Part shown: positions 1 to 64,000 of the stretch, in pieces
Position numbering within the stretch: the stretch's first letter is position 1
How the letters are laid out: every line of letters starts with the position of its first letter
DNA from: Octopus vulgaris
Lineage: Eukaryota
Direction of reading: 5' to 3'
NCBI GenBank assembly: GCA_951406725.2
Contig: OX597814.1
Span: forward strand, 4,278,001-4,342,000
Length of the DNA: 64,000 nucleotides
The notes under the pieces: generated by a model
What the model was told of the DNA's origin: nothing
The model's input: the letters and a program-made list of their open reading frames with translations, nothing else
Database searches by the model: none
Translations under genes and position numbers: made by a program

Positions 1-860
1 ATGTTATTTTCGGACTGTGTACAAGCTTCTTTGTGAGACATTTGTCTTTAAGTGTACAGAACTGGTCCTGTTGCAGTTTCGTTCTTGTGAATGGATTGAA
101 GTGTTTCCACTTGCTTAACTTGGATTATGGTTGGGTTTTTAGGCCATGATGTTTTACAAGCAATTGTAGCTCACTCTTAAATGTTGCTTTCTTTATTAAA
201 GTCCATATTTGCAACTGGTAGGGAAATTTTCTCTCTTTTTTGTCACTTGCAGGAGTGGCTGTGTGGTAAGTAGCTTGCTAACCAACCACATGGTTCTGGG
301 TTCAGTCCCACTGCGTGGCATCTTGGGCAAGTGTCTTCTGCTATAGCCCCGGGCCGACCAATGCCTTGTGAGTGGATTTGGTAGACGGAAACTGAAAGAA
401 GCCTGTCGTATATATGTATATATATGTATATATGTGTGTGTGTGTGTGTGTTTGTGTGTCTGTGTTTGTCCCCCTAGCATTGCTTGACAACCGATGCTGG
501 TGTGTTTAGGTCCCCGTCACTTAGCGGTTCGGCAAAAAGAGACCGATAGAATAAGTACTAAAAGGTGGTGCTCCAGCATGGCCGCAGTCAAATGACCGAA
601 ACAAGTAAAAGAGTAAGAGTATAGGAAATTTTTAGTTATGTCCAAAGCTTTGTCCATACCACCCGTATAGTTTCTTGATTATACTACACCATACAGTTTA
701 TTCTACAACATTTGATGAATGTGTGATTGTAGGAGAGAGGGCACCACCCTGAATATACCCCTCTCACTGGATAGATTCGTAGTTCTTCTACAAGGGTTTG
801 GTAGGAATGTATCATAAGAGTGTGCCCAACATAAAGTGCTGGTAGACAAGCGGTGGAGCA
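1..860 (-). mobile_element. Decayed Penelope-like element fragment (RT thumb/linker toward GIY-YIG), split by a SINE at 249-620
   Basis: Broken translations LPNPCRRTTNLSSERGIF, RVVW, TKNFL, FPTSCKY, LRVSYNCLxNI..NHN and NCNR follow the order of Penelope RT C-terminal/linker motifs. Many stops and frameshifts. Confidence 0.5.
249..620 (+). mobile_element. tRNA-derived SINE family A
   Basis: A box TGGCTGTGTGG, B box GGTTCAGTCCC, CTTGGGCAAG core, internal TA/TG microsatellite, and tail GGTGCTCCAGCATGGCCGCAG...GAAACAAGTAAAAGA; many copies in the window. Confidence 0.9.
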
Positions 861-889
861 GCATGGAAAGGGGGCAGGAAGGCAAGACA

Positions 890-1495
890 AGGTAAGATTA
901 CCTTGCAGTATAGATTGATGTGCGTGGAGGCGCAATGGCCCAGTGGTTAGGGCAGCGGACTCGCGGTCGTAGGATCACGGTTTCGATTCCCAGACCGGGC
1001 GTTGTGAGTGTTTATTGAGCAGAAACACCTAAAAAGCTCCACGAGGCTCCGGCAGGGGATGGTGGTGATCCCTGCTGTACTCTTTCACCACAACTTTCTC
1101 TCACTCTTTCTTCCTGTTTCTGTTGTACCTGTATTTTCAAAGGGCCGGCCTTGTCACTCTCTGTGTCATGCTGAATATCCCCGAGAACTACGTTAAGGGT
1201 ACACGTGTCTGTGGAGTGCTCAGCCACTTACACGTTAATTTCACAAGCAGGCTGTTCCGTTGGTCGGATCAACCGGAACCCTCATCGTCATAACCGACGG
1301 AGTGCTTCCACAGATTGATGTGAACAGCTAGCAGTTAAGTGCAGCCATGAAATAAAGTCTTTGAAATGCTTAGAGGGTTCCATGGAAGTAGTTGATAGCT
1401 TTTGTTATGTTGGTGACCTAATTAACAGTTATTAATTATCTAATTAGCAGTGAAGGGGGGGTGCTGTGAAAATAGAGTAACTAGAATAAGAACAT
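890..1495 (+). mobile_element. Old RTE LINE ORF fragment, interrupted by a SINE
   Basis: Translates GSMEVVDSFCYVGDL...GCCENRVTRIR, matching EVVDSFRYLGDQVSSGGGCSESVTTRIR of younger RTE copies in the window. Confidence 0.65.
923..1311 (+). mobile_element. tRNA-derived SINE family C with 11-bp TSD
   Basis: Head TGGCCCAGTGG...GTTTCGATTCCC; TSD AGATTGATGTG at 912-922 and 1312-1322. Confidence 0.9.
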
Positions 1496-1580
1496 GATTC
1501 TCTCTTTCTATGAGGTTGAGAAGCAAACTTCTTATCACAAGCCAAGCCCGCATACACACACACATACATATATATATATA

Positions 1581-1980
1581 GGCATAGGAGTGGCTGTGTG
1601 GTAAGTAGCTTGTTTACCAACCACATGGTTCCAGGTTCAGTCCCACTGCATGGAACCTTGGGCAAGTGTCTTCTACTATAGCCTCGGGCAGACCAAAGCC
1701 TTGTGAGTTGATTTGGTAGACGGAAACTGAAAGAAGCCCATCGTATATATGTATATATATATATGTGTGTCTGTGTTTGTCCCCCCTAGCATTGCTTGAC
1801 AACCGATGCTGGTGTGTTTAGGTCCCCGTTACTTAGAGGTTTGGCAAAAGAGACCGATAGAATAAGTACTGGGCTTACAAAAGAATAAGTCCCGGGGTCA
1901 AGTTGCTCGATTAAAGGCGGTGCTCCAGCATGGCCGCAGTCAAATGACTGAAACTAATAAAAGAGAGAAAGAGTAAAGAG
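1581..1980 (+). mobile_element. SINE family A
   Basis: Full-length match to 249-620. Confidence 0.9.
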
Positions 1981-2229
1981 TATATGCGTGTGTATATATT
2001 ATTGCTCCACTGTCATTGAGTTCTGTTACTAATCATTTAGATAGAAAAATGATTTTCTATACATCCATGACATACACCTTTAACTACATGCACACATTTG
2101 AAATTAAATAAATGACAAATGGACAGGAGTGTGCAATGAACTTCATAAGCTTACAGCCGTTTCTGCTATCAGATGCAGTACACTCCTACTTGAGTGCTTG
2201 TGTATCACCGTATGGCTTCATTGGAGCTT

Positions 2230-2280
<51 letters not shown>

Positions 2281-2282
<2 letters not shown>

Positions 2283-2476
2283 TGCGGGTGGCACGTAAAA
2301 AGCACCCACTACACTCACGGAGTGGTTGGCGTTAGGAAGGGCATCCAGCCGTAGAAACACTGCCAGATTTGACTGGGCCTGATGCAGCCTTCTGGCTTCA
2401 CAGACCCCAGTAGAACCGTCCAACCCATGCTAGCATGGAAAACGGACGCTAAACGATGATGATGATGATGATGATG
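2281..2476 (+). mobile_element. RTE LINE 3' end (5'-truncated), (GAT)n tail
   Basis: Matches the 3'UTR that follows the RTE ORF stop at 44135. Confidence 0.85.
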
Positions 2477-2796
2477 TATGTATGTATGTATATCTGTCTG
2501 TTTATATTTTTATTTATATATACATATATATGGCCTTGTATCTCAAGTGTGGTGGCCATACTGGGGCACCATCATTAGCTTTGCTACACTTTCACTGCTT
2601 GTAAACTCCTCTGATATGTGGCATTTGGTGAATGAGGGAGTTTGATGTTGTATGTGTGTATGTGTGTGTATATATATATTTTAGATAGCTATATTAATAT
2701 TTAGTTGGAATTTACAAAAAAAAACAAACAAAACAAAAGACAAAGACAGGTGTGTAAGCAACAAACAGATGTATTAGTTTAACACTCGAAAAGTGA

Positions 2797-2840
2797 GGAA
2801 GTCTTTAACATTTCGAGCCTACGCTCTTCGACAGAATGGA
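2797..2840 (-). ncRNA. Degenerate minimal hammerhead-like motif in a short repeat (~2700-2900)
   Basis: Minus strand reads CTGTCGAA-GAGC(GTAG)GCTC-GAAA-TGTT-AAAG; the core deviates from CUGANGA. Confidence 0.4.
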
Positions 2841-3214
2841 ACACGGAAATAAACAGGGAGAGAAAATAAAAAGGGTTTAGTGGCTAGCGATGTATCATGG
2901 CGAATGTTTATATGTATGTTTATATGTATCATCATCATCATCATGTACATATTTGTATATTTCTGTATGTATGTGTATACTTGCATATACTTGTGTGTAT
3001 ATGTATATATGTATGTATAGATAGATAGATATGTAGATGTTTATATATATATATATATATATATAGGTAAGTAGATGATGAATATTATTTCTGGAATTTT
3101 CTTTGGAATCTCTGGCTGACATTGGTAGCTGAAACAGCCATAAGCAATGTCAAAGTTTGTTTGTTGATCAAAAGTTTTCCCCATTTACTGCTTATTTTAA
3201 ATTTTATATATGTG

Positions 3215-3244
<30 letters not shown>

Positions 3245-3248
<4 letters not shown>

Positions 3249-4960
3249 AGGGAGAGTCAAAAATTATACAAATTCTTGTTTTCAATGTTATTATCGTTGT
3301 GTAACGTCCGCTTTCCATATTGGCATGTGTTGGACGGTTTGACTGAGGACTGGCAAGCCAGAAGGCCACACCAGGCTCCAATCTGATCTGGTAGAGTTTC
3401 TACAGCTGGATGCCCTTCCTAACACTAACCCCTCCTAGAGTGTAGTGGGTGCTTTTATGTGCCACCGGCACAAGAGCCAGTCAGGTGGTACTGGCAACAA
3501 CTACGCTCAAAGGTGTTTTTTACATGCCACCTGCACAGGAGCCAGTCCGGTGGCACTGGCAACAACTACGCTCAAAGGTGTTTTTTACGTGCCACCTGCA
3601 CAGGAGCCAGTCCGGTGGCACTGGCAACAACCATGCTCAAATGTTGTTTTTCATGTGCCAGTAAGGTGACGCTGACAACGATCACACTCAAATGGTGCTT
3701 TTTACATGCCACCAGCACAGGAGCCAGTCAGCGGCCCTGGCAAGGATCACGTTTGGATGGTTCTTTAAATGTTTCACTGGCACGAGTACTGTCATCGGCC
3801 ACGTCAGCAATTTTGATTTCACTTGCCTCAACAGGTCTTCACAAGCAAAGTTTATTGTCCACGCAACGACTGGCCTCCGTGCTGAGGGCACGTAACAAAC
3901 ACCATCCGAGCGTGGCCGTCCGCCAGCCCCGTCTGGCACCTGTATCGGTGGCACATAAGAAAACACCATCCGAGCGTGGCCGTCTGCCAGCCTCGTCTGG
4001 CACCTGTGTCGGTGACACATAAGAAAACACCATCCGAGCGTGGCCGTCAGCCAGCCTCGTCTGGCACCTGTGTCGGTGGCACATAAAATCACCCACTACA
4101 CTCTCGGAGTGGTTGGCGTTAGGAAGGGCATCCAGCTGTAGAAACACTGCCAGATCTGACTGGCCTGGTGCAGCCTTCGGGCTTGCCAGACCCCAGTTGA
4201 ACCGTCCAACCCATGCTAGCATGGAAAGCGGACGTTAAACGATGATGATGATGATGATGATGATGATGAATGAAGGGTACTCATAAGTGGGCTGGTTATA
4301 CACCACTGGCATAGGCCATGGGTTATGGTCTCACTTGGCTTGCCGGGTCTCCTCAAGCACGGCATATCTCCAAAGGTCTCGATCTCTGTATTTATACAAA
4401 AGCAGGGCATAAACAAGCACGCCATATTTCTATAAAGTCTTCTTCCTTTCCGATGCACTTGGTCCAGCGGTTCACAAGCTTGCATGTTCCCTCCAAGAAG
4501 AAGGTTTCCGGTTGGTCGGGCAACCATTTATGCACCACTTCCTTCACATCTTCACCTGTAGAAAATTGACGACCTTGTAAACCATCTTTGCATGGTGCAA
4601 AGATACGATAGTCAGAAGGGGTGAGATCTGGGTTGTAGGCAGGGTGTTCCAGCACCTCAAAACCCAAATGGTTAATGGTTTCAAAGGTCTGGGCAGCCGC
4701 GTGTGGACATGCATTGTCATGCAACAACAAAACATTGCATTGCATCTGGCACTGGTGATTGTACACCCCTTTTCTAGGTAGTCTTCCAGTATAGGCCCTT
4801 TTGAGTCCCAAAAAAGGGTTAGCATCACCTTTCCCGCAGAAGACTGAGTCTTGAATTTCTTCATCACTGGCAAGCCAGGATGTTTCTACCCCATACTCTG
4901 TCTTTTGGATTCTGACACATAAAGATGGACCCACGTTTCATCTCCTGTAACTACCCTGCT
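3245..4960 (-). mobile_element. Mariner (DD34D) element, 3' half with TIR, carrying nested RTE tails
   Basis: [17 protein letters not shown] and HPAYNPDLTPSDY motifs at 4392-4960 (frameshifted, deleted). TIR TA-CAAGGGAGAGTCAAAAATTAT at ~3245. Confidence 0.9.
3293..4388. mobile_element. RTE 3' end (minus, 3293-3860 plus 4269-4388) with a second RTE 3' end (plus, 3861-4268) nested inside
   Basis: Similarity to the RTE 3'UTR in both orientations; the outer copy resumes after the inner (GAT)n tail. Confidence 0.8.
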
Positions 4961-4965
4961 CAAAA

Positions 4966-5697
4966 ATACATATACATATACATATACATATATATATACA
5001 TCTATACATATATATCTATACATCTATACATATACATATATATATATACATACATATATATATATACATATATATATATATTTATACATATATATATATA
5101 TATTTATACATATACATATATATTTATACATATACATATATATTTATACATATACATATATATACATATACATATATGGCCGTTTGCCAGCCTCGTCTGG
5201 CACCTGTGTTGGTGGCACATAAAATCACCCACTACACTCTCGGAGTGGTTGGCGTTAGGAAGGGCATCCAGCTGTAGAAACACTGCCAGATCTGACTGGA
5301 CTGGTGCAGCTTTCGGGCTCCCCAGACCCCAGTTGAACCGTCCAACCCATGCTAGCATGGAAAGCGGACGTTAAATGATGATGATGATGATGATGATATA
5401 TATATATACATATACATATATACATATACACATATACATATACATATATATATATACATATACATATATATATATACATATACATATATATATATACATA
5501 TACATATACATATATATATATACATATACATATATACATATATATATATACATATACATATATATATATACATATACATATATATATATACATATATATT
5601 TATATATATACATATACATATATATATATATATATATATTTATACATATATATATATATCTATACATATATATCTATACATATACATATATATATAC
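4966..5697. repeat. (TA)n/(TATACA)n compound microsatellite containing an RTE tail (5177-5395, plus)
   Basis: Directly visible. Confidence 0.9.
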
Positions 5698-6971
5698 GCA
5701 TGTGTGTCATTGTGTATGTCTATGTACATATGTGTGTTTGTGTTCTATGCGTGTGTATATATCCACACAGATATTATTTATTTATTTATTAGTGTGTAAG
5801 AGAGAGAAAGGGCCAGTGTGTACAATAATAACCATAAACCAGATTTTTTCCCCCTCTAAATGCAACATGACTCTGAAGTGTATTTTAATTGCCTCTACTA
5901 ATTACCTACACTAATTATTATAATTCTATTTACAGCTTGTTCTTATTGGATTGTTTGTTTTTTTAATTAAACGGAAATGAACCTTTTCAAAATGTGTCTC
6001 TGTTAATCTATTACTGCTCTTGTTTGACTCTTTATCAGCCCCAGTTTCCGCATCCCTTTGGTCAATGCATCTTCAGTCTCTCACTCTGCTGTCTTCTCAG
6101 TATGTCAGGTGCAAACACTTGTGCACTCTCTGATGTGGCCTTTCGTTGAAGAGCTTTTTACAAAAAAAGAAAAAGGAAAGAGAAATGTTGAAGAGGCTTT
6201 ATATTTCAAGCATAACAACCCATCATCAGGAATGAATAAGGAAAAGAAATGAGTCTGTACCAGCAGTTCTCAACAGTGACTCCCAGGGCCACATATGGCT
6301 CTCCAGCATCCTTCCTTCTATAAATATAATAAGTTTTTTCATTAATTCAGTGCAGGTGCCACTTAAAAGCATCCAGTCTACACTGTAATGTGGTTGGCAT
6401 TTGGAAGGGCTCCCAGCTGTAATAACCTTGCCAAAACTGACCTCCTTTGTGCTTGTGCCACGTAAAAAGCACTAAGTCCACTCTGCTGAGTGTTTGGTGA
6501 CAGGAAGAGCATCCAGCTGTAAAAATTCTGCTGAAACAATCACAGAACTCTGGTGTAGGCTTCTGCCTGGTCGGCTAATTCCATCAATTCACTCCCTTTC
6601 AGAAGCAGAAACCAGTTAACCCACCTACCACTGGAAACTCATCACTTGTCAGAAGACAAACCTCCAGCCAAATAATAAATTTTAGTATTGCCATCATCAA
6701 TGTGGCCATAATGAAAGATTGAATCTAGAGAAAGAATAGAGAACAACTGGGGCAGGAGGCATGTAGATTTGTGTGTGGTGAAGGAAGCCCCCCAGGTTGT
6801 ATCATTGACAGATTACCAATCAAAGTCTATTTTCGCAATGAAATGACTGGGGGGGGGTGCAAAATGACCCCAGTTGCTCCCCAAACAGGTTGGTATCTTT
6901 TATCTCCCTGCCCACCTAACATCATCATCATTACCACTAGGCACCAAACTATCATTTAATTAAGTTTAAAT

Positions 6972-8175
6972 TACAAGGGGAAGTAAAAAAAAAAGCAAAA
7001 TCAAACCAAATCAAATCAGATATCAGAAAGCAGAACCAAGATCGAAGTTGATCAACATCAATGGAAATTGCAGCTGTGATACCAGTGCCGGTGACAAGTA
7101 AGTGAACCATCCAATCATGGCCGTTGCCAGTGCCGCCCCGACTGGCCTCTGTGCCGGTGGCACGTAAAAAGCACCATCCCTTCGTGGCCGTTGCCAGCCT
7201 CGCCTGGCCCCCGTGCCGGTAGGATGTAAAAAGCACCATCCGTTCGTGGCCATTGCCAGTCTCGCCTGGCCCCCGTGCCAGTGGCATGTAAAAAGCACCA
7301 TCCGTCCGTGGCCATTTGCCAGCCTCGTCTGGCACCTGTGCAGGTGGCACGTAAAAAGCACCCACTACACTCATGGAGTGGTTGGCGTTAGGAAGGGCAT
7401 CCAGCCGTAGAAACACTGCCAGATCAGATTGGAGCCTGGTGCAGCCTTCTGGCTTCACAGACCCCAGTTGAACCGTCCAACCCATGCTAGCATGGAAAGC
7501 GGACGCTAAACGATGATGATGATGATGATGAAATCAAAAATTATCTGCACTTATCCCATAACATATTTATTATTGTCACACTTCCCTCTACAGATGCCTG
7601 CTTATGGTTGGTACTATTGTGGTCACATGATTGAAGTTTGAACCTGATCATGCCATTTTTCTTTCTGGCTTTACAGTGTAAGCATGGCCACTCCACTAGC
7701 AACATACACCAAAGAAGATCAAAGAGCAGAGATCCAGTTTCTCTGGTCGAAAAGTGTGTCAGGTGTTGAAATTCATCAGAGGTTTTTAGCACAATATTGG
7801 GACAGTGCACTACCGTGTAGTGGTGTGTATGAGTGGATTGAGAATTTTAGAAGTAGGTGGACAAGCGTGACACACGAAGAGGGAGCAGGATGTCCTTCAA
7901 CTTCCACCACTGATAAAAAGGTTCAGCTAGCTCAAGAGATGGTAATGGTGAACCGGTTCGGCATTACCATCTCTTGGATCTCTGCTCTTTGTTCTTCTTT
8001 GGTGCACATAGGCACAGGAGTGGCTGTGTGGTAAGTAGCTTGCTAACCAACCACATGGTTCCAGGTTCAGTCCCACTGCGCGGCATCTTGGACAAGTGTC
8101 TTCTGCTATAGCCCCAGGCCGACCAATGCCTTGTGAGTGAATTTGGTAGACGGAAACTGAAAGAAGCCTGTCGTA

Positions 8176-8221
<46 letters not shown>

Positions 8222-8622
8222 CGTGTGTGTTTGCGTGTCTGTGTTTGTCCCCCTAGCATCGCTTGACAACCGATGCTGGTGTGTTTACGTCCCCGTCACT
8301 TAGCGGTTCGGCAAAAAGAGACCGATAGAATAAGTACTGGGCTTACAAAGAATAAGTCCCGGGGTCGATTTGCTCGACTAAAGGTGGTGCTCCAGCATGG
8401 CCGCAGTCAAATGACCGAAACAAGTAAAAGATAAAAGATGGCTAATGGAACAGCCATGCTTACAGTGTAAAACCAGAAAGGAAAATGGTGCAGTCAGGCT
8501 CAAAATGTAAATCCCGTGACCACAATAGGACCAACTGTAAGCACGCATGCGCAGAAGGCAGTGTGATGATAATAAATATATGTTATGGTGAAAGCGTGGA
8601 TAATTTTTTAGTTCCCCTCATA
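6972..8622. mobile_element. Non-autonomous mariner derivative built from two inverted 5' ends; contains an RTE tail (6995-7530) and SINE A (8011-8437)
   Basis: TA-flanked TIRs at both ends. Transposase N-terminus MATPL...EDQRAEIQFLW...VYEWIENF at 7684-7953. 7975-8010 plus 8438-8620 is the reverse complement of 7531-7735. Confidence 0.82.
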
Positions 8623-8948
8623 GTTATTAGGGACATTTGATGACAACTTTGAAAACTTCCATTGCACGGTGCTGGTGCCATGTAAAAAGAAGCATCCAGT
8701 ACACTCTGTAGTGTTTGGCATTAGGAAGGGCACAGAAACCAGGCCAAGACAAACAATGGAGACTGGTGCAGCCTCACTAGTTCCCATCAAACTATCCAAC
8801 CCATACCAGTATTTAACATTGGTGTTAAGTAAAGATGATGATCATCAGCATCATTTAATGCCCATGATCAATGCTCACATGGGTCGGATGGTTTGAGAAG
8901 GTCCAATGGGCCCAAAGACAGCATCATACTCCAGTTTCTGTTCTGATA

Positions 8949-9235
8949 TCATCATCATCATCATTTAACGTCTGCTTTCCATGCTGGCATGGGTTAGACG
9001 GTTCAACTGGGGTCTGGGGAGCCCGAAGGCTGCACCAGGCCAGTCAGATCTGGCAGTGTTTCTACAGCTGGATGCCCTTCCTAACGCCAACCACTCCGAG
9101 AGTGTAGTGGGTGATTTTATGTGCCACCGACACAGGTGCCAGACGAGGCTGGCAGACGGCCATGCTCGGATGGTGTTTTTTATGTGCCACCAACACAGGT
9201 GCCAGACGAGGCTGGCGAACGGCCACAATCAGATG
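8949..9235 (-). mobile_element. RTE LINE 3' end
   Basis: (CAT)n plus TTTAACGTC...GGATGCCCTTCCTAACGCCAACC plus ~60-bp units. Confidence 0.85.
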
Positions 9236-9744
9236 GTAGTTTTTACAACTAGATGCCCTTCCTAATGCTAACCTTTTACAGTGTACCGGCCCTAATGAGA
9301 TTGCTATAAAGCTTGCGAGATACTTCCTCCTCTTCTGTGACCATGGCATATGGTTTGGCCAATACGAACTGTGGCATATGGTTTGGCCAACCCAAATGGA
9401 TCTTCAGTGAAGAGAACACAGTAGCACAGTCTAACTCGGGAGACTAAGCAACATGGCCAGACACTTTGAGCTGATTCTCCTAAATCATACAAGTAACATG
9501 TGGAATATGTGCTTACACGAGGGATGTCAGCTGAAATGAGGTTAGGAAAGAATTTTAAAGAAGAGGAATTCAATGTGGTGCACAAGAGAGAAGAATGAAA
9601 GAGTATGGCGATTGAAGGGTGACAGTTTGGGAAGGAAATGGTAAAAGGAAGGAAATTCCATGAGAGTCTGGACCAAGGAAGACTGGGAAAGAAATGGTAA
9701 AGAGTTTGGCCCTTGCAAAGATGGTGACAATGATAGAAGAGTAG

Positions 9745-10820
9745 TGTAACAGGGATGTAACAAAGATTATGTAACAAGAACAGTGTAACAGCAATGCATC
9801 AGTAATGTAACAAGGGTGTTGTAACAGTAATAAAACAGGTATGTAACAAGAATGTAACATGAACGTAACAAGAACATAAGAATGTAAGATGAACATAAGA
9901 ATGTAACATGAACGTAACAAGAATGTAACATGAACGTAACAAGAATATAACATGAATGTAACATGAACATAACAAGAATGTAACATGAACGTAACAAGAA
10001 TGTAGCAAGAACATAAGAATGTAAGATGAACATAACAAGAATGTAACATGAATATAAGAATGTAACATGAACGTAACAAGAACATAAGAATGTAACATGA
10101 ACGTAACAAGAACATAAGAATGTAACATGAACATAAGAATGTACCATGAATGTAACAAGAACATAAGAATGTAACATGAACGTAACAAGAATGTAACATG
10201 AACGTAACAAGAATGTAACATGAACGTAACAAGAATGTAACATGAACATAAGAATGTAACATGAACGTAACAAGAATGTAGCAAGAACATGAGAATGTAA
10301 GATGAACGTAACAAGAACATAAGAATGTAACATGAACGTAACAAGAACATAAGAATGTAACATGAACGTAACAAGAACATAAGAATGTACCATGAATGTA
10401 ACAAGAACATAAGAATGTAACATGAACGTAACAAGAACATAAGAATGTAACATGAACGTAACAAGAACATAAGAATGTAAGAATGTAACATGAATGTAAC
10501 AAGAATGTACCATGAATGTAACATGAACGTAACAAGAATGTAACATGAATGTAACAAGAATGTAACATGAACATAACATGAATGTAACAAGAACATAAGA
10601 ATGTAACATGAACATAACAAGAATGTAACATGAACATAAGGATGTAACATGAACATAACAAGAATGTAACATGAACATAAGAATGTAACATAAACATAAC
10701 AAGAATGTAACATGAATGTAACAAGAACATAAGAATGTAACATGGACGTAACATGAATGTAACAAGAACATATGAAAGTGACAAGAACGTAACAAGAATG
10801 TAACATGAACGTAACAAGAA
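9745..10820. repeat. Compound minisatellite of GTAACATGAAY / GTAACAAGAAY / ATAAGAAT words
   Basis: Directly visible; 22-bp and 30-bp higher-order runs. Confidence 0.95.
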
Positions 10821-11037
10821 AGTGACGGCTGCTGTAATAAGTAAAAAGACAAACCGAACTAGTTTTGTAGTCGACTTTATTGGTACAAAGTGTAATTAAA
10901 ATACATAAAATGTGTTTTGGTAGCGAAACTACTCTATACCAGTGTCTCAGAGTTGGTGCAATATGTAGTAGTAGTAGTAGTAGTAGTAATACAAGCTATA
11001 CAGCATGATTAGGACAACAATATAGAAATTAGCATAG

Positions 11038-11077
<40 letters not shown>

Positions 11078-12069
11078 TCACACATAAATATGTAATGTGT
11101 GAATGTGTTTGTGTTTACATTTGTTTGTATGTGTGTGTATATTCATATATGTACAGTTATATATACATATATGAGTATTAATACATGTGTGTATGTATGT
11201 ATGTATGTATGTGTATATATATTTGTTCATAAAATTGTGTGTGTGTGTGTGTGTGTGTGTGGTCAAGCAAGACCCCAGGTTGTATCATTGACAGATTACC
11301 AATCAAAGTCAATTTTCGCAATGAAATGACTGGGGGGTGGGGGTGCAAAATGACCCCAGTTGCTCCCCGAACAAGTTGATGTCTTAATCTCCCTGCCCAC
11401 CTATTGTCATCGTCGTCATCATCATCATCATCACCACTAGGCACCAAACTATCATTTAATTATCATCAAGTAATTAATAATCAATACGCATAAATTTTCT
11501 TCGCCAACCAGCCATCCAACAAGCCAACCAACCAACGGACACTTGGCAGAGCCAAAGAGGAAACCCTCTACTCACTCAACCTGCTAGAAATAGCAGCGAC
11601 ATCTCCCTCAAAATATGATAATGTAGTCATAGATTTCCCCTGAAAAGACAGGATGGTCACAACTGGAATGTCTTTGATCAGAAGTGTGTTCCCTAAGAAA
11701 TTACATGGGGGTTATACAACATCAACAACATTGGGTTTCATATCTTTCATATCAATATTAGGCCTGTCTCGCAAGCAAGGTACCATGCCAACCCTCACAC
11801 ACACACACACACACCCATGTACCACATCAGCTTACCAGCATCTGTCTGACCCCACAACACATACAAGGTACCTCACCGATCTATACACACAAGGTACCAC
11901 AATCAGTGACACACATGGTACCATGCAAACTACACTCATACAAAAGGTACCACATGTTCCCACCCCCAGTCCCAAACACTAAGTACCTACGAACAATTTC
12001 AATGGGAAAACAATGGCTACTTTTGACCTAAACACAGCAAAAGTGTCACATGACAGGAAGATTACAGAG

Positions 12070-12428
12070 ACATACATACACATATATATATATGCACACA
12101 CAAACACATATACACACACACATATATATATGCACACATACACATATACACACATACATACACATATATATATGCACACACATATGCATATACACACATA
12201 CATACACATATATATATGCACACATATATATGCACACACATATATGCACACACATATACACACACATATATATATGCACACACATACATACACACATACG
12301 CACACACATACACACATATACACACACACATACACTCACGCATACATACACATATATACATGTATATACACACATATGTACATACACATATATATATACA
12401 CACACACACACACATACATATACACACA
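12070..12428. repeat. CA/TA compound microsatellite
   Basis: Directly visible. Confidence 0.9.
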
Positions 12429-13008
12429 TTGCTAAACTTGGGGTTGGTCGTCTTTTGCCAATTAAACATTGACACTTAATATTTGGTTTTCCCTTTGGTT
12501 TTGTTGTTGTTGTTATTATTCTTATTGTTATTTTATTTGCCAGTCAAAGTTTTTTTTATACAACACACTCTGTGACCTCTTCATTGGTTCTCTATGCCAT
12601 GTGTCTCCTTTTGTCCTCCAGACAGGACAATAAACTAAAAATAATAAAGCTAAAGAGAAAATCACATAAACAGTGTGGGTGTTTAATCAGCAAAAGATGA
12701 CCCTCCCAAAATATAACAATATCTGTTTCAACACGCAATCAAGAATCGGGCAAAACAAATACACAAACGTATATATATATATATACACATACATACATAC
12801 ACACAGACATATATTCTTTTACTTGCTTCAGTCATTTGACTGCGGCCATGCTGGAGCACCGCCTTTAGTCGAACAAGCTGACCCTAGGACTTATTCTTTG
12901 CAAGCGTAGTACTTATTTTAATCGGTCTCTTTTGCTGAACCACTAAGTTATGGGGACCTAAGCACACCAACATTGGTTGCCAAGCAATGATGGTGGAAGG
13001 GAGAAACA

Positions 13009-13043
<35 letters not shown>

Positions 13044-13060
13044 ATTTGTGTCTGTGTTTG

Positions 13061-13098
<38 letters not shown>

Positions 13099-13115
13099 CA
13101 TACATACATACATAT

Positions 13116-13706
13116 AATTGAAAAGAAAGAGGAGAGTGGAGATTTAGTCACATCCAAAACTTTCTATTAAAAAACAGTTTTCTACATCATACATAACAAT
13201 GCCCAACATCTGTTTCTGCTGCACCAACTGCACATTGCTCTGTATGCAATTATGCATCCTAGTCGCTGCCGTTTCCTCAAGGGTCCATCACTCCCGATGC
13301 TTTCGAAGTGAACTAATTCAAACAAGCCTCCCGCATTGGTATTCAGTCAAAGGTGACAGTGTCACTTATGGAATCGAATTGAATTCTGCTCTTTAATTCA
13401 CCTCGGCTGCTGCTATCACAGTTGAAGTGTGGCTTATAAAATGTTTATTTATGTTACAATTAATTGTAGCAGTTTGGTTTACATTTTACCGTGTGGAGTA
13501 CATTATTTTGATTCAACTGTAATACCAGCAGAGAGGATTAGGAGACCAGAGTTCAATTCAATTCAAAAACTAATGCGATAAGCTTGTTTGGATTAGTTAG
13601 CATATATAAGACTATTGGTCAGCGTCGTCCATGCTGTAGAAAACGTTTTTTTAATAGAAAGTTTTGGATGCAACTAAATCTCCGCTCTCCTCTTCGTTTT
13701 CTATTG
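13116..13706. repeat. Old ~590-bp foldback with a decayed hammerhead in one arm
   Basis: Nested reverse-complement blocks (GATTTAGT..TCCAAAACTTTCTATTAAAAAAC; AACTAATTCAAACAAGC; CACAGTTGAA) around centre TACAATTAATTGTA. Confidence 0.8.
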
Positions 13707-13892
13707 TATATTCTATGGAACCTTTGCAGTTCTGAATAAGAACAAGGAACCACCCAACAAGTACAGCTTACAAGCACCAGTATCTATCTAAGCTTGAGTA
13801 TTATGTAATTCAAACGTTGTGGATAGATTGCGTTTAAACAGTTTTATAAAATAATCCAGTACCCACCAGGATAATAAATAAATATATATATA

Positions 13893-14297
13893 GGCGCAGG
13901 AGTGGCTGTGTGGTAAGTAGCTTGCTTACCAGCCACATGGTTCCGGGTTCAGTCCCACTGCGTGGCACCTTGGGCAAGTGTCTTCTGCTATAGCCTCGGG
14001 CCGACCAAAGCCTTGTGAGTGGAGTTGGTAGACGGAAACTGAAAGAAGCCCGTCGTATATATGTATATATATATGTATATATATGTGTGTGTATATGTTT
14101 GTCCCCACCCCCAACATCACTTGACAACCGATGCTAGTGTGTTTACGTCACCGTAGCTTAGCGGTTCGGCAAAAGAGACCGATAGAATAAGTACTGGGCT
14201 TACAAAGAATAAGTCCCGGGGTCGATTTGCTCGACTAAAGGCGGTGCTCCAGCATGGCCACAGTCAAATGACTGAAACAAGTAAAAGAGTAAAGAGT
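13893..14297 (+). mobile_element. SINE family A
   Basis: Full-length copy. Confidence 0.9.
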
Positions 14298-14465
14298 ATA
14301 TATATATATATATATATATATAGACAATAAGAAAATGGAGAAAAAGCAACAAATAGAAGTATGTCTGTTGTGCTAAAAAGCCATTGCTTAATTAAATAAT
14401 GGCAATTTACCACCAAAGATAAACTTCTATTTGTTGTTTTCCCTCCATTTTCTTATCATCTATAT

Positions 14466-14666
14466 CAGTGCTTTTCAAACTTTTTGCTGGAGCGGAACCC
14501 CAAGAAAACATTTCACTGGCTCGAGGAACCCCTGTGCAATAATTTAATTGTCTTATGCACACATATCTGCACAGGAGAATTAAAAATTACTGCCGATTTT
14601 AGCATTTTTGTAACTTTTTGCAGAACCCCTGGACTGTACTGGTGGAACCCTGGTTGAAAACCACAG
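14466..14666. mobile_element. hAT (Charlie-like) MITE
   Basis: TIRs CAGTGCTTTTCAA / TTGAAAACCAC(A/T)G; 8-bp TSD (A/G)TCTATAT. Confidence 0.8.
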
Positions 14667-15003
14667 GTCTATATATATACATTAAACTACGGTTTACCTT
14701 TTTAAGTTACATGCTGCCGTATACCTTATACCAAGGATCATACTTACGGAGGTAATTACCAGGAGTGCCTCTGAATACTTCTGTCCCTTAGAGGGCTTAA
14801 CACCTACAACTTATCCCTTATAAAGTAATATATGTATGTATGTATGTATGTGCATATGTTTGATTGCCTGTGTTTGTCCTCCCAACATCGCTTGACAACC
14901 GATGGTGGTGTGTTTATGGCTCCGTAACTTAGCGGTTCAGCAAAAGAGACCAATAGAATAAGTACTAGGCTTACAAAGAATAAGCTCTGGGGTCGATTTT
15001 CTC

Positions 15004-15043
<40 letters not shown>

Positions 15044-16433
15044 TCACACATATACAAACGTGTGTGTATATGTATATATATACACACACATATAGACATC
15101 TATCAATACTTAGTTCACATACATACTCACACTGACCCCTTAAACACTGGGCAGGGTCTGTTTTACATAGTCTAACTACTAAGACATTGCCGGGAGAGTA
15201 AGACAGTTAACAGACTCTGCCATATATGGCCATATATGGCATAAAGTCTGTCTAATAGCAAACAGACCCCACCACACATGGTCTAACTATGTAACAACAA
15301 ACAGACCCAAATATACATGGTCCAACTGTATAACATAGTAAACGGCCCCTAAAATATAAGGTCTAACTTTGTATAGCAGTGAACTGATTCATCTAGACAT
15401 GGTCTAACTCTTTAAGACACTGGCTATAAACAGACTACAAAGCTTCAGTTTTTCAGTGTTGAACATGTTTAGAACAGCCCTGGGGGGTGGGGGTTTGTGG
15501 AGAGGTGGGGCAGGGGGTGTTGTGTGTGGAGGTGGGTGGGGGACATGAGGTGATGAGTGCACGTGGGAGGGTGGGGGTGTATATGTGTGTGGGACGGTCA
15601 GTGAGGGTGGTGGTGGGGAGGTGCATTGAGTGAAGGATCAGAATGTATAGTGCGTGTGTGTGTGTGTCTGTGTGTGTGTGTGTGTGTATGGTGTGCTTTA
15701 AAACAGAAACAGAAGGAAATATATCTGAATTACATAGCGACAGTGCCATCACACCCACACACACACACACACACACACAATATAAAGATGAGGTGGAGGA
15801 GGGGAGGAACGTGCTGTTGAAGAACTGTTTACCATCTTCAGTTGGTTTCTGAAGAACTAAATTAAAAGCCAAGCCCACTATTTGATTAGTAGCACACAAA
15901 TTGCCAAGCCAAGCCCAGGAATTCTTCTGGGCTGTGGACCCAATTTTTTGTTATGTTAAGCCTGCTACCATTTTCGACAAGGGACAACGCTTTCTCTCCC
16001 CAATATTGGTCAATGAATCCTACAGGTTGACATGGCGCTGTTTCTCACAAACCCAAGAATCAGCCAAGCTGTTCCATGCTGTCTACCAACCCCCAACCAG
16101 ACAGCTCCAACAATCGCATTGGAGTCTTTTTTCTCTCTCTTTTTCAGGTTTTTTTTTTTAAATCATCAAATCACAGTTTTACAAGGAAACCGAGTAAATG
16201 TTGCAGGAGGTAGCAGCAGCGAGTAACAGGAAGAGGAGACAGAGAGAGAGAGAGGAGACAGAGAGAGAGAGAGAGGAGGAGGGAGAGAAAGAGTGAGTGA
16301 GAGAGAGAGAGAGAGGGGGGAGGAACAGGGAGTGTAGGGCTGCATTAAATAAGTTGAAAGAAAAAATAGGAAGCCGCTACGACGACCGGAACCGTCACCA
16401 CCAGCACCATCACAATGGTTGGGTTGTCAGGAA

Positions 16434-16499
16434 TCACTGGTCTTGGAGAGACGCTTTTATAGCTTCTTCAATCATCTCTTGCTCATGTTTAGAGAAATC
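16434..16499 (-). CDS. RNF166: RNF166-like exon 5, terminal (DFSKHEQEMIEEAIKASLQDQ*), ubiquitin-interacting motif
   Basis: Polypyrimidine tract plus CCAG acceptor; UIM-like acidic-AIxxSL pattern; TGA at 16434-16436. Confidence 0.9.
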   Translation of the reverse strand, partial: DFSKHEQEMIEEAIKASLQDQ

Positions 16500-16586
16500 C
16501 TGGAAAAAAAGAAAAATTTTAATCATCATCATCATCATCATCATTTTAGTGTTTTCTTTTCCTTTTTTTTTTTTTTTTTTCCCCAT

Positions 16587-16943
16587 TCGTTTCAGTCTGT
16601 AGACTCTGGCCATGTTAAATCACCATCTCGAAAAATATCTGGTCAACCAAATTAATTCCAGTACTTCTTTTCTAAAACTTGGTACTTACTCTGTCGGTCT
16701 TTTTTGCTGGACCGCTAAGTTACACCGACACCATTTGTCAAACAATGTTGGCGGAGAGGATAAACAAACACACACAAACATATATGATGAGCTTCTTTCA
16801 GTTTCTCCATACTCAGTCCACTCACAAGGTTTTGGTTGACCTGGGGCTACAGTAGAAGACACTCGTCCAAGGTGCCACACAGTGGTCTTGAACCCAGAAC
16901 CATGTGGTTGGGAAGTAAGCTTCTTACCATACAGTCAATACCT
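16587..16943 (-). mobile_element. Diverged SINE family A in the last RNF166 intron (duplicate at ~32974-33330)
   Basis: Reverse-complement similarity to family A. Confidence 0.75.
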
Positions 16944-17551
16944 GTGCTTCTCATCCCTGGGTTTTCCAAACCAGCAATGGGTCAGGCAAGACTAAATACC
17001 ACTCACCTGACCAACCATAACGTGTTAGACATCATCATCATTATCATCATTTAACGTCCGTTTTCTATGCTGGCATGGGTCAGATGGTTCGACTGGGGTC
17101 TGGGAAGCCAGGAGGCTGCACCAGGCTCCAATCTGATCAGGCAATGTTTCTACGGCTGGATGCCCTTCCTAATGCCAACCACCCCAAGAGTGTAGTGGGT
17201 GCCTTTTTACATACCACCGGCACAGGGGCCAGTCAGGCAGTACTGGCAATGACCTCGTTTGAATCTTTTTACACATGCCACCGGCACAGGTGCCAGTGGG
17301 AGCTGGCATCGACCACATTTGGATAGTGCTTTTAAGTGTCATTGGCACAGGAGCCAGAGAGAGCTGGCAACAATAAAACCATGTTCACAAGAAATGTATC
17401 GCAAGCTTCTTACCACACAGTCAATACCTGTGTCTCTCATCTCTGGGTTTTCCAAACCAGCAATGGGTCAGACAAGACTAGGTACCACTCACCTGACCAA
17501 AAATAATGTGTCGGACATAACATACAATAAAACCATGATCACAATACTTAC

Positions 17552-17659
17552 AACAAATGTATCGTATTCAAAGCGATGCCTCAAGCTCAAGTGACGAATG
17601 AAGTTAGCACTGAGTCTATGGGGATCACCCCATGGCATAGAGGTACATATAGGGCACAC
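17552..17659 (-). CDS. RNF166: RNF166-like exon 4 ([13 protein letters not shown]...HRFEYDTFV)
   Basis: TTTTACAG acceptor and GTAAGT donor; 108 bp. CPICxxMPWGDP...YDTFV Di19-type finger. Confidence 0.95.
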
Positions 17660-18360
17660 CTGTAAAATATGCAAACAAACAATACACCTGTAATACATAT
17701 ACACAAATAAGACACCTGAAAAACTGAAATTAATATAATCCAAATAAGAAAACAATGAAAGAGTTTATCAGTTCCTCACAAAAGACAACCAATTCCAAAT
17801 GCTTCTATACCAATTCCATTTTCAACATCAGTACATGCAATCTGGACAATTCTTTTAGTCTTTTACTTGTTTCAGTCATTTGACTGTGGTCATGCTGGTC
17901 AAACAAATCGACCCCAAGACTTATTCTTTGTAAGCCTAGTATTTATTCTATTGGTGTCTTTTGCCGAACTGCTAAGTTACAGGGACATAAACACACCAAC
18001 ATTGATTGGCACAGGGTCCAGAGGAAGCTGGCAAACGGCCATGATCAGTTGGTACTTTTTACGTGTCACCGACACGGACGCCAGTCAGGCGGCGCTGGCA
18101 TCAGCCACGTTCGGATGGTGCTTTATACATGCCACTGGCACAAGCATCATAACTACAATTTCCATTTGATTTTTATTTTGATGTTGGTGTTGACGTACTT
18201 GACTCAATAGGTCTCCTCAAGAACAGCGGGTCACTCTACAATCCAAGGTTAACACAGCAGGCCGTCCTGCAAGCCATGAACTCCTTTTATTTGCCGGGTT
18301 TTCACAGTCACAGCATATCTCCAGAGGTCTCGGTCTTTCGTCATAGCCTCTGTGAGGCTC

Positions 18361-18394
<34 letters not shown>

Positions 18395-18500
18395 GGTGTA
18401 TCTGTGTTTGTGCCCCCATATATATTTATATACATATATATTTATATACATATATATATATCTGTAAAAATGGCTTATTGGTGAGCAATGTTATTTCTAA

Positions 18501-18590
18501 TCTCCTCCCTGATCATCGTTGATACATTTTTTCACATTATTCTTCCACTCAGATTTATTTTAATGTATCATTTGAAACATGTCGGTGATG
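18501..18590 (+). ncRNA. Decayed type I hammerhead (duplicate at ~34892-34980)
   Basis: CC-CTGATCA...TGATACATT(loop)AATGTATCA..GAAAC-AT-GTC-GG; palindromic stem III ACATGT; G8 mutated. Confidence 0.5.
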
Positions 18591-18650
18591 TAGTGATATA
18601 AATTATTTAAATAATATCTTGAGCAGTTGTCTCCATTTTCCTTTACTCTC

Positions 18651-18685
<35 letters not shown>

Positions 18686-19204
18686 CATGCTTTTTTAACT
18701 AATTGATGAAGAGCAATATATACAGGAAGGAATGAAAGACAATCCCCAACCCCCAAATGCATCAGGACATGGCACTGGGTGATGTGAAGTTCTTTAATCA
18801 GGAACCACGTGGTTGTGAAACAAACATCTTACCATGCAGCCACTCCTGGGCCTATGTATGTCATTTTATCAACCATATCACTGAAAGTGGATGGTAGCTG
18901 TTGAAGATGGAAACCCAGGAAGACATGGGATGAAGTGGTGAGGACTGATCTTAGGATGTTGGGGACTCACAGAAGAAATGACACAGGACCGAGATGTCCG
19001 GAGAGATGAGGTTCTTGTGAAGACCCACACACATCAGCAAAACTGAGTTCTAGAAGCGTGTGTCCCACCTACACATGACAGAACCTTCACACACCCTACA
19101 CCCAACAGACCAAACTACATCTCTCCGAAACTCTATCTCTTCCCTTCCTCACATTTCCTCTTAAAAACTGTTGTTATCATTATTATTATTATTATTATTA
19201 TTAT

Positions 19205-19647
19205 TGAGAGAGCAGTGCATGCCATCAAAGTGACATTGGGGTAAAATATACGAAGCCCAATATACCCATCATGACTACCCGTCTGATAAGGGTACACCAG
19301 GCACATGCATCACAACCATATGTGCACGACATGGTGATCTCATATCCAGATAAACAGTGCATGACTTTACAGGTGGGGCTCAGTTAGAATTTTCTTCCGG
19401 TCAAATAACCCATCCCACTCAAAAAGGTCCCTGAATAAGGATCGTTTAAGGATGATGAACAAAACACCCATGTTTCCAAAGGTGAATTATCCAGACCTCT
19501 AAGAATTCCTTTCAACACATGGCTATGATGCTCCCCACCACTTCTTCTGCTTGTGATCAGAGATGCACATATCGTCAGCCACTAAGGGACATGCTCAACT
19601 GGTTAAGGTCAAACAACTGACAAGCAAATCTGTGGTATGAAGCAGAA

Positions 19648-19650
<3 letters not shown>
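19205..19650 (-). mobile_element. Retroelement 3' segment embedded in (TAA)n (also 35588-36030 and 58572-58907)
   Basis: Shared GAGAGCAGTGCATGCCATCAAAGTGACA terminus; both flanks are (TTA)n at two independent loci. Confidence 0.7.
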
Positions 19651-19677
<27 letters not shown>

Positions 19678-19682
<5 letters not shown>

Positions 19683-19753
19683 TCACTGCCTGGAATTGAA
19701 CTTGGTATCTTGGGGTTAGTAGCCTGACTTCTTAACCACAACACCTTATGCCT
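19678..19753 (-). mobile_element. tRNA-derived head followed by (AAT)n; same family as 56503-56577
   Basis: GTGGTTAAGA..GGCTACTAACCCCAAGAT..GTTCAATTCCAGGCAGTGACCTGAAT. Confidence 0.7.
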
Positions 19754-19829
19754 TTTGTTTTAGTCTGTTTTTCCAAGCTTGTCTTTCTTATCCTTGCCCG
19801 TTATTTCTTTCTCCAAGGAAAGGATAACA

Positions 19830-19876
<47 letters not shown>

Positions 19877-19946
19877 ACACACATATGTATGCACCTGCAT
19901 TGAGTACAACAAGGCTGGGGAGGTCAGCATTCTACTTTAAATAACA

Positions 19947-20690
19947 AGGCAATGACTAGTGACTGGGACCTTTGGAGATATGCTGTGCATGAGAAGACCC
20001 GGCAAGCCAAGTGAGACCATACCCCATGGCCTATGCCAGTGGTGTAACTGGCCCACTTATGAGTACCCCTCATTCGTTTGAGAATAAACTTTGCTTGCGA
20101 AAACCTGTTGAGGCAAGTGAAATCAAAATCACTGACATGGCCAATGACAGTACCACCTGATTGGTACTTGTGCTAGAGGAATGTTAAAAGCAGGTCCAAG
20201 AGTGATTGTTGCCAGGGCCACGGATTGGCTCCCGTGCCGGTGACATGTGAAAAGCCCCAGTCGAGCATGGTCGTTGCCAGTTCCGCGGCACTGTGCCAGT
20301 GGAATGTGACAAAACAACATTCGAGCATGGTCATTGCCAGTTCCGCGGCACTGTGCCAGTGGAATGTGAAAAACAACATTCGAGCATGGTCGTTGCCAGT
20401 TCCGCGGCACTGTGCCAGTGGAATGTGACAAAACAACATTCGAGCATGGTCATTGCCAGTGCTGCCAGACAGGCTCCTGTGCAAGTAGCACACAAAAAAC
20501 ACCTTTTGAGCGTGGTCGTTTCCAGAACCGCCTGACTTGTCCTCGTGCCGATGGCACGTAAAAGCACCCACTACACACTTGGATTGGTTGGTGTTAGGAA
20601 GAGTATCCAGCTGTAGAAACTCTGCAGTCCCCAGTCAAACCATCCAACCCATGCCAGCATGGAAAGCGGACGTTAAACGATGATGATGAT
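19947..20690 (+). mobile_element. RTE LINE 3' end with ORF terminus (DWDLWRYAVHEKT) and tandem 3'UTR units (duplicate 36308-36937)
   Basis: Translation and UTR similarity. Confidence 0.85.
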
Positions 20691-20742
20691 GAATGATAAG
20701 AGGTCATACCACTCAGTCCTGCCAGTAATTGTTGCACTGATG

Positions 20743-21068
20743 GGTGTGAAGGCCATGGCTCAGTGGTTAGGGCATTCAGCTCATGATCATAAAGGCGTGA
20801 GTTTGATTTCTGATGACACATTGTGTCCTTGAGCAAGACACTTTATTTCACGTTGATCCAGTCCACTCAACTGGTAAAAATAAGTAGGACCTGTATTTCA
20901 AAGGGACCAGCCTTGTCACATTCTGTGCCATGCTGATTCTCCCTGAGAACTACGTTAAGGGTACGCATGTCTGTGGAGTACTCAGCCACTTGCATGTTAA
21001 TTGCACAAGCAGGCTGCTCTGTTGATCAGATCAACTGGAACCCTCATCAGCACAACCAACAGAGTACC
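20743..21068 (+). mobile_element. tRNA-derived SINE sharing its 3' half with family C (duplicate ~36990-37315)
   Basis: TGGCTCAGTGG A box, GTGTCCTTGAGCAAG core, then ACCTGTATTTCAAAGGG... as at 1127-1305. Confidence 0.8.
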
Positions 21069-21320
21069 AATTAGCATCAATTAGCACTGATGGACTCAGT
21101 TTAAGTCTCTTTTTGGTTTGGTTGGTTAATTAGCCCCAGGTATATGACCTCTGACCCTCATTGACCACCATCAGTATGACCTGTGAATTCCACCAGTTAC
21201 ATCTATAGAATCTAATGTATCGTGGTCACTGCCACGACCACTGTGCTGTACCAGTATATTACTGGTACATTCTTTTTATGACAACAAAGTAAAGAAGGAA
21301 AGAAACTGCTGAGGACTTAC

Positions 21321-21539
21321 AACTTTGGCATTGCTGGTCGAATGATGCGTGAGACAGTGTTGGACAAAAGATGGACAGTCGAGATTACGGACACCACAGT
21401 AAGGACATTGGAACGTTGATCTGTTGGGGACATTGCTAGGACAGGGTTGTGAGGTAGGAGCTACAGGTTTGAACTGGGGCATTTTTTTGTCCATCTTGCT
21501 GCATTGCATTGAGTGTTGCTTCAACTTGGAGAGACTCAT
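21321..21539 (-). CDS. RNF166: RNF166-like exon 3 (MSLSKLKQHSMQC...PTSQPCPSNVPNRSTFQCPYC...HCLTHH)
   Basis: TTCCAG acceptor and GTAAGT donor; 219 bp, phase 0/0. The PTSQPxPSNxPNRSTFxCPYCGxRNLD motif is characteristic of RNF166. Confidence 0.94.
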
Positions 21540-21959
21540 CTGGAATAAAAGAGAAAGAAAGGAGAAAAACCATTAGTGGCAGGATGGCATTGGCACACAA
21601 CCACTGCTCATAAAGAATAATCATTGCTAGGCTAATTAAAACTAATTACTGCTAAATAATCCTTCCTGCTCTTGGCACAAGGCCTATAGTTTTGAGGGAG
21701 GGGGAAAACCCATTCCGTTAACCCCAGCGGTTTCTTCTTTTGCTCTTTCATTCTTATACCTGTTTTAGTCACTTGGCTGCGGCCATGCTGGAGCACCACC
21801 TTTAGTTGAACAAATATCCGCCCCAGGACTTATTCTTTGTAGGCCTAGCACTTACTCTATCGGTCTCTTTTTGCCAAACCACTAAGTTACGGGAACATAA
21901 ACACACCAATATCAATTGTCAAGCGATGGGGAGGGGCACAAGCACAGACACACACACAA

Positions 21960-21990
<31 letters not shown>

Positions 21991-22085
21991 CATGCATACA
22001 TACATATAACTATGTATGTGTGTATATATATATATGTATGTATGCATGTATGTATGTGTATGTGTGTATATATATATATATATAT

Positions 22086-22393
22086 CACGTGATCACATGA
22101 CCGACCAGGCTATCAGATGTTGCTCCACGTCGCTGGTCACAATGCACTTTGCATTGTGTTAGCCTTCAAATGACGCCACCCGCTGGCCAATCGAGCAGGC
22201 CAACAGAAGAAAGAGTGAGAGAAAGTTGTGGCAAAAGAGTACAGCAGGGATTGCTGCCACCTCCTTTTGGAGCCTCGTGGAACTTTAGGTGTTTTTGCTC
22301 AATAAACACTCACAACGCCTATTCTGGGAATCGAAACCGCAATCCAACGACCACGAGTCCGCTGCCCTAACCACTGGGCCATTGCGCCTTCAC
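22086..22393 (-). mobile_element. tRNA-derived SINE sharing its 5' half with family C
   Basis: Matches 926-1112, then continues with a different tail. Confidence 0.82.
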
Positions 22394-22697
22394 ATATATA
22401 TATATAAGGCAAATAAGAAAATGGAGAGGATAAACAGTTGATAAACATCGGAAAGACAGGGATAAAGAGTCTTCTGGACTTCACAGAGTGTACGAGAGAC
22501 AGTCTATCATAGCATCAGCACAAGACATGTCCTCAATGAGTGATGACCAAAGAGGTCACTTGAGCCAATGACCTCTATAAGAGAGAGGGAAAGAGAGAAT
22601 GGAAGAGAAAGGGGGGGAGAGAGAAAGGGGAGAGGGAGAGAGAAAAGGAGAGAGAGATTACAAAGATGGCAATGGATATCCCCTTGCCAATGCTTAC

Positions 22698-22854
22698 CTT
22701 CTTCACACACCACTGACATGTTCCTTCAGTATTTGATATTCTGGCCTGAATGTCCGTTGCAGTGTGCACAGAACGAGGATTAAACACTGTCCGACAGACG
22801 GGACATTTTGGTTCTGCTAGAGCCATCGACAACGAGATACAATCCATGCAGAAC
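22698..22854 (-). CDS. RNF166: RNF166-like exon 2 (FCMDC...CPVCR...CQWCVKK)
   Basis: TTCCAG acceptor and AAG|GTAAGC donor; 157 bp. Second half of the RING and start of the C2HC finger, colinear with the RNF166/RNF114 family. Confidence 0.93.
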
Positions 22855-23267
22855 CTGGAACCAAACAAGAAGAGATGCAACGGCAAAAAAAAAAAAAAAA
22901 AAACCTTTTTAGACAATAGCAATAAGAATGGAAAATGTTCTGAGGTGCTTTCAGCAGAAAGTGAATGCAACACAAAAACAAGAAAATTCATACAAACAAA
23001 AATAAACATTAAACAACAGCTGGATATGGGTAGGGATATTTCTATCATTAATGCGGAGACATGGGGAAAAATTGGGAAACTGAGGTTGAGTAAACGGGCG
23101 ATAAACTACATTTCATGGGTGAAATGTGTACAGACATCACATTTCAAGGAGAAACATGCAAAGCCAAAATATTCATTGTGGAGAATACAATCAATCTCTA
23201 ATAGAATGGAAGGTTTAAGATTCCTGTGGAGTACAATTCAAAAGCCGTAGTTGTTATCTATAATCGT

Positions 23268-25602
23268 GACACCTGTGCAGGTGGCACGTAAAAAGCACCC
23301 ACTACACTCGCGGAGTGGTTGGCGTTAGGAAGGGCATCCAGCTGTAGAAACACTGCCAGATCAGACTGGAGCCTGGTGCAGCCCCTGGCTTCCCAGACCC
23401 CGGTCGAACTGTCCAACCCATGCTAGCACGGAAAACGGACGTTAAACGATGATGATGACGATGATGTAAATATTAAAAATAATTCAAATTCAATGTTTTC
23501 TTGAAACAATGAATTTCTATAAAGAGTGCCGGTGGTACGTAAGCGAACCATCCGATCGTGGCCGTTGCCAGCGCCGCCCCGACTGGCCTTCGTGCTAGTG
23601 GCACGTAAAATGCACCATCCAACCGTGGCCGTTTGCCAGCCTTGTCTGGCACCTGTGTAGGTGGCACATAAAAAGCACCCACTACACTCACGGAGTGGTT
23701 GGCGTTAGGAAGGGCATCCAGCTGTAGAAACATTGCCAGATAAGACCGGAGCCTGATGCAGCCTTCTGGCTTCCCAGACCCCAGTTGAACCATCCAACCC
23801 ATGCTAGCATGGAAAACGGACGTTAAATGATGATGATGATGATGATGATGATGATTAGGATTTAAGTTCCAATCTATGAAAAGTTTCCATTCTACAATAT
23901 TCTTAAAAGAACATAAAAATTATCCAGCAACTCAGGTTAATACGAAGGAGACTGGTAGGTGTAAAAGACAAACTGGCATCTCTTGTCAAGAATACAGGCA
24001 ACAGTCAGATCACAGATGTCTGTTATGCACTCCACTGGTGTTATTTGATTGCTGTTATTCTGAGCGTTTGTATGTAAAGATCAGTTGTGTTTTTCGGGGT
24101 TGCCTGTTTTTCAGGTTTTTACCCTTAACTTAGAAACGGAGAACGACATAGGGCTAGATATAAAATATAAGCCATTTGGGGTGAAATCTGTGATAATCGC
24201 GATTGATGCTAATAACCTGGAATCGCATCATCATCATCAGCATCTTTTAACGTCCGTTCTCCATGCTAGCATGGGTTGGATGGTTCGACCGGGATCTGGG
24301 AAGCCAGGAGGCTGCACCAGGCTCCAGTCTGATCTGGCAGAGTTTCTACAGCTGGATGCCCTTCCTAACGCCAACCACTCCGCGAGTGTAGTGGGTGCTT
24401 TTTACGTGTCAATTATCGTCAATTAACATCTGTTGTCCACGCTGTCATGGGTCAGATGATTTGACCAAAACTGGCATACTATGGAGCTGCAACAGACAAC
24501 AGCCTGTTTTGGAATGGTTTCTGTGGTTGGATGTCCTTCCTTATGCCAACCATTTTACAGAGTGTGCTGGGAGCTTCTACAAGGCACCAGATCAAGTGCA
24601 TTTCATCAAATGAATCATCATCATCATCATCATTTAATGTCTGTTGTCCATGCTGCCATGGGTTGGATTGTTGGAAGGCTGCACTAGACCCCAGTCTGAT
24701 TTACCAAGGTTTCTACGGCTGGATGCCCTTCCTAATGCCAACCACTCCAAGAGTGTAGTGGGTGCTTTTACACGCCACTGGCACAGGTGCCATTTGCGTG
24801 ACACTGGTATCTGCACCGACTGCAATTTCACTTGGCTTGATGGGTCTTCTTCTCAAGCACAACATAATGCCAAAGCTCACGGTCATTGCCTCTGTGAGGC
24901 CCAACACTCAAAAGGAGCTTTTCACATGCAACACTAGCATCGGTCATATTGCTTCCATGAGGCCCAACACTCAAAAGGTGCTTTTCATGTGCCACTGGCA
25001 CAAGTGCCAGTTACATGGCACCATCATCAGCCACAGCTACAATTTCACTTGGCTTGACAGAGCTTCTCGAGCACAGCATCATCATCATCATCATCGTTTA
25101 ACGTCCGTTTTCTGCGCTAGAACGGGTTGGACAGTTCGACCGGGGTCTGGGAAGCCAGGGGCTGCACCAGGCTCCAGTCTGATCTGGCAGAGTTTCTACA
25201 GCTGGATGCCCTTCCTAAGCCAAACCACTCCATGAGTGTAGTGGGTGCTTTCTACGTGCCACCTGCACAGGTGCCAGGGGGATCCGGCATCGGCCACGAT
25301 CGGTTGGAGCTTTTAACGTGCCACTGGCACGGAAGCCACCCAAGGCATGGCTGGCAATGGCCACGTTCAGATGGTGCTTTTTATGTGCCACTGGCACAGA
25401 AGCCAGCCAAGGCGGCGCTGGCAACGGCCACATTCGGATGGTGCTTTTTATGTGCCACCAGCACAGAAGCCAGTCGGGGCGGCGCTGGCATCGGCCACGT
25501 TCGGATGGTGCTTTTTATGTGCCATCGGCACAGGTATCACAACTACTATTTCCATTGATATTTATTTCGACGTTCATGTTCATGTACTCTCCTCAAGCAC
25601 AG
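23268..25602. mobile_element. Cluster of RTE 3' ends (plus 23268-23465, 23527-23853; minus 24226-24408, 24614-25076, 25077-25602)
   Basis: Repeated RTE 3'UTR with (GAT)n/(CAT)n tails. Confidence 0.8.
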
Positions 25603-25629
25603 CATATATATATAAACATATATAAATTT

Positions 25630-26005
25630 TAAATTTAACAATAGGATAAAATCTTCATAAGAAATTATCAGGTAGTTAGCGTGAAAAACCTCATAAGAGA
25701 AAAAAATCTATAAATTTTTTCACTTGAAAAAAATTTATTTATATTATATAGAGGGCATTATTACACATAAATGCCGCACGCTAGAAGGGACTTTTAAAGA
25801 CAAAACTACCAAAATAAACAAATCGTACTGAATGCAATTTTCAAAGCGAGTCATTTAAAAACTAAATGCAACTAAATTCTGTTTTTAAATGACTCGCTTC
25901 GAAAATTGCATTCGGTACAATTTGTTTATTTTGGTAGTTTTGACTTTAAAAGTCCCTCCTAGCGTGCGGCATTTATGTGTAATAATGCTCTCTATATAAT
26001 ATAAA
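25630..26005. repeat. AT-rich dispersed repeat ending in a ~125-bp-arm hairpin (25738-26005); related copy at 57944-58206
   Basis: Near-perfect inverted arms with a ~20-nt loop. Confidence 0.85.
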
Positions 26006-26016
26006 CATATATACAT

Positions 26017-26047
<31 letters not shown>

Positions 26048-26048
<1 letters not shown>

Positions 26049-27003
26049 CATCGTCATCATCGTCGTTTAACATCCGCTTTCCATGCTAGCATGGGTTGGA
26101 CGATTTTGACTGAGGGCTGGCGAACCAGATGGTTGCACCAGGCTCCAATCTTGATCTGGCAGAGTTTCTACAGCTGGATGCCCTTCCTAACGCCAACCAC
26201 TCCGAGAGTGTAGTAGGTGCATCTTACATGCCACCGGCACGGGGGCCAGTCAGGCAGTACTGGCAATGACCTCACTCAAATCTTTTTACACATGCCACCG
26301 GCACAGGTGCCAGTAAGGCGATGCTGGTAATGATCACACTCAAATGGTGCCTTTTACCTGTCACCAGCACGGAAGCCTCTCTGTCAACGATCACACTCGG
26401 ATGATGCTCTTAGCACCCCACTAGCATGGATACAGTCATTGAATTTGATTTTGATTTTGATATCACTTGCCTCAACAGGTCTTCGCAAGCAGAGTTTGGT
26501 GTCTAAAAAACGAAAGGTACACATAAGTGGGCAGGTTACGCCCCTGGCATAGGCCACAGGTTATGGTCTCATTCGGCTTGCCGGGTCTTCTCACGCATGG
26601 CATATTTCCAAAAGTCTCAGTCACTAGTCATTGCCTTGGTGAGGCCTAATGCTCGAAGGTCATGCTTCACCACTTCATCCCAGGTCTTCCTGGGTCTACC
26701 TCTTCCACAGGTTCCCTCAACTGCTAGGGTGTGGCACTTTTTCACACAGCTATCCTCATCCATTCTTGCCACATGACCATACCAGTACAGTCATCTCTCT
26801 TGCACACCAAAACTGATGCTTCTTAGGCCCAACTTTTCTCTCAAGGTACTTACACTCTGTCAAGTATGCACACTGACATTACACATCCATTGGAGCATAC
26901 TGCCTTCATTCCTTGCGAGCTTATGCATGTCCTCAGCAGTCACAGCCCTTATTTCACTGCCATGTAGTGTGGGTGTTCGTACACATGCATCATACAGTCT
27001 ACC
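26048..27003 (-). mobile_element. 5'-truncated RTE LINE (ORF C-terminus plus 3'UTR)
   Basis: GRLYDACVRT..LHGSE..WYGHVARM..GRGRPRKTW. Confidence 0.9.
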
Positions 27004-27006
27004 TAT

Positions 27007-27054
<48 letters not shown>

Positions 27055-28184
27055 TCTAACATTTATGTTTTTTACAGATGTCCTTCGAATGTTGGGCTTC
27101 ACGGAGGCAATGACAAGTGACCAAGACCTTTGGAGATATGCTGTGCTTGAGAAGACCTGGTAAGCCAAGTGAGACCGTAGTGGTAGCCTATGCCAGTGTC
27201 GCATAACCAGCCCAGTTAAGAGTACCCTTCAATCATTGGACAATATACTGTGCATGAGAAGACCTGTTGAGTCAGGTGAAATCATTGTTGTGGCCGATTC
27301 CAGTACAGCCTGACTGGCTCCCGTGCCAGTGGCACATAAAAAGCACCATATGAGCATAGTCAATACCAGTACAGCCTGACTGGTCCTGTGCTGGTGGCAC
27401 ATAAAAAGCACCCACTAAATTCTCAAACTGGTTGGTGTTAGGAAGGGCATCAAGCTGTAGAAACCTTGCCAGATCAGATTGGGGCCTTGTGCAGCCTTCT
27501 GGCTCACCAGTCCTCAGTCAAACCATCCAACCCGTGCCAGCATGGAAAGCAGATGTTAAACAATGATGATGATAACAGGTGATTTTATATATATATAGAT
27601 ATATATATATATGACACTGGCTCCTGTGCAGGTGGCCGCTGCCAGTACCACTAAACTAGCCCTTGTGCCAGTGACACGTAAAAGCACCCACTACACTCTC
27701 GGAGTGGTTGGCATTAGGAAGGGCATCCAGCTGTAGAAACTCTGCCAGACCAGATTGGAATCTGGTTCGCCAGCCCTCAGTCAAATCGTCCAACCCATGC
27801 TAGCATGGAAAGCGGGCGTTAAACGATGATGATGATGATGATGATGACATATAGTATTTACTATATACTAGATATTAGGCATACTACACACCATACTAGT
27901 AGGGAAAATGCAGTAGCAGGAACAATAACAATCTTAATTAATTGAACTTGGAAAAGTGCAAGACAAGAGGAAGTGGAACCTTAAAGATATTACAGTTGAA
28001 GTACGAATTTGAGTTTAAATTATGTCTATTGGGAAAAGTTGATTCCTGAGCCTTATTTTACGTTTTGTCCCAAGGTTCCAGTGGGATATCTTAATTTTGA
28101 CATGAGTAGTGTAATATTTTTACAGTATACCATACCTCTCAGAAAGCCCATAGGAAAGAAATTAAAAAACATGTGTGTGAACTG

Positions 28185-28792
28185 CCACGGGCAGTGAAGT
28201 ATGGCAGTTCGCACACGTGTCCTACAATCTACCTTTCACTCTGAGTGAGAGACCCTTTGTCACCAGTAGGGGTAGAAGCTTTCTAAACTTTGCCCAGGCT
28301 ATTCATATTCTAGTGGTGACACTCTCTGAGCATCCACCTCCACTACTAACTTGGTCACCTAGGTAGCGGAAGCTATCAACTACTTCTAGTTTCCGCCCTG
28401 GAGTGTGATGGAATCTGTTTTCTGAGTATCTGTGGTGTCTATTACCCCTGTACATCTGCCGCACATGAAAGCTATTTTCTCGGTCAATTTTCCTTTGATG
28501 TTCCAGCACCTCTTATGTGTCCATAGCTTACACTGCTTACATGTTATGGAGTTTCTACCTACACCTTTCCTACAGATCGAGCAGGGCCACCTACCTGAAC
28601 AGGTGTGTGATGAGTTCGCCTTCCTACTTACTAGAACTTTGGTCTTTGCTACATTGACTCTAAGGCCTTTTGATTCTAAACCTAACTTCCACACACGAAA
28701 TTTCTTTTCTAGTTCCAGTGGTGATTCTGGTATGAGGGCCAGGTCATCAGCATAGAGGAGCTCCCAGGGGCAACTCATCTTGAATTCCTCTG
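28185..28792 (-). mobile_element. RTE LINE RT fragment with YADD and PHD finger (duplicate 45572-46180)
   Basis: CPWELLYADDLALI...GLRVNVAKTKVL...C4HC3...LEVVDSFRYLG. Confidence 0.9.
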
Positions 28793-29154
28793 TCATCATC
28801 ATCATCATCATCGTTTAACATCAGTTTTCCATGCTAGCATGGGTTGGACGGTTCAACTGGGGTCTGGGAAGCCAGAAGGCTGCGCCAGGCCCAGTCTGAT
28901 CTGGCAGTGTTTCTACGGCTGGATGCCCTTCCTAACGCCAACCACTCCGTGAGTGCAGTGGGTGCTTTTTACATGCCACCGGCACGGGGGCCAGACGAGG
29001 CTGGCAACGGCCACAATCGGATGGTGCATTTTACGTGCCACCGGTATGGAGCCCAGTCGGGGCAGCGCTGGCAACGGCCACGTTCGGATGGTTCTCTTAC
29101 GTGCCATCGGCACTGGTATCACAGCTACAATTTCCATTGATGTTGATCGATTTC

Positions 29155-29212
<58 letters not shown>

Positions 29213-29267
29213 TACACACAAATGTAGAGAGACAGAGGGAAATATATATTTGTGTTCAGTATATACA

Positions 29268-30796
29268 TTATGATTGGGTACTGAAACAGCCACTCAACCA
29301 TTCAAATGTGGATGTGATGTATCTCGACTTTGCCAAGGCCTTTGACAAAGCTGACCAGGGGATGACATGTCACAAACTACACGACCTTGGTATCACTGGA
29401 AAACTAGGGGAAGGGCTGCTCGACATTTTAAAGGACAGAAGTCAGGCAGTTCCAGCCAATGGTGCTCTCTCTGGGGAGACATCAATCCACAGCAGAGTAC
29501 CTCAGGGAGCTGTACTAGGACCGCTATTGTTTGTTGTGGCTCTCTCAGACATGCTGTCACTCATACAGTCAGCCATTCTCAACAGCTACACTGAGGATTC
29601 TGTGGGATGACACCAGCAGCTGGGTGCGTTGACCGGAAGCTGGGGCAACCGAAAGGGGCAGCCGTCAGGCGTGTGCAGGCAGCGGTGAATTCGGCCTTTC
29701 TAACGTGATTCGTCAAGGTGTCAAGACATGTGAGGACGTCGCTAAAGTTTGGGTGAGCAGCTGCTATCTTTAGTGTTCAGGTCGGGGCTGTGTCGAAGGA
29801 TTAGTTACCACTGAAGGGTTTCCATCACGAGGAAGAGACGGTAGGTGCCTTTATATTCGAATCGTGCACACACCACAGATACAAAATTATCTCAGGCAGT
29901 CAAGGACCCTGACGACATAGTAAAACTACAAAGTGACCTACATGCAATATATAAACAGGCTGATAAGTTTCAAGCACTTTGCTATCGGCCTACAAACAGA
30001 CCACAATCGGAATACATAGGACCAGGGTGTAATGCAATTCCAGAGCTGGAATCGGAACGCGACTTGGGAATCCACATAAGTAGTGATGCAACATTCCATG
30101 TGCATATTGCCAGGATGGTAACACTGTGCATGCGAGTAGCTGAATGGGTCCCTAGATCATTCAGGAGCAGAAATACGGATCCCTTGCCACCCCTATGGAG
30201 GACATTGGTCCTCAGTCATCTGGATGACTGCTCCCAACTGTGGTCACTGCAGAGCATCAAATTGGTGGAGGAACTTGAGGCAATCCAGCACCACTACACA
30301 AAGAAGATTGACTTGGTGAAACAGATGAGTTACTGGGAGGGGCACAAGAACTGAAGGTCTATTCTCTGGAGGGACGGTGATAAAGGTATGCAGTGATATA
30401 CACATGGAAGATCCTGGAAGGTCTAGTTCCCAACTTTGGAATTAAAAGCTTTACCAACCACCGAACTGGACGGCACTGCATACTACCAAAGATACCGTCT
30501 TCTTCAGCTCAGATAAGGACCCAGTATTGCAACAACTTGGGTTTCAGGGAAGCACAACTGTTTAACATCCTGCCAAGGAACCTAAGACACCTGCAAAGTG
30601 TAAATGTGGAACTGTTCAAAAAGCACCTGGACAAATTTCTATCTGAAATCCCAGATGAGCCCACATCACGGCTGGAGGCACAAAGAAGGACAGCTTCGTC
30701 TAACTCGCTTCTTCACCAAGAACAGTACCGAAAGGAGACCCATAAAACACTGAAAGGTGGTACTCCAGCATGGCCCCAGCCTCTGGCTGAAACCAA
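29268..30796 (+). mobile_element. CR1/L2-group LINE, 5'-truncated and decayed (duplicate 46656-48185 with complete 3' end)
   Basis: YLDFAKAFDK, VPQGAVLGPLLF, ERDLGI, LFNILP..FKKHLDKFL..IPDEP motifs; stops present. Confidence 0.9.
29592..29868. mobile_element. Putative solo LTR inserted in the YADD-equivalent codons of the CR1-like LINE (duplicate 46975-47251)
   Basis: TG...CA ends with imperfect inverted termini (TGAGGATTC / GAATCGTGCA); 5-bp TSD (T/C)ACAC. Removal restores SY-x-x-DTK. Confidence 0.65.
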
Positions 30797-30896
30797 NNNN
30801 NNNNNNNNNNNNNNNNNNNNNNNNNNNNNNNNNNNNNNNNNNNNNNNNNNNNNNNNNNNNNNNNNNNNNNNNNNNNNNNNNNNNNNNNNNNNNNNN
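30797..30896. other. Scaffold gap (100 N)
   Basis: Run of exactly 100 N. Confidence 1.
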
Positions 30897-31371
30897 TGCA
30901 ATAATTTAATTGTCTTATGCACACATATCTGCACAGGAGAATTAAAAATTACTGCCGATTTTAGCATTTTTGTAACTTTTTGCAGAACCCCTGGACTGTA
31001 CTGGCGGAACCCTGGTTGAAAACCACTGGTCTATATATATACATTAAACTACGGTTTACCTTTTTAAGTTACATGCTGCCGTATACCTTATACCAAGGAT
31101 CATACTTACGGAGGTAATTACCAGGAGTGCCTCTGAATACTTCTGTCCCTTAGAGGGCTTAACACCTACAACTTATCCCTTATAAAGTAATATATGTATG
31201 TATGTATGTATGTGTATGTGCATATGTTTGATTGCCTGTGTTTGTCCTCCCAACATCGCTTGACAACCGATGGTGGTGTGTTTATGGCTCCGTAACTTAG
31301 CGGTTCAGCAAAAGAGACCAATAGAATAAGTACTAGGCTTACAAAGAATAAGCTCTGGGGTCGATTTTCTC

Positions 31372-31411
<40 letters not shown>

Positions 31412-32814
31412 TCACACATATACAAACGTGTGTGTATATGTATATATATATACACAGACATATAGACATCTATCAATACTTAGTTCACATACATACTCAC
31501 ACTGACCCCTTAAACACTGGGCAGGGTCTGTTTTACATAGTCTAACTACTAAGACATTGCCGGGAGAGTAAGACAGTTAACAGACTCTGCCATATATGGC
31601 CATATATGGCATAAAGTCTGTCTAATAGCAAACAGACCCCACCACACATGGTCTAACTATGTAACAACAAACAGACCCAAATATACATGGTCCAACTGTA
31701 TAACATAGTAAACGGCCCCTAAAATATAAGGTCTAACTTTGTATAGCAGTGAACTGATTCATCTAGACATGGTCTAACTCTTTAAGACACTGGCTATAAA
31801 CAGACTACAAAGCTTCAGTTTTTCAGTGTTGAACATGTTTAGAACAGCCCTGGGGGGTGGGGATTTGTGGAGAGGTGGGGCAGGGGGTGTTGTGTGTGGA
31901 GGTGGGTGGGGGACATGAGGTGATGAGTGCACGTGGGAGGGTGGGGGTGTATATGTGTGTGGGACGGTCAGTGAGGGTGGTGGTGGGGAGGTGCATTGAG
32001 TGAAGGATCAGAATGTATAGTGCGTGTGTGTGTGTCTGTGTGTATGTGTGTGTGTGTCTGTGTGTATGTGTGTGTGTGTGGTGTGCTTTAAAACAGAAAC
32101 AGAAGGAAATATATCTGAATTACATAGCGACAGTGCCATCACACACACACACACACACACAATATAAAGATGAGGTGGAGGAGGGGAGGAACGTGCTGTT
32201 GAAGAACTGTTTACCATCTTCAGTTGGTTTCTGAAGAACTAAATTAAAAGCCAAGCCCACTATTTGATTAGTAGCACACAAATTGCCAAGCCAAGCCCAG
32301 GAATTCTTCTGGGCTGTGGACCCAATTTTTTATGTTAAGCCTGCTACCATTTTCGACAAGGGACAACGCTTTCTCTCCCCAATATTGGTCAATGAATCCT
32401 ACAGGTTGACATGGCGCTGTTTCTCACAAACCCAAGAATCAGCCAAGCTGTTCCATGCTGTCTACCAACCCCCAACCAGACAGCTCCAACAATCGCATTG
32501 GAGTCTTTTTCTCTCTCTTTTTCAGGTTTTTTTTTTTAAATCATCAAATCACAGTTTTACAAGGAAACCGAGTAAATGTTGCAGGAGGTAGCAGCAGCGA
32601 GTAACAGGAAGAGGAGACAGAGAGAGAGAGAGGAGACAGAGAGAGAGAGAGAGGAGGAGGGAGAGAAAGAGTGAGTGAGAGAGAGAGAGAGAGGGGGGAG
32701 GAACAGGGAGTGTAGGGCTGCATTAAATAAGTTGAAAGAAAAAAAAATAGGAAGCCGCTACGACGACCGGAACCGTCACCACCAGCACCATCACAATGGT
32801 TGGGTTGTCAGGAA

Positions 32815-32880
32815 TCACTGGTCTTGGAGAGACGCTTTTATAGCTTCTTCAATCATCTCTTGCTCATGTTTAGAGAAATC
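32815..32880 (-). CDS. RNF166: Duplicate copy of RNF166-like exon 5 (probably allelic/assembly duplicate)
   Basis: Identical to 16434-16499. Confidence 0.6.
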   Translation of the reverse strand, partial: DFSKHEQEMIEEAIKASLQDQ

Positions 32881-33938
32881 CTGGAAAAAAGAAAAAAATT
32901 TTAATCATCATCATCATCATCATCATTTTAGTGTTTTCTTTTCCTTTTTTTTTTTTTTTTTTTTTTTCCCCATTCGTTTCAGTCTGTAGACTCTGGCCAT
33001 GTTAAATCACCATCTCGAAAAATATCTGGTCAACCAAATTAATTCCAGTACTTCTTTTCTAAAACTTGGTACTTACTCTGTCGGTCTTTTTTGCTGGACC
33101 GCTAAGTTACACCGACACCATTTGTCAAACAATGTTGGCGGAGAGGATAAACAAACACACACAAACATATATGATGAGCTTCTTTCAGTTTCTCCATACT
33201 CAGTCCACTCACAAGGTTTTGGTTGACCTGGGGCTACAGTAGAAGACACTCGTCCAAGGTGCCACACAGTGGTCTTGAACCCAGAACCATGTGGTTGGGA
33301 AGTAAGCTTCTTACCATACAGTCAATACCTGTGCTTCTCATCCCTGGGTTTTCCAAACCAGCAATGGGTCAGGCAAGACTAAATACCACTCACCTGACCA
33401 ACCATAACGTGTTAGACATCATCATCATTATCATCATTTAACGTCCGTTTTCTATGCTGGCATGGGTCAGATGGTTCGACTGGGGTCTGGGAAGCCAGGA
33501 GGCTGCACCAGGCTCCAATCTGATCAGGCAATGTTTCTACGGCTGGATGCCCTTCCTAATGCCAACCACCCCAAGAGTGTAGTGGGTGCCTTTTTACATA
33601 CCACCGGCACAGGGGCCAGTCAGGCAGTACTGGCAATGACCTCGTTTGAATCTTTTTACACATGCCACCGGCACAGGTGCCAGTGGGAGCTGGCATCGAC
33701 CACATTTGGATAGTGCTTTTAAGTGTCATTGGCACAGGAGCCAGAGAGAGCTGGCAACAATAAAACCATGTTCACAAGAAATGTATCGCAAGCTTCTTAC
33801 CACACAGTCAATACCTGTGTCTCTCATCTCTGGGTTTTCCAAACCAGCAATGGGTCAGACAAGACTAGGTACCACTCACCTGACCAAAAATAATGTGTCG
33901 GACATAACATACAATAAAACCATGATCACAATACTTAC

Positions 33939-34046
33939 AACAAATGTATCGTATTCAAAGCGATGCCTCAAGCTCAAGTGACGAATGAAGTTAGCACTGA
34001 GTCTATGGGGATCACCCCATGGCATAGAGGTACATATAGGGCACAC
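33939..34046 (-). CDS. RNF166: Duplicate copy of RNF166-like exon 4 (probably allelic/assembly duplicate)
   Basis: Identical translation and splice sites to 17552-17659; lies in the duplicated block. Confidence 0.6.
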
Positions 34047-34749
34047 CTGTAAAATATGCAAACAAACAATACACCTGTAATACATATACACAAATAAGAC
34101 ACCTGAAAAACTGAAATTAATATAATCCAAATAAGAAAACAATGAAAGAGTTTATCAGTTCCTCACAAAAGACAACCAATTCCAAATGCTTCTATACCAA
34201 TTCCATTTTCAACATCAGTACATGCAACCTGGACAATTCTTTTAGTCTTTTACTTGTTTCAGTCATTTGACTGTCGTCATGCTGGTCAAACAAATCGACC
34301 CCAAGACTTATTCTTTGTAAGCCTAGTATTTATTCTATTGGTGTCTTTTGCCGAACTGCTAAGTTACAGGGACATAAACACACCAACATTGATTGGCACA
34401 GGGTCCAGAGGAAGCTGGCAAACGGCCATGATCAGTTGGTACTTTTTACGTGTCACCGACACGGACGCCAGTCAGGCGGCGCTGGCATCAGCCACGTTCG
34501 GATGGTGCTTTATACATGCCACTGGCACAAGCATCATAACTACAATTTCCATTTGATTTTCATTTTGATGTTGGTGTTGATGTACTTGACTCAAATAGGT
34601 CTCCTCAAGAACAGCGGGTCACTCTACGATCCAAGGTTAACACAGCAGGCCGTCCTGCAAGCCATGAACTCCTTTTATTTTGCCGGGTTTTCACAGTCAC
34701 AGCATATCTCCAGAGGTCTCGGTCTTTCGTCATAGCCTCTGTGAGGCTC

Positions 34750-34787
<38 letters not shown>

Positions 34788-35040
34788 TGTATCTGTGTTT
34801 GTGCCCCCATATATATTTATATACATATATATTTATATACATATATATATATCTGTAAAAATGGCTTATTGGTGAGCAATGTTATTTCTAATCTCCTCCC
34901 TGATCATCGTTGATACATTTTTTCACATTATTCTTCCACTCAGATTTATTTTAACGTATCATTTGAAACATGTCGGTGATGTAGTGATATAAATTATTCA
35001 AATAATATCTTGAGCAGTTGTCTCCATTTTCCTTTACTCT

Positions 35041-35076
<36 letters not shown>

Positions 35077-35556
35077 CATGCTTTTTTAACTAATTGATGA
35101 AGAGCAATATATACAGGAATGAAAGACAATCCCCAACCCAAATGCATCAGGACATGGCACTGGGTGATGTGAAGTTCTTTAATCAGGAACCACGTGGTTG
35201 TGAAACAAACATCTTACCATGCAGCCACTCCTGGGCCTATGTATGTCATTTTATCAACCATATCACTGAAAGTAGATGGTAGCTGTTGAAGATGGAAACC
35301 CAGGAAGACATGGGATGAAGTGGTGAGGACTGATCTTAGGATGTTGGGGACTCACAGAAGAAATGACACAGGACCGAGATGTCCGGAGAGATGAGGTTCT
35401 TGTGAAGACCCACACACATCAGCAAAACTGAGTTCTAGAAGCGTTGTGTCCCACCTACACATGAGAGAACCTTCACACACCCTACACCCAACAGACCAAA
35501 CTACATCTCTCCGAAACTCTATCTCTTCCCTTCCTCACATTTCCTCTTAAAAACTG

Positions 35557-35588
<32 letters not shown>

Positions 35589-36201
35589 GAGTGAGAGAGC
35601 AGTGCATGCCATCAAAGTGACACTGCGGTAAAATATACGAAGCCCAATATACCCATCATGACTACCTGTCTGATAAGGGTAGACCAGGCACATGCATCAC
35701 AACCATATGTGCGCGACATGGTGATCTCATATCCAGATAAACAGCACATGACTTTACAGGTGGGGCTCAGTTAGAATTTTCTTCCGGTCAAATAACCCAT
35801 CCCACTCAAAAGGTCCCTGAATAAGGATCGTTTAAGGATGATGAACAAAACACCCATGTTTCCAAAGGTGAATTATCCAGACCTCTAAGAATTCCTTTCA
35901 ACACACATGATGCTCCCCACCACTTCTTCTGCTCGTGATCAGAGAAGCACATATCGTCAGCCACTAAGGGACATGCTCAACTGATTAAGGTCAAACAACT
36001 GACAAGCAAATCTGTGGTATGAGCAGAATATTATTATTATTATTATTATTCAGGTCACTGCCTGGAATTGAACTTGGTATCTTGGGGTTAGTAGCCTGAC
36101 CTCTTAACTACAACACCTTATGCCTTTTGTTTTAGTCTGTTTTTCCATGCTTGTCTTTCTTATCCTTGCCCGTTATTTCTTTCTCCAAGGAAAGGATAAC
36201 A

Positions 36202-36246
<45 letters not shown>

Positions 36247-37658
36247 TGTATGCACCTGCATAGAGTACAACAAGGCTGGGGAGGTCAGCATTCTACTTTA
36301 AATAACAAGGCAATGACTAGTGACTGGGACCTTTGGAGATATGCTGTGCATGAGAAGACCTGACAAGCCAAGTAAGACCATACCCCATGGCCTATGCCAG
36401 TGGTGTAACTGGCCCACTTATGAGTACCCCTCATTCATTTGAGAATAAACTTTGCTTGCAAAAACCTGTTGAGGCAAGTGAAATCAAAATCACTGACATG
36501 GCCAATGACAGTACCACCTGATTGGTACTTGTGCAAGAGGAATGTTAAAAGCAGGTCCAAGAGTGATTGTTGCCAGGGCCACGGATTGGCTCCCGTGCCG
36601 GTGACATGTGAAAAGCACCAGTCGAGCATGGTCGTTGCCAGTTCCGCGGCACTGTGCCAGTGGAATGTGACAAAACAACATTCGAGCATGGTCATAGCCA
36701 GTGCTACCAGACAGGCTCCTGTGCAGGTAGCATTTAAAAAACACCTTTTGAGCGTGGTCGTTTCCAGAACCGCCTGACTTGTGCCTCGTGCCGATGGCAC
36801 GTAAAAGCACCCACTACACACTTGGATTGGTTGGTGTTATTTGGAAGAGTATCCAGCTGTAGAAACTTTGCAGTCCCCAGTCAAACCATCCAATCCATGC
36901 CAGCATGGAAAACGGACGTTAAACGATGATGATGATGAATGATAAGGGGTCATACCACTCAGTCCTGTCAGTAATTGTTGCACTGATGGGTGTGAAGGGC
37001 ATGGCTCAGTGGTTAGGGCATCGGCTTATCATCATAAAGGCGTGAGTTTGATTTCTAATGACACATTGTGTCCTTGAGCAAAGACACTTTATTTCACATT
37101 GCTCCAGTCCACTCAGCTGACAAAAATGAGTTGTACTTGTATTTCAAAGGGTCAGCCTTTTCCCATTCTGTGCCATGCTGATTCTCCCTGAGAACTACGT
37201 TAAGGGTATGTATGTCTGTGGAGTACTCAGCCATCTTGCACGTTAATTGCACAAGCAGGCTGCTCTGTTGATCAGATCAACTGGAACCCTCATCAGCACA
37301 ACCAACAGAGTACCAATTAGCATCAATTAGCACTGATGGACTCAGTTTTAAGTCTCTTTTTGGTTTGGTTGGTTAATTAGCCCCAGGTATAAGTGACCTC
37401 TGACCCTCATTGACCACCATCAGTATGACCTGTGAATTCCACCAGTTACATCTATAGAATCTAATGTATCGTGGTCACTGCCACGACCACTGTGCTGTAC
37501 CAGTATATTAAATGAGGTATGACTGGTACATTCTTTTTATGACAACAATATTTTGTATAATGCCTTTACTGATATGTAATGGTAATAAAGTATTACATCA
37601 TCTGTTAGTTGATGTTTTATTGATTTAAGTATGTTTCTCCATTTTCTAATTTTGTAGC

Positions 37659-37779
<121 letters not shown>

Positions 37780-37984
37780 TATATTAACATATATATTTAT
37801 TACTGTATATCTCATTTCATTTTATATATTGCCTTTACTCTTGTATGCTGGAGTATTTAGTTGAACAAATTCACCCCAGGACTTATTCGTTGATAATTTT
37901 AGCACTTACTCTATCGGTCTCTTTTTGTAGTATAAATATATAATATATATATATATATATATACAAGCACAGACACACACACAA

Positions 37985-38035
<51 letters not shown>

Positions 38036-38316
38036 ACTATGTATGTGTGTGTATATATATATATATATAATGTATGTATATATATATTACCATATATATA
38101 TATATATATATATTTATCACATGACCGACCAGTCTATAGATGTTATATATATATATATATAAGGTATATGCGCTTATATTGTTTTAAAATACAACCGCTG
38201 GACAATCGAGCAGGCCAACAAGAAACGATGATATATATATATATATATATATAACAGCATATATATTTATATATATGTTATATATATATATATATATATA
38301 TTACCATATATATTTA

Positions 38317-41300
38317 TCATCATCATCATCATCATCATCATTTAGCGAGTCCGTTCTCCATGCTAGCATGGGTTGGACGGTTCACACTGGGGTCTGTGAA
38401 GCTGGAAGGCTTCATCAGGCCCATAAACAGATCTGGCAGTGTTTCTACGGCTGGATGCCCTTCCTAACGCCAACCACTCCGTGAGTGTAGTGGGTGCTAT
38501 CATAGCATCAGCACACCCGCACAGGTGCCAGACAGAGCTGGCAATGACGGCCACGAAGAGATGGTGCTTTTACGTGTCACCGGCACGGGGCCAGGCAAGG
38601 CTGGCAACGGACACGAACGGATGGTGCTTTTACGTGCCAATGGATATCCAACACGGGGGCCAGACAGAGCTGGCAAACGGCCACGAAACATGGATGGTGC
38701 TTTTCGTGTCACCGTTGCACGGGGGCACAGGCGAGGCTGGCAACGGACACGAACGGGATGGTGCTTTGCTACATGCCACCGACATGGTGGCCAGACAGGG
38801 CTGGCAAACGGCCACGAAACGGATGGTGCTTTCGTGTCACCGGCACGGGGGCCAGGTGAGGCTGGCAACGGACACGAACTGATGGTGCTTTTACATGCCA
38901 CCGACACGGGCCAGACAGGCTGGCAAACGGCCACGAACAGAATATTCATACAGTGTCATTAAACACGGCACTGGCCAGGCGAGGCTGGCAACGGACACGA
39001 ACGGATGGTGCTTTTACATGTCACCGACATGGGGGCCAGACTGAGGGCTGGCAAACACGATAACACAAACGGCTGGTGCTGTGTACGTGCCACCGGCAAG
39101 GAGACATGCAAAGCGGCCACGAACAGATGGTCTTTGTGGAGAACGTGTCAATCAATCTCTAATGGAATGGAAGGCCAGACAGAGCTGGCAAACGGCCACG
39201 AACGGATGGTGCTTCTATAATCGTGTCACCGGCACGGTGGCCAGACAGAGCTGGCAAATGGCCACAAACGAATGGTGCTTTTACGTGTCACCGGCACGGG
39301 GGCCAGGCCAGGCTGGAAACAACGAACACGACTGGATGGTGCTTTTACCCCTGTGCCACCAGACACGGTCGAACTGTCCAACGGCTAGCGACGGAAAACG
39401 GTACTTTTAAACGATGTCACCTGCACGGGGGCCCTGATGTTGATCGACCTCAATTTGGTTTGATCTTGATTTTTGACTGTTCTCACTGGTCTTGCCGGGT
39501 TTTCTCACGTAAGCGATACCATCCGATCGTGGCTCCAGCGCCGTCACTGGTCATTTCCTTGGTGAGACCTAAAGTTCGATGGTCACCATGCTTCACCGCC
39601 TCGACCCAGGTTTTCCTGGGTCTACCTCTTCCACAGGTCACCCACTCACTGCCAGGGTGTGGCACTTTCGCACACAATATCTTCAGCCTGATCCTCATCA
39701 CATGACCATACCAGCGCATACGTCCATGCTAGCATGCACATTAAATGATGATGCTTCTTAGGTTCAACTTTTCCAATCTACGAAGGTACTTCTACACTCT
39801 GTCGATTAGAACACTGATTTTAGCAACTCGGGTTAATACAAAGGAGCATGTAAAAGACTAGCTTCATCTCTTGCGAGCTTAGGCGACAGTCAGATAGCTG
39901 ATGTTGGATGTCACTCTGATGTCACCATTTGTAGCTGTTATGGCTGTACGTACACATGCATCAGTTGTGCAGGTTTTTACCCTTAACTTTGAGCGAGAGG
40001 CCTTTTGTCAGCCATTTGGGGTAAGAGCTCTTTAAACGCGATTGATGGCTAATACTCTAGCAGTTATACTTTCAGCGCACCCGCCCCCGCTACTGACTTG
40101 GTCACCTAGGTAACGGAAACTATCAACTACTTCTAGCTTTTCTCCCTGGAAAGTGACGGAAGTCTGGCAGAGCATTTTCAGTGTTAATTGCCCTTCCTGA
40201 GCATCTGCCACATACAAAAACCATCTTCCTAGTTAGCCTTCCTTTGACATTGCTGCACCTCTTATGTGTCCATAGCTTACACTTGGTGCATCTTATGGGT
40301 CAGAGTTTCTACCTACACCTCTTCTACAGATCGAGCAGGGCCATCTACCTGAATGGCGTTTGTGATTGGTCTACCTTCCTACTTATTAGGACTTTGGTTT
40401 TGGCTAGGTTGACTCTAAAGGCCCTTCAGATTCTAAACCTTGTTTCCATACCTGAAACTTCATCATCTAGTTCTGATAGAGACTCAGCAATTAGAGCAAG
40501 GTCATGCAGCTAGAGCTCCCAGGAGCATCCTGTCTTGAATTCCTCCGTTATTGCCTGGAGGACTATGATAAATAGGAGGGGACTGAGGACTGAACCTTGG
40601 TGGACCCCAACCTCTACCCTGAATTCTTCACTGTATCTCGGTGCCAACCCTCACCTTGGCTCTGTACATGGCTTCTTCTCACAGCTTTCACTAACCATTC
40701 ATCTATTCCTAGTTTCCTCATTGACCACCAGATGAGGGATCGGGGGACCCTGTCGAAGGAGCTTTCTCACATCAACAAAAGCCAGGTATAGGGGCTTGTC
40801 TTTGGCTAGGTGCTTTTCTCTTGCAGCTGTCTTACCATGAAAATAGCATCAGTAGTACTTTTCCTGGCACGAACCCAAACATCATCATGATCATAGGCTA
40901 ACGTCTCTCTCTAATTAGTTGAGCTATAACCCTCTCCGTAACCTTCATTACCTGATCCAGCAGCTTGATACCCCTGTAGTTAGTTTGTATCTAGGGCGTT
41001 ACCTTTACCTTTGTAGCAGCTGACTATTATACTGCTACACCAGTCATTGGGAATGACTCCTTCGGTATCACCTGTTAACTATACGGGTGACTAGGCTATA
41101 GCCAACACTACCAGATATTTTGAGCATCTCTGCAGTAATTCCTGATGGGCCTGGGGCTTTCCCTGTTTTCATGCTTTTAATTGCCTTATCTACTAAGGAA
41201 CTGTCAACTCGGATTGCTGGTCCCTCTGTTGGGTCAACATTCGGATGTGGTGCTCTTTTCCATGTGCCATTTTCGGCTCATATCAGCAACCTTTCATAGT

Positions 41301-42700
41301 CGCTTCTCCATTGATATTCTCTTTGCATCCTCATGTTAGCGCAAGTGAGCCGTCATCCTCAAGCACAGCATTTTCTCCTACCACGTAAATTTTAAATTCT
41401 CACACACTGGATAAAATCTTGCATATACGAAATTATCAGCTCCTTCATCCTAGCGTGAAAAACGCAGGACATTGGCTATAAATTTTTTCCTTGAAAAATT
41501 TATCTCTGGCATATTATAGAGCTGCATCCTGCTTCCTAAATGCCGCACGCTAGGTGGGACTTTTAAAGTCAAAACTTCCCTGCTACCACCGTTCTTCCAG
41601 TCCTTCCAAGCCTGTTTCTTTTGTCTAATAGCCCTGTCAACAGTATTGTTCCACCACCACGTTATTTTGGGTCTTGTGGGGACTTTGCACCAGCCACAGA
41701 TCTGGTCAGTGGCTTTCAGCAGGTTGTCCCTGTAATAATGCTCTCTATAAGATATACCCCATGTGTAGCTATGCACAGATTTCCGAAGGCTTCAAGTAAC
41801 ATGTCTCTAAATCTCTGTCCGTTAGCAGGGTCTTTAAGCTTCCAGACCCTTCTTCTCCATGTTGGTCGTCTTCTAGTCGTCCTCTTAGTCCTGATCCTAA
41901 AGTCACTGACTACCATTCTATGTTGTGGGGTACATTCTTCGCCTGGGACAGGTTTTGGACATGCCCTCATAACGCCAACCATCTTTCCTTTTTCTGGCAA
42001 GGATGTAGTCGATCTAGTATGCCACCGACGGTAGGTGACCAGTCAGGCAGTACTGGCAATGGTCACTCAAATCTTAGTGTTGCAAACATGCCAGCCGGCA
42101 CAGGTGCCAGTAACCTGGTAATCAGCCTCATGGTGCCTTTTACCATGGCCACCAGCCATACGGAAGCCCTCAGTCAACGTCACACATGCCACATTGAAGT
42201 CACCAGCCACAAAGAGATGGTCCTGTTGTTCGTCAATGAGGTGGTCTGCAGTAGGGTGTCATAGAAACGGTCTTTCTGTCCATCGGGTAACCCTGGTCTG
42301 AGGGGCATAGGCCGATATAATAGTGTCTAAAAACTATGATGGAGCACTAATCTAATCTTCAATATTCTGTCACATACTCTGACTACCTCGATGACTTTAT
42401 CTACCACATTTTTCGGTCAATAAGCATACCCACTCCCCCGACTCCTTCAGTATTCCCGGCCCAGAAAGTCTCAGTCACTGTCCTTTACCCGTGAGGAACC
42501 TAATGCAGAACCTCCTCTCACCTCACCTCTGAATACAGCATATATCTACACACCTCCGTTCAAGCAATTCGACGATCTCACCAGATCTGCCTTTCAGTGT
42601 GCCACACATTGAGGGTGCCAACCATTCTTGAGGAAGTGGGAGGCAATGGACCTAGTAGTCATCATGAACCTGAAAAGAAAACTCGCGTTTGGCAGTATTT
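38317..42700 (-). mobile_element. Near full-length RTE LINE (APE endonuclease, RT, 3'UTR), heavily scrambled
   Basis: PGEECTPQHRMVVSDF, TWWWN, KGKG..NYRGIKL, VGVHQGSVLSPLLF and RWYGHVMR motifs, interleaved with foreign snippets. Confidence 0.8.
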
Positions 42701-43468
42701 ATAGACAAACAATAAAGCTCAAGTTCAAACCGCGTACGTTACACCAAGCATATCTTGCAATGAATGACCACTACCTTTATGGAAAGAGGAACAGATGGGC
42801 ATAGGAGACAACAGGGATGCGAAGTGTACATGGGGGAGAACAAGGATGAGAAAATTTTGGGCTTCCTGTAGTGTTGGGGCAGCGTAAGACTAAGTGAAAA
42901 TGGGAGACAACAAGGATGAGATATATTTCTCAAGCCTTCCTGTATCGGTATGGGAGGGAGGGCGACCCGCGAAGAGTTTTATCCATCCACGCGAGCGTCC
43001 TCTGAAATAATAATAAGGGCCTGTAAGATTAATAAAAGGGCCTGACCAAGATTAATAAATATGTTTTCCATTTTTAATGAGATGAGGGGCTGGTATAGAC
43101 AATAATAACTAGTGAATTATACATGAAAAGTTTTAACCAGCCACGTTAAGAGTACCCTTCCAATCATTGGAGAAAATATATGAAATAAATAAGGGCCTGT
43201 AAGATTTTAAATATGTATTCCACTTTTAAACGAGATGAGGGCTGATCGATAGACAATAATAACTAATAAATTATACATGATATGTAATGCGAGGCGAAGC
43301 TGAAAATAATAATAGTAAACAAAGCACAACTATGGTCATCGAATGAAATATATGAATGGTGAGAAGAATACGGGAATTTGAGTGTAGAAATTTCTTATCT
43401 TGAAATCATTTCGTTTTCGAAGTGAAACTGGCAGAAGAAATTCCTCAATATAACCATATTACCATATA

Positions 43469-43503
<35 letters not shown>

Positions 43504-43520
43504 CCATATATTTATATATA

Positions 43521-44960
43521 TCATCATCATCGTTTAACGTCCGCTTTCCATGCTAGCATGGGTTGGACGGTTCAACTGGGGTCTGGCAAGCCCGAAGGCT
43601 GCACCAGGCCAGTCAGATGTGGCAGTGTTTCTACAGCTGGATGCCCTTCCTAACGCCAACCACTCCGAGAGTGTAGTGGGTGATTTTATGTGCCACCGAC
43701 ACAGGTGCCAGACGAGGCTGGCAGACGGCCACGCTCGGATGGTGTTTTTTATGTGCCACCGACACAGGTGCCAGACGAGGCTGGCAGACGGCCACGCTCG
43801 GATGGTGTTTTCTTATGTGTCACCGACACAGGTGCCAGACGAGGCTGGCGGACGGCCACGCTCGGATGGTGTTTGTTACGTGCCCTCAGCACGGAGGCCA
43901 GTCATTGCGGTACTGGCTACGGTCACGTTCGGATGGTTTTCTTATGTGCCACCGGCACTGGTACCACAAGGATACAAATTCCATTGATGTTCATCTATTT
44001 TGATTTGGTTCGATTTGATTCGATATGATTCGATTCTCACTTGCCTCAACAGGTCTTCACAAGTGTCACAAGAAGGAAGGTATGCACAGGTGGACTGACT
44101 ACGTCCCAGGTAGGGGCCACGGATTATGGCTTCACTAGTCTTGCCGGGTCTTCTCACGCACAGCATACTTCCATAGGTCTCGGTCTCTAGTCATTTCCAT
44201 GGTGAGACCTAACGTCCGAAGGTCGTGCTTCACCACCTCGTCCCAGGTCTTCCTGGGTCTACCTCTTCCACGGGTTCCCTCAACTGCTAGGGATTGGCAC
44301 TTTCTCACACACCTATCTTCATCCATTCTCGCCACATGACCATACCAGCGCAATCGTCTCTCTTGCACACAACAACTGATGCTTCTTAGGTACAACATTT
44401 CTCTCAAGGTACTAACGCTCTGTCGAGTAAGTACACTGACATTACACATCCATCGGAGCATACTGGCTTCGTTCCTCACGAGCTTACGCATGTCCTCAGC
44501 AGTCACGGCCCATGTTTCACTGCCATGTAGCATAGCTGTTCGTACACATGCATCATACAGTCTGCCTTTTACTCTGAGCGAGAGGCCTTTAGTCACCAGC
44601 AGAGGTAAGAGCTCCCTAAACTTTGCCCAGGCTATTCTTATTCTAGCAGTTACACTTTCAGCGCACCCACCCCCACTACTGACTTGGTCACCTAGATAGC
44701 GGAAGCTATCAACTACTTCTAGTTTTTCCCCCCGGAAAGTGACAGAAGTTGTTTTCTGCAGATTTTCGGAGGTCAATGCTCCAGAGCACCTGCCACATAC
44801 AAAAACTATCTTCCCAGTTAGCCTACCTTTGACATTGCTGCACCTCTTATGTGTCCATAGCTTACACTGGGTACATCTTATAGAGTTTCTACCTACACCT
44901 TTTCTACAGATCGAGCAGGGCCATCTTCCTGAGGATAGTTGTGGGTTTTCTACCTTTCTA

Positions 44961-44962
<2 letters not shown>
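43521..44962 (-). mobile_element. Young 5'-truncated RTE LINE with uninterrupted ORF end (44135-44962) and full 3'UTR
   Basis: About 275 open codons from PHD finger to REKTRQD*, then UTR, hairpin units and (GAT)n. Confidence 0.93.
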
Positions 44963-44999
<37 letters not shown>

Positions 45000-46548
45000 C
45001 ACTGGCTCCTGTGCAGGTGGCACGTAAAAAGCACCATTTGGGCATGGCCGCTGCCAGTACCACTAAATTAGCCCTTGTGCCGGTGGCACGTAAATAGCAC
45101 CCACTATACTCTCGGAGTGGTTGGCTTTAGGAAGGGTATCCAGCTGTAGAAACTCTGCCAGATCAAGACTGGAGCCTGGTGCAGCCATCTGGTTTGCCAG
45201 CCCACAGTCAAATCGTCCAACCCATGCTAGCATGGAAAGCGGACGTTAAACGATGATGATGATGATGACATATAGTATTTACTATATACTAGGCATACTA
45301 CACACCATACTAGCAGGGAAAATGCAGTAGCAGGAACAATAACAATCTTAATTAATTGAACTTGGAAAAGTGCAAGACAAGAGGAAGTGGAACCTTAAAG
45401 ATATTTGAGTTTAAATTATGTCTTTTGGGAAAAGTTGATTCCTAGGCCTTATTTTACATTTTGTTCCAAGGTTCCATTAATTTTGACATGGGTGGTGTAA
45501 TATTTTTACAGTATACCATACCTCTCAGAAAGCCTATAGGAAAGAAATTAAAAAACATGTGTGTGAACTGCCACGGGCAGTGAAGTATGGCAGTTCGCAC
45601 ACATGCATCATACAATCTACCTTTCACTCTGAGTGAGAGACCCTTTGTCACCAGTAGGGATAGGAGCTTTCTGAACTTTGCCCAGGCTATTTGTATTCTA
45701 GTGGTGACACTCTCTGAGCTTCCACCTCCACTACTAACTTGGTCACCCAGGTAGCGGAAGCTATCAACTACTTCTAGTTTCCGCCCTGGAGTGTGATGGA
45801 ATCTGTTTTCTGAGTATCTGTGGTGTCTATTGTCCCTGTGCATCTGCCGCACATGAATGCTATCTTCTCAGTTAATTTCCCTTTGATGTTCCAGCACCTC
45901 TTATGCATCCATAGCTTACACTGCTTACATGTTATGGAGCTTCTACCTACACTTTTCCTACAGATCGAGCAGGGCCACCTACCTGAACAGGTGTGTGATG
46001 AGTTCGCCTTCCTACTTACTAGAACTTTGGTCTTTGCTACATTGACTCTAAGGCCTTTTGATTCTAAACCTAACTTCCACACACGAAATTTCTTTTCTAG
46101 TTCCAGTAGTGATTCTGGTATGAGGGCCAGGTCATCAGCATAGAGGAGCTCCCAGGGGCAACCTGTCTTGAATTCCTCTGTCATCATCATCATCATCATC
46201 GTTTAACATCAGTTTTCCATGCTGGCATGGGTTAGACGGTTCAACTGGGGTCTGGGAAGCCAGAAGGCTGCGCCAGGCCCAGTCTGATCAGGCAGTGTTT
46301 CTACGGCTGGATGCCCTTCCTAACGCCAACCACTCCGTGAGTGCAGTGGGTGTTTTTTACGTGCCACCGGCACGGGGGCCAGACGAGGCTGGCAACGGCC
46401 ACAATCGGATGGTTCATTTTACGTGCCACAGGTATGGAGCCCAGTCGGGGCGGCGCTGGCAACGGCCACGTTTGGATGGTTCTCTTACGTGCCATCGGCA
46501 CTGGTATCACAGCTACAATTTCCATTGATGTTGATCGATTTCTGTATA

Positions 46549-46610
<62 letters not shown>

Positions 46611-48282
46611 AATGTAGAGAGACAGAGGGAAATATATATTTGTGTTCAGTATATACATTATGATTGGGTACTGAAACAGCCACTCAACCATTCAAATGTG
46701 GATGTGATGTATCTCGACTTTGCCAAGACCTTTGACAAAGTTGACCAGGGGATGACAAACTACATGACCTTGGTATCACTGGAAAACTAAGGGAAGGGCT
46801 GCACAACATTTTAAAGGACAGAAGTCAGGCAGTTCCAGCCAATGGTGCTCTCTCTGGGGAGACATCAATCCACAGCAGTGTTCCTCGGGGAGCTGTACTA
46901 GGACCGCTATTGTTTGTTGTGGCTCTCTCAGACATGCTGTCACTCATACAGTCAGCCATTCTCAACAGCTACACTGAGGATTCTGTGGGATGACGTCCGC
47001 AGCTGGGTGAGTTGACCGGAAGCTGGGGCAACCGGAAGGGGCAGCCGTCAGGCGTGCGCAGGCAGTGGTGAATTCGGCCTTTCTAACGTGGGTCATCGAG
47101 GTGTCAAGACGTGTGAGGACGTCACTAAAGTTTGGGTGAGCAGCTGCTATCTTTAGTGTTCAGGTCGGGGCTGTGTCGAAGGATTAGTTACCACTGAAGG
47201 GTTTCCATCACGAGGAAGAGAAGGTAGGTGCCTTTATATTCGAATCGTGCACACACCACAGATACAAAATTATCTCAGGCAGTCAAGGACCCTGACGACA
47301 TAGTAAAACTACAAAGTGACCTACATGCAATATATAAACAGGCTGATAAGTTTCAAGCACTTTGCTATCGGCCTACAAACAGACCACAATCGGAATACAT
47401 AGGACCAGGGTGTAATGCAATTCCAGAGCTGGAATCGGAACGCGACTTGGGAATCCACATAAGTAGTGATGCAACATTCCATGTGCATATTGCCAGGATG
47501 GTAACACTGTGCATGCGAGTAGCTGAATGGGTCCCTAGATCATTCAGGAGCAAAAATATGGATCCCTTGCCACCCCTATGGAGGACATTGGTCCTCAGTC
47601 ATCTGGATGACTGCTCCCAACTGTGGTCACTGCAGAGCATCAAATTGGTGGAGGAACTTGAGGCAATCCAGCACCACTACACAAAGAAGATTGACTTGGT
47701 GAAACAGATGAGTTACTGGGAGGGGCACAAGAACTGAAGGTCTATTCTCTGGAGGGACGGTGATAAAGGTATGCAGTGATATACACATGGAAGATCCTGG
47801 AAGGTCTAGTTCCCAACTTTGGAATTAAAAGCTTTACCAACCACCGAACTGGACGGCACTGCATACTACCAAAGATACCGTCTTCTTCAGCTCAGATAAG
47901 GACCCAGTATTGCAACAACTTGGGTTTCAGGGAAGCACAACTGTTTAACATCCTGCCAAGGAACCTAAGACACCTGCAAAGTGTAAATGTGGAACTGTTC
48001 AAAAAGCACCTGGACAAATTTCTATCTGAAATCCCAGATGAGCCCACATCATGGCTGGAGGCACAAAGAAGGACAACTTCGTCTAACTCGCTTCTTCACC
48101 AAGAACAGTACCGAAAGGAGACCCATAAAACACTGAAAGGTGGTACTCCAGCATGGCCCCAGCCTCTGGCTGAAACCAATAAAAGAATATATATATACAA
48201 GCACACACATACATACTGATACACATCACATTCTTTTTCGAAATTTCAAGTTTCGTTTTGTGACGTGTGTTACTATGTATAC

Positions 48283-48692
48283 TCTTTACTCTTTTACTTG
48301 TTTCAGTCATTTGACTGCGGCCATGCTGGAGCACCGCCTTTAGTCGAGCAAATCGACCCCGGGGACTTATTCTTTGTAAGCCCAGTACTTATTCTATCGG
48401 TCTCTTTTGCCAAACCGCTAAGTGACAGGGACGTAAACACACCAGCATCGGTTGTCAAGCAATGCTAGGGGGACAAACACAGACACACAAACATATACAC
48501 ACACATACATATTTATATATACATATATACGACAGGCTTTTTTCAGTTTCTGTCTACCAAATCCACTCACAAGGCATTGGTCGGCCCGAGGCTATAGCAG
48601 AAGACACTTGCCCAAGGTGGCACGCAGTGGGACTGAACCTGGAACCATGTGGTTGGTTAGCAAGCTACTTACCACACAGCCACTCCTGCGCC
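48283..48692 (-). mobile_element. SINE family A
   Basis: Full-length reverse copy. Confidence 0.9.
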
Positions 48693-49337
48693 TATGTATG
48701 TGGAAGAGTCCACAGATTTTTGTTTTTCCTATTAAATTCCGATATGATCCCAATTCACACACTCTGGAAGATATTTGTAGAAAATTTCATCAAAAATTAC
48801 CCATTATCCTGAAAGTTATGAGTAAAGAAAGCCGTCGCGTGTGAATAATCCAAAACTCCTTACCCCACCCTCAGAAGAATTGTTTTTCACCACATATTCG
48901 GATATAAACAGAATCTACAACATCGGAAGAATATTTGTAGAAATTTCCATTTTCCTGGACGTTATGAGGAAACAAAGTTGGGTGTGTACACTTCTGCAGG
49001 AATGTTCACCTACATATATATCATCATCGTCGTTTAACGTCCGTTCTCCATGCTAGCATGGGTTGGACGGTTCGACCGGGGTTCTGGGAAGCCAGAAGGC
49101 TGCACCAGGCTCCAGTCTAAATTTGGCAATGTTTCTACAGCTGGATGCCCTTCCTAACGCCATATATATAATATTAAATTAGAGATAAAACCACTATTAG
49201 GCAAATTATACAATGAAAAACTTAAGCCAATACATAAGATTATAGGGAGAGAGAGAGAGAGATGCATACGTGTGTGTATGTGTATATATATATATATATA
49301 TATTTATACATACATACACACACAGATAAATGTACGG

Positions 49338-49339
<2 letters not shown>

Positions 49340-49416
<77 letters not shown>

Positions 49417-49478
49417 TAGACAGATAGATGGATAGATAGATGGATAGACAGACAGACAGACAGATAGATGGATGGATG

Positions 49479-49520
<42 letters not shown>

Positions 49521-49642
49521 CAGACAGACGGATGGATAGATAGATAGATAGATAGATAGACAGACAGACGGATGGATGGATAGATAGATAGACAGACAGA
49601 CAGACAGATAGATAGATAGATAGACAGACAGACGGACGGAAG

Positions 49643-49676
<34 letters not shown>

Positions 49677-49697
49677 CAGACAGACGGACGGACGGAC

Positions 49698-49768
<71 letters not shown>

Positions 49769-49803
49769 CAGACAGACAAATAGATAGACAGATAGACAGA
49801 CAA

Positions 49804-49888
<85 letters not shown>

Positions 49889-49897
49889 CAGATAGAT
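49340..49897. repeat. (TA)n(GA)n(GATA/GACA/GATG)n compound microsatellite
   Basis: Directly visible. Confidence 0.95.
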
Positions 49898-50152
49898 ATT
49901 AGTAACCAAAATGTCAATAACTGAGTCGTAGAAATGCGGCGAAAGAAGACTTTGATAGGAAAATCTAGATTTTTATAACAAAGTAAATAAAAACTGAACT
50001 TAATGTTTTGGGGTGAATACAACGATTGCAACTACTCCACCCCTATCTTCACATATGCAGACCTATGTGTGTGTGTATGATTATCTATATATATATACAT
50101 ACATAAATACATATATATATATATATATACATACACTTAAGAGATAAAGTAA

Positions 50153-50194
<42 letters not shown>

Positions 50195-50948
50195 TGATAT
50201 CTTCTAGTTGAGGATTGTTGTGTATAGAATAGATATATATATTGGCTCCGCTTTAGAAGATTAACCACATAATATGAAATATACAGAATACGTAAATATA
50301 TACACACAAATAAATATATATATGTATGTCTGTATACACAGACATACAATATATATATATATATATAACGTATATGTATACACACACATATATATATATA
50401 TATATATATTAATGACACACAGACACTATTGAGGCTATATGTCTGGTTTGTGTAGAGTCTAATGTGTAGAGAGACGGAGATATACACTCAGTCTCTATAG
50501 CCATTTTGTAAATATCAGCTTTGTGATGTCCGTATACATACATAATATATTTATTACGTGTGTGCAGAGTGTATATAAGTGTACAGACCGCAGTCTCGCG
50601 TTAAGTAAGCCAGCTGTGTGTATAAAGTATGGAATCTATAACAGCTGTGTGTATAAACGTGACCAATGCACAATACCTGGGTGTATAAACAGCGTAGAGT
50701 TAATAAGGAGTGTATATATTTTACGTTATATGTGTATACTATAGCAGACTGTATATAACGTTATTTTACGTCAATAATGGGCAGTGCGTGATTAAGTGTC
50801 TCTGTACACGTGTATACACATACATACATGCACAGAGAGAAAGAGAATGTGTGTGTATATATATATATATATATATGTGTGTGTATATATGAATGCGTGT
50901 GTGTGTGTGGTGTTTGTATGTGTATATATTTAAAGAAGGAATACGCAC

Positions 50949-51028
50949 ACATGTTTACAGGGCACTCGTAATGGTTTCTCGAAAATATCCAAACAGACGG
51001 AACAGCAGAGATCGTCGAACTCATCCAT
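50949..51028 (-). CDS. RNF166: RNF166-like RING E3 ligase, coding exon 1 (MDEFDDLCCSVCLDIFEKPLRVPCKH/V)
   Basis: ATG in CCTCCATGG context. Encodes the first half of a C3HC4 RING (CxxC...CxH). Ends phase 2 at donor GT|GTGCGT, which joins in frame to exon 2 (GT+G = Val, then FC). Confidence 0.88.
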
Positions 51029-51432
51029 GGAGGACAGAAGAGAAATGTACAACAGCAAAGATCTCCCAGGATTGCTGCTTGCTTGCTTGCTTGCTGCTCA
51101 ATTGCTCACTTGTCAGATAGCTTGCCTAATTCACTACACTTTTATTACGACTGAGCTTTTATGAGCAATGAGTGTGCGTGCGTGCGTGTGTGTTAATTAT
51201 AAGGAAATTTTGTTATTTTTTAGTTTAATGTCAAACAAAGAAAAAAAAATATGTCTTCAAGTAAGAACTCAATACGTGGTGTAGAATTAAATATTTATTT
51301 CCACAGAAGATGACATTTTCTTCCAAGTTTTCCGCACACGAACGCACGCACACACACACACACATTTACAGTTAAAATGCCAAAAAAAAAACTGTTAAAA
51401 GTGTGTATATATCAATAATATGTGTACATTTA

Positions 51433-52035
51433 TCATCATCATCGTTTAACGTCCGTTTTCCATGCTAGCATGGGTTGGACGGTTCGACCGGGGCCTAGGA
51501 AGCCAGGAGGCTGCACCAGGCTCCAGTCTGATCTGGCAGAGTTTCTACAGCTGGATGTCCTTCCTAACGCCAACCACTCTGAGAGAGTAGTGGATGCTTT
51601 TTTTTTATGTGCCACCAGTACAGGAGCCAGAGGGGGCTGGCATTGACCATGATCGCAAGGTGCTTTTTACGTGCCACTGGCACGGAAGCCACAGTGCTGG
51701 CATTGGCCACATTCGGATGGTGCTTTTTACATGCCACTGGCACGGGGATCACAACTACAATTTCCATTTGAATTCATTTTGATATTGCTGATGTTGATGT
51801 ACTTGACCCAAAAGGTCTCCTCAAGTACGGCATGTCACCCTACGATCCAAGGTACACTTTTGAGTGGGCTGGGGCGTATCTCCAGAGGTCTCGGTCTTTT
51901 GTCATTGCTTCTGTGAGGCCCAACATTCGAAGGTCATGCTTCACCACCTCATCCCATGTCTTCCTGGGTTCTCCCTCTACCCCGGATTCCTTCCACTGTT
52001 TGGGAGTGGCACTTCTTCACACAGCGCTCCTCATC
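51433..52035 (-). mobile_element. RTE LINE 3' end ~400 bp upstream of the RNF166 ATG
   Basis: UTR plus ORF-terminus similarity. Confidence 0.85.
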
Positions 52036-52179
52036 CTGTGTTTGAAAAGAAATTTTTTTCCTCCTCCAGTATTGGTATCATAGTCACACCTGGATTTACT
52101 TTGTGTTACTATATAGTGGAGGTAGTTTTCACACACACACACACACATGACAATCGTCATATTTCATTCCATAATGGTT

Positions 52180-52262
52180 ACCTCTGAAGAGCACAGAGTT
52201 ACTTAATCAGACTGTTACCCAACATTCCATTGAATTCCTAGTATGAAACCATTTGGTAAGAT
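52180..52262 (+). ncRNA. Decayed type I hammerhead
   Basis: ACCT-CTGAAGA-GCAC(long loop)GTAT-GAA-ACCA(TT)TGGT-A-AGAT; core intact, GUA cleavage triplet. Confidence 0.55.
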
Positions 52263-52469
52263 CAGCCGTAATGGACATGTTGTGTTGTCCGGAAAGTTCA
52301 TGATGATTTTTGAGGGATATTAAAGACAAAGCAAAATTATGCCGTTTAATATTTATTTATTTAACTTAATATGAACCATTTTGTTGCACAACCCTTCTCC
52401 ATCTTTCCTTCAACTTAAAGATTCTGTATTCCCAGAATTTCGGTGGTTTCTTGGCAAAGAACCCATTAA

Positions 52470-52688
52470 CCCTTTAGTATTTAAACCGGCCATATCCGGC
52501 CAAAATATTTAATCTGTTTTATGTTCAAACTGACCAGATCCAGGCTCTCACACCTACCCTACAATGTTATTCTACATTAAGTAATTACACCATCAAGATC
52601 TTGAAGATATGAGATAATGCATGATTAATTCAAATCAATGGGAATCAATAGGCATTATGTTTGATAGAATAATCTGAACACTAAAGGG
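52470..52688. mobile_element. piggyBac-type MITE
   Basis: TTAA TSD; termini CCCTTTAGT / ACTAAAGGG. Confidence 0.85.
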
Positions 52689-53493
52689 TTAAGGTGGTTT
52701 TGTATGTCCTCCAAAGAATTAAAATTTTTACCATTGACATTATTTTGCAAGGACATGAATAAATGGAAATCCGAAGGAGCAATGTCTGGTGAATGTGGCA
52801 GGTGGGGGTACCACATCCCAGTCAAGCTGCAACAATTTTTGACAGGTTGTCAAAGAAACATGAGGTTTGGAATTATCCTGATGGAAGACAACACTTTTCC
52901 TGTTCACCATTCCTGGACGTTTTTCTTGAATTGCTGCCTTTAAAGTCACTCAGTTGCGAGCAGTACTTCTCAGAATTGACTGGTTACATGGCAGAAGCTC
53001 ATAGTACAGGATTCCTTTCCGATCCCACCAGATGCAAAGCATGACTTTCTGAGGATGAAGACCCGCTTTTGAGGTGGCTAAAGGAGGCTCATGTTGCTTA
53101 CCCCATGATCTTTTTCACTGAACATTGCTGTAAATGGTCCATTTCTCATCACCTATCACAATTTGCTTCAAAAAGGATTCCATTGCGTTTATACAGCAAA
53201 TCTCAAATAGAAATGCAATCCAAAAGATTCCACTCAGATCATAGGTTACCTAAACATCGTAGCGATTTACGTACCCAAGCTTTACTAAGTGCTCATGGAG
53301 GGTGGATTTTGATAAATTTAGGTGTTCTGCCAAATCCTGCATTGTATAATGTGGGTTATTCTCAATCAATGTTTTGATTTGGTTGTCATCTGAAGGTGGG
53401 TGGGGCAGTCAACCTGAGCATTCTTCATCAATAAGGCTACAATCACCAACTCTAAATTTAGTAAACCACTTCCGTCCAGTTCTGTCATCTAAA

Positions 53494-54141
53494 GTACCAT
53501 CACCATACACAGCACACCTGTACCATCACCATACACAGCACACCTGTACCATCACCATACACAGTACACCTGTACCATCACCATACACAGCACACCTGTA
53601 CCATCACCATACACAGCACACTTGTACCATCACCATACACAGCACACCTGTACCATCACCATACACAGCACACCTGTACCATCACCATACACAGCACACC
53701 TGTACCATCACCATACACAGCACACATGTACCATCACCATACACAGCACACCTGTACCATCACCATACACAGCACACCTGTACCATCACCATACACAGCA
53801 CACCTGTACCATCACCATACACAGCACACCTGTACCATCACCATACACAGCACACCTGTACCATCACCATACACAGCACACCTGTACCATCACCATACAC
53901 AGCACACCTGTACCATCACCATACACAGCACACCTGTACCATCACCATACACAGCACACCTGTACCATCACCATACACAGCACACCTGTACCATCACCAT
54001 ACACAGCACACCTGTACCATCACCATACACAGCACACCTGTACCATCACCATACACAGCACACCTGTACCATCACCATACACAGCACACCTGTACCATCA
54101 CCATACACAGCACACCTGTACCATCACCATACACAGCACAC
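53494..54141. repeat. 26-bp minisatellite (GTACCATCACCATACACAGCACACCT), ~25 copies
   Basis: Directly visible, near-perfect. Confidence 0.97.
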
Positions 54142-54792
54142 ATCCTTTTTGTTGCTTGCAAGGCACTTTTGCTTTTACGGTAATAAAAAAGCACCAAGTG
54201 TTTAAAATGCGCTTTTTAATCTTCTGTTTCCATAGGGACACAAAATTGACATGAATTAAATAATTTAAAATTTTCTTTCTCAAGAGATAGTTTGAAGTGT
54301 GTGCTAACCAGAAATGTAAGCACCATTCGAGTGTGGTCATTGCCAGTGCCGCCTGACTGGCCCCTATGCTGGTGGCACATAAAAAGCACCATTCAAGCGT
54401 GGTCAATGCCAATACCACCTGACTGGCCCTCATGCTGGGGGCACGCAAAAAGGACCCACTCCACTCTTGGAGTGGTTGGTGTTAGGAAGGACATCTGGCT
54501 GTAGAAACTCTGCCAGATCAAGATCGGGGCCTGGTGCAGCCTTTACGGCTTCCCAGACCTCAGTCAAACTGTCCAACCCATGCCAGCATGGAAAGCAGAC
54601 GTTAAACAATGATGATGGTGATGATGAAGATGATGAGGATGCTGCTGATGATGATGATGCTGGTGATGATGATGATGATGATGATGATATGTATCGATAA
54701 ATTTGACGTGTTCTAACGTGTTGGAACATGAACAGCTAAAAATCAGCAGGGACTTGCCGGACAACCCAATATAATACTGTACACCCCGATTA

Positions 54793-54826
<34 letters not shown>

Positions 54827-55829
54827 TTAAAAAGTTTGCTTCCAGGCTACATGGTTCTGGGTTCAGCCCCACCACATGGAACCCTGGGCAAAGGTCTTCC
54901 ATTATAGCCCAGGACAAACCAATGTCTCGTGAGTGGATTTGGTAGATGGGAACTGAGAAAAGCTCATCATATATGTGTGTGTGTTTTTGTGCATGCGTTT
55001 GTCCCCTACTCCTGCTTGACAACTGGTATTGGTTTGTTTATGTCCCTGTAACGTGTCAGTTCAGCAAAAGTAACCATTAGAATAAGTACCAGGGTTTGCA
55101 AGAAAAGCAAGTATTAGGGGGCGGGGTGGGGTTCAATCTGTGCAACTAAAATCTTCCAGTTAGTGCCCCATTATGGTCAAAATCACATGATCTGGGGGTC
55201 TCAGCAATGACGTTGGGGGCAGGAATTTATCTGGCATCAAAAACCAATATGTGAGTTTCTCACATGTTATCTTCCGTAGAATAGTCTGTTCTAACAGAAC
55301 ATCCACATTTAAGTGGCAATCATCATCATCATCATCGTTTAACATCCGCTTTCCATGCTGGCATGGGTTGGACGATTTGACTGAGGACTGGCAAACCAGA
55401 TGGCTGCACCAGGCTCCAATCTTGATCTGACAGAGTTTCTACAGCTGGATGCCCTTCCTAATGCCAACCACTCCGAGAGTGTAGTTGGTGCTTTTACATG
55501 CCACTGGCACGGGGGCCAGTCAGGGAGTACTGGCAATGACCTCGCTCGAATCTTTTTACACATGCCACTTGCACAGGTGCCAGTAAGGCGACGCTGGTAA
55601 CGATCACGCTCGAATGGCGCCCTTTTACGTGCCACTGGCAGGAAGGCCAGATAGCTGCTCTGGCAATGATCATGTCTGGATGGTGCTCATAATACCCTAC
55701 TAGCACGGGGCTCGAGTGCCAGTAAGGTGACGCTGGTAACGATCACGCTCAAATGGTGTCTTTTAAGTGTCACTGGCACGGATGCTGGTTAGGCGCTCTG
55801 TCAATGATCACACACAAATACTCCCTTTA

Positions 55830-56050
55830 AGGCGGTGGGGGGTGGGAGCTGGCAGAAACGTTAGCACACCAGGTGAATTGCTAAACAGTATTTCATCTGT
55901 CTTTATGTTCTGAGTTCAAATTCCACCAATGTCGACTTTGCCTTTCATCCTTACGGGGTAAATATATTAAGTACCAGTTAAGTACAGGGGTCGATCTAAT
56001 CGACTGGCTCCCTCCCCCAAAATTTCGGGCCTTGTGCCTAGAGTAGAAAA
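55830..56050 (+). mobile_element. tRNA-derived SINE family D
   Basis: GAGCTGGCAGAA..GAGTTCAAATTCC boxes; GACTTTGCCTTTCATCC..AAGTACC central domain; a tail fragment also at ~21660-21730 (minus). Confidence 0.7.
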
Positions 56051-56238
56051 GAAGGAATATTCTCTTGGTTGTCATTTTGTCTCTGTCACTAATATACATT
56101 TATTCCTGTTTTATTTCTGTCTTAATTACACTTAATTACACTCATTAATAATAATCTAATTCTGTAAACATCACCAAACGAAAAAAAAACATCATTTTGG
56201 GACAAAAAGTGAGGAAATCAGAAAGAGGGTCAGGCTCT

Positions 56239-56387
56239 TATTTACATTATTTACATTAGACGGATATTTGTCCACATCGTGTTTGTTGTTAACACAACGT
56301 TTCAGCTGATATACCCTCCAGCCTTCTTCAGGTGTCTTGGGGAAATTTCAAACTTGGGTTCTCATTCCTAAGGCATTTGTCAATGTT

Positions 56388-56425
<38 letters not shown>

Positions 56426-56445
56426 TATCATTATTATTATTATTA

Positions 56446-56507
<62 letters not shown>

Positions 56508-56597
56508 TCACTGCTTGGAATAAATTGCAGAATCTTGGGGTTAGTAGCCCGCACTCTTAACCACTGCGCCATATGCCTGTGGGCAATTATGGAGTGA
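56239..56597 (-). mobile_element. tRNA head + (AAT)n(GAT)n + hammerhead-containing tail
   Basis: tRNA-like head 56503-56577, ribozyme 56291-56336, terminal AATGTAAAT x2. Confidence 0.65.
56291..56336 (-). ncRNA. Minimal type I hammerhead ribozyme (Penelope-type)
   Basis: GACAC-CTGAAGA-A-GGCTG(GAGGGTATAT)CAGCT-GAAAC-GTT-GTGTT. Stems I and II pair fully (with G-U); stem III is the palindrome AACGTT. Confidence 0.75.
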
Positions 56598-56774
56598 AGG
56601 CTTGATACTGTTTTTGAATTATATCTCTTGTTATTTTAAAAGATGATTTTAAATAATCCAGTTTTCTTAGAAAATAGAGAGGAACCTATTACAGGAAACA
56701 ATGTGAGATAAATGGAATTTCAAAATACCAATCAAGTCAAAAATAAGTCTCGGGGTCGATTTGCTCGACTAAAG

Positions 56775-57190
56775 GGGCAGGAGTGGCTGTGTGGTAAGTA
56801 GCTTGCTAACCAACCACATGGTTCAGGGTTCAGTCCCACTGCGTAGCATCTTGGGCAAGTGTCTTCTGCTATAGCCCCAGGCCGACCAATGCCTTGTGAG
56901 TGGATTTGGTAGATGGAAACTGAAAGAAGCCTGTCGTATATATGTATATATATATAACTGTGTGTGTATGTTTGTGTGTCTGTGTTTGTCCCCCTAGCAT
57001 TGCTTGACAACCGATGCTGGTGTGTTTATGTCCCCGTTACTTAGCGGTTCGGCAAAAGAGACCGATAGAATAAGTACTGGGCTTACAAAGAATAAGCCCT
57101 GGGGTTGATTTGCTCGACTAAAGGCGGTGCTCCAGCATGGCCACAGTCAAAATGACAGAAACAAGTAAAAGAGTAAAGAGTAAAGAGAGA
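56775..57190 (+). mobile_element. SINE family A
   Basis: Full-length copy. Confidence 0.9.
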
Positions 57191-57407
57191 TCAGAAACAG
57201 ATTTAAACTTAAATTTGCTCATAAACCATCACATATCTATTAAGAAGAATCAATTTGTATAATTAAGGTTTCCTTAATGATCTAAATGAGAAGAATCTAA
57301 CATTAAAAACTGTTAAATTGGTACAGTAACAAAAATCTTAAGAAGGTGAAAACGAGGCACTTAACTTTGAAAATGGGGCACTTAACTGTAATTATGCTAA
57401 TATGAGT

Positions 57408-57496
<89 letters not shown>

Positions 57497-57508
57497 TGTA
57501 TGTATGTA

Positions 57509-57553
<45 letters not shown>

Positions 57554-58210
57554 TCATCATCATCATCATCGTTTAACGTCCGCTTTCCATGCTGGCAAGG
57601 GTTGGACGGTTCAACTGGGGTCTGGGAAGCCCGAAGGCTGCACCAGGCTCCAGTCTGATCTGGCAGTGTTTCTACAGCTGGATGCCCTTCCTAACGCCAA
57701 CCACTCTGAGAGTGTGGTGGGTGCTTTTTATGTGCCACCGGCACAGGTGCCAGATGAAGCTGGCAGCGGCCACGGTCGGATGGTGCTTTTTATGTCCCAC
57801 CGGCACGGATGCCAGTCAGGCGGCACTGGCTACGGTCACGTTCGGATGGTTCTCTTCATCATCATCGTTTAACGTCCACTTTCCCTGCTAACATGGGTCG
57901 GACGATTTGACTGAGGACTGGCAAACCAGATGGCTGCACCAGTCTTTAAATATATTTATTTATATTAAGGGCATTACTATACATAAATGCCTCACGCTAT
58001 TAGGGACTCATAAAGTCAAAACTACCATAATAATGTTTATTGTGGTAGTTATGACTTTAAGAGTCCCTCCTAGCATGAGGCATTTATGTATAGTAATGCC
58101 CTTAATATAAATAAATATATTTAAAGGGAATAAGTAATCAATTTTTCCCTTATGAGGTTTTTCATGCTAACTACTTGATAAATTCTTATAAAGATTTTAT
58201 CCTATTTTAA

Positions 58211-58430
58211 CCCTTTCGTTACTGTATTTATTTTGAAATGCTCTGTGTTTCTTTCAATTATTTTAGATATAACAAAGCATTTAGTAAAATAACTTGGTTA
58301 TCATTCAGCTAGTGTTAGGAACATAAATTGTGACTAAGGTTTGGTGGAAAATTTTAATTCAAAACTTATGAAAACAAGACATTTGTACTCAGAGCCAGAG
58401 CTGGTTTCAGCTGGGTTGGTAATGAAAGGG
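58211..58430. mobile_element. piggyBac-type MITE (second family)
   Basis: TTAA TSD; termini CCCTTTCGTTAC / GTAATGAAAGGG. Confidence 0.85.
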
Positions 58431-58913
58431 TTAAAATTGTATATATATATCATCATCATCATCATCATCATTTAGTGTCTGTTTTCCATGCTAGCATGAT
58501 TGGATGGTTTGACTGGGGAGTGGCAAGCTAGTAGGCTGCACCAGGCTCCAATTATTATTATTATTATTATTGAGTGAGAGCAGTGCATGCCATCAAAGTG
58601 ACACTGGGGTCAAATATACGAAGCCCAGTATACCCATCATGACTTCCCGTCTGATAAGGGTACACTAGGTACATGCATCGCAACTATATGTGCGCGACAT
58701 GGTGATCTCATTTCAAGATAAACAGCACATGACCTTGCAGATGGGGCCCAATTAGAATTTTCTTGTGGTCGAGTAACCCATCCCGCTCAAGATGTCCCTG
58801 AATAAGGGTTGTTTAAGGATGTTGAACGAAACCCCCATGTTTCCAGGGGTGAATTATCCAAACCCCAAAGAATCCCTCTCAACACATGGCTATGATGCTC
58901 CCCCACTATTATT

Positions 58914-58944
<31 letters not shown>

Positions 58945-59150
58945 AAACCAAGAAAGAAAATGGACATAAGATCAATAAAAATTTATCAATACATTCATAG
59001 GACCTATAATTGTTTCAGTTTATCTACTGGGCGCCAGGCAACCTCTGCCAACTGCCGTCCAGGGTACAGCAGGGCAGTGGAGAGTGAACACAACCAGCCA
59101 ATCCCTCTGAGGTTTATATATCCTCACTTGTACTTTAATATATATATGTG

Positions 59151-59388
59151 GGGGCAGGAGTGGTTGTAGGGGCAGGAGTGGTTGTAGGGGCAGGAGTGGC
59201 TGTGTGGTAAGTAGCTTGCTAACCAACCGCATGGTTCTGGGTTCAGACCCACTTTGTGGCATCTTGGGCAAAGTATCTTCTACTGTAGCCTCGGGCCAAC
59301 CAAAACCTTGTGAGTGGATTTGGTAGACGGAAACTGAAAGAAGCCCACCGTATGTATGCGTATGTTTATGTGTGTGTGTGTGTATGTA

Positions 59389-59420
<32 letters not shown>

Positions 59421-59636
59421 TGTGTGTGTTTGTATGTCTGTGTTTGTCCCCCCAACATCGCTTAGCAACCAATGCTGGTGTGTTTACATCTCTGTAACTT
59501 AGCAGTTCAGCAAAAGGGACCAATAGGATAAATACTAGGCTTACAAAGAATAAGTCCTAGGGTCGATTTACTCAACTAAAAGGTGGTGCTCCAGCATGGC
59601 CGCAGTCAAATGACCGAAACAAGTAAAAGAGAGAGA
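59151..59636 (+). mobile_element. SINE family A with triplicated 5' 18 bp
   Basis: GGGGCAGGAGTGG(T/C)TGT three times, then the normal body. Confidence 0.88.
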
Positions 59637-59734
59637 GTATATATAAATATATATATATATATATTGTAAATGATTATCGGTGCCCCAGCATGGCCACAGC
59701 TCGTGAGCTGAAACTAGAATCAATCAATCAATCA

Positions 59735-59792
<58 letters not shown>

Positions 59793-60012
59793 ATTATTAT
59801 ATATATATATATTGTAAATGATTATATATATATATATATATATATGATTGATTGATTGATTGATTCTAGTTTCAGCTCACGAGCTGTGGCCATGCTGGGG
59901 CACTGATAATCATTTACAATATATATATATATATATATTTATATATACTCTCTCTCTTTTACTTGTTTCGGTCATTTGACTGCGGCCATGCTGGAGCACC
60001 ACCTTTAGTTGA
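59572..60012. repeat. Near-perfect inverted duplication (~175-bp arms) around a (TA)n core
   Basis: Arms are reverse complements across SINE tail, TA run, short unique piece and (AATC)n. Confidence 0.9.
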
Positions 60013-60964
60013 ACAAGTTAACCCCGGAACTTATTCTTTGTAAGCCTAGTACTTATTCTGTCCATCACTTTTACCGAACCGCTAAGTTACGGGAATGTAA
60101 ATATAGAATAAGTACTAGGCTTACAAAGAATAAGTTACAGGGTCAATCACAAAAGGCAGTGCTCCAGCATGGCCGCAGTGTATATGTGGATACATGTGTG
60201 TGTATACATATATATGTATATATATATATATAGAGCAGGCTGTTCCGTTGATTCGGAACCCTCATCATCGTAACCGACGGAGTACTTCCATATAGATGTA
60301 TACTTATAGATGTATAGGGGTAGATGTATCAGCAACAACAACAACAACCACCACAGCAACAACAACAACAAGGACCACAGCAGGAACAACTGACCCAGCC
60401 TCAACCTTTAACACTCCTTAATTCAGCCACAATTGATGACCTTCTTAATGAAAGGGTCAACTTTTCAGATTCCAACTGTCAATGAAGAGACCTCCACTAC
60501 AACAAGATGACCAAAGTTTTTTTTTTTTTTTCCAAGGTCTGCGGTCTCCTGCCCTTAAGCCCTAGACCATCACCTAATCACCCTTACGGCTTGTTGCTTA
60601 ACAACAACAAGAATCACAACAACATCAACAATTACAGCTACAACAACCACCTCAAAAACAGCAACCTACACAGCTTCAACCTCCTACCATTCTAATTTGT
60701 GATCAACCAACTAAATGCTTACTTGAAGACCCATAAAGGAATTTGCCAAACACAATGGAAATTTAACCAAATCCTATGACTGGCACCCTGCCAGCCATTG
60801 CCAGTGCTGCTGGACTGACCCCTGTGCAGGTGGCAAGTAAAGAAACACCGTTTTGACCCTGTGCTTGAGGAGATCCATTGAGTCAAGTACATCAACATCA
60901 AAAATCAATGGAAATTGTAGTTGTGAAACCTGTGCTGGTGGCATGTATAAATGTTTTATCATAT

Positions 60965-61002
60965 ACTAGCAGTATCGCCTGGCGTTGCTCGGGTTTGTAA
61001 GG
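60965..61002 (-). mobile_element. Helitron-like 3' terminus (second copy 61545-61586)
   Basis: Minus strand CCCGAGCAACGCCAGG hairpin, 8 nt, then CTAG|T. Confidence 0.6.
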
Positions 61003-61790
61003 GAAATACCTCTCTTTTACTCTTTTAATTGTTTCAGTCATTTGACTCCAACATCAAAAATCAGTGGAAATTGTAGTTGTGACCCCTGTGCCGGTGGCAC
61101 ATAAAAAGCACCATCCGAACGTGGCCGATGCCAGCGTCACCTTGACTGGCTTCCGTGCCGGTGGGACGTGAAAAGCACCAACCGATCGTGGCCGTTGCTA
61201 GCCTCGCCTGGCACGTAAAAAGCACCCACTGCACTCTCGGAGTGGTTGGCATTAGGAAGGGGCATCAAGCTGTAGAAACATTGCCAGGTCAGACTGGAGC
61301 CTGGTGCAGCCTCCTGGCTTCCCAGACCCCGGTCGAACCGTCCAACCCATGCTAGCAAGGAAAACGGACGTTAAACGATGATGATGTTAATTGATGATGA
61401 TGATGATGATGTAAATTAGAGAAAACCCACTATTATGTAATTCAAGCAATGATAGACATAAATCACACCACACATATTTGCTAATTCTGTGCTGTCTATT
61501 TAATATTATGTACTTTTTGTAATCTAGATAAATGTTTTATCATATACTAGGAGCAGTATCGCCTGGCGTTGCTCGGGTTTGTAAGGATCATTGTTTGAAT
61601 TACGTAATAGTGGTTTTTCTTTATTTATATGTGTGTGTGTGTGTGTCTATCTATATATGGCTATGTTTCGTAACACCTCGCAAAGTTGACGGGGATGTAA
61701 ACACACCAGTCATCCGGTTGTCAAGCAATGCTAGAGGGACAAACACAGGACACACAAACATATACATACATGGGCGAAGTTTCGCATGTC

Positions 61791-62678
61791 GTAGCGCAGA
61801 TTTCCGTCGATTTCCGTAAAAAACTTTTATTTTTTTACATAAGTAATGAGAGCGAAAGAGACTAAGAGGAAGCGATTTTATGACGAGAAGGTTTCACTTT
61901 GAAATCGGCCTGTGTGTGTTTGATGGGGTGTGGGAGACAGACAGTATGTTGTGTAAGTGAAGTGCTTCTGTTAGTGTGTGTGAAGAGACAGAGAGAGTAA
62001 TGTGTGAAAGAGAGAGATAACTGATTTTTTACTCGGTGTATGTGTATATGTATGTATGCATGTATGTGTATATGTATGTATGCATGTATCTATCTATGTA
62101 TGTGTGTGTGTGTAAGTATGTGTGTGTGTATGTATGTATGTATGGCCGATTCATCGTAATTTTTTACTCGGTGTATGTGTATATGTATGTCTGCATGTAT
62201 GTGTGTGTGTGTATGTATCTATGTATGTGTGTGTGTGTATGTGTGTGTGTGTATGTATCTATGTATGTGTGTATGTATGTATGTGTGTATGTATGTATGG
62301 TCGATTCAGTGTAATTTTTTACTCGGTGTATGTGTATATGTATGTCTGCATGTATGTGTGTGTGTGTATGTATCTATGTGTGTGTGTGTATGTATGTATG
62401 TGTGTGTGTATGTATCTATGTATGTGTGTGTGTGCATGTATGTATGTATGTACTCGGTGTATGTGTATATGTATGTCTGTCTCTTCGCACACACTAACAG
62501 AAGCACTTCACTTACACAACATACTGTCTGTCTCCCACACCCCATCAAACACACACAGGCCGACTTCAAAGTGAAACCTTCTCGTCGTAAAATCGCTTCC
62601 TCTTAGTCTCTTTCGCTCTCATTACTTATGTAAAAAAATAAAAGTTTTTTACGGAAATCGACGGAAATCTGTGCTACT
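61791..62678. repeat. Inverted repeat with ~200-bp arms enclosing a microsatellite-rich tandem array
   Basis: 61791-61992 vs 62476-62678 are reverse complements with few mismatches; interior has repeated TTTTTTACTCGGTGTATG units. Confidence 0.9.
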
Positions 62679-62735
62679 ATAACCGAAACTATGCCGATCT
62701 ATGAACGAGTATTAGAAATGGACTTGTGTGTGCGT

Positions 62736-62799
<64 letters not shown>

Positions 62800-63144
62800 G
62801 TGAATTAGTGCCACTTATACATGAGAACACACACGTTCACTCTCGCTCTCTCTCTCACACACACACACACACGCACATACAAAAAAGATGTACGCATATG
62901 TATTGATGTATGTACAATTACATGAGAACACACCCCTTCACTCACTCTCTTTCTCTCTCTCTCTCTCTCTCTCACACATACACACACATGCACGCCTCCA
63001 CTTCATATACACGTTCATATTTCACTTTCTCCTCTCTTTCACTTTAAAACGAAAGTAGATAAATAAAATAAAAAATTATGGAAATTATGCAAGTCAAAAC
63101 GAAGGATTGCCCATGCCTATATATATGTACACACATACACACAC

Positions 63145-63179
<35 letters not shown>

Positions 63180-63225
63180 TGTATGTATGTATGTATGTAT
63201 GTATGTATGTATGTATGTATGTGTG

Positions 63226-63259
<34 letters not shown>

Positions 63260-63344
63260 AATTAATAATAAAATATTAGGGAATAAATCCAAACTTACAG
63301 GGAAAAATTTAGGATTAAATCCAATTTTATAATAAAATATTATA

Positions 63345-63557
63345 TTATATTAAATTAGAGATAAAACCACTATTAGGCAAATCATACAATGAAAAACTTA
63401 AGCCAATACATAAAATTAATTGAGTTATATTATTTTAAATATATATCAAAATTATTAATTATCTAGCTAATCTTTAAAATAATATAAATTAATAATCTTA
63501 TGTATTGGCTTAAGTTCATTGTATGATTTGCCTAATAGTGGTTTTATCTCTAATTTA

Positions 63558-63565
<8 letters not shown>
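63345..63565. repeat. AT-rich foldback; single arm also at 49170-49242 and related pair at 61414-61625
   Basis: TAAATTAGAGATAAAACCACTATTAGGCAAAT... and its reverse complement. Confidence 0.8.
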
Positions 63566-63605
<40 letters not shown>

Positions 63606-63778
63606 TATATTAAATTAGAGATAAAATTACGGAGATGTACTTGCATAGCAAGTGATTTGATCTGAGATCGTGTGCTGAAACGAAAACAATTGCAGCGTGG
63701 AAGGTGTTTATAAGCCATTTAAGAAACACACAAAAGCCGTTCGATTCACTTCAACATTTAAGTTTAATTTGTCAAAAT

Positions 63779-63951
<173 letters not shown>

Positions 63952-64000
63952 GCGTGGGTGTGACTGTGTGGTAAGATGCTTGCCTCCTAATCACATAGTC

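What the first reader, a model, noticed from the sequence alone, without database searches (positions are those of the whole stretch)
44786..44917. Canonical PHD finger inserted inside the RTE reverse transcriptase
Seen: C-x2-C-x10-C-x2-C-x4-H-x2-C-x14-C-x2-C (CSIC..CTQC-KLWT-HKRC..FVCGRC), with W two before the His and an aromatic two before Cys7. All eight ligands are kept in a diverged subfamily (28452-28583, duplicate 45840-45971). It sits after YADD and GLRVN.KTK (RT motif 6) and before EVVDSFRYLG (motif 7). Established: C4HC3 with this spacing is a PHD finger, often a histone H3 tail reader; PHD fingers are known in ORF1 of some CR1/L2 LINEs. Inference: a chromatin-reading module grafted into the RT, which could steer integration. 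I cannot confirm whether this placement is already described.
Basis: partly seen in the sequence, partly recalled or inferred. Interest (0 to 1): 0.75.

Follow-up and report, generated by a model that had tools for sequence, protein, structure and literature searches.

The report
Chromatin-reader finger inside retrotransposon copying enzyme
A widespread family of animal jumping genes carries a conserved zinc finger of the histone-reading PHD type inside its copying enzyme, and in this octopus genome its copies pile up in CpG-poor DNA (likely the methylated bodies of active genes), so the finger likely helps choose where new copies land.

Summary
The PHD finger is real: Pfam PF00628 scores above cut-off and the predicted fold matches PHD structures. 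It is a roughly 60-residue insert between RT motifs 6 and 7 of an RTE-clade LINE. The flagged copy is a dead, 5'-truncated piece without YADD, but the family is young, and 18 of 150 scored copies lie in open frames of 1,030 aa or more. All eight ligands are kept in 168 of 204 relatives (named hosts: octopus, catfish, hydrozoan), and the finger is under purifying selection (dN/dS 0.10-0.21). R2 uses the same loop to grip target DNA. The finger keeps four of five positions of the Pygopus methyl-lysine pocket but lacks the acidic H3 anchors and is strongly basic. Young copies favour CpG-depleted DNA (37 of 50, against 32 of 85 random and 12 of 40 PHD-less LINE sites), which in octopus likely marks methylated gene bodies. 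That the finger causes this bias is inferred; no binding was tested. Ten literature searches did not find this placement, though domain databases already list RT plus PHD. The scan had not noted this family before; it noted a different insert in a protist RTE-type RT.

The parts
44786..44917 (-). PHD finger (C4HC3), Cys1 to Cys8; residues 780-823 of the intact 1,039-aa ORF
44915..44923 (-). W-P-C1: aromatic at Cys1-2, the position of Pygo1 Y341 (wall of the methyl-lysine pocket)
44879..44896 (-). Loop-1 motif V-G-x-N-S-I; V, S and I sit at the positions of Pygo1 V350, A356 and I357
44849..44857 (-). W-T-H: Trp at His-2, the pocket-divider position (Pygo1 W366), kept in 166 of 168 relatives
44690..44719 (-). 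RT motif 7 region (EVVDSFRYLG)
44249..44272 (-). AT-hook-like RGRGRPRK near the C-terminus (below the Pfam cut-off)
44135..44962 (-). Surviving open 3' part of the single ORF (275 aa: linker, PHD, motif 7, thumb, C-terminus)
43520..44965 (-). Whole 5'-truncated young RTE copy with 3' UTR and (GAT)4 tail at 43520-43531; 99.2% identical to the intact copy L012; (TA)n-rich DNA on both sides
45581..46184 (-). Fragment of a diverged subfamily with YADD, motif 6 and an intact finger (45840-45971); frameshift after the finger
28195..28796 (-). Duplicate of that fragment (finger at 28452-28583)
39483..42643 (-). Old, decayed near-full-length copy (77%) with a frameshifted finger at about 40200-40340

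Best explanation
This is a PHD finger grafted into the loop between motifs 6 and 7 of the reverse transcriptase of one RTE-clade LINE lineage and kept by purifying selection, and it likely works as a chromatin tether that holds the enzyme on nucleosomes and so biases new insertions towards CpG-poor, probably gene-body, DNA. Shown: the domain, its position, its conservation and the compartment bias of the family in G000. Inferred: (1) the finger points at target DNA upstream of the nick, as the R2 6a loop at the same site does; (2) its basic residues grip nucleosomal DNA; (3) its Trp/aromatic pocket takes a methyl-lysine of a histone tail, weakly and helped by DNA binding, since the acidic H3 anchors are gone; (4) the CpG-poor compartment is the methylated bodies of expressed genes. 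The AP endonuclease and the (GAT)n tail would still set the exact base, often in a (TA)n run. The flagged copy is a dead by-product of an active family.
For: Domain: (the top 30 VIA rows are all PHD-containing proteins by title; Z 4.6 at best, Pygo). Insert: spacing from motif 6 to YLG is about 97 in most PHD-bearing proteins (output partly cut) against 33 in a catfish RTE and 36 in the PHD-less RTE-2_OV-like family of the same genome. The full ORF models well (pLDDT 89.2, pTM 0.82; finger 86-94, linkers 75-84) and matches LINE-1 ORF2p (Z 27.7, 598 residues, rmsd 4.0). Site: the local alignment to R2Bm ends at query 763 = R2Bm 666, just before the 6a loop 672-677, which reads target DNA and is needed for nicking (PMC10499050 passages; also vertebrate R2, PMC12180492 passages). 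Constraint: 168 of 204 relatives keep all eight ligands; dN/dS is 0.21 and 0.10 in the finger against 0.81 and 0.97 in the linker after it. Pocket: of 168, Trp at His-2 in 166, aromatic or His at Cys1-2 in 155, V/T/I at Cys2+4 in 166, S/A at Cys3-3 in 165; these are four of the five Pygo1 cavity positions (PMC2726290 passages; register). Charge: median +6, none negative. Bias: flank CpG o/e median 0.44 (39 sites) against 0.76 and 0.72 in two PHD-less LINE families; repeated in 50 new sites from two subfamilies, 37 of 50 below 0.55 against 32 of 85 random sites (Fisher p 7e-5) and 12 of 40 PHD-less sites (p 4e-5). In 125 regions not chosen for this family, its 3' ends occur in 24 of 42 CpG-poor and 2 of 83 CpG-normal regions (p 2e-12). 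Octopus methylation lies on bodies of expressed genes and not on transposons (PMC9476566 abstract and passages).
Against: No binding was measured. An acidic residue at the Pygo D352 position is present in only 2 of 168 and at the E360 position in 9 of 168; E360 is essential for H3 binding in Pygo1, whose histone face is acidic. The octopus finger has 11 basic and no acidic residues. A 2018 review knew no PHD finger that binds both histone and nucleic acid (PMC6222470 passages). The comparison is one PHD lineage against two distant PHD-less families that also differ in endonuclease, tail and probably timing of expression; the nearest PHD-less relative is in catfish and could not be tested. 13 of 50 young copies are in CpG-normal DNA. 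Some copies sit in tails of older relatives (L036, L040, L043), so self-reinforcing clustering could amplify a small bias. CpG o/e is only a proxy: no gene annotation, methylome or ChIP data were used, and the 0.55 cut was chosen after seeing (rank tests without it agree, p 5e-4 against random). The first 20-against-20 test against random positions gave only p 0.07. About half of the control-family sites had been used.
Confidence: 0.55

Rival explanations
1. The finger is a pure nucleic-acid clamp. It has lost histone reading, and its basic surface and exposed Trp bind target DNA, the template RNA or the RNA:cDNA hybrid to help priming or processivity; the compartment bias comes from something else.
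For: Net charge median +6, K/R after the His in 145 of 168, acidic H3 anchors absent. The R2 loop at this site binds DNA directly. DNA-binding PHD fingers exist (BRPF2 PHD2, PHF6 ePHD2).
Against: The known DNA-binding PHD fingers named in that review have atypical ligand sets and lack the histone pocket, whereas this one is C4HC3 and keeps four pocket positions in 155-166 of 168 proteins. It does not explain the compartment bias.
Confidence: 0.25
2. The finger is a conventional H3K4me3 reader that sends the element to promoters.
For: Trp at His-2 and an aromatic at Cys1-2; nearest solved PHD fingers by sequence and fold include PHF13, PHF23, TAF3 and Pygo.
Against: No Met at Cys3-3 (0 of 168) and few acidic residues after Cys3 (12 of 168). 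Flanks are CpG-poor, not CpG-rich: 1 of 39 looked island-like, and octopus promoters carry scant methylation.
Confidence: 0.08
3. The finger binds a host non-histone protein (a chaperone, nuclear import factor or elongation-linked factor), or packs on the RT as a structural module; any targeting is indirect.
For: PHD fingers also bind non-histone partners (PMC3241642 passages). Near-invariant family-specific residues (P, G, N) could form a protein interface.
Against: The model puts lower-confidence linkers on both sides, and the linkers evolve near neutrally, which fits a tethered module better than a packed one.
Confidence: 0.12

Closest known systems
RTE-clade LINEs (octopus RTE-2_OV of Petrosino et al. 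2022, PMC9115989; Bov-B; the Rex3/Expander-like catfish family found here, that label being recalled)
   Same: One ORF with AP endonuclease and RT, microsatellite 3' tail, frequent 5' truncation; the RT groups with both PHD-less RTE families to the exclusion of CR1-like LINEs (SH-aLRT 100); 33% identity over 980 aa to the catfish protein.
   Different: About 60 extra residues with a PHD finger between motifs 6 and 7. It is not RTE-2_OV: that element's primers mismatch at 6-7 positions here and mark another family in G000 with no insert and a C-terminal C2H2 finger.
R2 retrotransposon RT loop 6a (PMC10499050, PMC12180492)
   Same: Insertion between RT motifs 6 and 7, at the matching position.
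   Different: 6a is a short loop that reads a fixed rDNA sequence and is described as R2-specific; here a whole zinc-binding reader domain sits there, in an APE-type element with no fixed target.
PHD domains of CR1/L2 (Jockey-group) LINEs (Metcalfe and Casane 2014, PMC4120745, passages; Kapitonov and Jurka 2003 seen only as a reference title)
   Same: PHD finger in a LINE protein; those authors also suggested a role in genome targeting and knew of no functional study.
   Different: Those lie in ORF1 or ahead of the endonuclease; this one is inside the RT domain, in another clade.
Pygopus PHD finger (PMC2726290)
   Same: Best VIA match (Z 4.6, tied with other PHDs); similar N-terminal half; four of five methyl-lysine cavity positions kept; 13 rows also carry PF27108, named PHD_Pygo.
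   Different: Lacks D352 and the essential E360, has a 10- rather than 12-residue first loop, and is basic rather than acidic on balance.
Reader-guided integration in LTR elements and retroviruses (chromovirus chromodomains, recalled; LEDGF PWWP tethering, PMC3616739 seen in a search listing only)
   Same: A chromatin reader, in LEDGF combined with nucleosome binding, biases where an element inserts.

Membership tests
PHD finger | C4HC3 ligand set and spacing | tested here: met
   (eight ligands invariant in A1, which was built mostly from proteins chosen for a full finger)
PHD finger | PF00628 score above the curated cut-off | tested here: met
   28.6 bits against 24 for the isolated finger; catfish, hydrozoan and one unnamed relative also pass; the whole 1,039-aa octopus protein scores 19.8, below it
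PHD finger | PHD fold | tested here: met
   Model pLDDT 77-89 over the finger; Foldseek probabilities up to 1.00 to TAF3 and Pygo PHDs though E only 0.02-0.1; VIA Z 3.2-4.6, PHD proteins fill ranks 1-30
PHD finger | Binds two zinc ions | not testable with these tools
   inferred from the ligands
H3K4me-reading PHD fingers | Pocket-divider Trp plus a second aromatic | tested here: met
   166 and 155 of 168; definition from PMC3241642 passages
H3K4me-reading PHD fingers | Acidic residue after Cys3 (Arg2 or Ala1 anchor) or acidic pocket lip | tested here: not met
   9 of 168 at Cys3+1, 2 of 168 at Cys2+6; RAG2 shows that the acidic Arg2 pocket is not universal
H3K4me-reading PHD fingers | Measured binding to methylated H3 | not testable with these tools
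   needs peptide or nucleosome assays
H3K4me0-reading PHD fingers | No aromatic cage; acidic cluster before Cys1 | tested here: not met
   cage Trp present; acidic at Cys1-2 in 7 of 168, though 116 of 168 have one acidic residue further upstream; the octopus finger has one, 11 residues before Cys1
RTE clade of LINEs | Single ORF with AP endonuclease and RT, no RNase H | tested here: met
RTE clade of LINEs | Microsatellite 3' tail | tested here: met
   (GAT)n of 1-9 units in 40 of 40 copies
RTE clade of LINEs | RT groups with known RTE elements | tested here: met
RING or C1 domain | C3HC4 or C1 ligand order and Pfam cut-off | tested here: not met
   His is the fifth ligand; C1_1 23.7 against 26.5, RING models far below their cut-offs

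The most novel reading that the evidence does not exclude
A widespread animal LINE lineage has built a nucleosome reader into the target-facing loop of its reverse transcriptase and uses it to insert into the methylated bodies of active genes: reader-guided target-primed reverse transcription, the LINE counterpart of chromodomain- or LEDGF-guided integration, and a force that has shaped the gene-body compartment of the octopus genome.
Probability: 0.4. Interest if true: 0.85.

Novelty: new variant of a known kind. Interest (0 to 1): 0.7.

Why it matters
How LINEs without a fixed target choose chromatin is largely open, and the PHD fingers of LINE ORF1 proteins had not been tested as of the 2014 paper read. 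This family gives a direct test: a young, high-copy element with intact ORFs, a removable 60-residue module with named pocket residues, PHD-less RTE controls in the same genome, and a strong measurable bias. If the finger steers insertion, it shows that the RT 6-7 loop is a general docking site for targeting modules (R2 loop, this finger), which bears on retrotransposon-based genome writing, and it would explain why this family crowds the CpG-poor, likely gene-body, part of the octopus genome.

Tried and rejected
(TA)n targeting as the finger's job: 30 of 40 young copies have (TA)4 or more within 30 nt of a junction against 6-10% background, but at the 3' junction the rate is 20 of 40 (13 of 30 in a second subfamily) against 13 of 35 for the PHD-less RTE (p 0.35) and 28 of 30 for a PHD-less CR1-like LINE. 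It is a general habit of LINEs in this genome. Identity with RTE-2_OV: rejected. A host exon or domesticated gene: rejected; it is a 99.2% copy of a repeat with 3,233 first-look candidates. A captured cellular PHD unique to octopus: rejected; 354 clusters at 50% identity match at E 1e-10 or better, and 79 of the 81 of 147 checked hits with a full finger have RT motif 6 or 7 beside it. Single origin of the insert: the PHD rows form one group (SH-aLRT 88, 91 and 76 in three quick trees; 61 or 33 of 151 usable rows), but the careful trees did not finish and a loss in the catfish family is not excluded. Expression: contigs of two runs guessed to be RNA cover the region, but these runs are not on record as RNA, so this is not evidence of transcription. 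Host range from cluster members: nearly all unnamed; the few bacterial labels are probably animal DNA in metagenome bins (inference). Literature: ten searches, six of them aimed at PHD or zinc-finger inserts in RTE or RT (10, 23, 29, 61, 78, 87), found no description of this placement; word look-ups for PHD in PMC10294476, PMC13282606 and PMC13295347 found none. Two papers could not be opened, and Repbase Reports and most subscription journals are not searchable, so a prior note there is possible. Of the PMC9115989 supplements only one PDF was searched; its unread files may hold the O. bimaculoides RTE, whose relation to this family is unknown.

Full report
Observation. It passes the Pfam PHD cut-off (28.6 against 24 bits), and the pattern never appears in 100 shuffles of the window's six frames. 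Two further intact fingers lie at 28452-28583 and 45840-45971 and a frameshifted one near 40270. The flagged copy runs from 44965 to a (GAT)4 tail at 43520-43531, is 5'-truncated 16 codons before Cys1, and so has no YADD of its own.

The element. G000 has 2.8 Gb; the closest named proteins are from Octopus bimaculoides and O. vulgaris. The 825-base ORF remnant has 3,233 first-look candidates, and all 40 scored are about 99.5% identical. A protein search gave 25,907 candidates; 18 of the 150 scored lie in open frames of 1,030 aa or more (counted from the table). One natural intact copy (L012:3005-6124, P0123, 1,039 aa) has an AP endonuclease, RT, the finger at 780-823 and an AT-hook-like motif. 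Its model is confident (pLDDT 89.2, pTM 0.82) and matches LINE-1 ORF2p and R2. It is an RTE-clade LINE by architecture, tail and tree. It is not the published octopus brain element RTE-2_OV (PMC9115989; abstract, passages, sections 8 and 26, one supplement searched): that element's primers do not fit this family and mark a separate family in G000 with no insert.

An insertion, and an old one. From motif 6 to the YLG of motif 7 there are about 97 residues in this lineage, 33 in a catfish RTE and 36 in the RTE-2_OV-like family. Of 204 relatives from two searches, 168 have all eight ligands, 11 a damaged finger and 25 none; 22 of those 25 are the catfish family and 3 are deletion-broken members. 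The second search used only the RT core before the finger, and 57 of its 62 new non-catfish hits still have a full finger. Named hosts are octopus, the catfish Neoarius and the hydrozoan Hydractinia; most relatives are unnamed. 354 clusters at 50% identity match at E 1e-10 or better. The ESM Atlas already has an automatic cluster named for PHD plus RT, and UniRef labels one O. bimaculoides protein as PHD-type, so the domain pair is visible in databases. The finger is as conserved as the thumb (mean top-residue frequency 0.67 against 0.64; linkers 0.41-0.44). Between octopus subfamilies dN/dS is 0.21 and 0.10 in the finger and 0.81 and 0.97 in the linker after it (46 and 20 codons, so rough).

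Where it sits. The local alignment to Bombyx R2 ends at query 763 = R2Bm 666. R2Bm residues 672-677 are the 6a loop between motifs 6 and 7, which contacts upstream target DNA and whose deletion blocks nicking (PMC10499050, passages); vertebrate R2 proteins wedge the same loop into target DNA (PMC12180492, passages). The finger therefore occupies a loop known to face target DNA in another LINE group. That it does so here is inferred.

What kind of finger. The model of the finger alone matches PHD structures, with Pygopus, ARID5, TAF3 and PHF23 tied at the top. Using the Pygo2 alignment for register and the residue roles in PMC2726290 (passages), four of the five methyl-lysine cavity positions are kept: Trp in 166, aromatic or His in 155, V/T/I in 166 and S/A in 165 of 168. 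The acidic lip (D352) is kept in 2 and the essential E360 in 9 of 168, and none has the Met at Cys3-3 that PHF13 and PHF23 show. Net charge is positive in all 168, median +6, and +11 in the flagged copy. So it is not a textbook H3K4me3 reader: it looks like a kept methyl-lysine pocket on a basic body, a design that would suit a nucleosome better than a free H3 peptide. A 2018 review knew no PHD that binds both histone and nucleic acid (PMC6222470, passages), which counts against this reading or for its novelty.

Where copies land. Junctions are rich in (TA)n, but so are those of PHD-less LINEs, so that is not the finger's work. The wider neighbourhood differs. CpG observed/expected is bimodal in this genome. 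Flanks of 39 young copies had median 0.44 against 0.76 (35 PHD-less RTE sites) and 0.72 (30 CR1-like sites). In 20 new sites with 8-kb flanks the median was 0.42 against 0.72, 0.71 and, for 20 random positions, 0.71 (p 4e-4, 8e-4 and 0.07). With 30 sites of a second subfamily and 65 more random sites, 37 of 50 were below 0.55 against 32 of 85 random (p 7e-5) and 12 of 40 PHD-less (p 4e-5); masking the family's own repeats left 35 of 48 against 32 of 85 (one random locus overlapping another was dropped). In 125 regions not anchored on this family, its 3' ends occur at 1.94 per 10 kb in CpG-poor and 0.09 per 10 kb in CpG-normal DNA (24 of 42 against 2 of 83 regions), and its ORF pieces in 9 of 42 against 2 of 83; the control families had too few hits to compare (0 and 3). 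Copies 99.5% alike are too young to have eroded kilobases of flanking CpG, so they arrived in, or survived in, DNA that was already depleted. In O. bimaculoides methylation lies on bodies of expressed genes and not on transposons or promoters (PMC9476566, abstract and passages). Selection would be expected to thin LINEs from such genes rather than enrich them (inference), and the two PHD-less families show no enrichment.

Mechanism. Most likely the finger tethers the RT complex to nucleosomes in active gene-body chromatin through basic contacts with DNA and a weak methyl-lysine contact, and the endonuclease and tail then pick a nearby AT-rich site (0.55). Rivals are a pure nucleic-acid clamp (0.25), a non-histone or structural role (0.12) and a promoter-seeking H3K4me3 reader (0.08). 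The main gap is that the finger and the bias co-occur in one lineage in one genome; no binding, no gene annotation and no mutant were available.

Novelty. PHD fingers in LINE ORF1 regions are known and were proposed, untested, to guide targeting (PMC4120745, passages). An insert at the RT 6-7 loop is known from R2. A PHD finger at that loop in RTE, and this family's compartment bias, were not found in ten searches of the open library; Repbase Reports and subscription journals were out of reach. Earlier notes of this scan had no look-alike of this sequence but one describes a Tudor-like plus zinc-finger module inside the RT of a Perkinsus RTE-type LINE, which I did not check. Verdict: a real, conserved, apparently undescribed variant of a known kind, with a testable targeting hypothesis; interest 0.7.

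Noticed in passing
L012:1976-2851; also L025, L030, L042, L049: Full-length copies carry a tandemly repeated unit of roughly 450-610 bases in their 5' region, in line with an earlier scan note on a monomer array in an RTE of this genome.
   Followed up: partly
window, 18 sites such as 8943-9040, 28793-28890, 57551-57648: Many short copies of this family's 3' end with the (GAT)n tail (family D8): SINE-like or heavily truncated copies, very dense in this CpG-poor window (o/e 0.34-0.71 per 4 kb).
   Followed up: partly
window 14535-21287 / 30897-37548 and 27586-30796 / 44971-48179: Two local duplications of about 6.7 kb (97%) and 3.2 kb (94.5%).
   Followed up: no
L082:2-2375 and L090-L119: A young PHD-less CR1/L2-like LINE with a (TATCAAAG)n tail whose 3' end abuts a (TA)n run in 28 of 30 copies: close to microsatellite-specific.
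   Followed up: partly
L122-L161: Forty copies of the family marked by the published RTE-2_OV primer, five with 1,123-1,124-aa frames ending in a C2H2 finger; the original paper found no full-length genomic copy and a 2026 paper could not identify its sequence.
   Followed up: partly
L012 against L084 and L087: Synonymous divergence between subfamilies is far higher in the endonuclease half than in the RT half (dS 0.51-0.61 against 0.10-0.29), suggesting 5' swaps between subfamilies.
   Followed up: no
window 22575-23105 (-): Weak RING-finger similarity (E 0.016, below cut-off), possibly part of a host exon.
   Followed up: no
window 53338-54287: Near-perfect tandem array of a 26-base unit (family D3).
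   Followed up: no
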